Origin: Anaeramoeba ignava BMAN
Lineage: Eukaryota; Protista; Anaeramoebae
Reading direction: 5' to 3'
DNA: 64,000 bases
Assembly: GCA_028826165.1 (NCBI GenBank)
Contig: JAPDFW010000013.1
Coordinates: 1 to 64,000, forward strand
Part shown: positions 1-64,000 of the stretch, one piece after another
How the letters are laid out: every line of letters begins with the position of its first letter
Numbering within the stretch: position 1 is the first letter of the stretch
Position numbers and translations under genes: made by a program
The notes under the pieces: generated by a model
What the model was told of the DNA's origin: nothing
The model's input: only the letters and a program-made list of their open reading frames with translations
The model's database searches: none

Positions 1-960
1 ATTTATTTTCAAAAATTTATTTCATAATTTTATTTTCAAAATCTATTTCAAAATTTATTTAAAATTTATTTAAAAATTTATTTCAAATTTATTTAAAAAT
101 TTATTTAAAAATTTATTTATTTAATTCAAAATTTGTTTCAAATCTATTTCAAAATTTATTTCCAAAATTTATTTTAAAAAAATTTATTTAAAAATTTATT
201 TCAAAATTTATTTAAAAATTTATTTCAAAATTTATTTAAAAATTTATTTAAAATTTATTTTAAAATTTATCAAAATTTGATTTCAAAAATTTATTTCAAA
301 ATTTATTTAAAAATTTATTTCAAAATTTATTAAAAATTTATTTCAAAATTTATTTAAAATTTATTTCAAATTTATTTCAAATTTATTTCAAAATTGTTTT
401 AAAATTTATTAAAAATTGTTTCAAAAATTTAATTTAAAAATTTATTTAAAAAATTTATTTAAAATTTATTTCAAAATTTATTTCAAAATTTATTTAAAAA
501 TTTATTTATTTCAAAATTTATTTTAAAATTTAATTCAAAAATTAAAATAGAAAAATTTATTTAAAAATTTATTTAAAAATTTATTTAAAAATTTATTTAA
601 AAATTTATTTTCAAAATTTATTTCAAAATTTATTTAAAAATTTATTTAAAATTCAAAATTTTAAAAATTTAATTAAAAATTTATTTCAAAATTTATTTCA
701 AAAATTTCAAATTTATTTAAAAAATTTATTTCAAAATTTATTTCAAAATTTATTTCAAAATTTATTTAAAAATTTATTTGAAAATTTATTTAAAAATTTA
801 TTTCAAAATTTATTTCAAAATTTATTTCAAAATTTATTTCAAAATTTATTTCAAAATTTATTTAAAAATTTATTTAAAAATTTATTTAAAAATTTATTTC
901 AAAATTTATTTCAAAATTTATTTAAAAATTTAATTCAAAATTTCTTTAAAAATTTAATAG
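1..960. repeat. AT-rich simple tandem repeat, ~12-bp unit (AAAATTTATTTC / AAAAATTTATTT)
   Basis: Degenerate 12-13 bp unit repeated across the whole interval; almost no G. Confidence 0.9.
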
Positions 961-1049
961 AAAATTTCTCTTTTTTTTTCTTTTAAAAATAAAATAATTT
1001 TTTTCATTTTTCATTTTTTCATTTTTTTCATTTCTTTTTATAAATAAAA

Positions 1050-2535
1050 ATGACAAATAATGAAATGATATTAAGCAGTTCAAAAGAAGAAATTATAATA
1101 TGGGAATATCAAACAGGAACAAACATAAAAAAATACAAATCAAGTGGAAGTTTTAAATGTGGATTTACAGACAAACAAATCTACAGTATTCAATCAGAGA
1201 AAACGAACAAAATAACGGTTTGGAATATTGCAAATAATAAACCATTATTCACGAGTAATTTAGCAGAACAAGCAACAAGCCTAACGATTCCAGATCAAGC
1301 AAAAGAATACTGTTTAATTGGAGGAGAAAGCGGGAATATTTATATTTATCACATTTCAACAGGAAGACTTTTGGCGCGATTCAAGCTTCATATCCGAAAA
1401 ATAACACAAATAAAAAGCGCAAAATTCCCAAATGCTTATATTATTATAACAACAGGAGAAGAAGGCTCAATATGCTGTTGGAGCTTAGTAGAGATGATCT
1501 CACTAAGCACTTCAATCATGCAAGAATCAAATTCGGAAATTCAATCACTGATTAAACCTTTAAGAAAATGGACACAACACACACTCCCAGTCTCAGATAT
1601 TTATATAAGCCCCAACGGCAGAATTTACTCGGCTTCTCTTGATAGAACTTCAAAGATCTTTGATATTTATACAGGCGATATGCTCGCATCAATTATTTTC
1701 CCTTCTTATTTAAACAGGATCCTCGTTGACAATAACGAAAGGTTTTTGTATGTAGCCTCAGGAAAAGGCGATGTTTGTCAGGTCAGTTTGTGCGATGATC
1801 TTCAGCTTGGAAATAAAGATATCACTCACTCAAAAATTACAAACTCAACGTTTATTAAAAACTCTTCTGTTGGTCCACAATCACTTACTTTTTTGGATTC
1901 TTCAACAAAACAAATTTTCTCAGGTCATAAAACTTCCGTTTCCGCTATGAATTGTATCCTTGATGGATCCGTTTTAATCACAGGTGATCTCGAAGGAAAT
2001 GTCAAAATTTGGGACACATTCACAAAACAATGTCTTAATACTTTCCAAAAACATAATTCGCAAGTCAATGAAATTTTTCTTAGTCAATTTTGTCCAGAAA
2101 AGAAATTAATGCAGAACTTAATACTATATCTCAAACAAAAGCCAATTCGGGTAATTTCGCTCCTATTAAACCATTTAAAAAACATAACCAATACGAGCAA
2201 GATGTAAAAGGAATGATCCCAATGTTTTTGCCAAATCAAATTTCTTGCAAAATTGATAATGTCATCAAAAATCAAAACTCCCAAAATCAAATTCATCTAA
2301 TTGAACAGTCTTATCAAGAGCTTCTTCATTTTAAAAATTAAGATCAGAAATCAAAGAATCCAAACCACAAGCCCAAAATGATTCCCAAGTTTCAGAAAAT
2401 CTTTCTAATGATGATATAGAGGAAATGAAACAAAAAATACTTCGTTTGGAAGATGAAAATAAAAGATGGAAAACATTAAATAATACTCTATATCAGAAAC
2501 TTTTATCTTTAGAACATTCATCTAAAAATGATTAG
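1050..2535 (+). CDS. WDR18: WD40-repeat protein, WDR18/Ipi3-like (Rix1 complex); two apparent 1-bp homopolymer frameshifts (~2090, ~2337)
   Basis: WD40 repeats (HTLPVSDI..IYSASLDRTSKIFD; GHKTSVSAM..LITGDLEGNVKIWD). Adding one base to each T/A run joins ORFs 1050, 2090 and 2341 into a frame ending in a coiled coil EMKQKILRLEDENKRWKTLN, with TAG at 2533-2535. Confidence 0.75.
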
Positions 2536-2645
2536 AAATTTTCTTGAAATTTTATATTTTTCATAGATTTTATTCAAAAAGAAATAATAATAAAATTCAT
2601 TCTAAAAATCATCTTTTAATTTTTTTGATTGATATTTTTTAATTT

Positions 2646-4099
2646 TTAAATGAAATAAGTTTCAAGTTCATCAACTTCCCAATTATTAAAAGAACCAGCT
2701 AAATAACTTTTAGCTTCATTTGTATTCCATTCAATTCCATTGGGAGGATTATAACTTTCACCCAAATTTGACCAACCAGATTTTAAGTGATGATCTAAAG
2801 CAAGATCAGGATTTATGCCTCCAAAAGTTGAACCATTAAAGAAATAATTATAAAAAATAGCATATTCTCTTTTGTAGCGTTTAATTGTAAATTTTTCCGG
2901 TTTTCTATCTCCTTTATCATTTCTTAATGAAAAAATAAATGCATTTGGATCAATAATCCATCCAGAATAATATTTTCTATTTTTTTCATTCCATTTTGAT
3001 TTATCAATTGTCCATCCAACTTGACTAAATCCTCCAAAAATAAATTTATCTTTTGTTTTGATAATAACTAATGTTTTTCCTTTATCATCAACTTTTGAAT
3101 GCCATTTTTGAGATGAAAATCCATCTCTTTTTGCTGAAAATCCTTTCTTCATATTGGAAAAGAATTCATCATCATTTATCCATTCTTTTAATTTCTTAAC
3201 ATATTCAACATCTTTAATAATTTCGGAATTTTTGAAATTAAATCTTGTTTTGAAAATGAATGAATTTTCTTTTTCTTTTTCTTTTTCAATAAATTGATTT
3301 AATCTTTTTTCATTTTGTTGAAGGTCTTGGAATTCAGTTAATTTTTGTGAAATTTGAATTGGAATTAATTCTTCTTTCAAAATATCTTCGAGTTCTTTAT
3401 CGGAGAAATCAATAAATCTGATTTTTTGAATAATATTTGAAATTTGATCTTGGATTTGTTCTTTTTCTTTTTTTTCAAGTTTTTGATTTTCTTTTTCTTG
3501 ATTAATGTTTGATTTATATTTTCCCCATTTTATTATTGATTGAAAAAGTTCAAATTCATTTATTAAAATATTATTATTTGATAATATTGAATTTAAATGA
3601 TTTTCTTCAAGTTCAAGAAAAAATGAAGTTTTAATAAATTCATTAAAATTTTCTAAAAGAAATTGATAAGAATAATCTATTAATTTAGTTAAGTTCATTG
3701 CTTCAGATAGTTTAAGAATATCAACAATAGTTTCAAATTGTAAATTATTTTTGATAAAATTTGAAGAAGTTTCAATTAATTCATCAATTAAATATTTTGA
3801 TGAAAAAATTAAAATTTGAATTGCATTTTCTAAATTAATTTCAATTTTTCCTGAATAAAAATAATTCAAAATTGAAGATAGAATTGAACTTGAAACATCT
3901 TTTAGAATTAATTTATTCTCTTGATATTCTTTCATTTTAGAATTAAAAGTTTAAAATATTGATTTATGAGTTTTAAAATGAAATTTTATTTTGTTCACAA
4001 ATTATTTCAAAATCAAAATAACTTTCTTTTTCTTTTTCTTTTTGATTTTGATTTTGAAATAAATTTTTGAAGTTTTTCTAAATTTAAATAAGTTTCCAT
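2646..4099 (-). CDS. BTB-BACK-TLDc protein; the 5' end (3936-4099) carries multi-base deletions relative to its paralogue, so possibly a pseudogene
   Basis: ORF 2646-3935 has the BTB C-half, BACK and TLDc (GFSAKRDGFS..GKTLVIIKT..FIFGGF..WEVDELETY). Upstream DNA matches the paralogue start METYLNLEKL at 4099 but lacks the segment encoding LSSRSE. Confidence 0.75.
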
Positions 4100-4229
4100 T
4101 TCAAAATTTGAAATGAAAAATGAACTTTCTTTTGAAATTTTTCATTTAAATTTTTATTTTTAAATAAATTTTTAAATTATTTATTTAAAAATAATATAAA
4201 ATTATTTCCATTTTATTTAAAAAATGAAA

Positions 4230-4620
4230 AATGAAATCAAGAATATTAAATAATTCAATTTCAAATTAATTCTATCTTATATATTTATTAATATTTATTT
4301 ATTTAAAATAATATAAATTTATTCCCAATGATTTAATAAAATTAATAAAATATTTTAATTAATTTATTTCAAAAATAAAATAATTCAATTTCAAATTAAT
4401 TCTATTTTTATATTTTATTAATATTTTATTTAAAATAATATAAAATTATTCCCAATATTTTAATAAAATTAATTTTTAATTAATTTATTTCAAAATGAAA
4501 TCAAGAATATTAAAAAATTCAATTTCAAATTAATTCTATTTTTATATATTTTATTAATATTTCTTTATTTAAAATAATATAAATTATTCCCAATAATTTA
4601 ATAAAATTAAAAAGAAAGTT
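4230..4620. repeat. ~145-bp AT-rich tandem repeat (3 units) 3' of a TLDc gene
   Basis: Repeated ...aattcaatttcaaattaattctat...attcccaat... units; homologous to 6460-6870 and 47165-47720. Confidence 0.75.
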
Positions 4621-4927
4621 GAAATATTTTGATAAAGAAAAAAATTCAATTTTAATAATTTTGAACAATAAATTTTAATTAAATTGATTTATTTTTATAT
4701 TTTAATTAATGAATTTAAATTTAATTATTATTAATTTCTATTTTTAATTTTTATTTTTGTTTATTATTTTTTTCATTTTGTTAATTAAATTTTTAATAAT
4801 ATTTTTAAATTAATTCGAAATTATTTAAAATTAAAATTGTTTCTTATTTATTAATTTGAAGAATTTAATTTGATTGAAAATAAAATAAAATTGAATTGAA
4901 TTTTGAAAAAAATGGAAAAAAAAGATT

Positions 4928-6414
4928 TTAAATAAAATAAGTTTCAAGTTCATCAACTTCCCATGAATCATAAGAACCAGCTAAATAACTTTTAGCTTCA
5001 TTTGTATTCCATTCAATTCTATTAGGTAGATAATAACTATATCCCAAATTTGAATAGCCAGATTTTAAATGATGATCTAAAGCAAGATCAGGATAAACCC
5101 GAATCCCAAAAAATGGACCATTGTAGAGATAATCATAATAAATTGCATTTTTAGGATGTTTAATGATAATTTTTTCCGGTTTTCTATGACTTTTATCATT
5201 TCTTAATGAAAAAATAAATGCATTTGGATCAATAATAGATCCAAAATAATATTTTCTATTTTCTTCATTCCATTTTGATTTATCAGTTGTCCATCCAACT
5301 TGACTAAATCCTCCAAAAATAAAATTATCTTTTGTTTTGATAATAACTAATGTTTTTCCTTTATTATCAACTTTTAAATGCCAATTTTGAGATGAAAATC
5401 CATCTCTTTTTGCTGAAAATCCTTTTTTCATTTTGGAAAAGAATTCATTATCATTTATCCATTCTTTTAATTTCTTAACATATTCAACATCTTTAATAAT
5501 TTCGGAAGAAATTAAACCCAATTTTGTTTTGAAAATTAATGAATTTTCTTTTTCATTTTCAATAAATTGATTTAATCTTTTTTCATTTTGTTGATCATTT
5601 CGAAGAATTTGGAAATAAATTAATTTTTGTGAAATTTGAATTGGAATTAATTCTTCTTTCAAAATATCTTCGAGTTCTTTATCGGAGAAATCAATAAATC
5701 TGATTTTTGAATAATATTTGAAATTTGATCTTGGATTTGTTCTTTTTCTTTTTTTTCAAGTTTTTGGTTTTCTTTTTCTTGATTAATGTTTGATTTATAT
5801 TTTCCCCATTTTATTATTGTTTGAAAAAGTTCAAATTCATTTATTAAAATATTATTATTTGATAATATTGAATTTAAATGATTTTCTTCAAGTTCAAGAA
5901 AAAATGAAGTTTTAATAAATTCATTAAAATTTTCTAAAAGAAATTGATAAGAATAATCTATTAATTTAGTTAAGTTCATTGCTTCAGATAGTTTAAGAAT
6001 ATCAACAATAGTTTCAAATTGTAAATTATTTTTGATAAAATTTGAAGAAGTTTCAATTAATTCATCAATTAAATATTTTGATGAAAAAATTAAAATTTGA
6101 ATTGCATTTTCTAAATTAATTTCAATTTTTCCTGAATAAAAATAATTCAAAATTGAAGATAGAATTGAACTTGAAACATCTTTTAGAATTAATTTATTCT
6201 CTTGATATTCTTTAATTTTTGAATTAAAAAGAGATTTAAAATATTCACTTCTTGATGAAAGAATTGATTTATGAGTTTTAAATGAAATTTTATTTTGTTC
6301 ACAAATTATTTCAAAATCAAAATAACTTTCTTTTTCTTTTTCATTTTGATTTTGATTTTGAAATAAATTTTTTAAATCATTTGAAAGTTTTTCTAAATTT
6401 AAATAAGTTTCCAT
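4928..6414 (-). CDS. BTB-BACK-TLDc protein (one frameshift at ~5705)
   Basis: ORFs 5659-6414 (BTB: FDFEIICEQ..FKTHKSILSSRSEYF) and 4928-5662 (TLDc) join if the A5 run is A6, as it is in the near-identical paralogue (IIQKIRFIDF). Confidence 0.85.
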
Positions 6415-6459
6415 TTTATTTAAAAATTTGAAATGAAAAAAATGAAAAAAATGAAAAAA

Positions 6460-6870
6460 ATGAAATCAAGAATATTAAATAATTCAATTTAAAATTAATT
6501 CTATCTTTATATATTTTATTAATATTTCTTTATTTAAAATAATATAAATTTATTCCCAATAATTTAATGAAATTAATAAAATCTTTTAATTAATTTATTT
6601 CAAAAATGAAATCAAGAATATTAAATAATTCAATTTCAAATTAATTTTATTTTATATATTTTATTAATATTTCTTTATTTAAAATAATATAAAATTATTC
6701 CCAATAATTTAATGAAATTAATAAAATATTTTAATTAATTTATTTCAAAAATGAAATCAAGAATATTAAATAATTCAATTTCAAATTAATTCTATCTTAT
6801 ACATTTATTAATATTTCTTTATTTAAAATAATATAAATTTATTCCCAATAATTTAATAAATTTGAAAAGA
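6460..6870. repeat. ~145-bp AT-rich tandem repeat (3 units)
   Basis: Same unit as 4230-4620. Confidence 0.75.
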
Positions 6871-7182
6871 AAGTTGAAATATTTTGATAAAGAAAAAAAT
6901 TCAATTTTAATAATTTTGAAAAATAAATTTTAATTAAATTGTTTTATTTTTATATTTTAATGAATGAATTTAAATTTAATTATTATTAATTTCTATTATT
7001 AATTTTTAATTTTGTTTATTATTTTGTTTATTTGTTAATTAAATTTTTAATAATATTTTTAAATTAATTCGAAATTATTTAAAATTAAAATTGTTTCTTA
7101 TTTGTTAATTTGAAGAATTTTATTTGATTGAAAATAAAATAAAATTGAATTGAATTTTGAAAAAAAATGAAAAAAAAAGTTT

Positions 7183-8859
7183 TTAAATAAAATAAGTTTC
7201 AAGTTCATCAACAACCCATGAATTATAAGAACCAGCTAAATAAATTTTAGCTTCATTTGTATTATAAGTAATTCCATTAGGTAGATTATAACTATGCCCA
7301 AAATTTGAATAACCAAGTTGTAAATTAGATTTCAAATATAAATCATGACCTCCTCCAAAAATTGGACCATATGTTATTCCAGACCAAATTGAATTTCCTT
7401 CTTTTCCTTGTTTAATTGTAAACTTTTCAGGATTTCTATCTCCTTTATCATTTCTTAATGAAAAAATAAATGCTTGAGATTCACTCTTAAATCCTCCAGT
7501 TGATTGAAATCCAATTTGAGTAAAACCTCCAAAAATAAAATTATCTTTTGTTTTGATAATAACTAATGTTTTTCCTTTATTATCACAAATTGAATGCCAA
7601 TTTTGAGATGAAAATCCATCTCTTTTTGCTGAAAATCCTTTTTTCATTTTAGAAAAAAAATCATTATCATTTATCCATTCTTGTAATTTCTTAACATATT
7701 CAATATCTTGAACAATTTCTGAATCTTCAAATGCTTTTCCCAATTCTTTCATTTGTTGTTCATATTCCAAATCTTTTTGATATTGATCTCGATATTTATC
7801 AAAAATAGGTTTCATTTCTTGATTCTCTTTTTCTTTCTTTTCAATTTCAATTTTTATTTGTTGATTTTCTTTTTCTTTGTTTTCAACCTCTTTCTTCCAT
7901 TTATCTTCAATTTTTTTCTTCCATTTCTCTTCAATTTTCTTGTTATTCTTTGCAATTTGTTTATATTTGTCTTGAATAACTTTGTTTTGAATATCAACTA
8001 AAAAATATTTTGGAAGAAAAATTTGAAATTGTTTTAATTTATCAAAATCTTGTTTTGAAATTGAATCTTTATCAAATAATGAAAAAAAAGAATGAAATAA
8101 TCTTTTCTTTTCAATTTCTTTTTCAATTTCTTTCTTTCCTTTTAATCTTTCATTTCTTTTTTCAATCCAATTATTTAAAAATTGAAAAAAATCAAATTGA
8201 AAAATTTCTTTTTTTTCTTGTTTAAATTGAATAAATTTGATAATTTCTTCTTTAGTTAAATTGAATAAATTCTCATTATTTTGAATTTGGGAAAAATTTT
8301 GATTTATTAATTCAAAACATTTTATTTCAATTTCATTTAAATTTAAATTTCGATTTTGGAATAAAAATTGGAAAAAATTTGAATAATTAATTGAATTTAA
8401 AATTTTTTTTTGAATAATTTCTTTCAATAAATTTAATTTAAAATAAATTGAAATTTCCAATAATTGAATAAGATTTTCTTGATTCTCAAAAGAAATATTC
8501 CCATAATAAATATAACTTAAAATTGATTCCATTTCTTTTTTATTAAATTGTTTTAAAAAAATTTTATCAATATCGTTGTGTTCTCTTAAAACCTTGTTAA
8601 AAAAAGGAGATCTTGAAGATAAAATTGATTTATGAACTTTAATTTCAAAAGGATTTGATTTATTCTCAACAAAAATTGAAAAATCTGTAAATGAATTTCC
8701 ATTTAAAAGGTTTGAATAATCTTTAATTAAATTTTTTGTTACTTTTTTTTCTAAATTTTTCATTTCATTTTCATTTTCATTTTGATTTGCATTTTCAATT
8801 TGGTTTTGATTTTGATTATTATTATTGTTATTGTTATTGTTATTGTTATTGTTATTCAT
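7183..8859 (-). CDS. BTB-coiled coil-TLDc protein
   Basis: Intact 558-aa ORF: poly-N start, BTB (FTDFSIFVE..IKVHKSILSSRSPFF), coiled coil, C-terminal TLDc. Confidence 0.88.
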   Translation of the reverse strand: MNNNNNNNNNNNNNNQNQNQIENANQNENENEMKNLEKKVTKNLIKDYSNLLNGNSFTDFSIFVENKSNPFEIKVHKSILSSRSPFFNKVLREHNDIDKIFLKQFNKKEMESILSYIYYGNISFENQENLIQLLEISIYFKLNLLKEIIQKKILNSINYSNFFQFLFQNRNLNLNEIEIKCFELINQNFSQIQNNENLFNLTKEEIIKFIQFKQEKKEIFQFDFFQFLNNWIEKRNERLKGKKEIEKEIEKKRLFHSFFSLFDKDSISKQDFDKLKQFQIFLPKYFLVDIQNKVIQDKYKQIAKNNKKIEEKWKKKIEDKWKKEVENKEKENQQIKIEIEKKEKENQEMKPIFDKYRDQYQKDLEYEQQMKELGKAFEDSEIVQDIEYVKKLQEWINDNDFFSKMKKGFSAKRDGFSSQNWHSICDNKGKTLVIIKTKDNFIFGGFTQIGFQSTGGFKSESQAFIFSLRNDKGDRNPEKFTIKQGKEGNSIWSGITYGPIFGGGHDLYLKSNLQLGYSNFGHSYNLPNGITYNTNEAKIYLAGSYNSWVVDELETYFI

Positions 8860-9009
8860 TTTGTTTTTTGTTGTTTAAAAAAGAAAAAAATGGAAATTGG
8901 AATTTGAAAAAAAAAATATTTTTTTTGTTTTTTTTTTTGGAAATTAAATTTATATAAAAAATGAGAATAGATTTAAATTAATAATTAATTTAATTTTCTT
9001 TTTAATTTA

Positions 9010-10060
9010 TTATTTTAAATTAATTTATTAATTAATACTAAATTAAATTTATTCTTATTTTTTATATTTATATGTTAAATATTTTTAAATAATAAAATAT
9101 TTAAATCTAAAACAATAAATTATTATTTTAATAATAAAATTAAATATTAAATTATATTTTTAAATTAATTTATTAATTAAATATTAAATTAAACCTATTC
9201 TTATTTTTATATTTATATGCTAAATATTTAAATAATAAAATATTTAAATATAAAACAATAAATTATTATTCTAATAATAAAATTAAATATTAAATTATAT
9301 TTTTAAATTAATTTATTAATTAAATATTAAATTAAATCTATTCCCATTTTTATATTTATATGTTAAATATTGAAATAATAAAATATTTAAATCTAAAACA
9401 ATAAATTATTATTTTAACATAAAATTAAATATTAAATTATATTTTCAAATTAATTTATTAATTAAATATTAAATTAAATCTATTCCCATTTTTATATTTT
9501 TATGTTAAATATTTAAATAATAAAATATTTAAATCTAAATCAATAAATTATTATTTTAATAATAGAATTAAATATTAAATTATATTTTTAAATTAATTTA
9601 TTAATTAATATTAAATTAAATCTATTCCCATTTTATATTTTATATGTTAAATATTTAAATAATAAAATATTTAAATCTAAAACAATAAATTATTATTTTA
9701 AACATAAAATTAAATATTAAATTATATTTTTAAATTATTTTATAAATTAATATTAAATTAAATCTATTCTTATTTTTATATTTATATGTTAAATATTTAA
9801 ATAATAAAATATTTAAATCTAAAACATTAAATTATTATTTTAAACATAAAATTAAATATTAAATTATTATTTTAAATTAATTTATTAATTAATATTAAAT
9901 TAAATCTATTCTTATTTTTTATATTTATATGTTAAATATTGAAATAATAAAATATTTAAATCTAAAACAATAAATTAATATTTTAATAATAAAATTAAAT
10001 ATTAAATTATATTTTTAAATTAATTTATTAATTAAATATTAAATTAAACCTATTCTTATT
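9010..10060. repeat. ~143-bp AT-rich satellite, ~7 units, 5' of a TLDc gene
   Basis: Anchor 'ttatatgttaaatat' recurs at ~9069, 9213, 9356, 9499, 9641, 9782 and 9925. Confidence 0.85.
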
Positions 10061-10316
10061 TTTCTTAAAAAATTGAAGAGAAAAATTGAAAAAAAAAACA
10101 AAATTAAAAAATTAAAAAAATTTCAATTCCTAAATTTAAATTAATTTCCAAATAAATTATAAATTGATTGTTTAATTAAAAATGGAGAATTTTTTAAAGA
10201 GAAAAAAAAAAGAAAAAAGTTTAAAAGAGAAAAAATTTTTAATTCATTTTTTTTAATTCATTTTTTTTTTAATTAATTTTTTTTGTTTGTTAATTAATTT
10301 TGTTTGTTAAAATAAA

Positions 10317-11983
10317 ATGGAAGCAGAGTATTGGGATATTGAAATGAAAGAAACACAAACACAAGCAAAAGAAACAAAAACAAAAAAAGCATTATTAGCA
10401 TCATTAAATCCAAGTTTTTCAACAATAAAAATAGAGAAAAATGAGATCAAAATAGGAAGAGGTTCAAGTTGTGATTTTATTATAAATGATCCACATATAA
10501 GTGACATACATTGTATTATTTCCAAAAATAATTCAAGTGGTGCTTATTATGTTAAGGATTTAAGTACAAATGGAACATTTATTCAATCTGAAAAAATTGG
10601 AAAAAATAATTCAAGAATAATTAATCATGGTGATGAATTAGTTTTATTTTATGGCAATTCTCGAAAACAAAATGATTCAAATAGTATTATTTCTTATATC
10701 TTTGTTGAACCTTCTCAGCAATCACCAAAATTTGACTTTATGTATATTTATCAATCAAATATATATAAAATATTTAAAAATATTCAAAAATATTCAAAAA
10801 TATTTAAAAATCAAATATTCAAAAATATTCAATTCAAAAATATATAAATCAAAAATATTCAAAAATATTCAATTCAAAAATATTCAATTTAAAAATATTT
10901 AAAAATATTCAATTTAAAAATATTCAATTTAAAAATATTCAATTTAAAAATATTCAAAAATATTTTATATATTTAAAAATATTTTTTTTATCAAAGAACT
11001 GAAATGGAAGAAGATGAAATTGGAAAATTATACTCATGCCAAAAAAAACTTGGAGAAGGTTGCTTTGGAACTGTTTATTCAGGAATAAGAAAATCAGATG
11101 GATTTCCATGCGCTTTAAAAGTAATTTCCAAAGAAAAAGCAAATCAACAAGGAGCAATGGATACAATTTTAGATGAAGTTTACATTCTTCAATCAATAAA
11201 TCATCATAATATTGTATCAGTTTATGATGTTTTTGATTCTGAAAATTATGTAGTTTTAGTTCTTGAACTTGTAACTGGAGGAGAACTTTTGGATTTGATA
11301 GCAAAATCAACTTTGAATGAAGAAGAAGCACTTTTTCTTTTTTACCAAATCTTAACTGCAATTAGTTATCTTCATAAAAATGGAATTGCTCATCGTGATT
11401 TGAAACCGGAAAATATCCTCTTGAAAAAAGATTCAACTCCTCACATCAAAATAACTGATTTTGGAATATCAAAAGTAGTCAATGAACAAAAATTAATGAA
11501 AACCATTTGTGGAACTCCTTTGTATTTAGCACCTGAAATGTTGATTTATCCTGACCAAGGATATACATTTGCTGTTGATATGTGGTCAGCAGGAATAATT
11601 CTCTATCAACTGTATTTTCAGGAAATTAAACAAAAATGATTTATTATTGAATTTTTAATTGATTTTTTTTTGTTCCACTTTTTTTGTTCCACTTTTTTTT
11701 TGAAATTAGTTTAACTGGTGTTACTCCTTTTAATTTCTCTTTTTTTCCAAATACTCCTTTTGAAATTCAATCTTTTTATTCAAAAATTGATTTTGATTCA
11801 AATAGTTTACCTAAAATTTCAGATTCTGCAAAGGATTTAGTTAGAAATCTTCTTAAAGTTAATCCAAATCAAAGATTAACTGCAGATCAAGCTTTGAATC
11901 ATCCTTGGATTAAATCAAATCGAGAAAAATTAGAATCATTAAATAGTTCAAAACCAAGCAAAAAACCAACAATTAAAATTTAA
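10317..11983 (+). CDS. FHA-domain Ser/Thr kinase, Chk2/Cds1-like; exons 10317-10741, 10997-11611, 11710-11983
   Basis: N-terminal TQTQ, FHA ([19 protein letters not shown]), kinase motifs [28 protein letters not shown]. Two frame-preserving GT-AG introns (10742-10996, 11612-11709). Confidence 0.88.
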
Positions 11984-12020
11984 TTTCATTTTTTTTTTTA
12001 ATTTCAATTTTACTTTATTT

Positions 12021-13499
12021 TTAATTTACAGAATAAAAAGAAAAGTAAAATAAATGAAGATTCCATTGATTTCTTATTAAATTTTCTTTTAATTTGGGAA
12101 ATATTTTTTCAATTTGATTTTTGTGTTTAAATTGATTATAAGAAATCAATAAAAAATAAATCAAACCAAAACTTAAATTGGGATTTTCTAAGTTTTGGAT
12201 AAATTTAAGATTGAGTTTGAATTTATCTTTTAAAAATAGATCAGAAATATGAATAATAATATTTTTGTTATTATTATTATTTAAAGATTGAGCTAAATTG
12301 AGAAATTGATCAAGAAATTCAAGCAAAATGATGTTTTCTTGTTTTTGCTTTTTTGAAAAAGTAATTTTTTGAATTGCAAAAATAATCCAATGATAAAACA
12401 ATAATAAAATGAAAAGTAATTTTCTTTTGCTTTGCTTTAAGTTGAGATTATTTTGTATTTCCTGAATAATAAATTTAAGTGAAACAATATTTGGATCAGC
12501 AAACAATAATGAAATCAAGGATCTATAAGAAGGAAAAGGAAAATAGGAATTCAAAGGTATTGTGTTATTTGATTGATTGAATTTTTGGAGGAACTTGATA
12601 ACTAATTGATTAAAAATGATCACAAAAGAAACATTTTTTTCGTTTATCAAAGAATAAAACATTTTTTGAACATTATGCAAAAGAATAGGATTGTGAATAA
12701 ATGCTGTTGAAAGTTGATCCAAAAACTGCAAAAATTCTTCTTGTTTTGATTTTCTTCTCAGATTCTTTTGAATTCCAATTATCAAAAAATTCTCCAAAAA
12801 GATCAGATAAATTTTCCATTTGTTTTTTGATTAAATGAGGATCTGAAGAAATGAAATCAATAAAATATTCTGGTGAAGTTTTGCGATAATTAAAAAATTC
12901 TGGGAATAATGCTGTTGATTTTGGATTGACAGATAAAATATCCATAAATTTCGGTTTTGAAAATAGATTATTTGAGAGAATTTGAAATTTTTTTGAATCA
13001 ATTGATTTGAGAAAATTTTCATTAATAATTTGAGGTTTTGTTTCTAATAATTGATTCATTGTTTCATCTTCAATTTCTTTTGAAGAAATTCCCAAACTTC
13101 TTGCAATTTGTTTTGAGGAAGTATTTGAATTTGAAATGTTTTTATATAAAATTTGGAAAAGAATTTCAAAAAAACTTTGTTTTGTTTTGTTTTAAATTTT
13201 TATAAATGAATATTTTCTTGAAATTTTTAAATTGGATTTATTTATTTTTTTTACTCAGAAGTTGTTTCATTTAATTCAAAATTAAATTTGTTTAAATTTT
13301 CAAGAATAAATGAAATGAAAGGATTGAAAAATTCTTTATCAATTTGATTTAAAGGATCTAAAAAAATTGAATTTAAATCATTTAAAGAAATTAAATCATT
13401 TTCATTTAAATTTTGTAAATATTTTTGTTGATTTTGAGAAAGAATTGAAAAAATTTTTGGATTTAAAAAAAATTGAATTAAAGAACAATTTAAATTCAT
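12021..13499 (-). CDS. Hypothetical helical protein; intron 13175-13254, probable frameshift near 12790
   Basis: ORF 13251-13499 splices in frame (ga|gtaa...caaag|t) to ORF 12673-13095, which overlaps ORF 12021-12797 in another frame. No family recognised. Confidence 0.5.
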
Positions 13500-13652
13500 T
13501 CAAAAAAAAAAGAAATGAAAAAAATGAAAAAAAATGAATTTAAAAATTTTGTTTTTTTTTAATAAAAAAAAATAAGAAAAAAAATAAAAAGTTTGGAAAC
13601 AGGAATTGAAAAGTAAACAACAATAAAAAATATTGGGGAGTTTTTATAGAGT

Positions 13653-15023
13653 TCAATAAGCAAGGCCAAATGATGAATTATTGTAACGGAAGGGGAGTTT
13701 TCTAGTAACACAAGCAAGAGGTTGAGGTCTTGGTTCATCATAACCTTCTTCAAATTTTCCAATAGAATCAGCTTGAAAAAGTTGTAGATTTTGTGGCAAT
13801 CCAAAACGATCTGAATCTTTGGGTATAAGCCACTTAACAAAGCAAACCGAATGATTTGGATTTTGATTCCAAAAAATTTTTCGAATTATTGCATAAATTT
13901 CGTGTCCTGTTTGAGCTTGCATTCCTACACAATCCCCTGCTTGGAGATCTATTCCCTTGCGGATATTTTGGGTGAACGTGAGTTGTGAGTCAAAATCAAG
14001 CGCAAATGGTTTCAAGCTGGAGTTCTCAGTTTCGATATTTTGGGGATGTTTTTGCAAATTAAATGGATTTTTTTTTTTTTGAGAATTTTGGATCGTTTCA
14101 AAAGTGTTATTTTTTTGTTGATTTGTTGAATTGAAAGTAGGCGTTGTTTGGGATTTGAAAGGGTTCGGGATGTATTCTTGAAAATCCATTGTGTTCTGGA
14201 TCGTGTTGTTTTCGTAATCGGTGAGATAATTTGCTGCGATTTCTGACAGAAATGATAATGCAGTGAGATTGCCTGAGTTGAAGTTACGTTGTAGATTTGT
14301 TTCTGACTTTGATTTAGGGAAGAAAGTCGGGTAATTATTTGAGAAATAAGATTGTGTGTTCAAATGGCTTGGCGAAATGGGACGAAAGGATCTTGGAGGG
14401 TATTTTGGAATGGGAAGAAAAAGATCGGGAAAGTGAGAATCTTTTGGATTTTGTCTGTTTGCATGATAATCTGACAAACTGTAACTGCGATCCAATCTTT
14501 TGCGCTTCAAAGGATCAGGCATGAATTGAGAGGGCGTTGGATCACTGAGCTGGTGGGGAGATGTGTTTTGATGCGGAGGAGATTTGAGGTTGCTTTCTTG
14601 GGAATTTTTCGGAAAATTTTGATCAATTCTTTTTGAGGGATTAATTTTAGGAGGAGAATTTTGCGTGTTTGAAAAGGACTGTTGAGGATCTGTGTTCTGA
14701 TCAGTATTTCTTGAGTTTTCAGAATCTGATATGTTTGAATTAGAGGGTTGATTTGTGGGTTGGTTTTGGATTTCTTGGTTAGGAGAAGGAGAGACATTTG
14801 ATTGGGATTGATTAAGAAATTCTTCAGAAATTTCATTTGGAGTTTTTGAACGTTTTCTCCGGCCTTGATTTGTTGCTCTTACACCGATTGGACGATCTCT
14901 TCCGTGTCTACGACGATATATTGCACAAGCGTTACAATAATATAAATCATTTACTTTTCTCCAAAGGGGGGTTTTTTTAGTTCGACAAGAAGGATTTGAA
15001 CAAGTTATTGAATTTATGTTCAT
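13653..15023 (-). CDS. GATA zinc-finger protein with a C-terminal BAH-like domain (GATAD1-like)
   Basis: N-terminal CSNPSC..TPLWR..CNAC finger. C-terminal GDCVGM..YAIIR..VKWLIP..G..EP resembles the GATAD1 C-terminus. Confidence 0.8.
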   Translation of the reverse strand: MNINSITCSNPSCRTKKTPLWRKVNDLYYCNACAIYRRRHGRDRPIGVRATNQGRRKRSKTPNEISEEFLNQSQSNVSPSPNQEIQNQPTNQPSNSNISDSENSRNTDQNTDPQQSFSNTQNSPPKINPSKRIDQNFPKNSQESNLKSPPHQNTSPHQLSDPTPSQFMPDPLKRKRLDRSYSLSDYHANRQNPKDSHFPDLFLPIPKYPPRSFRPISPSHLNTQSYFSNNYPTFFPKSKSETNLQRNFNSGNLTALSFLSEIAANYLTDYENNTIQNTMDFQEYIPNPFKSQTTPTFNSTNQQKNNTFETIQNSQKKKNPFNLQKHPQNIETENSSLKPFALDFDSQLTFTQNIRKGIDLQAGDCVGMQAQTGHEIYAIIRKIFWNQNPNHSVCFVKWLIPKDSDRFGLPQNLQLFQADSIGKFEEGYDEPRPQPLACVTRKLPFRYNNSSFGLAY

Positions 15024-15570
15024 CTTTGTTTTTTTTTTCTTTTATTCTTAACTAGTTTTTTATTTGTTGTTTTTTTTTTTTATTCTTTTTTGATAAGCTT
15101 TTTTTTTTATATTGTTTTTTTTCTTTGATAAAGTTCTTTTTGTTATTGTTTTTCTAATAAAAATCAATTGTAAATGATAAAATAATTTCAAAAAATAAAA
15201 CAAATTAATGGGTTTGTTTTTTTTTTTTTGAGTTATTTTGGTTCAAATTTATTTAAAAAAAGATTGAAAAAATGATAAAGATCTTTTTTTATTTTTTTTA
15301 TTTTTTATTTAAAAATAAAAAAAAAAGGAAAAAATTAAAATAAAATAATAAAAAGTATCCCAAAAAAATTAACTTATAAAATTGTTTTAAAATTTGAATG
15401 GAATTGATTTATAGAATCTTTTTTAATTTTTTTTATTAATTTAATTGGGAAAAAATGAAAAGAAGAAAAATAATTTTAAATAAAAAAGGAGAATGATTTT
15501 TAATTAATTTTTTTTTTTAATAGAAAAATAATTTACAATCTAAAATCTAAATCTAAAATTATTTTTGGAT

Positions 15571-16106
<536 letters not shown>

Positions 16107-16212
16107 AATTAAAATAAAATTAAAAATTAAAAATTAAAATTAAAATCAAAATTAAAATTAAAATCAAAATTGAAAAATTTTTCATTTTCATTTTTTTCCT
16201 TCCTTTTTTTAA

Positions 16213-17559
16213 ATGGAAAACTTAATTATTGATATTAAAAACAATCTAAATGAAATTGGGTTAAATTCAAATTAATAAATTCATAAAAATTATTTCTAAT
16301 ATTATTAATTAAAAAACAAAACAATTCCATTTCATTAGATTTATTGAATTATCCGATTCAACAATTAAAGAAGCACTTGAAAAAGGAGATAAATCACAAA
16401 TATTTAACGAAATTATTCAAAAACTTTTTGAAGAAATTGAATCAATTTCAGAAACAAATAGTGAAGTTGAAAACAAGGAAATTTCATTAAATGAAAAAAT
16501 AGAAAAACTTGGATTTCCATTTGAAATTTCAACTCTTTTTAAATCAATAGAAATGAATTATCAATTATTAAGTAGAAAAATCAATTTAAATAAAAAAAAA
16601 TTTCAAAAGAAAATAAATTAATTTGTTCTTTAAATTGCAGATTTTCTTTTTACAGAATTAAAAACTTGTCGTTTGATTAATAACAAAACCAAGATTAATA
16701 TTTATAGAGATTCAAAAACAGAACAAAATGAAAATGAAAATGAAAAATTGGAAGAAAAAAAGATAAAATCTTTATTATTTTCATTGTGTAATTTGTTGGA
16801 AATTGACACTTCAGAAATCACAAATTATGAATCAATTTTATCAGAAATTGATCAAAAAATTCAAGAATTACTTCAAAATTATCCAAAAGAACATTTACAA
16901 AATCATCTCATCTCACCAGAAGATTATTCCAATGAAGAATTGGTGATTTTTATTGATTTTAAATATTCCAATTTATTTTAATTATTATTTATTTTTTAGA
17001 AAGAAATTTCAAATTATTTAGAGTTTTTTGATAATGATTTTCAAACCAGACAAAAAATGCTATTAGAAAGACTAGAAGTTACTTTACAAGCATTTTTGTG
17101 GTCAGAACAAGGCAAAGTAAATAACAATAGAAAAGATGATTTCAAATCAAGATTTTTTTTAAATTCATTTTTTTAAATTGAAAAAACAAAAAGAAAAATC
17201 AAGAAAAAATTTTAGAAATTATTGATGAAGCAAAATCTTATTTAAATGATTGCCGATCCAAAATTGGAATATTGGATCTTTTTTGTGCAAATGATGATAT
17301 TTTATCAATCAGAAAAACAAGTGATTCAACAGTAAAAGAAATCAGTAAAGTTTCAGGAGTATTAATTGATGATAATGTTCCAGATCGAGGAGGTCGTCCT
17401 GATGAATTAAAAGATACTAGAATGCCTGCTTTTCGTGCTCGAAGTTTCCAGAATCAAAGAAGAAGTCCTCAAAATTCAAGAGGTAGAAGAAGTCCTCAAA
17501 ATTCAAGAGGTAGAAGAGGTAGGTTTGACCATTCAAGAAGAAGAGGTGGTTGGAAATGA
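16213..17559 (+). CDS. FAM98: FAM98 family protein (tRNA-ligase complex associated); exons 16213-16259, 16339-16571, 16641-16942, 17000-17116, 17193-17559
   Basis: Spliced translation gives NFLFTELKTCRL, DFQTRQKMLLERLEVTLQAFLWSEQGK, VPDRGGRP..MPAF and an RG-rich tail, all FAM98 hallmarks. Four GT-AG introns. Confidence 0.85.
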
Positions 17560-17614
17560 TTTTTGGAAAAGATATCTTTCCAAAATTTAAAAATTAATCA
17601 ATGAAAAATAAAGT

Positions 17615-18070
17615 TCTTTTAATTTTAATTTTGATTTTGATTTTAATTTTGATTTTGATTTTGATTTTGATTTTGATTTTAATTTTGATTTTGATTTTGA
17701 TTTTAGATTTTGATTTTGATTTTGATTTTGATTTTAATTTAAATTTTAATTTTGATTTTGATTTAGATTTTAATTTATATTTTAATTTTGATTTTGATTT
17801 TGATTTTGATTTTGATTTTAATTTTGATTTTAATTTTGATTTTAATTTTGATTTTAATTTTGATTTTGATTTTGATTTTGATTTTAATTTTAATTTTAAT
17901 TTTGATTTTGATTTTGATTTTAATTTTGATTTTGATTTTAATTCTAATTTTGATTTTGATTTTAATTTTGATTTTAATTTTAATTTTGATTTTGATTTTG
18001 ATTTTAATTTATATTTCAATTTGATTTTGATTTTAATTTTCATTTTGATTTTGATTTTGATTTTGATTGT
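17615..18070. repeat. (ATTTTG/ATTTTA)n hexamer microsatellite
   Basis: Directly visible; source of the spurious IL/DF/KS ORFs. Confidence 0.95.
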
Positions 18071-21000
18071 TTGAAAAAGTTTTGGAATAAAAATCAAGTA
18101 AATAAGATCCTAAAATTGATTTTTGGTTTAATTGATAAAATTCTTTTAAATCAGTAAATTCTTCAATATTTTCTTGTGTTATTTTTGTTTTATCAATTTC
18201 ATCATGATAAAGAAAATAAATTAATTGATGAATTGTTTCAAATGATTTTTTTGAATAATCGTGAACTTGATTAGATTGATCTTGAACATTCAATAAAAGC
18301 ATTCCTTTAAATAATTCACTTCTTATTTGTAATATTAATTTATGAACTTTAATTTCTTTTTCTTCAACAATTATTGTAAAATCTTTAGTTTGATTTTGTT
18401 GATAAAATTTTTCAAAATCTTTTAATATTCCTTTTCTTCCTTCTTTTTCTTTAATCCAATTTAAATCAAATCCTGTTTTCTCAAATAAATCATAAATTAT
18501 TCCTTTTTCAAATTCGTTTTTATTTTCAATTTCATTTAAAATTAATTCTTGTTCTTTTTTTTGTTCTTCAAATTCAATTTCATTTGAAAATAAAAATTTA
18601 AAATTTGGATCAATTTCTGCTTTTTTTTGAATAAATTGATCATTAAATTTTTCAATAAATTTATCAAAATCAATAAATCCTGTATAAAGAAAATTTAATG
18701 CAAATTCAATATCTCTCTTTTGTTTTCTTCTGCAAATATTAATAAATCTTGTTAAAATTGTTTGATTATTATCAAATCTAACTAATAAAATTTGTTTATG
18801 AGCTTTGATTATTGATCCATCACTACTTTGAATTTCAATATCTGTAAATTCATTTGATTTCAAAAAATTGTTTAAATCATCAATAAATGAATAAACTTTT
18901 GGAAATAAATCAATCATTTCTTGAGTTATTTCATTTTCTTTCAAATCAAAAATATTCAAATCTCTCATTAATATAATTTGAATTTCTTTTGGATATTTAT
19001 TTTTCAAAGCAATATGTAAAGGTATTTCATTTTGATTATTTTTTGAATTAATATTAGATTCTTTGGAAATTAATAATTCAATAATTTCATTTGGATATTT
19101 ATTTTGTAAAGCAATATGTAAAGGTATTTCATTCTTTTTATTTTTTGAATTAATATCAGATTCTTTGGAAATTAATAATTCAATAATTTCTTTTGGATTT
19201 TTCTTTTTCAAAGCAATATGTAAAGGTATTTCATTTTGATTATTTTTTGAATTAATATCAGAACCTTTGGAAATTAATAATTTAATAATTTCTTTTGGAT
19301 AATTTCTTTCTAAAGCAATATGTAAAGGCGTTTCTTTCCGATTACTTTTTGAATTAATATCAGAACCTTTGGAAATTAATAATTTAATAATTTCATTTGG
19401 ATAATTTCTTTCTAAAGCAATATGTAAAGGTATTTCATCCCAATCATTTTTTGAATTAATATCAGAACCTTTGGAAATCAATAACTCAACAATTTCTTTT
19501 GGATATTTATTTTGCAAAGCAATATGTAAAGGTATTTCATTTTGATTATTTTTTGAATTAATATCAGATTCTTTGGAAATTAATAATTCAATAATTTCAT
19601 TTGGATATTGATTTTTCAAAGCAATATGTAAAGGTACTTCATTTTCATTATTTTTTGAATTAATATTAGAACCTTTGGAAATTAATAATTCAATAATTTC
19701 ATTTGGATATTTATTTCTCAAAGCAATATGTAAAGGTATTTCATTCAATTCATTTTTTGAATTAATATCAAATTCTTTGGAAATTAATAATTCAATAATT
19801 TCATTTGGATTTTGATTTCTTTCTAAAGCAATATGTAAAGGTATTTCATTTTCATTATTTTTTGAATTAATATCAGAACCTTTGGGAATTAATAATTCAA
19901 TAATTTCATTTGGATATTTATTTTTCAAAGCAATATGTAAAGGTTTTTCATTTTCATTATTTTTTGAATTAATATCAGAACCTTTGGAAATTAATAATTC
20001 AATAATTTCATTTGGATATTTATTTCTCAAAGCAATATGTAAAGGTATTTCATTTTGATCATTTTTTGAATTAATATTAGAACCTTTGGGAATTAATAAT
20101 TCAATAATTTGATTTGGATAATTTCTTTCCAAATCAATATATAAAGGTATTTCATTTTGATTATTTTTTGAATTAATATCAGAATATTTGGAAATTAATA
20201 ATTCAATAATTTCTTTTAGATTTTGATTTCTCAAAGCAATATGTAAAGGTATTTCATTTTGATTATTTTTTGAATTAATATCAGAATCTTTGAAAATTAA
20301 TAATTCAATAATTTCTTTTGGATATTTATTTTTCAAAGCAATATGTAAAGGTATTTCATTCCATTTGTTTTTTGAATTAATATTAGAACCTTTGGAAATT
20401 AATAATTCAATAATTTCATTTGGATATTTATTTCTCAAAGCAATATGTAAAGGTATTTCATTTTCATAATTTTTTAAATTAATATAAAAACCTTTGGAAA
20501 TTAATAATTCAATAATTTCTTTTTTTGATTTTTCTAAAGCAATATGTAAAGGTATTTCATTTTCATTATTTTTTGAATTAATATCAGATTCTTTGGAAAT
20601 TAATAATTCATTAATTTCATTTGGATAATGATCCTCCAAATCAATATATAAAGGTATTTCTTCATTCCAATCATTTATTGAATTAATATCAGAACCTTTG
20701 GAAATTAATAATTCAATAATTTCTTTTGGATATTTATTTCTCAAAGCAATATGTAAAGGTGTTTCATTCCATTCATTTAGTGAATTAATATCAGAATCTT
20801 TGGAAATTAATAATTTAATAATTTCTTTTGAATATTTATTTTTCAAAGCAATATGTAAAGGTATTTCATTCCAACTATTTTTTGAATTAATATCAGAACC
20901 TTTGGAAATTAATAATTTAATAATTTCATTTGGATATTTATTTTTCAAAGCAATATGTAAAGGTTTTTCATTTTCATAATTTTTTAAATTGAGATAAGAA

Positions 21001-21791
21001 CCTTTGGAAATTAATAATTCAATAATTTCTTTTGCATATTGATTTTTCAAAGCAATATGTAAAGGTATTTCATTCCGATTATTTTTTAAATTAAGATAAG
21101 AACCTTTGGAAATTAATAATTCAATAATTTCTTTTGCATATTGATTTTTCAAAGCAATATGTAAAGGTATTTCATTTTCATTATTTTTTGAATTAATATT
21201 AGAACCTTTGGAAATTAATAATTCAATAATTTCTTTTGAATATTTATTTTTCAAAGCAATATGTAAAGGTATTTCATTCCGATTATTTTTTGTATTAATA
21301 TTAGAACCTTTGGAAATTAATAATTCAATAATTTCATTTGGATTTTTATTTTTCAAAGCAATATGTAAAGGTGTTTCATTCCATTCATTTTTTGAATTAA
21401 TATTAGAACCTTTGGAAATTAATAATTCAATAATTTCATTTGGATTTTGATTTTTCAAAGCAATATGTAAAGGTGTTTCTTTTTGAATATTTTTTGAATT
21501 AATATCAGAACCTTTGGAAATTAATAACTTAATAATTTCTTTTGGATATTTTCGTTCTAAAGCAATATGTAAAGAATTGTTTCCATTTTGATCAACCCAA
21601 TTTACATTTGTCTCTTTATCAATAAGTTTTTGAATCATTTCAAGATTTGAATTTCGTTCAAAAGCATAATTTAAAAAAGGTTTATTTTCTTTTTCAAATT
21701 GTTCTGTTGTTTCTAACGACAAATTAAAAAAGTGGACATTTTTTGTTTTGATTGCTTGATAAACTGTTTTTAAATAATTTTCCTGTTTCAT
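18033..21791 (-). CDS. Ankyrin-repeat (~26 x 34 aa) plus tandem BTB protein
   Basis: About 26 PLHIAL repeats, then BTB motifs FTDIEIQ..IKAHKQIL and KDFTIIVEEKEIKVHKLILQIRSELF. Likely start MKQENY at 21791. Confidence 0.9.
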   Translation of the reverse strand: MKQENYLKTVYQAIKTKNVHFFNLSLETTEQFEKENKPFLNYAFERNSNLEMIQKLIDKETNVNWVDQNGNNSLHIALERKYPKEIIKLLISKGSDINSKNIQKETPLHIALKNQNPNEIIELLISKGSNINSKNEWNETPLHIALKNKNPNEIIELLISKGSNINTKNNRNEIPLHIALKNKYSKEIIELLISKGSNINSKNNENEIPLHIALKNQYAKEIIELLISKGSYLNLKNNRNEIPLHIALKNQYAKEIIELLISKGSYLNLKNYENEKPLHIALKNKYPNEIIKLLISKGSDINSKNSWNEIPLHIALKNKYSKEIIKLLISKDSDINSLNEWNETPLHIALRNKYPKEIIELLISKGSDINSINDWNEEIPLYIDLEDHYPNEINELLISKESDINSKNNENEIPLHIALEKSKKEIIELLISKGFYINLKNYENEIPLHIALRNKYPNEIIELLISKGSNINSKNKWNEIPLHIALKNKYPKEIIELLIFKDSDINSKNNQNEIPLHIALRNQNLKEIIELLISKYSDINSKNNQNEIPLYIDLERNYPNQIIELLIPKGSNINSKNDQNEIPLHIALRNKYPNEIIELLISKGSDINSKNNENEKPLHIALKNKYPNEIIELLIPKGSDINSKNNENEIPLHIALERNQNPNEIIELLISKEFDINSKNELNEIPLHIALRNKYPNEIIELLISKGSNINSKNNENEVPLHIALKNQYPNEIIELLISKESDINSKNNQNEIPLHIALQNKYPKEIVELLISKGSDINSKNDWDEIPLHIALERNYPNEIIKLLISKGSDINSKSNRKETPLHIALERNYPKEIIKLLISKGSDINSKNNQNEIPLHIALKKKNPKEIIELLISKESDINSKNKKNEIPLHIALQNKYPNEIIELLISKESNINSKNNQNEIPLHIALKNKYPKEIQIILMRDLNIFDLKENEITQEMIDLFPKVYSFIDDLNNFLKSNEFTDIEIQSSDGSIIKAHKQILLVRFDNNQTILTRFINICRRKQKRDIEFALNFLYTGFIDFDKFIEKFNDQFIQKKAEIDPNFKFLFSNEIEFEEQKKEQELILNEIENKNEFEKGIIYDLFEKTGFDLNWIKEKEGRKGILKDFEKFYQQNQTKDFTIIVEEKEIKVHKLILQIRSELFKGMLLLNVQDQSNQVHDYSKKSFETIHQLIYFLYHDEIDKTKITQENIEEFTDLKEFYQLNQKSILGSYLLDFYSKTFSNNQNQNQNQNEN

Positions 21792-21908
21792 TTTTTGGAT
21801 TTTAATAAAATAAATTTTGAAAAAAAAAATGAATTGAAAAATTTTGTTTTGTTTTTTAATTTTTTTTTTCATTTTTTCTTTCTTTAAAAAAAAAATAAAT
21901 AAAAAAAA

Positions 21909-22402
21909 ATGATAACAGTTTCACAAGAAGTTTATCAAACAATTGTAACTGTTCAAGAAAAGAAGAAAGCAACAACACAAAAATTACAAAACACACTTTT
22001 ATTAATTGATATTAAACAAAATGCAGAAAAAAAATCAAAATTTGTAATTCAAAAACTAAAAGAAATTCCACCAAAAACACCCGTTTATAATTCATCTGGA
22101 AGAATGTATAATTTCAATTTAAAAAATTTTCAATTTAAAAAATTAATTTATCAAAAAAAAAAATAAAAAAAAGGTTTGTTTCAACTTCAATTGAACAAGT
22201 AATTGATACAAAAGAAAGAAAAGTTGCAAGAATTACTGAAGAATTAAAAACTTTAAAAGTAAAAAATTAAATAAAAAATTAAAATAAAAATTAAAATAAA
22301 AAATTAAATTAAAAAATTTAGAAAAGTAAAGATTTCCTTGAAAAACAAATTTCTGATGCAGAAAAACAATTAAAAGAGATAGTGGATCAAGCAAAAAAAT
22401 AA
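21909..22402 (+). CDS. PFDN1: Prefoldin beta subunit, PFDN1-like; introns 22106-22173 and 22259-22321
   Basis: Spliced: ..LKEIPPKTPVYNSSGRMFVST..KSKDFLEKQISDAEKQLKEIV; the VY.S.GRMF hairpin between coiled coils is typical. Confidence 0.8.
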
Positions 22403-22556
22403 TTTTTCTTCTTTTTTTTTTTTTTAAATAAAACAAATTTTTCTCCTTTTAAAAATAAAAAAATTTTTCTTTTTTAATTTTTCATTTTTTTTCATTTCTT
22501 TTTACTTTTATTTTTACTTTTACTTTTATTTTTACTTGTGTTTTTTTTTAAATTAA

Positions 22557-23816
<1,260 letters not shown>

Positions 23817-23995
23817 AAAAAAACGGAATTATTTTAAAACAAATCTTTTTTTTACTTTTTTTTTTCATTTCATTTACTTTCATTTACTTTCATTTACTTT
23901 CATTTCATTTGATATTTCAAGTTTTTTTTTTTTTAATCAAAAACAAAATTAAAAACAAAATTATCATTTCATTTTTTTCATTTTTTTCATTTTTT

Positions 23996-25177
23996 ATGTC
24001 AGTTTCTTTTAAAATTAAAAAAAGAAAACAAAAACCAAATATTGTAATTCCAATTAATACTAATTCTTTTCAAAATAATTCAGATGAAAAACAAAATGAA
24101 AAAAATGAAAATCAACAAAATAATAAATTAAATCAAAATACAAGAAAAACAGTAAATTCTTTTTTATTAGCAGAATCAGAAAGAAGGAAGAAATCAAAAA
24201 TAGTAAGTAAATTAAATTAAAATTTTTAAATTAAATTAAAATTTTTAAATTAAATTAAATTAAATTAAATTAAATAGAATAAAAACAAAATGGAAGAATC
24301 TCAAAAACAAAACCAAAATATATTTGAATATGATAAAATTTATGAACAAATTCAAAATCAAAAACAAAATCAAAAACCAAATCAAAATACTGATTCAATG
24401 GGAAATAAAATAAAAGGAAAATCAAGATATATTGGAGTTATTAAGAAAAAAAGTGAAGAAAGAGAAAAATTAAATGAATTAAGAAAAGAAAGACAAGTTC
24501 AACAGAAAATTGAAGAAGAGAAAAAAATATATGGAGATACAGAAAAATTTATTACATCTTCTTATTTGAAGAAAATTGATGAACTGAATAAAATCAAAGA
24601 AGATGAAATTGAGAAAGAAAAAAGGGATAAAGAAGATTCAATTCATAAAAGAAAAAATTTTTCAACTTTTTCAATAATGGTTGGATCAACAATAATAAAT
24701 AAAGGAAATGTTCAAAAGAATAATGAAATCAAACTTAAAACCTCAAAAAAAGAAAAATTCAAAAATGGAAATCAAAATCAAAATCAAAATCAAAATCAAA
24801 ATCAAAATCAAAATCAAAATCAAAATCAAAATCAAAATCAAAATCAAATTCAAAATCAAAATCAAAATCAAAATCAAATTGAAATTCCTCAAGAAGAAAA
24901 ATCAAATCAACAAATTTTAGAAGAAAAATTAAAAGAAAAAGAAAAAAGAAAAAGAAAAAGAAAAAGAAAAAGAAAAAGAAAAAGAAAAAGAAAAATGAAA
25001 ATGAAAATGAAAATGAAAATGAAAATGAAAATGAAAATGAAAAAGAAAAAGAAAGATTAAGACAAGAAAAAATAAAACAAGCAAAAGAAAGATTTTTTCA
25101 AAGAAAAAAATTAAATGAAAATGAAAATCAAAAATCAAAATTAATTAAAGATTTTTTTTTTATAAATAAAAATTTAA
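23996..25177 (+). CDS. NSRP1: NSRP1/CCDC55 (DUF2040) splicing regulator; intron 24203-24277; frameshift in an A-rich tract at ~24935; 3' end approximate
   Basis: IFEYDKIYE..KSRYI..RKERQVQQKIEEE..GDTEKFITSSYLKK, and C-terminal AKERFFQRK in the shifted frame. Confidence 0.75.
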
Positions 25178-25271
25178 AAAATCTTTTTCATTTTTTTTCA
25201 TTTTTTTTGTTTTTTGTTTTGTTTTTTGTTTTTGTTTTTATTTTTGTTTTATTTTTCTCAAATAAAAATTT

Positions 25272-27981
25272 ATGAATAGTCTTCCTTATCAAATAAATGA
25301 AGATATTTTAATTTCTGAACAAATCGATCCTCTTTATTTACAAAAAAGTAAAAATGAAATTTTAAAAAGAATATTTGGACAAGGACAAGCAACATCATTA
25401 CTAATAAAAAAACTAGTTGAAAAAGGAGTAGACATTAAAGAAAAAATCAGTGAAAGAAAAACAATTTTGCATTTGAGTTGCGAAATTCAACAAAAAGATC
25501 GATTTGTAATTGAGCAAATAATAGAATTTGGAGTGAAAGTTAATGAATATAATGAAAATGGACAAACAGCACTGCATTTGGCAGTAATAAATAAATTTCC
25601 GTTGGAAACAATTGAAATCCTTTTAAAATCAAAAGCAAATACAAATATTCAAGACAATTGGAAAAAAACACCACTTCATTATGCTTGTGAAAATAATTTG
25701 GATTTTGGAATTATTAAAGCGCTGATTCGCTATTCAGCAAAAGTAAATATTAAAGATCATGCACAGCGAACACCGCTTCATCACGCAATGATTAAAAACG
25801 CCTCACCTGAAATTGCGAGGTTGTTGTTGAAAAAACAAAAGAATATTAATTGTGTTGACAAGCATAAAAGAACTGTTCTTCATTATGCATTGGAGGCAGG
25901 TGTTGATGAGGAGGTTGTTAAGGCAATCTTCTCAAAAAAACCCAAAGTGAAGCTTCTTGATGAAAATCTTCGCAGCGCTCTTCATTTTGCTTGCAAATCA
26001 GGATATTCCTGTAAAATCATTGAGGAATTACTCAAAAGAGGATCAAAAATCTCAATTGAAGATGCGTTTTCACTTACTCCTCTTCATCATCTTTGTGGAA
26101 ACAAGTCAATATTCCCGCAAGCAAAACTGCTCATCAAACACGGCGCGAAGATTCATGTCAAGGATATCTACAGCAGATTTCCTGCGCATTTTGCTTGCCA
26201 AAGCGGATGTGATGTTGAGGTGTTGAAAATCCTGATTTCGCCGCAAATGGAAATCAACTCTCGCGACCATCATGGCAAAACATTTCTGCACTATGCTTGC
26301 GAGAGGGAAGGCTCAATAGAAATTGCGAAGTTCTTAATCTCGCAGAAAATTAATGTTGGGATCCGGGACAATCTGCTCAATACAGCTCTGCATCATGCAG
26401 TGCAAACGGGAGATTCTGAACTAGTCCAAGTTCTTCTCTCATCAGGCTTCCAAACAGAGGACAGAAACAACGAATACCGAAGTGTTCTTCATTGTGCGTG
26501 TTTACAGATCTCTGAAAAACAAGCGCAGATTTTGTCTGTTTTACTCTCTCATGGAGCAGTTGTTGATGCTTATGATAATTTCGGAAAAACCCCTTTATTT
26601 TATTTATGTGAAAATCAAGCAAGTTTGGATTGCGTTAAAATCCTAATCGATGCCGGAGCTGATCCCAAAACAAAGGATCGCTACTCGCAAAAAACACCTC
26701 TTCATCACGTCTCAGATCCGGATCTTGCTGAATTGCTTCTCAAAGCAGGCGCAGATCCAAATGAGTTGTCGTCAACAAAGCAATCCGCAATGCTGAGCTC
26801 GTTTATTAATCTAATTCGACAATTGAACAAAGATTCCCAAAAAGTCGAAAAACAAGTTCTCGTTTTGATAAAAAAGTTCCTACTTTACAAAGCTGATATC
26901 AACACAAAAGATTCAAAAGGAAACAATGTTATTCTTCTTGCGTTTTCTTATCCAAATATTTTCCGCAAGATTTTCAAATATTTTATCAGAAATGGAGGCG
27001 ATCCAAATACTCAAGACGCAAACAAACACTCTCTTCTTCATCTCGCATGCATCAACCGAATTGGGCATGAAATTGTGCAGGATTTAATCAATGCAGGCGC
27101 AAATGTGAATGCGAAGGATTTCTTTGATTTGATTCCGTTATCTTATGCGCTTCAAAAACGAGATTTTTTAAGTGCAAAAAATTTATTGTTATCAAATTCT
27201 CAAGTGGATGAAATCAACACAGAGAACATTGATGAGGACATGAAAATCATGCTGCGCACATACAACACTATACAGAAAGAAATGCTTGATTTTTTCAAGC
27301 GGGGAGAGTTTACTGATTTTGTATTTAATTGCAAAGATGGAAATGTTTCAATTCACAAATTGATTGCACAATTTAGACTGACAGATCCCGAACAAAAGGA
27401 GCCTAATATTGAGCTCATGTTGAACAATCTTTCGCCGAAGTTCCTTGATATGACATGCAAGGACGCAAGGCTGTTTTTCAAGTTCCTTTATTCAGGAATA
27501 TTGCGGGATTCTGGCGAAAAAAACTCATTTTCAGAAATGCAAAGAATTTGTGATCATTTGAAACTTTCAAAGAATTGGATCGCACAGAAACTTGGCAAAA
27601 AAGGGTTGATTCAAGATCTGACAAGGATGTATTGCGATGAAGGAATCAAAAGATTTTGTGATTGTGGTTGAGCAAAAAAAGATCAAAGTGCATAAACTCA
27701 TTTTGATTACAAGGTGTGATTTATATCGAGGAATGTTTTTGAGTGTTAAAGACGATTCAAATTCTGTGTCTGATTATAGTGGCAAAAGTTTTAATACTAT
27801 CAACTTGTTTATTCGCTATCTTTATATTGATGATTTTGATGAAAGTGATTTGACTTATGATGTTATTCATGAGTTGTCAGACGCTAAAGATTATTATCAA
27901 TTATCTGATAATTGTTTTTTGGATTTTTTTCTTGCTTTTTCCAATGAGAAGAGATCTCGATTTGGATTGTTTTTAAAATGA
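25272..27981 (+). CDS. Ankyrin-repeat plus tandem BTB protein (frameshift at ~27641)
   Basis: Divergent ankyrin repeats (KTPLHYACE, RTPLHHAM), then FTDFVF..IHKLIA. ORF 27637-27981 supplies the second BTB (KDFVIVVEQKKIKVHKLILITRCDLYRGMF). Confidence 0.85.
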
Positions 27982-28226
27982 ATTATATTTTTTTTTTTTT
28001 TTGATTAAATTTGAAATAGAATTTAAATAAAAATTTGAAATTAAAAAAAAAAAAAGTGGAACAAAATTTTGAAAATAAATTTTGGAATAGAACTTGAAAT
28101 TTGAATAAATGTCAAGTAAATTCAAAAATTTAAAATGACTAAAAAAAAAAAATGTTAAAGAGAAAAATTATTTCAAATTATTTTTTTTTTTCATTTTTTT
28201 TTTAAATTTTTTCATTTCATTAAATT

Positions 28227-30068
28227 ATGTGGCAAGATATAAAAGCTATTCCAACAGATCTTGAAAAATTATTTTTTGCAAGTAAAGCAAGAATAATCAT
28301 ACCAGAAAAAATAACTGAAAATCCACTTGATGATCTTCAAAAACCACCAAAACAAAGAATATTTTTCGGACAACTTGTACATTTTTACATACATTTAAAA
28401 TGTCCCCAGAACATGGCATCAAGAGAAAAAGAGAAATGGGACCAATTACTGAATATGATCACTATTAAATCCCATATCAAAGCATCTTATAGAACATCCT
28501 CGGAAAAAATAGAATCACCAAGATCACCAAGACTTAAGACTCAAAAATCATTAACGGCCAAAAAAAAATCCAATTCGAAACTAATAAAAGATTCGGAAAA
28601 GAATAAAACCGCAATGAAAATGTTCACAAAATCGCAAGACTTGTCAGGAGACATGGGCAATATAACAAAACATCGAAGACATCTCTCGGATTACCGAACA
28701 AATTCATTTGATATTCTCAGTCCAAGCAAGTCTGAGAGGAATTTAGCCAAGCAAATAAAAACAAAATCAACTCGAGAGAAAAAATCTGCGCGCGAAGAAA
28801 ACCCAGCTCATTTGCTTGGTTTTAATAGCGAAACGCAGATTGAAAAACAAAACGAAACACACACAGAATTCCAGCTTTCAAATGGAGACTTTTTGATTGC
28901 ACGCTCGATTCGGGTTGTGCAAAATCTCTACGAATCTGAGCAACAGAATATCACAATAACAGCCAAAATTTATTTTTTAGAAAACAAACAAACAGAACTG
29001 TTTGGAAAATTAAGTGCCAAAGAACTGGAAAAAATGATCGGAATTTCTGAAAAAAAAGCATTTGGTCCATATGGTCCTAATCCCGAATTTGTGATCAGAA
29101 AAATCAACAAGCATCTTAGCGTTGATTTTCCGTTTAATTTAACCTCGTCGTTTTGTTCTTTTGGAAATTCAACAATGATCATGATTGTGATCGAGAATGT
29201 CCATAAAAACTCGGCGTTGGTTCTTCACAACCCAAAATTCCATTTGAATCCGAGTTTCCAATCGCGGTCTCCATTGGAAGACATGGAAGGAAACGAGGAA
29301 AACAAGAACAAACCAATTCCACAAAAAAGAATCAATTCTTTTCTTTTTGGAGAAGCGATGCAAATCCAGGAGCTTGTGGAACTTTTTTGTGTGAATGAAA
29401 TCCCGTCGAAAGACAAATCAATCAATATCAAATTTCTCAAACCCAACGAGAAAATGAGTCTTCTTTATCGCATCTCTCCAGTCTCATCCACACTTGTTGA
29501 TGATAGATATTTATATTTTCACGGAAAATTCACTTCTTTATTTACTGTTTCTTGGCAAATTACTCGCCAAAAAACCGCAATGAATATCGACCAATTCATG
29601 CAATTCCCTCAGAATATCTCAAAACACCAGATCCAATGGAAGAAGGAGCTTGTTTCCGATGTCCAGATCAAAATCAAAAATCCTCCTCTTGCAAATGCTT
29701 ATTCGCTTTTTGAGGTTCAAGTCGAAATTGTTAATAATGGCAAAAATTTTCGTGAATTTCAACTTAAAATTCCTTATTCAAAATTCTCATCAAATTTCGA
29801 ACAAAAAAATTTTCAACTGGCAAAAAAAAGTTCTTCTCAAAATGACAAAAAAATTTTTGATCAATTTCAGAACAATCTGAACCAACTTGAAATTGTTTGT
29901 CAAGAAAACTCCATTCATTTGATTATTCAAGCCAAAAGTTCTGTTTTTGTTAATCTTCATTTTATTGCTTTTAAAGTTGGGATTTGTGATATTTTTTTGG
30001 AATTGGTTGATTTGGGTTTATTACAACGATTAGTTGCTCAACAATCTTTTAAAATACAAATTTGTTGA
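28227..30068 (+). CDS. TRAPP II subunit-like protein (TRAPPC14/C7orf43-like)
   Basis: RIFFGQLVHFYIHL, LKPNEKMSLLYRI and a C-terminal Ig-like segment FEVQVEIVN..IVCQE..VNLHFIAFKVG resemble TRAPPC14/Trs65-type proteins. Recognised by eye. Confidence 0.6.
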   Translation: MWQDIKAIPTDLEKLFFASKARIIIPEKITENPLDDLQKPPKQRIFFGQLVHFYIHLKCPQNMASREKEKWDQLLNMITIKSHIKASYRTSSEKIESPRSPRLKTQKSLTAKKKSNSKLIKDSEKNKTAMKMFTKSQDLSGDMGNITKHRRHLSDYRTNSFDILSPSKSERNLAKQIKTKSTREKKSAREENPAHLLGFNSETQIEKQNETHTEFQLSNGDFLIARSIRVVQNLYESEQQNITITAKIYFLENKQTELFGKLSAKELEKMIGISEKKAFGPYGPNPEFVIRKINKHLSVDFPFNLTSSFCSFGNSTMIMIVIENVHKNSALVLHNPKFHLNPSFQSRSPLEDMEGNEENKNKPIPQKRINSFLFGEAMQIQELVELFCVNEIPSKDKSINIKFLKPNEKMSLLYRISPVSSTLVDDRYLYFHGKFTSLFTVSWQITRQKTAMNIDQFMQFPQNISKHQIQWKKELVSDVQIKIKNPPLANAYSLFEVQVEIVNNGKNFREFQLKIPYSKFSSNFEQKNFQLAKKSSSQNDKKIFDQFQNNLNQLEIVCQENSIHLIIQAKSSVFVNLHFIAFKVGICDIFLELVDLGLLQRLVAQQSFKIQIC

Positions 30069-30254
30069 TTTTTTTTCTTTTTTTTTTGAATAATTTAATT
30101 TTACAAATAAATTTTAAAATAAACTAAAAAGTGGAATGGAAAAAAAAATATTTATTTAAAAAATTAAACATTTTTCTTTTTTCTTTTGATTTTGATTATT
30201 AAATTTTTTAATTAATAAATCAAATAAATTTGGATTTCATCAATTATTTCTTTT

Positions 30255-32052
30255 TTAAAAAATTAAACATTTTTCTTTTTTCTTTTGATTTTGATTATTA
30301 AATTTTCCAGTTAATAAATCAAATAAATTTGGATTTGTTTGATTTAATTGAAAATAATCAATTCCTGTTTTAATTTCATCAATAATTTGTTGTGTAATTT
30401 GGATTTCTTCTTTAATTTGATTTGAATAAATCCAATATTCAAATATTTGAAATGATTTATTACTTAATTCACTATAATCTGTAACTTTATTAGAAGTATC
30501 ATCTTTTACAGATAAAAACATTCCTCGATATAATTCACTTCTCATTATTAATATTAATTTTGGAAATTTATATTGTTTTTCTTTTCTTTCAATTATAAAA
30601 TCATTTCTCATTTTCATTTTCATTTTCATTTAAATAAATTCTTTTCATTGTTTCTTCAATTTTTTCATTTGAATTTATAATTTCTTTAATTTCAGAATAT
30701 AATTTTGGATTTATAATTCTGTTTGAATAAATCATTTCAAATATTTGATTTGATTCTTTAATTGATTTATTTGAAATAATTTCTTGAAGTTTTTCAATTT
30801 CATTTTGATTTTGATTTAATCTATATTTCAATATTAATTTATGAGCTTCGATTATTTCTCCATTTTCGGTTTTAAATGAAATATTACAAAATTCTTTTCT
30901 TTCAAATAGTTTTATCAAATCTTCTTCAAGATTGGAAAAAGAAGGAGAATAATAAAGAAATGAATTACAATCTCCACAAGAAATATGATAATTAGAAATA
31001 TTTTCATTAAATCTTAATTTAGGAAGTTCAATTTGAAATGGAATAAATTGATTATTTATATCTCCAATTCCTAATTCACCATATAAATTATCTCCAAATC
31101 CAATTAATTTTGAATTGGAAGTTAAAATCAAACTATGAGAATCTCCACAAGAAAAATCAATAATATCATTATCATTTTCAAATAAAGATGATTTGATTTC
31201 AGTAAATTCATAAATATTTTCATATTCGTCTTTGCCAAGTCCATTATATTGATAATCACCACATGAATAAAGTTTTCTTTTTGGATTTTGATTTTCATTT
31301 TCAATCAACATTATTGAATGAAAATTTCCACATTGAATATCAATTATTTTACCTTTTGGAATATTTTGGATTTTGGTTAAGTTTTGGATTTTTCTTTCTT
31401 TTCTTGATTCTCCTAATCCAAGTTGAGCAGAATAATTATATCCACATCCAAATAATTCTTGATTTGAATTTAAAAGAAAAGCATAAAATGAGGTGTTTCC
31501 TGAAAATATTTTAGAAACATTTTTCATCATTAAAATTGGTTTTTTTGTTTTTTCAAATGTTTTAGAATCAAATCCAAGTTGATCATATCGATTTGAACCA
31601 ATTCCATAAGCATTTTGATTTGAAGTTAATAAGTAAATTGAACAAGCACCAGAAACAACATCTTGAATTATTTTATCATTTGTATCTTCAATTAATGATG
31701 AAATATTGATAAATTCTTTTGTATTTTTTGAATTAATATTTTCTCCTTTGGCAAATACATTTCCTTCTATTGTTAAAATAGCTTCATTTTGATAACCAAT
31801 AGTTACTTTTTGGATATTTTCAATTTGGATTTTTTTAGGTTTTTGACTTGAATATTCTATTGCTTTTCCATTTTTAAAAAGGAAAATTGTTGAATATCTT
31901 CCTGATGAAATTTGTTTAATTTGTTTTTCATTTTCATTTTCATTTTCATTTTCATTTTCAAATTTAAGTTGAATTGGTTTTGTTATTTTATTTGGTTCAT
32001 TTTTGATAAGTTTTGGATATTGGTTTTCACCAAAAAATAAACAATCATTCAT
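30255..32052 (-). CDS. RCC1-repeat plus BTB protein, array copy 1 (frameshift ~30610); ends KKKEKCLIF (CaaX)
   Basis: RCC1 blades (GxNxxxQLG, IQCGxxHS, FSCGxxHSLIL) then two BTB segments (IEAHKLIL; FPKLILIMRSELYRGMF). Confidence 0.85.
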
Positions 32053-32426
32053 TTTTGAAAAGAAAAAAAATGAAAAAAATATTTTTGGAACTTTATTTTT
32101 GATTTTAATTTTAATTTTGATTTTGATTTTAATTTTAATTTTAATTTTTGATTTTAATTTTAATTTTAATTTGTATTTTAATTTTAGTTTTAATTTTAAA
32201 TTTTAATTTTAATTTTAATTTTAATTTTGATTTTTAATTTTAATTTTAATTTTAATTTTAATTTTAATTTTAATTTTAATTTTAATTTTAATTTTAATTT
32301 TAATTTTAATTTTAATTTTAATTTTGATTATTAAATTTGTTAATTAATAAATCCAATAAATTTGGATTTGTTTGATTTAATTGAAAATAATCAATTCCAA
32401 TTTTAATTTCATTAATTATTTCTTTT

Positions 32427-34207
32427 TTAAAAAATTAAGCATTTTTCTTTCTTTTTTTGATTATTAAATTTGTTAATTAATAAATCAAATAAATTTGGGT
32501 TTGTTTGATTTAATTGAAAATAATCAATTCCAGTTTGAATTTCATTAATTATTTCTTTTGTAATTTGAATTCCATCTTTAATTTGATTTGAATAAATCCA
32601 ATATTCAAATATTTCAAATGATTTATTACTTAATTCACTATAATCTGTAACTTTATTAGAAGTATCATTTGTTACAGATAAAAACATTCCTCGATATAAT
32701 TCACTTCTCATTATTAATATTAATTTTGGAAATTTATATTGTTTTTCTTTTCTTTCAATTATAAAATCTTTTTCATTTTCATTTTCATTTAAATAAATTC
32801 TTTTCATTGTTTCTTCAATTTTTCATTTGAATTTATAATTTCTTTAATTTCAGAATATAATTTTGGATTTATTATTCTGTTTGAATAAATCATTTCAAAT
32901 ATTTGATTTGATTCTTTAATTGATTTTTTTGAAATAATTTCTTGAAGTTTTTCAATTTCATTTTGATTTTGATTTAATCTATATTTCAATATTAATTTAT
33001 GAGCTTCAATTATTTCTCCATTTTTGGTTTTAAATGAAATATTGCAAAATTCTTTTCTTCTAAATAATTTTATCAAATCTTCTTCAAGATTGGAAAAAGA
33101 AGGAGAATAATAAAGAAATGAATTACCATCTCCACAAGAAACATGATAATTAGAAATATTTTCATTAAATCTTAATTTAGGAAGTTCAATTTGAATTGGA
33201 ATTGATTGTTCTATTATATCTCCAGTTCCTAATTCACCATTTATATTATATCCAAATCCAATTAATTTCTTGGAAGTTAAAATCAAAGTATGTTGATATC
33301 CAACAGAAAAATCAAGAATATTATCATCATTTTCAAATAAAGATGATTTGATTTGAGTAAATTCATAAGTATCTTCATCTTTGCCAAGTCCATTAAATTC
33401 ATAATTTCCACATGAATAAAGTTTTCTTTTTGGATTTTCATTTTCATCTTCAATCAACATTATTGAATTAGATCCGCATTGAATATCAATTATTTTACCT
33501 TTTGGAATATTTTGAATTTTGGTTAATTTTTGGATTTTTGTTTCTTCTTTTCTTGATTCTCCTCCTAATCCAAGTTGAGCAAATTCATTATTTCCGCATC
33601 CAAATAATTCTTGATTTGAATTTAAAAGAAAAACAGAACTAGAATAATTTCCTGAAAATACTTTAGAAACATTTTTCATCATTAAAATTGGTTTTTCTGT
33701 TTTTTTCATTGTTTCAGAATCAAATCCAAGTTGACCATTTTCATTTGAACCAATTCCGTAAACATTTTGATTTGAAGTTAATAAGTAAATTGAACAAGCA
33801 CCAGAAACAATATCTTGAATTATTCTATCATTTGTATCTTCAATTAATGATGAAATATTAATAAATTCTTTTGGATTAATATTAAATCCTTTGGCAAATA
33901 CATTTCCTTCTATTGTTAAAATAGCTACATTTTCAGAACCAACAGTTACTTTTTGAATATTTTCTTCAATTTGGATTTTTTGAGGTTTTTGATATGAATC
34001 ATTTTCATTTAAATATTCTATTGCTTTTCCATTTTTAAAAAGGAAAATTGTTGAAAGACTTGATGATGAAATTTGTTTAATTTGTTTTTCATTTTCATTT
34101 TCATTTTCATTTTCAAATTTAAATTGAATTGGTTTTGTTATTGAATCTGGTTCATTTTTGATAAGTATTGGAAATTGATTTGCACCAAAAAATAAACAAT
34201 CATTCAT
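32427..34207 (-). CDS. RCC1-BTB protein, copy 2 (frameshift ~32820); ends KKKEKCLIF
   Basis: Paralogue of copy 1; one A missing in a homopolymer relative to the intact copies. Confidence 0.85.
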
Positions 34208-34555
34208 TTTTAAAAAGAAAAAAAATGAAAAAATGATTTGGAACTTTTTTATTTTAATTTTAATTTTAATTTTAATTTTGATTTTAATTTTAATTTTGAA
34301 TTTTAATTTAAATTTTATTTTTAATTTTAATTTTAATTTTAATTTTAATTTTAATTTTAATTTTAATTTTAATTTTAAATTTTAATTTTAATTTTAATTT
34401 TAATTTTGATTTAATTTTGATTTTAATTTTAATTTTAATTTTTAATTTTAATTTTAATTTTAATTTTAAATTTAATTTTAATTTTAATTTTAATTTTAAT
34501 TTTAATTTTAATTTTAATTTGTATTTTAATTTTAATTTTAATTTTAATTTTAATT

Positions 34556-36373
34556 TTAATTTTGATTATTAAATTTGTTAATTAATAAATCAAATAAATT
34601 TGGTTTTGTTTGATTTAATTGAAAATAATCAATTCCAATTTTAATTTCATTAATAATTTCTTGTGTAATTTGAATTTCATCTTTGATTTGATTTGAATAA
34701 ATCCAATATTCAAATATTTGAAATGCTTTATTACTTAATTCACTATAATCTGTAACTTTATTAGAAGTATCATTTGTTACGGATAAAAACATTCCTCGAT
34801 ATAATTCACTTCTCATTATTAATATTAATTTTGGGAATTTATATTGTTTTTCTTTTCTTTCAATTATAAAATCTTTCTCATTTTCATTTTCATTTTCATT
34901 TAAATAAATTCTTTTCATTGTTTCTTCTATTTTTTCATTTGAATTTATAATTTCTTTAATTTCAGAATATAATTTTGGATTTATAATTCTGTTTGAATAA
35001 ATCATTTCAAATATTTGATTTGATTCTTTAATTGATTTATTTGAAATAATTTCTTGAAGTTTTTCAATTTCATTTTGATTTTGATTTAATCTATATTTCA
35101 ATATTAATTTATGAGCTTCAATTATTTCTCCATTTTCTGTTTTAAATGAAATATTACAAAATTCTTTTCTTCTAAATAATTTTATCAAATCTTCTTCAAG
35201 ATTAGAAAAAGAGGAAAGAAAAGGAGAATAATAAAGAAATGATTTTGAAAATCCACAAGAAAGATGATAATTAGAAATATTTTCATTAAATCTTAATTTA
35301 GGAAGTTTGATTTGAATTGGAATTGATTGATAATTGAAATCTCCAATTCCTAATTGACCAGAATGATTACTTCCAAATACAATCAATTTTCTTTTGGAAG
35401 TTAAAATCAAAGTATGATCATATCCAACAGAAAAATCAAGAATAATATCATCATCATTTTCAAATAAAGATAATTCTATTTCAGTAAATTCATAAGTATT
35501 TTGAAACATTTTGTCAAATCCATTAAATTTATGATCTCCACATGAATAAAGTTTTCTTTTTGGATTTGGATTTTCATTTTCATTTTCAATCAGCATTATT
35601 GAATGAGAAAACCCACATTGAATATCAATTATTTTGCCTTTTGGAATATTTTGGATTTTGGTTAATTTTTGGATTTTTGTTTCTTCTTTTCTTGATTCTC
35701 CTAATCCAAGTTGGCCATATGCATTATTTCCACATCCAAATAATTCTTGATTTGAATTTAAAAGAAAAACATGATTTGAAGTATTTCCTGAAAATATTTT
35801 AGAAACATTTTTCATCATTAAAATTGGTTTTTCTGTTTTTTCAAGTGCTTCATAATCAAAACCAAGTTGATCATATCGATTTGAACCAATTCCATAAGCA
35901 TTTTGATTTGAAGTTAATAAGTAAATTGAATAAGCACCAGAAACAATATCTTGAATTATTCTATCATTTTTATCTTGAATTATTCTATCATTTTTATCTT
36001 CAATTAATGATGAAATATTGATAAATTCTTTTGGATTATTTGAATTGATATCTTCTCCTTTTGCAAATACATTTCCTTCTATTGTTAAAATAGCTTCATT
36101 TTCAGAACCAACAGTTACTTTTTGAATATTTTCAATTTGGATTTTTTCAGGATTTTGATTTGAATCATTTTCATTTAAATATTCTATTGCTTTTCCATTT
36201 TTAAAAAGGAAAATTGTTGAAAGACTTGATGTTGAAATTTGCTTAATTTGTTTTTCATTTTCATTTTCATTTTCATTTTCAAATTTAAATTGAATTGGTT
36301 TTGTTATTTCATTTGATTCATTTTTGAAAAGTTTTGGATATTGATTTTCACCAAAAAATAAACAATCATTCAT
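34556..36373 (-). CDS. RCC1-BTB protein, copy 3 (intact); ends FNNQN, no CaaX
   Basis: 605-aa ORF; includes an 8-aa internal duplication DKNDRIIQ. Confidence 0.9.
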   Translation of the reverse strand: MNDCLFFGENQYPKLFKNESNEITKPIQFKFENENENENEKQIKQISTSSLSTIFLFKNGKAIEYLNENDSNQNPEKIQIENIQKVTVGSENEAILTIEGNVFAKGEDINSNNPKEFINISSLIEDKNDRIIQDKNDRIIQDIVSGAYSIYLLTSNQNAYGIGSNRYDQLGFDYEALEKTEKPILMMKNVSKIFSGNTSNHVFLLNSNQELFGCGNNAYGQLGLGESRKEETKIQKLTKIQNIPKGKIIDIQCGFSHSIMLIENENENPNPKRKLYSCGDHKFNGFDKMFQNTYEFTEIELSLFENDDDIILDFSVGYDHTLILTSKRKLIVFGSNHSGQLGIGDFNYQSIPIQIKLPKLRFNENISNYHLSCGFSKSFLYYSPFLSSFSNLEEDLIKLFRRKEFCNISFKTENGEIIEAHKLILKYRLNQNQNEIEKLQEIISNKSIKESNQIFEMIYSNRIINPKLYSEIKEIINSNEKIEETMKRIYLNENENENEKDFIIERKEKQYKFPKLILIMRSELYRGMFLSVTNDTSNKVTDYSELSNKAFQIFEYWIYSNQIKDEIQITQEIINEIKIGIDYFQLNQTKPNLFDLLINKFNNQN

Positions 36374-36605
36374 TTTTGAAAAAGAAAAAAAATGAAAAAA
36401 ATATTTTTTTTGGAATTTTTATTTTAATTTTAATTTTAATTTTAATTTTAATTTTAATTTTTAATTTTAATTTTAATTTTAATTTTAATTTTAATTTTTA
36501 ATTTTAATTTTAATTTTAATTTTAATTTTAATTTTAATTTTAATTTTAATTTTAATTTTAATTTTAATTTTGATTTTAATTTTAATTTTAATTTTAATTT
36601 TAATT

Positions 36606-38379
36606 TTAATTTTGATTATTAAATTTGTTAGTTAATAAATCAAATAAATTTGGATTTGTTTGATTTAATTGAAAATAATCAATTCCAATTTGAATTTCAT
36701 CAATTATTTCTTGTGTAATTTGAATTTCATCTTTAATTTGATTTGAATAAATCCAATATTCAAATATTTGAAATGATTTATTACTTAATTCACTATAATC
36801 TGTAACTTTATTAGATTTATCTTCTGTTACAGATAAAAACATTCCTCGATATAATTCACTTCTCATTATTAATATTAATTTTGGAAATTTATATTGTTTT
36901 TCTTTTCTTTCAATAATAAAATCTTTTTCATTTTCATTTTCATTTTCATTTAAATAAATTCTTTTCATTGTTTCTTCAATTTTTTCATTTGAATTTATAA
37001 TTTCTTTAATTTCAGAATATAATTTTGGATTTATTTTGGAATTGTTTGAATAAATCATTTCAAATATTTGATTTGATTCTTTAATTGATTTTTGAAATAA
37101 TTTCTTGAAGTTTTTCAATTTGATTTTCATAATCTTTTAATCTATATTTCAATATTAATTTATGAGCTTCAATTATTTCTCCATTTTCGGTTTTAAATGA
37201 AATATCACAAAATTCTTTTCTTCTAAATAATTTTATCAAATCTTCTTCAAGATTGGAAAAAGAAGGAGAATAATAAAGAAATGAATTATAAACTCCACAA
37301 TGAACATGATAATTAGAAATATTTTCATTAAATCTTAATTTAGGAAGTTCAATTTGAGTTGGAATCGGTTTATATTCTGTATCTCCAGTTCCTAATTCAC
37401 CATTTATATTTCTTCCAAATCCAATCAATTTCCCTTTTTCGGTTAAGATTAAAGTATTTTCATATCCAACAGAAAAATCAAGAATATTATCATCATTTTC
37501 AAATAAAGATGATTTGATTTCAAAAAAAGATGTGAGATATTCAGTTTGGCTATTTCCATTGAATTGAGGTTCACCACACGAATAAAGTTTTCTTTTTGGA
37601 TTTTGATTTTGATTTTCATCTTCAATTTCAATCAACATAACTGAATGCCAATTTCCTGTTTGAATATCAATTATTTTACCTTTTGGAATATTTTGGATTT
37701 TGGTTAATTCTTTCATATTTTCTTCTTCTGTTTCTTTTATTTCTAATCCAACTTGACCATAGCAATTATATCCACATCCAAATAATTCTTGATTTGAATT
37801 TAAAAGAAAAACAGAATAAGAAGGAATTCCTGAAAATATTTTAGAAACATTTTTCATCATTAAAATTGGTTTTTCTGTTTTTTTAAATGTTTCAGAATCA
37901 AAACCAAGTTGAGCAAAAAAATTTGAACCAATTCCATAAGCATTTTGATTTGAAGTTAATAAGTAAATTGAATTATATCCAGAAACAACATCTTGAATTA
38001 TTCTATCATTTGTATCTTCAATTAATGATGAAATATTGATAAATTCTTTTGGATTTTTTGGATTAATATCTTTTCCTTTGGCAAATACATTTCCTTCTAT
38101 TGTTAAAATAGCTTCATTTTGAACACCAACAGTTACTTTTTGAATATTTTCAATTTGGATTTTTTGAAGATTTTGTTTTGAATCATTTTGATTTAAATAT
38201 TCTATTGCTTTTCCATTTTTAAAAAGGAAAATTGTTGAAAAATAACCTGATGCAATTTGTTTAATTTGTTTTTCATTTTCATTTTCAAATTTAAATTGAA
38301 TTGGTTTTGTTATTTTATTTGGTTTATTTTTGATAAGTATTGGATATTGATTTAAACCAAAAAATAAGCAATCATTCAT
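36606..38379 (-). CDS. RCC1-BTB protein, copy 4 (frameshift ~37090); no CaaX
   Basis: ORFs 37081-38379 and 36606-37130; A-run shorter than in the paralogues. Confidence 0.85.
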
Positions 38380-38639
38380 TTTTGAAAAGAAAAAAATGAA
38401 AAAATAATTTTGAATTTTAATTTTAATTTTAATTTTAATTTTAATTTTAATTTTAATTTTAATTTTAATTTTAATTTTGATTTTAATTTTAATTTTAATT
38501 TTAATTTTAATTTTAATTTTAATTTTGATTTTAATTTTGATTATTAAATTTGTTAATTAATAAATCCAATAAATTTGGATTTGTTTGATTTAATTGAAAA
38601 TAATCAATTCCTCTTTTAATTTCATTAATAATTTCTTTT

Positions 38640-40432
38640 TTAAAAAATTAAGCATTTTTCTTTCTTTTGATTTTGATTATTAAATTTGTTAATTAATAAA
38701 TCAAATAAATTTGGATTTGTTTGATTTAATTGAAAATAATCAATTCCAATTTGAATTTCATCAATTATTTCTTGTGTAATTTGAATTTCTTCTTTAATTT
38801 GATTTGAATAAATCCAATATTCAAATATTTCAAATGATTTATTACTTAATTCACTATAATCTGTAACTTTATTAGAAGTATCATCTTTTACAGATAAAAA
38901 CATTCCTCGATATAATTCACTTCTCATTATTAATATTAATTTTGGAAATTTATATTGTTTTTCTTTTCTTTCAATTATAAAATCTTTTTCATTTTCATTT
39001 TCATTTTCATTTAAATAAATTCTTTTCATTGTTTCTTCAATTTTTCATTTAAATTTATAATTTCTTTAATTTCAGAATATAATTTTGGATTTATTATTCT
39101 GTTTGAATAAATCATTTCAAATATTTGATTTGATTTTTTAATTGATTTTTTTGAAATAATTTCTTGAAGTTTTTCAATTTGATTTTGATTTTGATTTAAT
39201 CTATATTTCAATATTAATTTATGAGCTTCAATTATTTCTCCATTTTTGGTTTTAAATGAAATATCACAAAATTCTTTTCTTTCAAATAATTTTATCAAAT
39301 CTTCTTCAAGATTGGAAAAAGGAGAAGAATAATAAAGAAATGAATTACCATATCCACAAGAAACATGATAATTAGAAATATTTTCATTAAATCTTAATTT
39401 AGGAAGTTCAATTTGGATTGGAATTGATTGTTTTATGAAATCTCCAGTTCCTAATTCACCAAAAAAATTATCTCCAAATCCAATTAATTTCCCTTTTGAT
39501 GTTAAAATCAAAGTATGTTGATATCCAACAGAAAAATCAAGAATATTATCATCATTTTCAAATAAAGATGATTTGATTTCAGTAAATTCATAAATATCTT
39601 CATATATTTTGCCAAGTCCATTAGATCGATAATCTCCACATGAATAAAGTTTTCTTTTTGGATTTTCATTTTCATCTTCAATCAACATTACTGAATTAGA
39701 TCCGCATTGAATATCAATTATTTTGCCTTTTGGAATATTTTGAATTTTGGTTAATTTTTGGATTTTTGTTTCTTCTTTTCTTGATTCTCCTAATCCAAGT
39801 TGAGCAAATTCATTATATCCGCATCCAAATAATTCTTGATTTGAATTTAAAAGAAAAACATGATTTGAATAATTTCCTGAAAATATTTTAGAAACATTTT
39901 TCATCATTAAAATTGGTTTTTCTGTTTTTTTAAGTGTTTCAGAATCAAAAGCAAGTTGACCGTTATGATTTGAACCAATTCCATAAGTATTTTGATTTGA
40001 AGTTAATAAGTAAATTGAACAAACACCAGAAACAATATCTTGAATTATTCTATCATTTGTATCTTCAATTAATGATGAAATATTAATAAATTCTTTTGGA
40101 TTTTTTGGATTAATATCAATTCCTTTGGCAAATACATTTCCTTCTTTTGTTAAAATAGCTACATTGTGAGAGCTAACAGTTACTTTTTGAATATTTTCAA
40201 TTTGGATTTTTTGAGGTTTTTGATATGAATCATTTTCTTCTAAATATTGGATTGCTTTTCCATTTTTAAAAAGGAAAATTGTTGAGAAATAACCTGATGA
40301 AATTTGTTTAATTTGTTTTTCATTTTCATTTTCATTTTCAAATTTAAATTGAATTGGTTTTGTTATTGAATCTATTTCATTTTTGATAAGTATTGGAAAT
40401 TGATTTGAACCAAAAAATAAGCAATCATTCAT
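38640..40432 (-). CDS. RCC1-BTB protein, copy 5 (frameshift ~39043); ends QKKEKCLIF
   Basis: ORFs 39026-40432 and 38640-39029; closest to copy 2. Confidence 0.85.
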
Positions 40433-40686
40433 TTTTGAAAAGAAAAAAATGAAAAAATGATTTTGCTTTTTATTTTAATTTTAATTTTAATTTTAATTTT
40501 AATTTTAATTTTAATTTTGATTTTAATTTTAATTTTAATTTTAATTTTAATTTTAATTTTAATTTTAATTTTAATTTTAATTTTAATTTTAATTTTAATT
40601 TTAATTTTAATTTTAATTTTAATTTTAATTTTGATTTTAATTTTAATTTTAATTTTTAATTTTTGATTTTGATTTTAATTTTAATT

Positions 40687-42465
40687 TTAATTTTGATTAT
40701 TAAATTTGTTAATTAATAAATCAAATAAATTTGGGTTTGTTTGATTTAATTGAAAATAATCAATTCCTGTTTGGATTTCATCAATAATTTCTTGTGTAAT
40801 TTGAATTTCATCTTTAATTTGATTTGAATAAATCCAATATTCAAATATTTGAAATGATTTATTACTTAATTCACTATAATCTGTAACTTTATTTGATTTA
40901 TCTTCTGTTACAGATAAAAACATTCCTCGATATAATTCACTTCTCATTATTAATATTAATTTTGGAAATTTATATTGTTTTTCTTTTCTTTCAATAATAA
41001 AATCTTTTTCATTTTCATTTTCATTTAAATAAATTCTTTTCATTGTTTCTTCAATTTTTTCATTTGAATTTATAATTTCTTTAATTTCAGAATATAATAT
41101 TGGATTTATTATTCTGTTTGAATAAATCATTTCAAATATTTGATTTGATTCTTTAATTGATTTTTTTGAAATAATTTCTTGAAGTTTATCAATTTGATTT
41201 TCTTGATTTTGATTTAATCTATATTTCAATATTAATTTATGAGCTTCAATTATTTCTCCATTTTCGGTTTTAAATGAAATATTACAAAATTCTTTTCTTT
41301 CAAATAATTTTATCAAATCTTCTTCAAGATTGGAAAAAGAAGGAGGAGAATAATAAATAAATGAACTAAATCCTCCACAAGAAACATGATAATTGGAAAC
41401 ATCTTCATTAAATCTTAATTCAGGAAGTTCAGTTTGGAATGGAATTGATGTATAACTGTAATCTCCAGTTCCTAATTGACCAGAATAATTACTGCCAAAT
41501 ACTATTAGTTTTGAATTTGAAGTTAAAATCAAAGTATGTGCATATCCAACAGAAAAATCAAGAATATTATCATCATTTTCAAATAAAGATGATTTGATTT
41601 CAGTAAATTCATAAATATTTTCATCTTTGCCAAGTCCATTAAATTTATGATCTCCACATGAATAAAGTTTTCTTTTTGGATTTTGATTTTCATCTTCATC
41701 TTCAATCAACATTATTGAATGAGAATATCCGCATTGAATACCAATTATTTTGCCTTTTGGAATATTTTGGATTTTGGTTAAATTTCGGATATATGCTTCT
41801 TTTCTTGATTCTCCTAATCCAAGTTGGCCAAATTGATTATCACCACATCCAAATAATTCTTGATTTGAATTTAAAAGAAAAACATGATTAGAATAGTTTC
41901 CTGAAAATATTTTAGAAACATTTTTCATCATTAAAATTGGTTTTTCTGTTTTTTTAAGTGTTTCAGAATCAAAACCAAGTTGATCATATCGGTTTGAACC
42001 AATTCCATAAGCATTTTGATTTGAAGTTAATAAGTAAATTGAATTTCTTCCAGAAACAATATCTTGAATTATTCTATCATTTGTATCTTCAATTAATGAT
42101 GAAATATTGATAAATTCTTTTGGATTATTTGAATTGATATCATATCCTTTTGCAAATACATTTCCTTCTTTTGTTAAAATAGCTTCATTTCCAGAACCAA
42201 CAGTTACTTTTTGAATATTTTCTTCAATTTGGATTTTTGAAGGATTTTGATTTGAATCATGGAGATATTCTATTGCTTTTCCATTTTTAAAAAGGAAAAT
42301 TGTTGAGAAACTTGATGATGAAATTTGTTTAATTTGATTTTCATTTTCATTTTCATTTTCATTTTCATTTTCAAATTTAAATTGAATTGGTTTTGTTATT
42401 TTATTTGGTTCATTTTTGATAAGTATTGGATATTCATTTTGACCAAAAAATAAACAATCATTCAT
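40687..42465 (-). CDS. RCC1-BTB protein, copy 6 (intact); no CaaX
   Basis: 592-aa ORF. Confidence 0.9.
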   Translation of the reverse strand: MNDCLFFGQNEYPILIKNEPNKITKPIQFKFENENENENENENQIKQISSSSFSTIFLFKNGKAIEYLHDSNQNPSKIQIEENIQKVTVGSGNEAILTKEGNVFAKGYDINSNNPKEFINISSLIEDTNDRIIQDIVSGRNSIYLLTSNQNAYGIGSNRYDQLGFDSETLKKTEKPILMMKNVSKIFSGNYSNHVFLLNSNQELFGCGDNQFGQLGLGESRKEAYIRNLTKIQNIPKGKIIGIQCGYSHSIMLIEDEDENQNPKRKLYSCGDHKFNGLGKDENIYEFTEIKSSLFENDDNILDFSVGYAHTLILTSNSKLIVFGSNYSGQLGTGDYSYTSIPFQTELPELRFNEDVSNYHVSCGGFSSFIYYSPPSFSNLEEDLIKLFERKEFCNISFKTENGEIIEAHKLILKYRLNQNQENQIDKLQEIISKKSIKESNQIFEMIYSNRIINPILYSEIKEIINSNEKIEETMKRIYLNENENEKDFIIERKEKQYKFPKLILIMRSELYRGMFLSVTEDKSNKVTDYSELSNKSFQIFEYWIYSNQIKDEIQITQEIIDEIQTGIDYFQLNQTNPNLFDLLINKFNNQN

Positions 42466-42798
42466 TTTTGAAAAGAAAAAAATGAAAAAATGATTTTTGG
42501 AACTTTTTTATTTTAATTTTAATTTTAATTTTAATTTTAATTTTAATTTTAATTTTAATTTTGATTTTAATTTTAATTTTAATTTTAATTTTAATTTTAA
42601 TTTTGATTTTAATTTTAATTTTAATTTTAATTTTAATTTTAATTTTGATTTTAATTTTAATTTTAATTTTAATTTTTAATTTTAATTTTAATTTTAATTT
42701 TAATTTTAATTTTAATTTTAATTTTTAATTTTTGATTTTAATTTTTAATTTTAATTTTAATTTTAATTTTAATTTTAATTTTAATTTTAATTTTAATT

Positions 42799-44607
42799 TT
42801 AATTTTGATTTTGATTATTAAATTTATTAATTAATAAATCAAATAAATTTGGATTTGTTTGATTTAATTGAAAATAATCAATTCCAATTTGAATTTCATT
42901 AATTATTTCTTGTGTAATTTCAATTTCATTTTTAATTTGATTTGAATAAATCCAATATTCAAATATTTGAAATGATTTATTACTTAATTCACTATAATCT
43001 GTAACTTTATTTGATTTATCATTTGTTACAGATAAAAACATTCCTCGATATAATTCACTTCTCATTATTAATATTAATTTTGGAAATTTATATTGTTTTT
43101 CTTTTCTTTCAATAATAAAATCTTTTTCATTTTCATTTTCATTTTCATTTTCATTTTCATTTAAATAAATTCTTTTCATTGTTTCTTCAATTTTTTCATT
43201 TGAATTTATAATTTCTTTAATTTCTGAATATAATATTGGATTTATTTTGGAATTATTTGAATAAATCATTTCAAATATTTGATTAGATTCTTTAATTGAT
43301 TTTGTTGAAATAATTTCTTGAAGTTTTTCAATTTGATTTTCATCTTTTAATCTATATTTCAATATTAATTTATGAGCTTTGATTATTTCTCCATTTTCGG
43401 TTTTAAATGAAATATCACAAAATTCTTTTCTTCTAAATAATTTTATCAAATCTTCTTCAAGATTGGAAAAAGAGGAAAGAAAAGGAGAATAATAAAGAAA
43501 TGAATTATAATATCCACAAGAAATATGATAATTGAAAATATCTTCATTAAATCTTAATTTAGGAAGTTCAATTTGAAATGGAATTGATTGATAATTTGTA
43601 TCTCCAGTTCCTAATTGTCCATAATAATTACTGCCAAATCCTATTAATTTTGAATTGGAAGTTAAAATTAAAGTATGAGCTCTTCCAACAGAAAAATCAA
43701 GAATATTATCATTTTCAAATAAAGATGATTTGATTTCAGTAAATCCATAAGTATCTTCATCTTCATTTTTCCCAAGTCCATTATATTGAGAATATCCACA
43801 TGAATAAAGTTTTCTTTTTGGATTTGGATTTTCATCTTCATTTTCAATCAAAATTATTGAATGAGAATATCCACATTGAATACCAATTATTTTGCCTTTT
43901 GGAATATTTTGGATTTTGGTTAATTTTTGGATTTTTTCTTCTTTTCTTGATTCTCCTAATCCAAGTTGACCATATCTATTATCACCGCATCCAAATAATT
44001 CTTGATTTGAATTTAAAAGAAAAATTGAATTTGAGAAAATTCCTGAAAATATTTTAGAAACATTTTTCATCATTAAAATTGGTTTTTCTGTTTTTTTAAG
44101 TGTTTCATAATCAAAACCAAGTTGATCATATCGATTTGAACCAATTCCATAAGCATTTTGATTTGAAGTTAATAAGTAAATTGAATGAGCTCCAGAAACA
44201 ATATCTTGAATTATTCTATCATTTTTATCTTCAATTAATGATGAAATATTAATAAATTCATTTGGATTTTCTGAATCAATATATTCTCCTTTGGCAAATA
44301 CATTTCCTTCTATTGTTAAAATAGCTTCATTTTCAGAACCAACAGTTACTTTTTGAATATTTTCAATTTGGATTTTTGAAGGATTTTGATTTGATTCTTG
44401 GAGATATTCTATTGCTTTTCCATTTTCAAAAAGGAAAATTATTGAAAACCCTGATGAAATTTGTTTAATTTGATTTTCATTTTCATTTTCATTTTCATTT
44501 TCATTTTCATTTTCAAATTTAAATTGAATTGGTTTTGTTATTATATCTTGTTCATTTTTGATAAGTTTTGGATATTTATTTTCACCAAAAAATAAACAAT
44601 CATTCAT
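42799..44607 (-). CDS. RCC1-BTB protein, copy 7 (intact); no CaaX
   Basis: 602-aa ORF. Confidence 0.9.
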   Translation of the reverse strand: MNDCLFFGENKYPKLIKNEQDIITKPIQFKFENENENENENENENQIKQISSGFSIIFLFENGKAIEYLQESNQNPSKIQIENIQKVTVGSENEAILTIEGNVFAKGEYIDSENPNEFINISSLIEDKNDRIIQDIVSGAHSIYLLTSNQNAYGIGSNRYDQLGFDYETLKKTEKPILMMKNVSKIFSGIFSNSIFLLNSNQELFGCGDNRYGQLGLGESRKEEKIQKLTKIQNIPKGKIIGIQCGYSHSIILIENEDENPNPKRKLYSCGYSQYNGLGKNEDEDTYGFTEIKSSLFENDNILDFSVGRAHTLILTSNSKLIGFGSNYYGQLGTGDTNYQSIPFQIELPKLRFNEDIFNYHISCGYYNSFLYYSPFLSSFSNLEEDLIKLFRRKEFCDISFKTENGEIIKAHKLILKYRLKDENQIEKLQEIISTKSIKESNQIFEMIYSNNSKINPILYSEIKEIINSNEKIEETMKRIYLNENENENENENEKDFIIERKEKQYKFPKLILIMRSELYRGMFLSVTNDKSNKVTDYSELSNKSFQIFEYWIYSNQIKNEIEITQEIINEIQIGIDYFQLNQTNPNLFDLLINKFNNQNQN

Positions 44608-44973
44608 TTTTAAAAAGAAAAAAAAATTATTTTTGAAAAATTTATTTTTGGAATTTTAATTTTAATTTTAATTTTGATTTTAATTTTAATTTTAATTTTA
44701 ATTTTAATTTTAATTTTAATTTTAATTTTAATTTTAATTTTAATTTTAATTTTAATTTTAATTTTAATTTTAATTTTAATTTTAATTTTAATTTTAATTT
44801 AAATTTAATTTTAATTTTTAATAAAATTTTAAAATTTTAATTTTTTTAATTTGTTTGATTTATTTTAATTGAAAATAATCAGTTTAAATTTTAATTTTGA
44901 TTATTAAATTTGTTAATTAATAAATGTTTCTTTGATTTAATTTTAATTTCAATTTCATCTTTATTATTTGATT

Positions 44974-46632
44974 TCAATTTTTAATTTGATTTGAATAAAT
45001 CCAATATTCAAATATTTGAAATGATTCTTCACTTAATTCACTATAATCTGTAACTTTGTTAGAAGTATCATCTTTTACAGATAAAAACATTCCTCGATAT
45101 AATTCACTTCTCATTATCAATATTAATTTTGGAAATTTATATTGTTTTTCTTTTCTTTCAATTATAAAATCTTTTTCATTTTCATTTAAATAAATTCTTT
45201 TCATTGTTTCTTCAATTTTTTCATTTAAATTTATAATTTCTTTAATTTCAGAATATAATTTTGGATTTATAATTCTGTTTGAATAAATCATTTCAAATAT
45301 TTGATTAGATTCTTTAATTGATTTTTTTGAAATAATTTCTTGAAGTTTTTCAATTTGATTTTGATTTTGATTTTGATTTAATCTATATTTTAATATTAAT
45401 TTATGAGCTTTGATTATTTCTCCATTTTTGGTTTTAAATGAAATATCACAAAATTCTTTTCTTCTAAATAGTTTTATCAAATCTTCTTCAAGATTGGAAA
45501 AAGAAGGAGAAGAATAATAAAGAAATGAATTTTCATATCCACAAGAAAGATGATAATTAGATATATCAATATTATCGGTCAATAGTAATTTAGGAATCTT
45601 TCCTTTCACAGGAATTGAATGTTCTTTTGTATCTCTAGTCCCTAATTGGCCAAACTGATTATCTCCGAATCCTATTAATTTCCCTTTGGAAGTTAAAATC
45701 AAAGTATGAGCTCTTCCAACAGAAAAATCAAGAATATCATCATCATTTTCAAATAAAGATGATTTGATTTCAGTAAATTCTCTTGTATCTTCATTTTTGC
45801 CAAGTCCATTATAATGACAATTTCCACATGAATAAATTTTTCTTTTTGGATTTTCATTTTGATTTTCATTTTCAATTAACATTATTGAATAAGCATGCCC
45901 ACATTTAATATCAATTATTTTGCCTTTTGGAATATTTTGGATTTTGGTTATCTCTCCAGTTATTGGTTGGGGTGTTCTTCCTAATCCAAGTTGGCCAAAA
46001 TAATTATATCCGCATCCAAATAATTCTTGATTTGAATTCAAAAGAAAAACTGAATTTATAAAACTTCCTGAAAATATTTTAGAAACATTTTTCATCATTA
46101 AAATTGGTTTTTCTCTTTTTTTACCCCAAACTTCAGTATCACATCCAATTTGACCATATTGATTTGAACCAAAGCCATAAGCATTTTGATTTGAAGTTAA
46201 TAAATAAATTGTTTCAGAACCAAAAACAATATCTTGAATTATTCTATCATTTGGATCTTCAATTAATGATGAAATATTAATAAATTGATACAGGTTTTTT
46301 TGGTCGATATTTTCGCCTTTTGCAAATACATTTCCTTCTATTGTTAAAATAGCTTCATTTCTATAAAATCCTACAGTTACTTTTCGAATATTTTCAATTT
46401 GGATTTTTCTTGCATTTTGTTTTGATTCTTTTAAATATTTAATTGCTTTTCCATTTTTAAAAAGGAAAATTGTTGCAAAACTTGATGATGAAATTTGTTT
46501 AATTTGTTTTTCATTTTCATTTTCATTTTCATTTTCAAAATTAAATTGAATTGATTTTTTTATTATTTCTTTTGTTTCATTTTGTAAAAGTTTTGGAAAT
46601 TTATTCCAACCAAAAAAGAAATTTTGATTCAT
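44974..46632 (-). CDS. RCC1-BTB protein, copy 8 (most divergent; C-terminally truncated)
   Basis: 552-aa ORF stops at YSNQIKN*, with scrambled tail remnants downstream. Confidence 0.8.
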   Translation of the reverse strand: MNQNFFFGWNKFPKLLQNETKEIIKKSIQFNFENENENENEKQIKQISSSSFATIFLFKNGKAIKYLKESKQNARKIQIENIRKVTVGFYRNEAILTIEGNVFAKGENIDQKNLYQFINISSLIEDPNDRIIQDIVFGSETIYLLTSNQNAYGFGSNQYGQIGCDTEVWGKKREKPILMMKNVSKIFSGSFINSVFLLNSNQELFGCGYNYFGQLGLGRTPQPITGEITKIQNIPKGKIIDIKCGHAYSIMLIENENQNENPKRKIYSCGNCHYNGLGKNEDTREFTEIKSSLFENDDDILDFSVGRAHTLILTSKGKLIGFGDNQFGQLGTRDTKEHSIPVKGKIPKLLLTDNIDISNYHLSCGYENSFLYYSSPSFSNLEEDLIKLFRRKEFCDISFKTKNGEIIKAHKLILKYRLNQNQNQNQIEKLQEIISKKSIKESNQIFEMIYSNRIINPKLYSEIKEIINLNEKIEETMKRIYLNENEKDFIIERKEKQYKFPKLILIMRSELYRGMFLSVKDDTSNKVTDYSELSEESFQIFEYWIYSNQIKN

Positions 46633-46707
46633 TTTGAAAAAAATAAAAAAAATGAAAAAAATGAAAAAAAAATTTTTTGAAAAGCGAAGAATTTTTTAAG
46701 AAGAAAA

Positions 46708-47055
46708 TCATTTGAAGAAATCATTCGCAGTTTTGACTCCTTTCACCACATCTCCAATCAGAGAAAGCCATTTTCCAGGATCTTTATTTCCTGAACAGTT
46801 TGTCCGATTTCCACATTCTCGAGCTTCATATCCACAATATTCACAAATTACTTTCCAACTTTTTCCATCAGATGATTCGTAATAATGGAAATAATGATGT
46901 CCTCGAATGTCAGTGTTTAGCTTCACTTTATTGTTTCCTGAACATTGTGATTTGTTTTTGCAATCTTTTTGTCGCCAGCCACAATGAGTACAAAGAACAA
47001 CATCTCCTTCTTTTTCACTTGGAAATGGAACAAAATTATGTCGACCTCTTGACAT
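46708..47055 (-). CDS. Small (115 aa) protein with two His/Cys repeats (putative Zn fingers) and an amphipathic C-terminal helix
   Basis: MSRGRHNF..VLCTHCG..C..CSGN / RGHHYF..VICEYCG..C..CSGN; GC higher than the flanks. Confidence 0.7.
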   Translation of the reverse strand: MSRGRHNFVPFPSEKEGDVVLCTHCGWRQKDCKNKSQCSGNNKVKLNTDIRGHHYFHYYESSDGKSWKVICEYCGYEARECGNRTNCSGNKDPGKWLSLIGDVVKGVKTANDFFK

Positions 47056-47164
47056 CTTTAAATCAAAATTAAAAAAATAATCAAAAAAAAAATGAACTAA
47101 CAAAAAAAACAAAAAGATCTTTTTAAACTCTTTTTTTTCCTTTTTTCCCTTTTTTTTAAAAAAT

Positions 47165-47720
47165 AAAATAAGGAATATTAAATAATTAACTTTAAAATCA
47201 ATTTTAATTTATATATTTATGAATATTTATTTATTTAAATTAATATAAAGTTATTCCCAATAATTTAATAAAATTAATTAAATATTTTAATCAAATTTAT
47301 TTCAAAAATAGAATAAGGAATATTAAGTAATTAAATTTAAAATAAATTTTAATTTGTATATTTATGAATATTTATTTATTTAAATTAATATAAAGTTATT
47401 CCCAATAATTTAATAAAATTAATTAAATATTTTAATCAAATTTATTTCAAAAATAAAATAAGGAATATTAAGTAATTACCTTTAAAATCAATTTTAATTT
47501 ATATATTCATGAATATTTATTTATTTAAATTAATATAAAGTTATTCCCAATAATTTAATAAAATTAATTAAATATTTTAATCAAATTTATTTAAAAATAA
47601 AAATAAATAATAATAAATAATTAAATTTAAAATCAATTTTAATTTATATATTTATGAATATTTATTTATTTAAATTAATATAAAGTTATTCCCAATAATT
47701 TAATAAAATTAATAAAAATA
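47165..47720. repeat. ~146-bp AT-rich tandem repeat (4 units) 3' of a TLDc gene
   Basis: 'taaagttattcccaataatttaataaaatt' recurs at ~146-bp spacing; related to the 4230 and 6460 arrays. Confidence 0.85.
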
Positions 47721-48026
47721 TTGAAATATTTTCATTTTAATTATTTAATTTATTAATTAATTAACATTTATTTTATTAATAATTTATCTAAAAATAAAGA
47801 ATTTAAATTTAATTATTATTAATTTCAATTTTCAATTTTTATTTTTGTTTATTAATTTGAAAAAACAATTTATTATTTTTTCTTTTAAATTTTTAATCAT
47901 AATTTTAAATTAATTTCAAATTTGTTTAAAATTGGATTTGTTTCTTATTTATTGATTTGAAGAATTTAATTTGATTGAAAGTAAATGAAAATTGAATTGA
48001 ATTTTGAAAGAATAAAATGAAAAATT

Positions 48027-49075
48027 TTAAATTGGAATGAAATAAGATTCAACTTCATCAACAATCCATGAATTAGGAGAACCAGCTAAATAACTTCTAG
48101 CTTCATTTTTACCATATTCAATTCCATTAGGTAGATTATAACTATAACCAAAATCTGAATAACCAGGTTGTAAATGATCATTCAAATAAAAATCATGACC
48201 AGAAAGCCCTCCATAACCAAAAATTGGGCCATAATTATGCCAGTTAGAATAAATTGCATATTGAGGTTGTTTAATTGTAAACTTTTCAGGTTTTCTATCT
48301 CCTGTATCATTTCTTAATGAAAAAATAAATGAATTTGAATCATTAATCCATTCTCCATTTGCTGAATTAAATCCAACTTGAGTAAATCCTCCAAAAATAA
48401 AATTATCTTTTGTTTTGATAATAATTAATGTTTTTCCTTTTCCATCAACTGCTTTATGCCAATTTTGACCAGAAAATCCATCTCTTTTTGCTGAAAATCC
48501 TTTTTTTATTTTAGAAAAAAAATCATTATCATTTATCCATTCTTCTAATTTCTTAACATATTCAATATCTTTAATAATTTCTGAATCTGAAAATTGAGGA
48601 AAATTCTTTTTGATTTCTTGTTTTTCATATTCATCAAAAATTGGTTTCATTTTTTTAATTTGGTTATTTTTATATTTAACTTCTTTCTTCCATTTCTCTT
48701 TTATTTCCTTTTCTTGTTCTTCAATTTTTTTTTCTTGAATTAAATTATCTTTTTCTTGAATTTGTTTATGAAGTTCAAAAATTTGTTTATCTTTTTCTTG
48801 AGAAAGTTCAAGAATTTGTTTATAAAGTCCTTCATTCTTGTATAAAAGTTCTTTATTCTCTTTATAAAGTTCAATAATTTGTTTATCTTTTTCTATTTAT
48901 TTATAATTTAATTATCCAAAAAAAATGTTAAAAAATGTTAAATAAGTTTTTTTTTTGTGTTTTTATTTTAAAAAATATATTTATAATAATAATAATAATA
49001 ATTACCATTAATAGTTTTATTTAATTCATTAATTTGTTGGTTATTGCTATTATTACTATTACTATTGCTATCCAT
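48027..49075 (-). CDS. Coiled coil-TLDc protein lacking BTB; exons 49075-49006 and 48892-48027
   Basis: MDSNSNS..KTIN g|gtaatt...aaatag|aa joins in frame to KDKQIIEL..KWKKEV..MKPIFD and TLDc. Confidence 0.78.
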
Positions 49076-49439
49076 TTTGTTTTTGTTTTTGAAAGAAAAA
49101 GCAAAAATGAAAAATTAAAAAGCACAAAAAAATGAATAAAAAAAGTGGATTTTGAAATTAAATAAAAATATAAAAAATGAGAATAAATTTAAATTAATAA
49201 TTAATTTAATTTTCTTTTTAATTTATTATTTTAAATTAATTTATTAATAAATTATTATTATTTTATTAATTTTTATTATTAAAAAAAGGAAAAATTATTT
49301 TAATTTAATTTTTTTTGGAATTTAAAAATTATTAATAAATTTAAATTTAAAAACAAATTTCTAAATTAATATTAATTCAATTTAATTCAAAAAGATAAAA
49401 TTTTAATTTCAAAAATCAATTTTCAAAATATTTTTAATT

Positions 49440-51685
49440 AATAAAATATTTAAATCTAAAAATAAATTATTATTTTTAATCATGAAAACAAATATTAAAT
49501 TATATTTTTAAATTAATTTATAATTAAATATTAAATTAAATTTATTCTTATTATTTATATTTTTATGTTAAATATTTAATAAAGAAAAATATAAAAATTG
49601 AAATAATAAATTAATTTGTTTTAATAATAAATTTATTTTTAAAATTGAATTTAGAATTAATTTATAAATAAATAATAAATTATTTATATTTTAAATTATT
49701 TATATTTTTATGTTAAATATTTAATAAAGAAAATATAAAAATTGAAATAATAAATTAATTTGTTTTAATAATAAATTTATTTTAAAATAGAATTTAGAAT
49801 TAATTTATAAATAAATATTAAATTAATTATGTTTAAATTATTTATGTTTTATGTTAAATATTTAATAAAGAAAATATAAAAATTGAAATAATAAATTAAT
49901 TTGTTTTAAATAATAAATTTATTTTTGAAATAGAATTTAGAATTAATTTATAAATAAATAATAAATTAATTATGTTTTAAATTATTTATGTTTTTATGTT
50001 AAATATTTAATAAAGAAAATATAAAAATTGAAATAATAAATTAATTTGTTTTTAATAATAAATTTATTTTTGAAATAGAATTTAGAATTAATTTATAAAT
50101 AAATAATAAATTATTTATGTTTAAATTATTTATATTTTTATGTTTAATATTTAATAAAGAAAATATAAAATTGAATAAATTAATTTGTTTAAATAATAAA
50201 TTTATTTTGAAATTGAATTTAGAATTGATTTATAAATAAAAATAAATTATTTATGTTTAAATTATTTATATTTTTATGTTTAATATTGAATAAAGAAAAT
50301 ATAAAAATTGAAATAATAAATTAATTTGTTTTTAATAATAAATTTATTTTAAAATTGAATTTAGAATTGATTTATAAATAAAAATAAATTATTTATGTTT
50401 AAATTATTTATATTTTTATGTTTAATATTGAATAAAGAAAATATAAAAATTGAAATAATAAATTAATTTGTTTTTAATAATAAATTTATTTTAAAATTGA
50501 ATTTAGAATTAATTTATAAATAAATACAAATTATTTATGTTTAAATTATTTATATTTTTTATTTAAATATTTAATAAAGAAAATATGAAAATTGAAATAA
50601 TAAATTAATTAGTTTAAATAATAAATTTATTTTAAAAATAGAATTTAGAATTGATTTATAAATAAATATTAAATTATTTATGTTTAAAATTATTTATATT
50701 TATATGTTAAAATATTTAATAAAGAAAATATAAAAATTGAAATAATAAATTAATTTGTTTAAAAAAATAAATTTATTTTGAAATTGATTTTTAGAATTAA
50801 TTTATAAATAAATAATAAATTATTTTAAATTTAAATTATTTTATATTTTTATGTTAAATATTGAATAAAGAAAATATAAAAATTGGAAATAATAAATTAA
50901 TATGTTTAAATATTAAATTATATTTTGAAATTGAATTTAGAGTTGATTTATAAATAAATAATAAATTATTTATGTTTAAATTATTTTATATTTTATGTTA
51001 AATATTTAATAAAGAAAATATAAAAATTGAAATAATAAATTAATATGTTTTAAATAATAAATTTATTTTGAAATTGAATTTAGAATTAATTTATAAATAA
51101 ATAATAAATTATTTAAATTTAAATTATTTATATTTTTATGTTAAATATTTAATAAAAGAAAATATAAAAATTGAAATAATAAATTAATTTGTTTAAATAA
51201 TAAATTTATTTTTAAAATTGAATTTAGAAATTGATTTATAAATAAAAATAAATTATTTAAATTTAAATTATTTATATTTTTATGTTAAATATTTAATAAA
51301 GAAAATATTTAAAATTGAAATAATAAATTAATATGTTTAAATAATAAATTTATTTTTGAAATTATATTTTCAAATTAATTTATAATTAAATATTAAATTA
51401 TTTATATTCTAATTATTTATATTTTTATGTTAAATATTGAATAAAGAAAATATAAAAATTGAAATAATAAATTAATTTGTTTAAATAATAAATTTATTTT
51501 AAAATTGAATTTAGAATTAATTTATAAATAAATAATAAATTATTTATATTTAAATTATTTATATTTATATGTTAAATATTGAATAAAGAAAATATAAAAA
51601 TTGAAATAATAAATTAATTTGTTTTAATAATAAATTTATTTTAAAATTGAATTTAGAGTTGATTTATAAATAAAAATAAATTAGT
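49440..51685. repeat. ~144-bp AT-rich satellite, ~15 units
   Basis: Anchor 'tatgttaaatatttaataaagaaaatataaaaattgaaataataaatt' recurs every ~143-145 bp; related to the 9010-10060 array. Confidence 0.88.
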
Positions 51686-51750
51686 TTTTCTTTTTAAAAA
51701 AAAAATAAAAAAAAAATTTTTTTTAAATTTTTATAATTAAATTAAATAAA

Positions 51751-51925
51751 GGAAAGATCAGAACGGCGAATGAAATGTTTTTTATCTTCAGTTCAAGTCT
51801 TTTTCTAAGTGGGTCGACCAAATATTATTGAATTTTTTTTTTACAAAGAAAAAAAAAAACAAAAATAAAAGGAACTTAGAATAAAGAAAATGATCTGGCT
51901 GTGTTAAGTTTCATCATTTCTTTCC
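51751..51925 (-). ncRNA. Candidate box C/D snoRNA (~175 nt)
   Basis: Minus strand: 5' GGAAAGA-A-ATGATGA (box C, 51917-51911) ... TTTCATTCGCCGTT-CTGA (box D, 51761-51758)-TCTTTCC 3'. Perfect 7-bp terminal stem; the guide is complementary to AACGGCGAATGAA, similar to the conserved LSU rRNA motif AACGGCGAGTGAA. Confidence 0.7.
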
Positions 51926-52099
51926 AATTTAATTTTTTGAAAATAAAAAAATGAAAAAAAAAAACAAAAAAAAATTTTTTAATTAAAAAAAACAAAAACA
52001 ATTTTTCATTTTTTTTTCATTTTTTTCTTCTTTTTTTTCTTCTTTTTTTGTTTTATTTCATTTATTTTCAAAAATTAAAATTAAAAAATAAAATTAAAA

Positions 52100-52600
52100 A
52101 TGAAAATATTTGTCACAGTTGGAACTACAAAATTTACAGAATTAATAAACATTGTAGATTCACAAGAATTTCTACAATTAATGAAAAAAAAAGGAGTAAC
52201 GGAAATAACATTACAAACAGGAACAGAAGAATTTGAACCAAAAGAATTAAAAAAAGAAACAAATTTGACAGTTAAGACATTTAAATTAGTTCCATCAATA
52301 GAAGAATATATTGAAAAAGCAGATTTAATAATTAGTCATGGAGGCGCAGGAACTATTTTTGAAAGTCTTCGCGCAAAAAAACCGTTAATTGTTGTTGTTA
52401 ATGATTCTTTAATGGATAATCATCAAACTGAACTGGCAGAAAAATTAGCGGAAGAAAAGCATCTTTTTTATTGTGAAAATTCTTCTTTTCTTCCTACTAT
52501 TTTTAAAAATATTGAAATCGATGGTTTATTGCCTCTTCCTGATACTAATCCTGATAAATTCAATTCTTTTATTGATAATCATTTTAATTTGAAAATTTAA
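52100..52600 (+). CDS. ALG13: UDP-GlcNAc transferase subunit ALG13
   Basis: IFVTVGTTKF..LQTG..ADLIISHGGAGTIFESL..VVVNDSLMDNHQTELA. Confidence 0.95.
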   Translation: MKIFVTVGTTKFTELINIVDSQEFLQLMKKKGVTEITLQTGTEEFEPKELKKETNLTVKTFKLVPSIEEYIEKADLIISHGGAGTIFESLRAKKPLIVVVNDSLMDNHQTELAEKLAEEKHLFYCENSSFLPTIFKNIEIDGLLPLPDTNPDKFNSFIDNHFNLKI

Positions 52601-52689
52601 TCAATGAAAAAAAATACAAAAGTTGATTTTTTTTTTCAAGTTTTTTATTTGAAATGGAGTGTGAATTATTTCAATATTCTTTATAATAA

Positions 52690-52920
52690 AGCTTCATTTA
52701 AAATTAAAATTCATTTATAAAATCAAAATCAAAATTAAAATTCATTTAATAATTAAAATTCATTTATAAAATTAAAATTCATTTATAAAATTAAAATTCA
52801 TTTATAAAATTAAAATTAAAATTCAAATTAAAATTAAAATATTAAAATTAAAATTAAAATTAAAATTAAAATTAAAATTAAAATTAAAATTAAAATTAAA
52901 ATTAAAATTAAAATTAAAAT
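52690..52920. repeat. (AAAATT)n / AAAATTCATTTAT repeat between ALG13 and the SelK 3' end
   Basis: Directly visible. Confidence 0.85.
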
Positions 52921-52998
52921 AATTTTGTTTTCAAAGTTTATTTCTTTTCCAAATTTTCTTTTCTAAATTATCTTTCTTCATTTTTTTTCTTTTTAATA

Positions 52999-53085
52999 TC
53001 TTTTTTTCTTACTTTGTGTTCGAAAATCTCAATCCAAAAAAAAGGTTTCTTGAGATTTTGTCATATACAAAGAAAGAAAAAAAGA
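52999..53085 (-). promoter_or_regulatory. SECIS element of the SelK-like gene
   Basis: Minus strand: ctttgt-at-ATGAC-aaaatctcaa-g-AAA-cc(t8)gg-a-ttgagatttt-CGAA-c-acaaag. AUGA/GA quartet, perfect 10-bp helix II, apical AAA, and helix I. Confidence 0.85.
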
Positions 53086-53163
53086 AAGAGAAAATCATTT
53101 TAAAATTTTAAAAAAAAAAGAAATTACTAAAAAGGATTAAATCTGAATTAGAAAAAATCCTTT

Positions 53164-55314
53164 TTAGCAATTTCCCCCACCTCATCCACCACCACCACTA
53201 AAGAAAGAAAGTGTAGAAAATGAATTTCGTCGATTTTGTGGAATTGGTTGTTGTCTAGGTTGAGGTCTTGTTTCATCTGGTTCTTCATAAAATAAAGTTT
53301 GTAAACTAAAAATTTATAATTAAATTTATAATTAAATTTATAATTAAATTTATAATTAAATTTATAATTAAATTTATAATTAAATTTATAATTAAATTTA
53401 TAATTATATTTATAATAAATTTATAATTAAATTTATAATTAAATTTATAATTAAATTTATAATTAAATTTATTATTATAATTATAATAAAATTAATAATT
53501 AAATTTATAATTAAATTTATAATCAAATTTATAATTAAATTTATAATTATATTTATAATTAAATTTATAATTAAATTTAAAATTAAATTTATAATTAAAT
53601 TTATAATTAAATTTGTAATAAAATTTATAATTATATTTTATAAACAAAATTTATAATTAAATTTATAATTAAATTTATAATTAAATTTATAATTAAATTT
53701 ATAATTATATTTATAATAAAATTAATAATTAAATTTATAATAAAATTAATAATTAAATTTATAATAAAATTTATAATTAAATTTATAATTAAATTTATAA
53801 TTAAATTAATAATTAAAATTTATAATAAAAATTTAAATATATAATTAAAATTATAATTAAATTTATAATTAAATTTATAATTAAACTTATAATTAAATTT
53901 ATAATTAAATTTATAATTAAATTTATAATTAAATTTATAATTAAATTTAATTAAATTTATATTTTATATAATTAAAATTATAATTAAAAATATAATTAAA
54001 TTTATAATTAAATTTATAATTATATTTTATAATTAAATTTATAATAAAAATTTATAATTAAATTTATAATTAAATATATAATTAAACTTATAATTAAAAT
54101 ATATAATTAAATTTATAATTAAATTTATAATTATATTTATAATTAAATTTATAATTAAATTTATAATTAAATTTATAATTAAATTTATAATTAAATTTAT
54201 ATAATTAAATTTATAATTAAAATTATAATTAAATTTATAATTAAATTTATAATTAAATTTATAATTAAATTAATTAAATTTATAATTAAATTTATAATTA
54301 AATTTTATAATTAAATTAATAATTAAATTTATAAAAAATTTATAATAAAATTTATAATTATATTTATAAACAAAATTTATAATTAAATTTATAATTAAAT
54401 TTATAATTAAATTTATAATTAAATTTATAATTAAATTTATAATTAAATTTATAATTAAATTTAAAACTAAATTTATAATAAAATTAATAATTAAATTAAT
54501 AATTAAATTTATAATAAAATTTATAATTAAATTTATAATATTTATAATTAAATTTATAATTAAATTTATAATTAAATTTAAATTTATAATTAAATTTATA
54601 ATAAAATTTATAATTAAAATATATATTTATATTTATAATTAAATTTATAATTAAATTTATAATTAAAAATATAAAATTTATAATTAAATTTATAATTAAA
54701 TTTATAATTAAATTTATAATTAAATTTATAATTAAATTTATAATTAAATTTATAATTAAATTTATAATTTATTTATAATTATATTTATAATTAAATTTAT
54801 AATTAAATTTATAATTAAATTTATAATTAAATTTATAATTAAATTTATAATTAAATTTATAATTAAAATTTATAATTAAATTTATAATTAAATTTATAAT
54901 TAAATTTATAATTAAAATTTATAATTAAATTTATAATTAAATTATATTTTATAATTAAATTTATAATTAAATTTATAATTAAATTTATAATTAAATTTAT
55001 AAACAAATTTATAATTATATTTATAATTAAATTTATAATTAAATTTATAATTAAATTTATAATTAAATTTATAATTAAATTTATAATTATATTTATAATT
55101 AAATTTATAATTAAATTTATAATTAAATTTATAATTATATTTATAATTAAATTTATATTAAAATTTATAATTAAATTTATAATTAAATTGTTTACAAAAT
55201 TTTTAAAAATTGTAAAATGGCTAATAAAATGTTTTGTATTTTTGTAAAAATTCTTGATTCATTTGATTCTGTTCTTGTTTGTTGTGGAAAAACTTTTCTT
55301 CTATTATTTTCCAT
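53164..55314 (-). CDS. SELENOK: Selenoprotein K-like (86 aa, in-frame UGA=Sec at 53184-53182); exons 55314-55196 and 53305-53164
   Basis: MENNRRKVFPQQTRTESNESRIFTKIQNILLAILQFLKIFLQTLFYEEPDETRPQPRQQPIPQNRRNSFSTLSFFSGGGUGGGNC*. Hydrophobic helix ending FLQTL, P/R-rich linker, C-terminal GGU, downstream SECIS. Confidence 0.82.
53306..55195 (-). repeat. 1.89-kb GT-AG intron of the SelK-like gene filled with (AAATTTATAATT)n
   Basis: Donor gtaaac at 55195, acceptor tttag at 53306; 12-mer repeat throughout. Confidence 0.88.
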
Positions 55315-55431
55315 TTATAAAAAAAATAATTGAAAAAAAAAATGAAAAAAATGAAAAACAAAATCATTTTGAATTTTATTTGTTTTTTTTTTTGAAAAGA
55401 AAAAAAAAGGAAAAAAATTTATTTTTAATAA

Positions 55432-55493
55432 TCATTGACTTTCAGAAAATATTCTTCCAAAGATTTCAAATATTTCCTTCATTTGTTCAACAA
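55432..55493 (-). promoter_or_regulatory. SECIS element (form II) of the SelW-like gene
   Basis: Minus strand: ttgttga-acaa-ATGAA-ggaaatat-ttg-AAA-tctt-tgg-aaga-atattttc-TGAA-ag-tcaatga. Quartet, helix II, AAA plus apical minihelix, and helix I. Confidence 0.85.
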
Positions 55494-55612
55494 TTATTAA
55501 AAATTGGAAAAAAAAATGTGGCTTTTATGTTGAAAGATTGTTTGAGAAATGAAAAAAGAAAAAGAAAAAGAAAGAAGAAGAAATGTTCAGTTTTTTTTTG
55601 ATTTGAATTTGT

Positions 55613-57418
55613 TTACTTTTCTTTTTCTTCTTTTTCTTCTTTTTTTTCTTTTTGAGATTCTAAATGTTTTTCAATAAGAGTAACAAGTTCTTCAGGTTCT
55701 GGATATCTTCCTGTTTTTTTACGTGAAAAAATGAGTGTTCCATCATCAAGATGTACTTCAAACAAATATCCTGAATGTCCGTGTTTTGGAGCAACTGTAT
55801 ATCCTTTTTCTTTTAATCCATTAGCCACCCAAAGGTATCGTCCAAAGATACCTCATCCTATTTTAAAATTATTATTAAAATTATTATTAAAATTAATTAT
55901 TATTAAAATTATTATTAAAATTATTATTAAAAATTATTATTAAAATTATTATTAAAATTATTATTAAAATTATTATTAAAATTATTATTAAATTTATTAT
56001 TAAATTTATTATTAAAATTATTATTAAAATTATTATTAAAATTATTATTAAATTTATTATTAAATTTATTATTAAATTTATTATTAAATTTATTATTAAA
56101 TTTATTATTAAAATTATTATTAAATTTATTATTAAAATTATTATTAAAATTATTATTAAAATTATTATTAAAATTATTATTAAAATTATTATTAAAATTA
56201 TTATTAAAATTATTATTAAAATTATTATTAAATTTATTATTAAATTTATTATTAAAATTATTATTAAATTTATTATTAAAATTATTATTAAAATTTATTA
56301 TTAAAATTATTATTAAATTTATTATTAAATTTATTATTAAATTTATTATTAAAATTTATTATTAAAATTTATTATTAAAATTATTATTAAAATTATTATT
56401 AAAATTTATTATTAAATTTATTATTAAATTTATTATTAAATTTATTATTAAATTTATTATTAAATTTATTATTAAAATTGTTATTAAATTTATTATTAAA
56501 TTTATTATTAAATGATTATTAAATTTATTATTAAATTTATTATTAAATTTATTATTAAAATTATTATTAAAATTATTATTAAAATTATTATTAAAATTAT
56601 TATTAAATTTATTATTAAAATTATTATTAAATTATTATTGAATTTATTATTAAATTTATTATTAAAATTATTATTAAAATTATTATTAAAATTATTATTA
56701 AAAATTATTATTAAAATTATTATTAAATTTATTATTAAAATTATTATTAAAATTATTATTAAAATTTATTATTAAATTTATTATTAAATTTATTATTAAA
56801 ATGATTATTAAAATTTATTATTAAAATTTATTATTAAAATTATTATTAAAATTATTATTAAAAATTATTATTAAAATTTATTATTAAATTTATTATTAAA
56901 TTTATTATTAAAATTATTATTAAAATTATTATTAAAATTATTATTAAATTTATTATTAAAATTATTATTATATTTATTATTAAATTTATTATTAAATTTA
57001 TTATTAAATTTATTATTAAATTTATTATTAAAATTATTATTAAATTTATTATTAAATTTATTATTAAATTTATTATTAAATTTATTATTAAAATTATTAT
57101 TAAAATTATTATTAAATTTATTATTAAAATTATTATATTTATTATTAAAATTATTATTTATTATTAAATTTATTATTAAAATTATTATTAAATTTATTAT
57201 TAAATTTGTTATTAAAATTATTATTAAAATTATTATTAAATTTATTATTAAAATTATTATTAAAATTATTATTAAATTTATTATTAAAATAGATTGCTAA
57301 TTGATTGGGGAGATTTGGTTAAATTATTAATTTTAATTGATTTTAATTTTGAGAACTTTAATTGAGATTAATTTTTGATTGTTGATTTACCTCCACAATA
57401 AGTAATTATGACTTTCAT
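55613..57418 (-). CDS. SELENOW: Rdx-family (SelW-like) selenoprotein, 90 aa, CxxU motif (UGA at 55855-55853); exons 57418-57391 and 55857-55613
   Basis: MKVIITYCGGUGIFGRYLWVANGLKEKGYTVAPKHGHSGYLFEVHLDDGTLIFSRKKTGRYPEPEELVTLIEKHL.. The I.YC..UG start and G.FEV..G.LIFS.K..G.YP motif are Rdx signatures; SECIS downstream. Confidence 0.9.
55858..57390 (-). repeat. 1.53-kb GT-AG intron of the SelW-like gene filled with (AAAATTATTATT/AAATTTATTATT)n
   Basis: Donor gtaaat at 57390, acceptor aaatag at 55858. Confidence 0.88.
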
Positions 57419-57774
57419 TAAGTCACTAAAATTTCTTTTTTGAAAATTTTGAAGTTTTTGCGTTGTGTTTTTATTTGTTTTAAATGTTTTAAAAAAAGAA
57501 AAAAAAATGAAAAAAAAAATGAAAAAAAAAAATCTTTTAATAAATTTTATTTTTGTTTTTGTGGGCAAATTAAAAAAATAAAAATAAAAAAAGGAGAAAA
57601 AAAAAATAAATTTTTCTTAATTTAAAAATAAATAAAAAAATAAAATAAAAAAAATTGTTTTTCATTTTTTTTCTTTTTGCTTTTAATTTTCTTTACAATT
57701 ACAAATTAAAAAAAAAAACAATAAATTGAAAAAATAAAAATTAAAAAACAATAATTAATAATAATAATAATAAA

Positions 57775-58044
57775 ATGACTGAATCAAAAGTTGTAGTGAA
57801 GAATGTAGATATGGTAGAAGAAATGCAAAACGAGATAATTAACGAAGCATTAACGGCATTTGAGAAATTTACAGTAGAAAAAGATATAGCAGGATATTTG
57901 AAACGAGCTGCTGATAAAAAATACGGTCCTACTTTTCATGTTATTGTTGGGAAAAGTTTCGGATCTTTTGTTACTCATGAAAGCAAAAACTTTATATATT
58001 TTTATGTTGGTCAAACTGCTGTCCTTCTTTTTAAATGCGGTTAA
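57775..58044 (+). CDS. DYNLL: Dynein light chain LC8
   Basis: 89 aa; VKNVDM.EEMQ..EKDIAGYLK..DKKYGPTFHVIVGKSFGSFVTHE..FIYFY..AVLLFKCG. Confidence 0.95.
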   Translation: MTESKVVVKNVDMVEEMQNEIINEALTAFEKFTVEKDIAGYLKRAADKKYGPTFHVIVGKSFGSFVTHESKNFIYFYVGQTAVLLFKCG

Positions 58045-58539
58045 TTTTCAAACTCAAGTTTTCTTTCTTTTAAAATTCTCTTCTTTCTTTCTTTCTTTCT
58101 TCCCCTTTTTTTCTCTTTTAATTTTACTTTTAATTTTACTTTTAATTTTACTTTTAAATTTCTTCTTTCTTTTTTTAAAAAAATTTTCTTCTATCTCAAG
58201 TTTATTCTTGTTCTTGTCTTTTTCTTCACTTTTTTTTTTTCTTTCTGTTTTGTTTATCCTTCCTTTCTTTAATTCATTTCAAAAAAAATTGATTTTTTTA
58301 ATTGCGTTTTTTTTTTTTGACAATTTAATTGAAAAATTTAAAAAAAATTTAAAAATTAAAAAAAATTAAAATCGAATAAACTGATTAACTTTTTCATTGT
58401 TTTTAATTTAGTTTTTTTTTGAAAAATAAAAAGTGGAATAAATTCGGATATTATTTTAATTAAAAGAAAATTAAAATTTTTATTTTTTTTTTTAAAATTC
58501 AAAATTTCATTTTTTTCATTTTTTTTCTAAATTTTTATA

Positions 58540-60803
58540 ATGGATTCTTGGTCAACGTAATAAAAGAATAAAAGAATAAAAAATTTAAATTTGCATAAAA
58601 AATAACTCAAATAAATTTATTAAGAAATTTAAAAATTTAAAAATTAAAAAAATTTAAAAAAAAATTTTAAAAAAAAAAAAGAATTGAATCTGATCCTGGA
58701 GTTTTCACTGAAATGATAGAAGGATTTGGAGTTGTAAAAGATCAAATTCAAGCCGAAGAATTGTTTTCATTTGATGAAGAATCATTCAATGATTTGCAGT
58801 AATTTTTAAAAAAATCAAATTAAAAAACGAAATAAAAAATCAAATTAAAAAATGAAATTAAAAAAAATCAAAAATGAAATTAAAAAATTTTTTTCTTTTT
58901 TAAATTTCTTAGACCCATTTATGGCCTTGTTTTTCTTTTTAAATGGGATCCCAAATTACACATTGTTAATAAAGGAACTGTTGTAGATCCTCCTGATGAG
59001 GTTTTTTTTGCGAAACAAATAGTTCAAAATGCATGTGCGACTCAAGCTATTTTATCTATTTTATTGAATCTTGAAAACAGTTTTCCTGAAATTGATATTG
59101 GTACTCATCTTACTAATTTCAAGAGTTTTACGAAAGATTTTCCTCCTGATGTATTTATTAAATAAATATAAAAATTAAAATCAAAATTAAAATCAAAATT
59201 AAAAATTAAAATCAAAAATTAAAATTAAAATTAAAATTAAAATTAAAATTAAAATCAAAATCAAAAATTAAAATCAAAATTAAAATTAAAATTAAAATTA
59301 AAATTCATTTATAAAATCAAAATCAAAATCAAAATTAAAATTCATTTATAAAATTAAAATTAAAATCAAAATTAAAATTAAAATTAAAATTAAAATTAAA
59401 AAAATAAAAAAAATCAAAATCAAATCAAATCAAAAATTAAAATTAAAATTAAAATTAAAATTAAAATTTAAAATCAAAATCAAAATTAAAATTAAAATTA
59501 AAAATCAAAATTAAAATCAAAATTAAAATCAAAAATTAAAATTAAAATTAAAATTAAAATTAAAATTAAAATTAAAATTAAAATTAAAAATTAAAATCAA
59601 AATCAAAATCAAAAATCAAAATCAAAATCAAAATTAAAAATTAAAATTAAAATTAAAATTAAAATTCATTTATAAAATTAAAATTCATTTTATAAAATTA
59701 AAATTAAAATCAAAATTAAAATTAAAATTAAAATTAAAATTAAAATTCATTTATAAAATTAAAATTAAAATTCAAAATCAAAATCTAAAATTAAAATTAA
59801 AATTAAAAATTCATTTATAAAATTAAAATTAAAAATCATTTATAAAATTAAAAATTAAAATTAAAATTAAAATTAAAATTAAAATTAAAATTAAAATTAA
59901 AATTCATTTATAAAATTAAAATTCATTTATAAAATTAAAATTAAAATTAAAATTCATTTATAAAATTAAAATTAAAATTAAAATTCATTTATAAAATTCA
60001 TTTATAAAATTAAAATTCATTTATTAAAATTTAAATAGTTAAAAGGAAATGCAATTGGAGATCATGATTTATTCCGAGAAGTTCATAACAATTTCGCAAG
60101 ACCAGAACCATTCATTTACGAACAAGGAGATGAAGACGACGCAGACGATAGCGAATTATATCACTTTGTATCATTTCTACCAATTAACGGAATCCTTTTT
60201 GAATTTGATGGATTAAAATCTGGACCAATTCTTCATGAAAATTGCACACTTGAAAATTGGACAGAAGTTGCAAGAAAAGTTATTATTGAAAGAACACAAA
60301 TGTTTGGAACAGAAATTAGATTCAATTTAATGGCAATTGTCAAAAATAGAGTCACTGTTTTGAATGAAAAAATCAACGAATTGAAATCTCAAAAAGAAAA
60401 AATTACTGATGATAATGAATCTGCTTTAAGTGAAATTGATTCAGAACTTGAAACTCTCGAAATTTTATTATCAAGTGAAGAAGATAAAAGAAAAAATTGG
60501 AAAATCGAAAATGTTCGAAGACAACATAATTATATTCCTTTTTTCATTAACTTGCTTAAGATTTCTGCTCAAAATGGTTTTTTGGAAAATATGGAAAAGA
60601 AAGCAAAACAAGAAGCTGAATTAAAAGAAATGCAAGAAAAATCAAAAGAAAAAGATGAAAAAGAAAAATCAAATGAAGATGAAAAAAAAGATGAGAAAGA
60701 AAAAGATAATCAAATGGATCAAGAAAAAAAAGAAGATGAAAAAGAAAAAGATGATGAAAAAGATAATCAAATGGATCAAGAAAAAAAAGATGATGATCAA
60801 TAA
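58540..60803 (+). CDS. UCHL5: Ubiquitin C-terminal hydrolase UCH37/UCHL5; exons 58540-58556, 58682-58798, 58913-59150, 60039-60803
   Basis: WSTIESDPGVFTE, PIYGLVFLFKW, FFAKQIVQNACATQAILSILLN, YHFVSF..FEFDGL, EIRFNLMAIV, ENVRRQHNYIPF. Confidence 0.92.
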
Positions 60804-60987
60804 AAAGAAAATATTCCGTTTTTTTTCCAACTTTTCATTCAAAAAAAAATTTTTCATTCAATTTTTAAAAAAAAAAACATGAAAGCAACAAATTTTATTC
60901 CACTTTTTTTCTTGATTCTTAAAATTCAATAAAAATCAAAAAAAAAAAAAATTTATTCTTCTTTCTTTTTTTGTATCAACACAAACA

Positions 60988-62283
60988 TTATTTTTTTTTT
61001 AAATTTTGATTATAATTCTTATTCAATTTCGGTTTTGATTTTGATTTTGATTTTGAATTTGAATTTGATTTTTCTAATTCTTGTTGTTTTTTCCAAGCTG
61101 CAATTGCTTTTTTTTTAAGTTCTTCTTTTTCTTTTTTTTTTCTTTCTTCAAAATTTTGTAAATTAAAAGTTTTAGGAGATGTTTGAGTTTGTTTTCTGGT
61201 TGTTTTAGTTCTATGTTTCTTTTCATCTAAAGGAATTGTTGGTAATTTTCTTTTAAAAATAACAAATTAATTTTTAAATCAAATTAATATTTAAATCAAA
61301 TTTGAATCAAATTTAATATTTAAATCAAATTTTAAATCAATATTTAAATCAAATTAATATTTAAATTAATATTTAAATCAAATAAATATTTAAATTAATA
61401 TTTAAATCAAATCAATATTTAAATCAAATTAATATTTAAATCAAATCAATATTTAAATCAAATCAATATTTAAATCAAATCAATATTTAAATCAATATTT
61501 AAATCAAATCAATATTTAAATCAATTTAATATTTAAATTAAATCAATATTTAAATTAAATCAATATTTAAATCAAATTAATTTTTAAATCAATATTTATA
61601 AAAATATTTAAATCAAATAATCCAATATTTAAATCAAATCAATATTTTTCAAATTAATTTTTAAATTTTTAAATCAAATTTTTAAAATAAATATTTAAAT
61701 TAAATATTTAAATCTTTAAATATTTTCAAATCAATATTTTTAAATAAATATTTAAATCAAATTAAATCAATATTTAAATCAAATAAATATTTATAAAATA
61801 TTTAAATCAAATTCTTTAAATTCTTTAAATTCTTTAAATTCTTTAAATTCTTTGAATTCTTTAGATTTTTCTTGTTTTTATTATCATTTTTTGGTTGAGG
61901 AACATAATCAAGTTTTTTAATTTTTTTTTCTTGCTTTTTTTGATTTTAATTTTCTTTTCAAACAAAGATTTTTTCAATTTATAAAAATCTCTCCATTTAA
62001 TTGAATCTTTTTTTTCAAAACCACCAAAATTTTTTTTAGTAAAAACTTCCCATTTTTTTTCACTATTAAAATCAATTAAAGGATTCATTTTCTCAATTTT
62101 TTCAAATTGTTCTGGTGTGCATTTTTGTACTATTTTCCTTGCAATTTCATCGGGTATTTCTCCCATATATCCAAGTTGATCAATGTTTCTTTGAATATGT
62201 CCAAGAGTTATATTGAATAATGTTGGTATTTTCTTTTTTTCTTTGAGAAATTCATTTACTCCATAAAAATCAAATTGATTCAT
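60988..62283 (-). CDS. Elongin A-like protein (BC-box); 3' exon (~61250-60988) and splice donor uncertain
   Basis: IPTLFNIT..IQRNIDQLGYMGEIP..IVQKCTPEQFEKIEKMNP..W...TKKNF..WRDFY matches the Elongin A domain. A downstream coding-like segment KLPTIPLDEK.. follows an AT-repeat block. Confidence 0.65.
61262..61860. repeat. AT-rich repeat (AATATTTAAATCAAATC-type), probably intronic
   Basis: Directly visible degenerate ~17-bp units plus (TTCTTTAAA)n. Confidence 0.75.
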
Positions 62284-62397
62284 TAATTTTTGATAAGATT
62301 TTTGAAAAGAAAAAAATGAAAATTTAAAATTTAATTTTTTTCTTTTTTTAAATAAATTAAAATTAAAATATTTTTTTCATTTTTTTTCTTTTCAAAA

Positions 62398-64000
62398 ATG
62401 AATGAAATTTTATTTTTTGGTCAAAATCAATATCCAAAACTTATCAAAAATGAATCAAATAAAATAACAAAGCCAATACAATTTAAATTTGAAAATGAAA
62501 ATGAAAATGAAAATGAAAATGAAAATGAAAATGAAAATGAAAATGAAAATGAAAAACAAATTAAACAAATTTCATCAGGTTATTTTTCAACAATTTTCCT
62601 TTTTAAAAATGGAAAAAGCAATAGAATATTTAGACGAAAATGATTCAAATCAAAATCCTGAAAAAATCCAAATTGAAGAAAATATTCAAAAAGTATCTGC
62701 TGGTGTTCAAAATGAAGCTATTTTAACAATAGAAGGAAATGTATTTGCAAAAGGAAAATATATTAGTTCAAAAAATCCAAATGAATTTATCAATATTTCA
62801 TCATTAATTGAATATAAAAATGATAGAATAATTCAAGATATTATTTCTGGAGTTAGTTCAATTTACTTATTAACTTCAAATCAAAATGTTTATGGAATTG
62901 GTTCAAATCAATATGGTCAACTTGGTTTTGATTATCAAACACTTTCAAAAACAGAAAAACCAATTTTAATGATGAAAAATGTTTCTAAAATATTTTTAGG
63001 AAATTCCTCATATTCCGTTTTTCTTTTAAATTCAAATCAAGAATTATTTGGATGCGGAAATAATTTTTATGGTCAACTTGGATTAGGAGAATCAAGAAAA
63101 GAAGACAAAAGAAATCCAAAAATTAACACAAATCCAAAATATTCCAAAAGGTAAAATAATTGATATTCAATGTGGAAATTATCCTTCAATAATGTTGATT
63201 GAAAATGAAAATGAAAATGAAAATCCAAAAAGAAAACTTTATTTATGTGGATATTCTAAATATAATGGACTTGGCAAAAATGAAGATACTTATGAATTTA
63301 CTGAAATCAAATCATCTTTATTTGAAAATGATGATAATATTCTTGATTTTTCTTGTGGAAATGGGCATACTTTAATTTTAACTTCAAATTCAAAATTATT
63401 AGGATTTGGATATAATTATTTTGGTCAATTAGGAACTGGAGATACAAAAGATCAATCAATTCCAATTCAAATTGAACTTCCTAAATTAAGATTTAATGAA
63501 AATATTTACAATTATCATATTTCTTGTGGATATCATAAATCATTTATTTATTATTCTCCTCTTTCTTTTTCCAATCTTGAAGAAGATTTGATAAAACTAT
63601 TTAAAAGAAAAGAATTTTGTGATATTTCATTTAAAACCAAAAATGGAGAAATAATCAAAGCTCATAAATTAATATTAAAATATAGATTAAATCAAAATGA
63701 AATTGAAAAACTTAAAGAAATTATTTCAAATAAATCAATTAAAGAATCAAATCAAATATTTGAAATGATTTATTCAAACAATTCCAAAATAAATCCAAAA
63801 TTATATTCTGAAATTAAAGAAATTATAAATTCAAATGAAAAAATTGAAGAAACAATGAAAAGAATTTATTTAAATGAAAATGAAAATGAAAATGAAAAAG
63901 ATTTTATAATTGAAAGAAAAGAAAAACAATATAAATTTCCAAAATTAATATTAATAATGAGAAGTGAATTATATCGAGGAATGTTTTTATCTGTAACAGA
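62398..64000 (+). CDS. RCC1-BTB protein, dispersed 9th copy (frameshifts ~62617 and ~63110), runs off the window end
   Basis: MNEILFFGQNQYPKLIK.. is homologous to the array copies through ..IMRSELYRGMFLSVT. Confidence 0.85.

Follow-up and report, generated by a model that had tools for sequence, protein, structure and literature searches.

In the analysed window (a 64,000-nucleotide stretch of Anaeramoeba ignava BMAN, contig JAPDFW010000013.1), eight genes encoding an RCC1-type propeller followed by two BTB domains lie head to tail, all on the minus strand. They are referred to here as c1 to c8. Three of them, c3 (34556..36373, 605 aa), c6 (40687..42465, 592 aa) and c7 (42799..44607, 602 aa), are intact and lack a C-terminal CaaX motif, and c4 (36606..38379) is CaaX-less as well. 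The genes c1 (30255..32052), c2 (32427..34207) and c5 (38640..40432) are of the CaaX type. The most divergent copy, c8 (44974..46632, 552 aa), has a degenerate tail and an early TGA stop. In Pfam comparisons of the window genes, RCC1 was matched with E values of 1e-20 to 1e-26 together with RCC1_2, while WD40_RLD scored 127-143 bits, under its 150-bit cut-off. BTB was matched in two stretches (about 385-470 and 495-592) with E values of 1e-8 to 1e-10. The solved structures nearest to a window-type protein are the RCC1-type propellers UVR8, RPGR, HERC1 and RCC1. A contig search with the c3-encoding sequence, from which A. ignava's own genome was left out, returned no record.

The reading frames of c1, c2, c4 and c5 are not continuous. 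Each of these genes consists of two overlapping ORFs connected through one frameshift, a point that the initial annotation had missed. In c1, the ORFs 30601-32052 and 30255-30629 overlap as a result of one surplus T (+1) inserted at about 30603, which occupies alignment column 1566 and is present in c1 only. In c4, the A7 run near 37092 has lost two nucleotides, which splits the gene. In c2 one nucleotide is lost from an A6 run at about 32823, and c5 shows the same A6-to-A5 change at about 39045. c2 and c5 are sister genes in a 120-member tree (starred support of 99) with a dS of 0.03-0.07, and both are under relaxed constraint, their BTB half evolving neutrally. Since the frameshift is common to these sister copies with a neutrally evolving BTB half, it is probably real and not an assembly error. 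In none of c1, c2 and c5 does a continuous ORF join the functional domains to the CaaX motif, one frameshift lying upstream of the tail in each case.

In c1, c2 and c5 the terminal ORF closes with a polybasic stretch, CLIF and stop, which agrees with the pattern of Cys at position -4, two aliphatic residues and L or F as the last residue. The real tail of c1 (30255..30389, minus strand, stop at 30255-30257) comprises QIIDEIKTGIDYFQLNQTNPNLFDLLTGKFNNQNQKKKEKCLIF plus the stop codon and ends in FNNQNQKKKEKCLIF. The corresponding tail of c2 (32427..32555, minus strand, stop at 32427-32429) runs from EIINEIQTGIDY to FNNQKKKEKCLIF, and that of c5 (38640..38771, minus strand, stop at 38640-38642) from EIIDEIQIGIDY to FNNQNQKKEKCLIF, in both cases directly followed by the stop. 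By contrast, c3, c4 and c6 end in FNNQN and c7 in FNNQNQN, and the TAA stop of c3 is itself the first AAT-TAA unit of the microsatellite downstream of this gene. Behind the stop codons of c1, c2 and c5 follow the spacer AAAA and then GAAAT[A/T]ATT, the beginning of a second gene end that is offset by +1 from the frame of the stop. Spacer and spare tail occupy 30156..30254 in c1 (spacer 30251-30254, spare tail 30156-30250), 32318..32426 in c2 (spacer 32423-32426, spare tail 32318-32422) and 38531..38639 in c5 (spacer 38636-38639, spare tail 38531-38635), all on the minus strand. Tandem Repeats Finder detected the duplications at 30155-30336 (period 99, 96% matches), 32322-32563 (period 133, 95% matches) and 38529-38773 (period 136, 93% matches), respectively. 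The c1 spare tail carries a 40-nt internal deletion, has the CaaX-coding string again at its end and passes into a unique 3' flank without microsatellite. The spare tail of c2, read in its own frame, gives EIINEIKIGIDYFQLNQTNPNLLDLLINKFNNQN and a stop; it is CaaX-less, out of frame with the stop of the gene and merges into an (AAAATT)n microsatellite (32092-32338). That of c5 has the same reading with KR for KI, is likewise CaaX-less and merges into a microsatellite at 38405-38551. Re-reading of the sequence and Tandem Repeats Finder thus agree with the anatomy given in the initial annotation, namely CaaX ends in c1, c2 and c5, CaaX-less ends in c3, c4, c6 and c7, and an out-of-frame second gene end of about 100 bp after AAAA, which is CaaX-less in c2 and c5 and a shortened CaaX end in c1. 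The match that it described between the c3 tail EIINEIKIGIDY and the c2 spare tail holds at the protein level, the two being one nucleotide apart.

The same arrangement was followed across the genome in a census comprising match tables for a CaaX-coding 21-mer and a junction 28-mer, 30 other loci and the window. The 21-mer has 135 genome matches compared to 0 for the reversed control, and the 28-mer 49 matches on 20 contigs, again compared to 0 for its control. The tail pattern is therefore far beyond chance. The junction occurs in three one-base variants, ACAA (23), AAAA (17) and ATAA (9), the ACAA variant being the best match to the parental ATTACACAAGAAAT. The repeat unit of about 135 bp begins with the final 34 codons of the second BTB domain, to which the polybasic-CaaX stretch, the stop codon and 1-4 nt are joined. 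That the repeated element is this CaaX-bearing unit is indicated by loci that hold two or three CaaX-bearing units: at C71 the CaaX strings lie 139 nt apart with the junction after each, at C35 and C44 the spacing of the strings is 56 nt, and C126 and C133 contain clusters of them. With its CaaX-bearing second unit, c1 belongs to this multi-unit type. Because the unit length is not divisible by three and the unit starts after a stop codon, the copies beyond the first unit are untranslated 3' flank. The same junction at 49 places on 20 contigs argues that the tail duplication arose once and was inherited during amplification of the family. Relic states were classed in a small number of cases (5-7), to which about 86 CaaX ends lacking the canonical junction do not contribute.

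The family comprises at least 772 gene models in the A. ignava genome, and 15 of the 112 full-length models (about 13%) end in CLIF or CSIF. When the CaaX label is placed on the 120-member tree, 15 changes are needed, at least four of which are forced by well-supported branches; as this body tree is star-like, with 51 of 117 branches lacking support, this tally is approximate. Three starred sister pairs differ in their CaaX state. Two clean clades of CaaX and CaaX-less genes had been set beforehand as the pattern speaking against a toggle, and the tree instead shows the two states alternating among close paralogues. The CaaX state is thus labile throughout the family. Several routes of change can be read directly from individual genes. 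Loss through a CAA-to-TAA nonsense change is documented, and in L020 an end of the form KKKENCLIF plus stop is still in frame behind two TAA stops. In L009 and L027, indels lead to read-through into the relic, and derived tail forms are translated in the annotated proteins P0012 and P0024. The relic of L006 is CaaX-less. Intact full-length CaaX models of 600-605 aa exist as well (P0103 and P0048). Among the 185 matches listed for transcriptome-derived (EukProt) family members, none has a CaaX tail, which is no proof of silence. That the CLIF codons derive from the start of the next gene (MNDCLFFG; TGC TTA TTT TTT) was set aside, the resemblance amounting to only 6+6 nt in a genome of 19% GC. 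Capture of the CaaX motif from a Rho gene, suggested by the RCC1-BTB body fused to Rho in P0106, was also discarded: the Rho is separately complete as P0121 and has no CaaX. Since P0121 is a separate complete transcript, the P0106 fusion is probably a gene-prediction artefact.

A CaaX motif with F or L in the last position belongs to the geranylgeranyltransferase-I class. The A. ignava genome contains three loci over the cut-off for the prenyltransferase beta family (PF00432), three to four for the alpha family (PF01239), five Rce1-like loci and three for ICMT or ICMT-like proteins, and the Rho4-like protein P0122 of the same organism ends in KKKKCILL. Given the intact full-length CaaX models, this Rho4-like protein and the presence of prenylation-pathway genes, the polybasic CLIF or CSIF ends plausibly represent a geranylgeranyltransferase I-type signal, and the CaaX members would presumably be prenylated. 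A published PANTHER table (PMC11550330) likewise assigns M0811 genes to the alpha family and to the GGT-beta family.

The initial annotation had proposed that recombination between the two tandem tails deletes the CaaX, and had suggested looking for spare-tail SNPs in CaaX-less genes. The spare tails of c2 and c5 differ at 3 of 97 nt, in line with the dS of 0.03-0.07 between these genes, and both contain TTATTG, as does the fused relic of L009 on another contig. All 47 sampled real tails have TTATTT; the private SNP of the c2 and c5 spare tails is found in 0/47, whereby this comparison turns on one diagnostic SNP and is blind to a traceless pop-out downstream of it. The c3 tail is identical to the c2 relic at 94 of 97 positions, and tails from other contigs reach 95 of 97. 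The match of c3 to the c2 spare tail is thus nothing special, and a derivation of c3 by pop-out from a c2-like gene finds no support, the c3 tail being no closer to the relic than tails from other contigs. The NEIKIG variant of the c3 tail occurs in 3 of the 47 real tails.

On an evolutionary scale, homologous deletion between tandem tails could still be a major route from CaaX to CaaX-less genes, giving rise to soluble versions. The two tails form direct repeats of about 100 bp that share 93-95% identity at a distance of 30 bp, which makes them well suited to deletion. Sister genes repeatedly differ in their CaaX state, and deletion in c2 or c5 would leave precisely an FNNQN end of the ordinary kind with its microsatellite. 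However, neither the relic-private TTATTG nor the c3 comparison and the sparse NEIKIG variant bear the trace of such events, the two-tail architecture persists unresolved at about 49 loci, and deletion has no effect at double-CaaX loci. The documented losses are nonsense mutations or indels instead, which are seen directly. We therefore regard pop-out as an unlikely major route; as it is one-way and irreversible, it would in any case provide no toggle. What stands of the proposed toggle is the repeated change of CaaX state among paralogues, as seen in the tree, and not the spare tail as its switching agent, against which the 49 inherited loci and the 0/47 result speak. Similarly, the suggestion that c1, c2 and c5 make anchored versus soluble versions of one protein is not sustained: being frameshifted before the tail, with relaxed constraint in c2 and c5, they are poor candidates for this role. 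Somewhat less doubtful, yet still a minority view in our judgement, is a different origin of the two tails, in which a recipient gene acquired, ahead of its own tail and at the microhomology CAAGAAAT, the 3' end of a CaaX paralogue through illegitimate or unequal exchange; the transferred piece would comprise tail, CaaX, stop and one base. The spare tail would then be the displaced original end of the gene, CaaX-less throughout. The c2 and c5 relics are indeed complete ordinary ends followed by an ordinary microsatellite, so that their form arises directly, the L006 relic is also CaaX-less, and the family is mostly CaaX-less. On the other hand, loci with two or three CaaX units and the same junction after each (C71, C35, C44 and c1) call for extra steps, and the c1 relic is a CaaX end with unique flank and no microsatellite.

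That a single gene yields both anchored and soluble protein, be it through a programmed or somatic switch or through alternative processing of its mRNA, appears very improbable. Nothing direct speaks for it; only the layout of two alternative ends in tandem is suggestive. The relic lies +1 out of frame behind a stop, the unit lengths of 133 and 136 are not multiples of 3, and frameshifts occur upstream in c1, c2 and c5. No GT donor is present in the last 200 nt and the spacer of c2 and c5, and the sole GT of c1 lies inside the Cys codon; together with the unit length, this led us to reject alternative splicing onto the spare tail. None of the relics is an intact, exchangeable and reversible silent copy, since they are out of frame and have decayed, being deleted, truncated or substituted in various ways. 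The A. ignava assembly is built on R9-era nanopore reads (PMC11550330), and homopolymer errors of such data are plausible and could account for some of the frameshifts. As the source of the duplication itself, an assembly artefact is scarcely credible and was rejected: the two units diverge by 4-7% and have different lengths, the arrangement is present at 49 loci, where the junction variants fall into consistent groups, and some annotated proteins include translated derivatives (tails of P0012 and P0024).

The spare tail is thus probably a relic, inherited from a single small duplication of old date, and neither a reserve cassette nor a working switch. The course of events would have been as follows. 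A unit of about 135 bp may have been duplicated in tandem once, in one sub-lineage of CaaX genes, the duplication inside a CaaX gene presumably being the first step. The duplicated tails would then have spread with the amplifying genes until about 49 loci on 20 contigs possessed them, while the junction may have drifted from TAA-ACAA-GAAAT to TAA-ATAA- and to TAA-AAAA-, the form found in the window. The relics, which are presumably neutral, would have decayed by internal microhomology deletions, as in c1, by microsatellite truncation and occasionally by in-frame fusion through indels. In the relics of c2 and c5, the distal CaaX part would have been lost or replaced by an FNNQN/(AAAATT)n end, for which exchange with a neighbouring CaaX-less tail may be the simplest source.

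The window genes resemble animal RCBTB1 and RCBTB2 as well as IBtk, which has two BTB domains, in having an RCC1-like seven-blade propeller followed by BTB domain(s), and NCBI names of family members include 'btk-binding protein-related'. Unlike these one to three genes, the A. ignava family has at least 772 models in a single genome, is devoid of ankyrin repeats and contains a subset ending in polybasic-CaaX. To our knowledge, such an end does not occur in RCBTB or IBtk, and a full-text literature search for RCC1, BTB and CaaX in combination gave nothing relevant. The Lys-rich stretch directly before a C-terminal CaaX recalls the anchors of Rho and Ras proteins (Rac1, K-Ras4B and A. ignava P0122), but here it is located on a BTB adaptor-like protein and not on a GTPase, its prenylation is putative, and the window ORFs are interrupted. 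As in partial tandem duplications of 3' ends that arise by slippage or unequal exchange in a minisatellite-like manner, the repeats run head to tail and share a single fixed junction, some loci have two to three units, the first unit alone is in frame, and later units decay. In contrast to such ordinary cases, the relic has spread to about 49 loci through amplification of its host family, and the unit bears a localisation signal, so that its gain, loss or fusion alters the end of the protein. The likeness to silent-cassette and phase-variable systems, an expressed end beside an unexpressed alternative with microsatellites at the gene ends, is superficial: the A. ignava tails give no evidence of reversibility, an in-frame silent cassette or dedicated recombination sites, and the hexamer microsatellite leaves the frame unchanged.

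A stranded second tail by itself is ordinary molecular debris, and recognising it as such guards against over-reading it as a switch. Many members of the family are broken in the current nanopore-based assembly, which bears on copy numbers and pseudogene fractions. The hypervariable RCC1-BTB family is absent from the main text of the genome paper (PMC11550330). About one in eight members of this very large family has a credible geranylgeranylation signal, and among close paralogues gains or losses of CaaX have recurred, by way of several simple kinds of mutation. A far-reaching reading, which we consider quite unlikely, is that the RCC1-BTB repertoire is divided by design between membrane and cytosol, the 3' end serving as a germline contingency module for localisation. 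Individual receptors would then alternate between a geranylgeranylated and a soluble state at a rate far exceeding that of point mutation, through changes in the number of the 135-bp units, CAA/TAA changes, slippage in NQ/(AAAATT)n or tail exchange between neighbours. BTB proteins built on the RCC1-BTB plan are known, or have been proposed, to serve as substrate adaptors of cullin-3, and the A. ignava genome contains cullin genes. If the family members are recognition adaptors of ubiquitin ligases, the tail would set a membrane or a cytosolic site for each specificity. In A. ignava, the membranes in question include the symbiosome network.

The window has a G+C content of about 19% and contains, on the minus strand, eight genes in head-to-tail order (30255-46632; copies c1 to c8), for which Pfam detects an RCC1-type propeller and, behind it, two BTB stretches. 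The closest solved structures to the array protein are the RCC1-like propellers UVR8, RPGR, HERC1 and RCC1. By a word-based protein search at least 772 relatives were found, the named ones all from Anaeramoeba ignava and carrying names such as 'regulator of chromosome condensation', 'claret' and 'btk-binding protein-related'. When the organism's own 42.8-Mb assembly was searched in six frames, 2,875 candidates emerged at first look, and all 72 scored full-length matches had 82-88% identity. RCC1 or BTB are not mentioned in the main text of the genome paper (PMC11550330). Between the window copies (30255-46632), dN/dS was 0.7-1.4 for the propeller half; in intact pairs, the BTB half had 0.2-0.4. 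The c3 propeller contains an in-frame 24-nt tandem duplication (35947-36006), giving KNDRIIQD twice.

A Cys-rich ORF of 134 aa (46708-47112), situated upstream of the array, has a repeated C..CG...C.N...CSGN motif and only a weak zinc-ribbon match; next to it, a 145-bp unit is repeated 2.4 times in tandem (47151-47500). Convergent to c1, an ankyrin-repeat gene of 799 aa and an ORF of 613 aa, the latter without any Pfam match, occupy positions 25272-30068; their G+C content of 31-36% clearly exceeds that of the array (19%).

The C-termini of c1, c2 and c5 read FNNQ(NQ)KK(K)EKCLIF and thus end in a CaaX motif, while c3, c4 and c6 end in FNNQN and c7 in FNNQNQN. Behind each CaaX stop, AAAA is followed by a second, untranslated copy of the gene end (the spare tail), which begins with GAAAT[A/T]ATT and sits one base off the frame of the stop. 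For the tail repeats, periods of 99, 133 and 136 bp and a match rate of 93-96% were obtained (Tandem Repeats Finder). Read in their own frame, the spare tails of c2 and c5 specify an ordinary ending in full, EIINEIK[I/R]GIDYFQLNQTNPNLLDLLINKFNNQN and a stop, and then run into an (AAAATT)n microsatellite. The spare tail of c1 has a 40-nt internal deletion and carries the CaaX-coding string again at its end, followed by unique flank. The two kinds of ending, the out-of-frame second copy and its junction had all been described in the initial annotation, whose observation is hereby confirmed.

The (AAAATT)n hexamer microsatellite, 190-330 bp long, fills every array spacer (32092-32338, 34246-34576, 36414-36626, 38405-38551, 40467-40707, 42505-42826 and 44652-44844). 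The TAA stop of the CaaX-less genes is its first AAT-TAA unit, derived from the AAT-CAA encoding 'NQ', and tail lengths therefore vary with the microsatellite (FNN, FNNQN, FNNQNQN). Frame-shifted readings of it result in KIKIKI ends in some annotated proteins.

The tail duplication is old and shared, not local. A CaaX-coding 21-mer was found at 135 genome sites with at most one mismatch (reversed control, 0), mostly about 2 kb apart in arrays. The junction pattern, defined as Cys codon to stop, four bases and GAAAT.ATT, was located at 49 sites on 20 contigs (control, 0), the four post-stop bases being ACAA in 23, AAAA in 17 and ATAA in 9 cases. As copying of the parental ...ATT ACA CAA GAA AT... 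would yield ACAA-GAAAT, ACAA is likely the original junction and the AAAA of the window a derived variant, which is common to the window and loci on contigs C27, C35, C44, C52, C106 and C126. That dozens of dispersed loci share a single fixed breakpoint implies one duplication event, inherited during amplification of the family.

The initial annotation had proposed that recombination between the tandem tails deletes the CaaX, and had pointed to the match between the c3 tail and the c2 spare tail. We compared 47 distinct real tails with three full spare tails, all taken from the window and 27 other loci. In the relics of c2 and c5, TTATTG stands where real tails have TTATTT in 47 of 47 cases (NLFDLL to NLLDLL), and the in-frame fused relic of locus L009, on another contig, bears the same G. 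Being common to these three relics and present in none of the 47 real tails, the G marks the relic lineage; for this one SNP, scored across 44 CaaX-less ends, no sampled CaaX-less gene carried the mark. The c3 tail is identical to the c2 relic at 94 of 97 positions, which is not diagnostic, since tails on other contigs reach 95 of 97 and the NEIKIG variant of c3 is found in three of the 47 real tails. The proposed recombination is possible chemistry, yet the data do not show it.

Loss or change of the CaaX by other routes is directly visible. In L020, ...KKKENCLIF is still in frame behind two TAA codons that arose by CAA-to-TAA changes in the NQ repeat; this was the only hidden downstream CaaX among 44 non-CaaX ends scanned. 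In L009 and L027, indels have removed both the stop and the frame offset, and reading continues into the relic, as seen in the annotated ends ...KKFNQTNPNLLNLLINKFNNQN (P0012) and ...PFLEKEIIKIKIKN (P0024), respectively. In L008 the microsatellite truncates the relic, and in L006 a longer linker precedes it. No route of mRNA processing to the relic is apparent: neither c2 nor c5 has a GT dinucleotide within its last 200 nt, and the unit lengths (133 and 136) are not divisible by three. The sole GT in the last 200 nt of c1 lies inside the Cys codon.

The repeat unit itself carries the CaaX. Two or three CaaX-coding strings, spaced by 56-211 nt, are present at C71:73848-76032, C35:277227-277303, C44:42611-42687, C126:816056-816355 and C133:51312-51929. 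On C71, two strings 139 nt apart each have the junction behind them, so that at least three units must be present; C35 and C44 hold pairs 56 nt apart, C126 and C133 clusters, and c1 is likewise of the double-CaaX type. Some of the multi-CaaX loci have the same junction behind each string, and with its variable copy number and internal deletions the tail unit resembles a small minisatellite. In the simplest history, a unit of about 135 bp, comprising 34 codons, the polybasic-CaaX end, the stop and 1-4 nt, would have been tandemly duplicated inside a CaaX gene, and the untranslated later units would then have undergone secondary changes. The c2/c5 form, a CaaX-less relic followed by microsatellite, would most simply stem from a tail exchange with a CaaX-less neighbour. 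Insertion of a CaaX end ahead of an ordinary end would account for c2 and c5 directly, but it requires additional steps at the multi-CaaX loci, and we consider this origin rather unlikely.

CLIF or CSIF stands behind a Lys-rich stretch at the extreme end of intact 600-606-aa models (e.g. P0103 and P0048), and CaaX-type ends occur in about 13% of the listed full-length models and in 9 of the 65 listed fragment models. With F or L as X, such motifs belong to the geranylgeranyltransferase-I class. An A. ignava Rho4-like GTPase ends in KKKKCILL, and the genome contains three prenyltransferase-beta loci together with alpha-subunit repeats and Rce1-like and ICMT-like genes; in the PANTHER table of the genome paper, A. 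ignava has entries for both the alpha and the GGT-beta family (PMC11550330). The CaaX ends may be prenylated. In the NCBI model P0106 ('rho-related protein racc', 728 aa), on another contig together with P0121, an RCC1-BTB body is joined by splicing, just before its CLIF, to an atypical Rho further downstream, which has a polybasic end but lacks a CaaX. As the Rho alone (P0121) is a complete 216-aa transcriptome ORF, this fusion looks like a prediction artefact.

CaaX state was mapped on a family tree of 120 gene bodies, cut at DYF before the tail and including 18 CaaX rows. The label required 15 changes as compared to a mean of 17 with shuffled labels, the exact number being soft because the tree is star-like. 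Well-supported branches alone force at least four changes, and three starred sister pairs differ in state. Two clean CaaX and non-CaaX clades, which would have spoken against the initial annotation, are excluded on this tree. The states in the window, (c1,(c2,c5)) versus (c3,(c6,c7)), agree with it.

Four of the eight copies are each divided into two overlapping ORFs by a single frameshift: one extra T in c1 (~30603), the loss of one A from an A6 run in c2 (~32823) and of the same A in c5 (~39045), and the loss of two A from an A7 run in c4 (~37092). All remaining indels in the nucleotide alignment of the eight genes are multiples of three. Three of the four are changes in A-run length, a typical residual error of R9-nanopore assemblies. 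The assembly was built from R9-era nanopore reads and polished with Racon, Nanopolish and Pilon (PMC11550330), which makes homopolymer errors a real possibility. The A5 run is restricted to c2 and c5, exactly a sister pair (starred, support 99), an outcome expected once in 28 for two random events among eight copies. Furthermore, c2 and c5 differ by 3 synonymous and 17 non-synonymous changes in the BTB half (omega 1.2), as compared to 43 and 63 in intact pairs (omega 0.2-0.4; Fisher p = 0.04). From the shared run and the relaxed BTB half, we lean towards a real and inherited frameshift, and c2 and c5 are probably dead. In the annotation, the family is also represented by very many short models of C-terminal fragments, which fall into 65 clusters (20-53 members in some of them), and RCC1-BTB pseudogene fractions call for read-level checking.

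Overall, the spare tail is not a reserve cassette but a decaying relic, inherited from one small tandem duplication in a CaaX sub-lineage; in the window, the spare tails sit on copies that are interrupted upstream. What survives is a giant RCC1-BTB family with repeated switches between lipid-anchor and plain ends, a behaviour that merits a genome-wide census and a check at the level of the reads.

Follow-up and report, generated by a model that had tools for sequence, protein, structure and literature searches.

The minus strand of a 64-kb stretch of the genome of Anaeramoeba ignava BMAN, a metamonad, carries two neighbouring two-exon genes arranged head to tail, the first of the SelW/Rdx type and the second SelK-like, and we consider it highly probable (roughly 0.85) that these are two separate genes, each encoding a small selenoprotein. 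The stretch, hereafter the window, belongs to contig JAPDFW010000013.1 of assembly GCA_028826165.1. Each gene has a single intron that is almost all 12-nt satellite; a TGA lies in frame in its last exon, and a SECIS-type hairpin follows 90-120 nt past its TAA. A spacer of 298 nt lies between the SelW-like stop and the SelK-like ATG. The assignment is based on sequence features, a family match of the first gene, conservation and the presence of genes for the selenocysteine (Sec) machinery. We propose that the satellite-filled intron would be removed from each mRNA at the predicted junctions, that the UGA in the last exon would then be decoded as Sec, and that the SECIS in each mRNA's own 3'UTR would recruit the Sec-specific elongation factor with Sec-tRNA(Sec).

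The features of the locus, in the order of transcription, are:

57504..57523, minus strand: two promoter-like motifs (TTCATTTT) that precede the SelW-like ATG by 93 and 105 nt
57391..57418, minus strand: SelW-like exon 1, ATG at 57418, encoding M-K-V-I-I-T-Y-C-G and the first base of the next Gly codon
55858..57390, minus strand: SelW-like intron, GTAAAT...TAG, 1533 nt, 98.2% A+T, with the 12-nt satellite at 55859-57290 (119 copies)
55613..55857, minus strand: SelW-like exon 2, coding part, with the putative Sec codon TGA at 55855-55853 and TAA at 55615-55613
55434..55491, minus strand: SelW-like SECIS, Rfam SECIS_1 26.4 bits, 121 nt past the stop
55339..55355, minus strand: two promoter-like motifs (TTCATTTT) within the 298-nt spacer, which precede the SelK-like ATG by 32 and 41 nt
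55196..55314, minus strand: SelK-like exon 1, ATG at 55314, 39 codons and 2 bases, with an in-frame TAA directly upstream of the ATG
53306..55195, minus strand: SelK-like intron, GTAAAC...TAG, 1890 nt, 99.4% A+T, with the 12-nt satellite at 53310-55189 (158 copies)
53164..53305, minus strand: SelK-like exon 2, coding part, with TGA at 53184-53182, then G-G-G-N-C and TAA at 53166-53164
53012..53072, minus strand: SelK-like SECIS, Rfam SECIS_1 31.9 bits, 91 nt past the stop and 112 nt past the TGA

A sequence-only reading of the window had placed the SelW stop at 55613 and the SelK ATG at 55314 on the minus strand, and all of these coordinates hold, as do the satellite-filled introns, the in-frame TGAs (in the contexts C-G-G-U and G-G-G-G-U) and a SECIS for each gene. 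Its statement that the pair had been missed by ORF calling is only partly correct: GenBank does cover the locus, with a single Sec-free model, KAJ5080130.1, which is named "selenoprotein t" and is a chimera of both genes. No other credible ORF was found on either strand between 52950 and 57500. A general reassignment of TGA was rejected, since it is an ordinary stop in the window and terminates 9 of its 22 long ORFs.

A SelW-like gene with a split active-site motif

The predicted SelW-like product has 90 codons, and its C8-G-G-U11 motif would span the junction 57391/55857, as placed by the inferred acceptor. The piece following the Sec codon matches the Pfam family Rdx (PF10262) with 31.6 bits (E 2e-7, cut-off 22.6), and the same family was recovered with 30.5 bits in a six-frame search of the genome and with 34.4 bits for the GenBank protein KAJ5080130.1. 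Weak sequence matches in the PDB were likewise to Rdx members, namely Atu0228 (2fa8, E 0.0019) and MIEN1 (2ljk, E 0.04). With this family, which comprises SelW, SelV, SelT, SelH and MIEN1, the A. ignava protein has in common a length of about 90 residues, an N-terminal C-x-x-U and a SECIS in the 3'UTR; it differs in being very divergent and in that a 1.5-kb satellite intron splits the active-site motif 2 nt before the Sec codon. A word-based homologue search with the SelW-like piece gave no match, and an exhaustive HMMER search returned only 10 matches among 1.84 billion representatives. We expect the product to be a thioredoxin-fold protein of the Rdx/SelW type, 90 residues long, in which the C-x-x-U active site would probably serve a redox function. 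The name "selenoprotein t" is a poor fit for this gene; the hydrophobic segment that gave the GenBank model its resemblance to SelT comes from the neighbouring gene.

Conservation of the TGA codon could be followed in a paralogue within the genome (on contig C137; 64% identical) and in an orthologue found in two strains of A. flamelloides. The paralogue shares the end of exon 1, the codon position and phase of the intron and the identical GTAAAT...TAG intron ends, with a different satellite in between; its TAG is followed by GA-TGA-GG, the C-G-G-U motif with its TGA recurs, and the next 12 codons show conservation with synonymous changes. Over 66 codons the two genes differ at 16 synonymous and 23 non-synonymous positions, while the TGA and the codons that follow it are kept. 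The paralogue ends at its own TAA and has its own SECIS (39.5 bits). In the A. flamelloides orthologue, C-S-G-TGA-G occurs at the same spacing to a conserved K-G-Y-T-V block, and a SECIS_1-like hairpin is present.

The public model as an annotation artefact

KAJ5080130.1 has SelW-like exon 1 and the SelK-like junction 55196/53305 in common with the two-gene reading. It skips the first TGA by using a GAG acceptor 6 nt downstream (57391 joined to 55851), by which the frame is kept and the TGA lost, then splices away the stop and the SECIS of the first gene together with the ATG of the second (junction 55617/55300), and terminates at the second TGA. Taken at face value, it describes one gene for a 163-residue, Sec-free fusion of an Rdx domain with a helix, in which the second TGA is a true stop. 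The record itself exists in GenBank, every one of its introns is GT-AG, and its donor at the stop of the first gene, GTAAAC, is the same as that of the SelK-like intron; moreover, the annotation pipeline had RNA-seq alignments at hand (PMC11550330). We nevertheless regard the one-gene model as extremely unlikely. It removes the U of the family-defining C-x-x-U, although the paralogue and both A. flamelloides strains retain this TGA, and it offers no explanation for the two SECIS hairpins, of which one falls within an "intron". Against it, too, is that the SelK-like gene has its own ATG and pair of promoter-like motifs. GAG is the least favoured splice acceptor, and the TAG upstream of it comes first. 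The GenBank model of the paralogue, in turn, stops at its own TAA with neither a fusion nor a SelK-like gene downstream.

The models KAJ5066207.1 (paralogue) and KAJ6237998.1 and KAJ3443578.1 (A. flamelloides) omit the Sec codon as well, and among the four GenBank models of this SelW-like family there are three different ways around the TGA; the different places at which they dodge it betray a predictor that does not allow stops in frame. The "fusion intron" of KAJ5080130.1 is 82.5% A+T, like UTR, whereas the real introns at the locus are 98-99%. The published genome mean is 91.9% A+T (PMC11550330). KAJ5080130.1 is an artefact of automatic annotation.

A SelK-like gene downstream

The second of the two proposed genes encodes 86 codons with the predicted Sec at position 81, and its tail reads S-G-G-G-G-U-G-G-G-N-C-stop; if exon 1 were left unspliced, a stop would follow after 40 codons. 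The only Pfam family matched was SelK_SelG (PF10961), at 16.5 bits (E 0.013) and below the cut-off of 23.3, for a query consisting of KAJ5080130.1 residues 89-163, which lacks 5 residues at the start and 6 at the end of the SelK-like protein. This alignment is in register, with protein residues 19-75 on profile positions 19-68 of 86. Neither the single SelK-like exons nor a six-frame genome search gave a match to this gene in Pfam. The 19-residue segment with the highest Kyte-Doolittle mean scores 1.58, which lies at the usual threshold and marks a borderline hydrophobic stretch. The gene is single-copy in the genome, with no detectable paralogue; a word search with the SelK-like part returned no homologue, a PDB search no match, and an atlas search a lone helix only.

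We therefore call the gene SelK-like by its architecture, the Pfam match being sub-threshold. In common with SelK it has a small size, a putative single hydrophobic helix towards the N-terminus, a Pro/Arg/Gln-rich linker, a SECIS in the 3'UTR and a Gly-rich tail with Sec a few residues before the end. The differences are that Sec occupies the sixth position from the C-terminus, with G-G-G-N-C behind it, and that no orthologue was found. As predicted, the 86-residue product, with its putative hydrophobic helix, Pro/Gln/Arg-rich linker and Sec81 in a Gly-rich tail, would follow the SelK design, and its terminal Cys could pair with Sec.

It is conceivable that only the SelW-like gene encodes a selenoprotein, that the second ORF ends at its TGA after 80 residues, and that the hairpin beyond is a chance A+T-rich stem-loop. 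Only five codons follow this TGA, no homologue keeps it, the SelK_SelG match is sub-threshold, and a loose SECIS pattern has background matches, the pattern finder also marking two unrelated places in the window. Against this stand a 31.9-bit SECIS_1 match on the right strand 112 nt past the TGA, and a G-rich coding run that crosses the TGA, with 60% G+C in the 15 nt after it, between flanks above 80% A+T (81% in the 200 nt after the stop). Furthermore, it is typical of SelK to carry Sec close to the end of a Gly-rich tail that follows a hydrophobic helix, and nearly all Sec-using eukaryotes are expected to have SelK (PMC2375036). A single selenoprotein at this locus thus appears highly improbable to us.

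SECIS elements

Canonical AUGA-AAA-GA hairpins had been claimed past the true stops of both genes, and both Rfam SECIS_1 and folding find them there, at 121 and 91 nt. SECIS elements (RF00031) were judged by an AUGA...GA quartet, a helix 2 of 9-13 bp, an unpaired AA(A), and a 3'UTR location at a distance of more than about 50 nt from the UGA, and both window elements have these structural and positional features. Each consists of AUGA, a helix (11/12 bp in the SelW-like, 10/11 bp in the SelK-like element), an unpaired AAA, which in the SelK-like element is followed by a mini-stem, and GA. The distance from UGA to SECIS is 364 nt in the SelW-like and 112 nt in the SelK-like gene, and the fold z-scores are -3.64 and -3.16, respectively. 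Over both strands of the window (128 kb), these were the only two SECIS_1 matches, and both lie in predicted 3'UTRs.

Neither element (26.4 and 31.9 bits) reaches the 35-bit Rfam gathering score. The AUGA/GA quartet, a helix 2 of 10-12 bp, the unpaired AAA and the outer helix are all shared with eukaryotic SECIS elements, but the window copies are extremely A+U-rich and therefore fall 3-9 bits short of that score. Genome-wide, SECIS_1 recognized only 5 elements among the scored candidates, the best being that of the paralogue at 39.5 bits; the SelK-like element, which the genome scan itself omitted, would rank third behind 39.5 and 32.2 bits. The A. flamelloides element departs from the consensus in having GUGA rather than AUGA. 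Among eight Anaeramoeba SECIS elements the helix sequences differ while the pairing is kept; in their MAFFT alignment the 3' arms are out of register.

Transcription units and the origin of the adjacency

Of the 22 long ORFs of the window, 14 have a TTCATTTT motif in the 105 nt before their ATG, and this motif may act as a promoter element. Because a pair of these motifs precedes its ATG, the second gene is suggested to have its own transcription start. Alternatively, both forms might coexist, with two selenoprotein mRNAs accompanied by a minor read-through transcript in which the first stop is spliced into codon 5 of the second gene; such a transcript would code for a fused SelW-SelK protein, and its two UGA codons would have only the distal SECIS to serve them. 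The GT-AG sites for this are canonical and in frame, the genes are only 298 nt apart, and the predictor used for GenBank picked 55617/55300. However, this junction is absent from the paralogue, and the second ATG has promoter-like motifs and an in-frame TAA ahead of it, which speaks for separate units, so that we consider additional read-through very unlikely.

The sequence-only reading had also proposed that the organism clusters SelW and SelK. The two genes are indeed adjacent here, but this is a single adjacency: the paralogue has no SelK-like neighbour downstream, and the 10 kb on either side of the A. flamelloides orthologue contain neither a SelK-like ORF nor a Gly-TGA-Gly run nor another SECIS. 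Most likely, one copy of a duplicated SelW-like gene landed beside the SelK-like gene, and the adjacency need not be functional. That the tandem pair is a functional unit, through co-regulation by selenium or oxygen or through alternative splicing to a two-Sec SelW-SelK fusion served by one distal SECIS, seems to us very doubtful; if such fusion splicing were true, the SECIS of the first gene would be a switch removable by splicing.

Selenocysteine machinery

That A. ignava has a working canonical Sec system, as previously suggested, is made probable by the presence of genes for most of the machinery. The genome encodes tRNA-Sec (70.3 bits, confirmed by ARAGORN), SepSecS (404 bits), PSTK (so named by NCBI), and an SPS2 that itself carries an in-frame TGA (K-G-TGA-S-C-K-L-P-Q). 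eEFSec is represented by a split gene on C24 with the eEFSec-specific domains 3 and 4 (PF21131 and PF21208); the best matches to the selB profile were rejected as copies of EF-1alpha. SBP2, on the other hand, was not found, none of the ten L7Ae-domain candidates in the genome being SBP2-like. The candidates on contigs C73, C82, C130 and C55 were dismissed as ARID-like, Rpp38, eL8 and NHP2-like, respectively, and four high-scoring L7Ae matches are presumably the standard small L7Ae proteins of the ribosome or of snoRNPs. An SBP2 that has diverged is difficult to detect by profile. A thioredoxin reductase ending in G-C-TGA-G (GCUG), with a SECIS, and further Rdx selenoproteins are also present in the genome.

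Selenoproteins in metamonads

The pair had been judged notable should the organism prove to be a metamonad, which it is; Sec use in Metamonada has, however, already been published for Spironucleus, Preaxostyla and A. pumila. SelW paralogues with UGA are known from Spironucleus (PMC2874811, PMC3916229), the only metamonad with described selenoproteins, in which SelW paralogues alone were found (PMC3916229), and a 2010 EST survey of that genus detected no SECIS elements (PMC2874811). The Sec pathway has been reported in the Preaxostyla Monocercomonoides, Paratrimastix and Trimastix (PMC6759080, PMC10703272), and A. pumila carries tRNA-Sec genes (bioRxiv 10.64898/2026.04.11.717937). SelK and SelW are, moreover, the two most widespread eukaryotic selenoproteins (PMC2375036). 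Nothing is thus overturned by the present locus, as metamonad Sec use was known and both families are expected ones. What the finding does is correct public records, KAJ5080130.1 being chimeric and the paralogue and A. flamelloides models missing the Sec codon, and it is relevant to reconstructing how early eukaryotes used Sec and to the defence of anaerobes against oxygen. With several Rdx/SelW proteins, a SelK-like protein, a GCUG thioredoxin reductase, a Sec-containing SPS2 and canonical SECIS elements in the A. ignava set, Anaeramoebae appear to keep a broader, more eukaryote-typical selenoproteome than Spironucleus.

Structure of two adjacent minus-strand genes

The minus-strand reading of 52800-57600 is the basis for the anatomy of gene 1, a SelW-like gene of the Rdx type, and of gene 2, the SelK-like gene that follows it head to tail, and the exon structures that the sequence-only reading had proposed for both match this strand base for base. 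No competing ORF lies in the stretch on either strand. The features are as follows:

57418, minus strand: start of gene 1, with a 28-nt exon 1 ending T-G-T G-G-A G
57390 (GTAAAT) to 55858 (TAG), minus strand: intron of gene 1, 98.2% A+T
Exon 2 of gene 1, minus strand: opens G-A T-G-A G-G-T, TAA at 55615-55613, 90-residue product
55491-55434, minus strand: SECIS of gene 1, 26.4 bits, 121 nt after the gene 1 stop
55314, minus strand: start of gene 2, 298 nt after the gene 1 stop; an in-frame TAA directly precedes the ATG
55196, minus strand: end of gene 2 exon 1, as read from the sequence
55195-53306, minus strand: intron of gene 2 (GTAAAC...TAG), 99.4% A+T
From 53305, minus strand: exon 2 of gene 2, with S-G-G-G-G, TGA at 53184-53182, G-G-G-N-C and TAA at 53166-53164
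53072-53012, minus strand: SECIS of gene 2, 31.9 bits, 91 nt after the gene 2 stop

The predicted protein of gene 1 begins M-K-V-I-I-T-Y-C-G-G-U-G-I-F-G, and that of gene 2 comprises 86 residues with Sec at position 81. Apart from their splice sites, the introns consist of 12-nt satellites (119 copies in gene 1 and 158 in gene 2), in a genome with an A+T content of 80.65% overall and 91.86% in introns (PMC11550330). Since the Sec codon of each gene lies in the last exon, both mRNAs should escape junction-dependent decay at this codon. Elsewhere in the window TGA is an ordinary stop, ending 9 of the 22 long ORFs.

A hairpin downstream of each stop had also been claimed, and searching the whole window (128 kb of strand) with the Rfam SECIS_1 model returned exactly these two matches, both on the minus strand. 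The two scores fall below the gathering score of 35 bits, as is expected for stems so rich in A+U; genome-wide, only five matches were obtained at E <= 10 among scored candidates. Both hairpins adopt a two-helix fold, with z-scores of -3.6 (gene 1) and -3.2 (gene 2), and a simple independent pattern finder located AUGA, a 10-12 bp helix, AAA and GA in each of them, as well as in six further elements from Anaeramoeba, no two of which share a helix sequence. As this finder also made two unrelated background matches in the window, the pattern alone is no proof.

Conservation of the gene 1 TGA

That the TGA of gene 1 is a Sec codon is decided, as far as comparative sequence evidence goes, by its conservation in a paralogue and in A. 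flamelloides. The 79 residues following Sec match the Pfam Rdx family (SelT/SelW/SelH; 31.6 bits, cut-off 22.6), and a PDB sequence search gave weak matches to two Rdx members, Atu0228 and MIEN1. A word-based search retrieved no relatives of gene 1; an exhaustive search gave ten, the best being a 100% match within the 163-residue GenBank model of the locus, KAJ5080130.1, and the second KAJ5066207.1 (64% identical), encoded on contig C137. The DNA of this paralogue has the same architecture as gene 1: exon 1 ends T-G-T G-G-T G, a 443-nt satellite intron (GTAAAT...TAG) follows, exon 2 opens G-A T-G-A G-G-A, and 170 nt beyond its own TAA lies the best SECIS of the genome (39.5 bits). Over 66 ungapped codons of exon 2, 27 are identical, 16 synonymous and 23 non-synonymous between the two copies. 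The TGA is retained, and the 12 codons past it (G-I-F/Y-G-R/E-Y/F-L-W/Y-V-A-N), exactly the segment that the model KAJ5066207.1 leaves out, are conserved with silent changes.

A. flamelloides orthologues have a mean identity of only 37% to those of A. ignava (PMC11550330). Both sequenced strains of this species read M-S-I-L-I-K-Y-C-S-G-TGA-G-G/GTATGT (GTAGGT in the other strain), and beyond an intron of ~105 nt they show the same spacing to the conserved K-G-Y-T-V block as in A. ignava. At 140 nt past the stop there is a SECIS_1-like hairpin (25.3 bits) whose core is GUGA and not AUGA. This pattern across the paralogue and the two strains rules out that the gene 1 TGA is a sequencing error or non-coding. 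In the A. flamelloides orthologue (L018 10001-10570; L017 11085-11657), the intron is shifted by 7 nt relative to A. ignava and follows the Sec codon, where that of A. ignava precedes it.

The case for gene 2

Gene 2 is a selenoprotein gene with a probability of about 0.9, given its strong and well-placed SECIS, a coding run that stays G-rich across the TGA (60% G+C vs. flanks of >80% A+T), its SelK design and the presence of SelK in nearly all Sec-using eukaryotes (PMC2375036). That it is also a true SelK homologue is probable, with distinctly less confidence. Neither exon of gene 2 alone gave a Pfam match, a six-frame search for SelK_SelG was blank, and searches for homologues, paralogues and structural leads came back empty. 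When residues 89-163 of KAJ5080130.1 (P0123), i.e. the gene 2 protein without its first five and last six residues, were used as the query, SelK_SelG was the sole Pfam family reported, in register, with an E value of 0.013 and 16.5 bits vs. a cut-off of 23.3. The hydrophobic stretch of the protein is borderline.

A chimeric database model

The locus had been described as missed by ORF calling. It does have a GenBank model, KAJ5080130.1, named 'selenoprotein t', but that model is wrong and is a Sec-free chimera of gene 1 and gene 2. It begins with exon 1 of gene 1 and then enters exon 2 by an acceptor 6 nt further on (G-A-T-G-A-G/G-T), by which U-G is lost; next, the GT at 55616, directly ahead of the gene 1 TAA, serves as a donor and is joined to an acceptor within codon 5 of gene 2, and the remainder uses gene 2's own intron and terminates at its TGA. 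The other public models of Anaeramoeba SelW-like genes likewise drop the Sec codon via a moved splice site, in differing ways (three of three: KAJ5066207.1, KAJ6237998.1 and KAJ3443578.1), and those of A. flamelloides avoid the TGA differently again from those of A. ignava.

The GenBank model implies one fused gene, a disfavoured reading; the sequence favours two units. The C137 paralogue is a solitary gene that has a stop and a SECIS of its own and is followed by an unrelated gene. The supposed fusion intron is UTR-like at 82.5% A+T and would take out a SECIS. At the gene 1 acceptor a TAG lies upstream of the GAG used in the model, and GAG is the least favoured splice acceptor. Gene 2, moreover, has its own ATG, preceded like that of gene 1 by a motif pair:

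57504-57523, minus strand: TTCATTTT pair of gene 1, at -93 and -105 from the ATG
55339-55355, minus strand: TTCATTTT pair of gene 2, at -32 and -41 from the ATG

This motif, often in tandem pairs, occurs on the coding strand 20-105 nt upstream of the ATG in 14 of the 22 long ORFs of the window and is a candidate element of A. ignava core promoters.

Physical clustering of selenoprotein genes, which the sequence-only reading had proposed together with a synteny check, was not seen at the two loci compared: no SelK-like gene lies beside the C137 paralogue, and nothing SelK-like and no further SECIS-like feature turned up in the 10 kb on either side of the A. flamelloides orthologue. By a post hoc estimate, the chance of some pair lying <=3 kb apart is ~0.5% for 8 or 9 selenoprotein genes in 42.8 Mb. 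As the two SelW-like copies of A. ignava resemble one another more closely than they resemble that of A. flamelloides, the simplest account of the adjacency would be a lineage-specific duplication that dropped one SelW-like copy beside the SelK-like gene. Elsewhere the window holds some nine tandem RCC1-BTB genes together with BTB-TLDc and large ankyrin-BTB genes (30601-46632, minus strand; 2646-8859; 18033-27671), which are among the expanded families reported for Anaeramoeba.

Sec machinery and further selenoprotein genes

A working Sec system in a host guessed to be a metamonad had been anticipated. The host, A. ignava, fits that guess, and the genome has tRNA-Sec (70.3 bits; called SeC, anticodon TCA, by ARAGORN), PSTK (a KTI12-family ORF exactly matching KAJ5068305.1, named L-seryl-tRNA(Sec) kinase), SepSecS (404 bits; best database relatives, including Balamuthia and A. 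flamelloides, ~52% identical), SPS2 (in-frame TGA within K-G-U-S-C-K-L-P-Q) and eEFSec, whose specific third and fourth domains score above cut-off; none of the ten candidates with an L7Ae domain in the genome was recognisable as SBP2. Higher-scoring selB matches turned out to be EF-1alpha and were not taken for eEFSec. An EF-1alpha from another contig exactly matches KAJ5073147.1 of A. ignava. The selenophosphate synthetase gene (L005/L006, G000:C64:1028999-1030481, plus strand) is split by introns and has its TGA at the canonical position; no SECIS could be located for it.

Sec in a metamonad is not notable as such, given the published precedents: SelW paralogues with a UGA codon, as well as the Sec pathway, in Spironucleus (PMC2874811, PMC3916229, PMC6397501), the pathway in Monocercomonoides, Paratrimastix and Trimastix (PMC6759080, PMC10703272), and tRNA-Sec in A. 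pumila (bioRxiv 10.64898/2026.04.11.717937). The word stem 'selen' is absent from the A. ignava genome paper (PMC11550330). What is new is modest, namely correct gene models, canonical SECIS elements, a wider selenoproteome of Anaeramoebae and a candidate metamonad SelK.

Within this wider set, a thioredoxin reductase-type ORF (L029, G000:C2:448278-451340; Pyr_redox_dim, Pyr_redox_2) ends G-C-TGA-G-stop and, by its sequence, is a classic Sec-containing TrxR, with the following element downstream:

C2:449778-449840, plus strand: SECIS of thioredoxin reductase, SECIS_1 32.2 bits

The genome also has three more Rdx-type genes. One (L013, G000:C71:143338-143559, plus strand) is a single-exon gene with C-L-V-U and 66 bits to PF10262; the pattern finder placed a SECIS-like hairpin ~110 nt after its stop, and Rfam gave none at E<=1. 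The other two, with an in-frame TGA (L016, G000:C78:150812-151006, minus strand; L032, G000:C1, SECIS at 510441-510498, minus strand), are Rdx-like without the upstream Cys at the x-x position (L-G-U-C and K-G-U); both carry a satellite-filled intron as well as a SECIS-like hairpin. Finally, a 29-bit SECIS_1 match (L030, G000:C73:332204-332265, minus strand) lies downstream of a short ORF with two TGA codons (M-C-U... and ...E-G-U-N).
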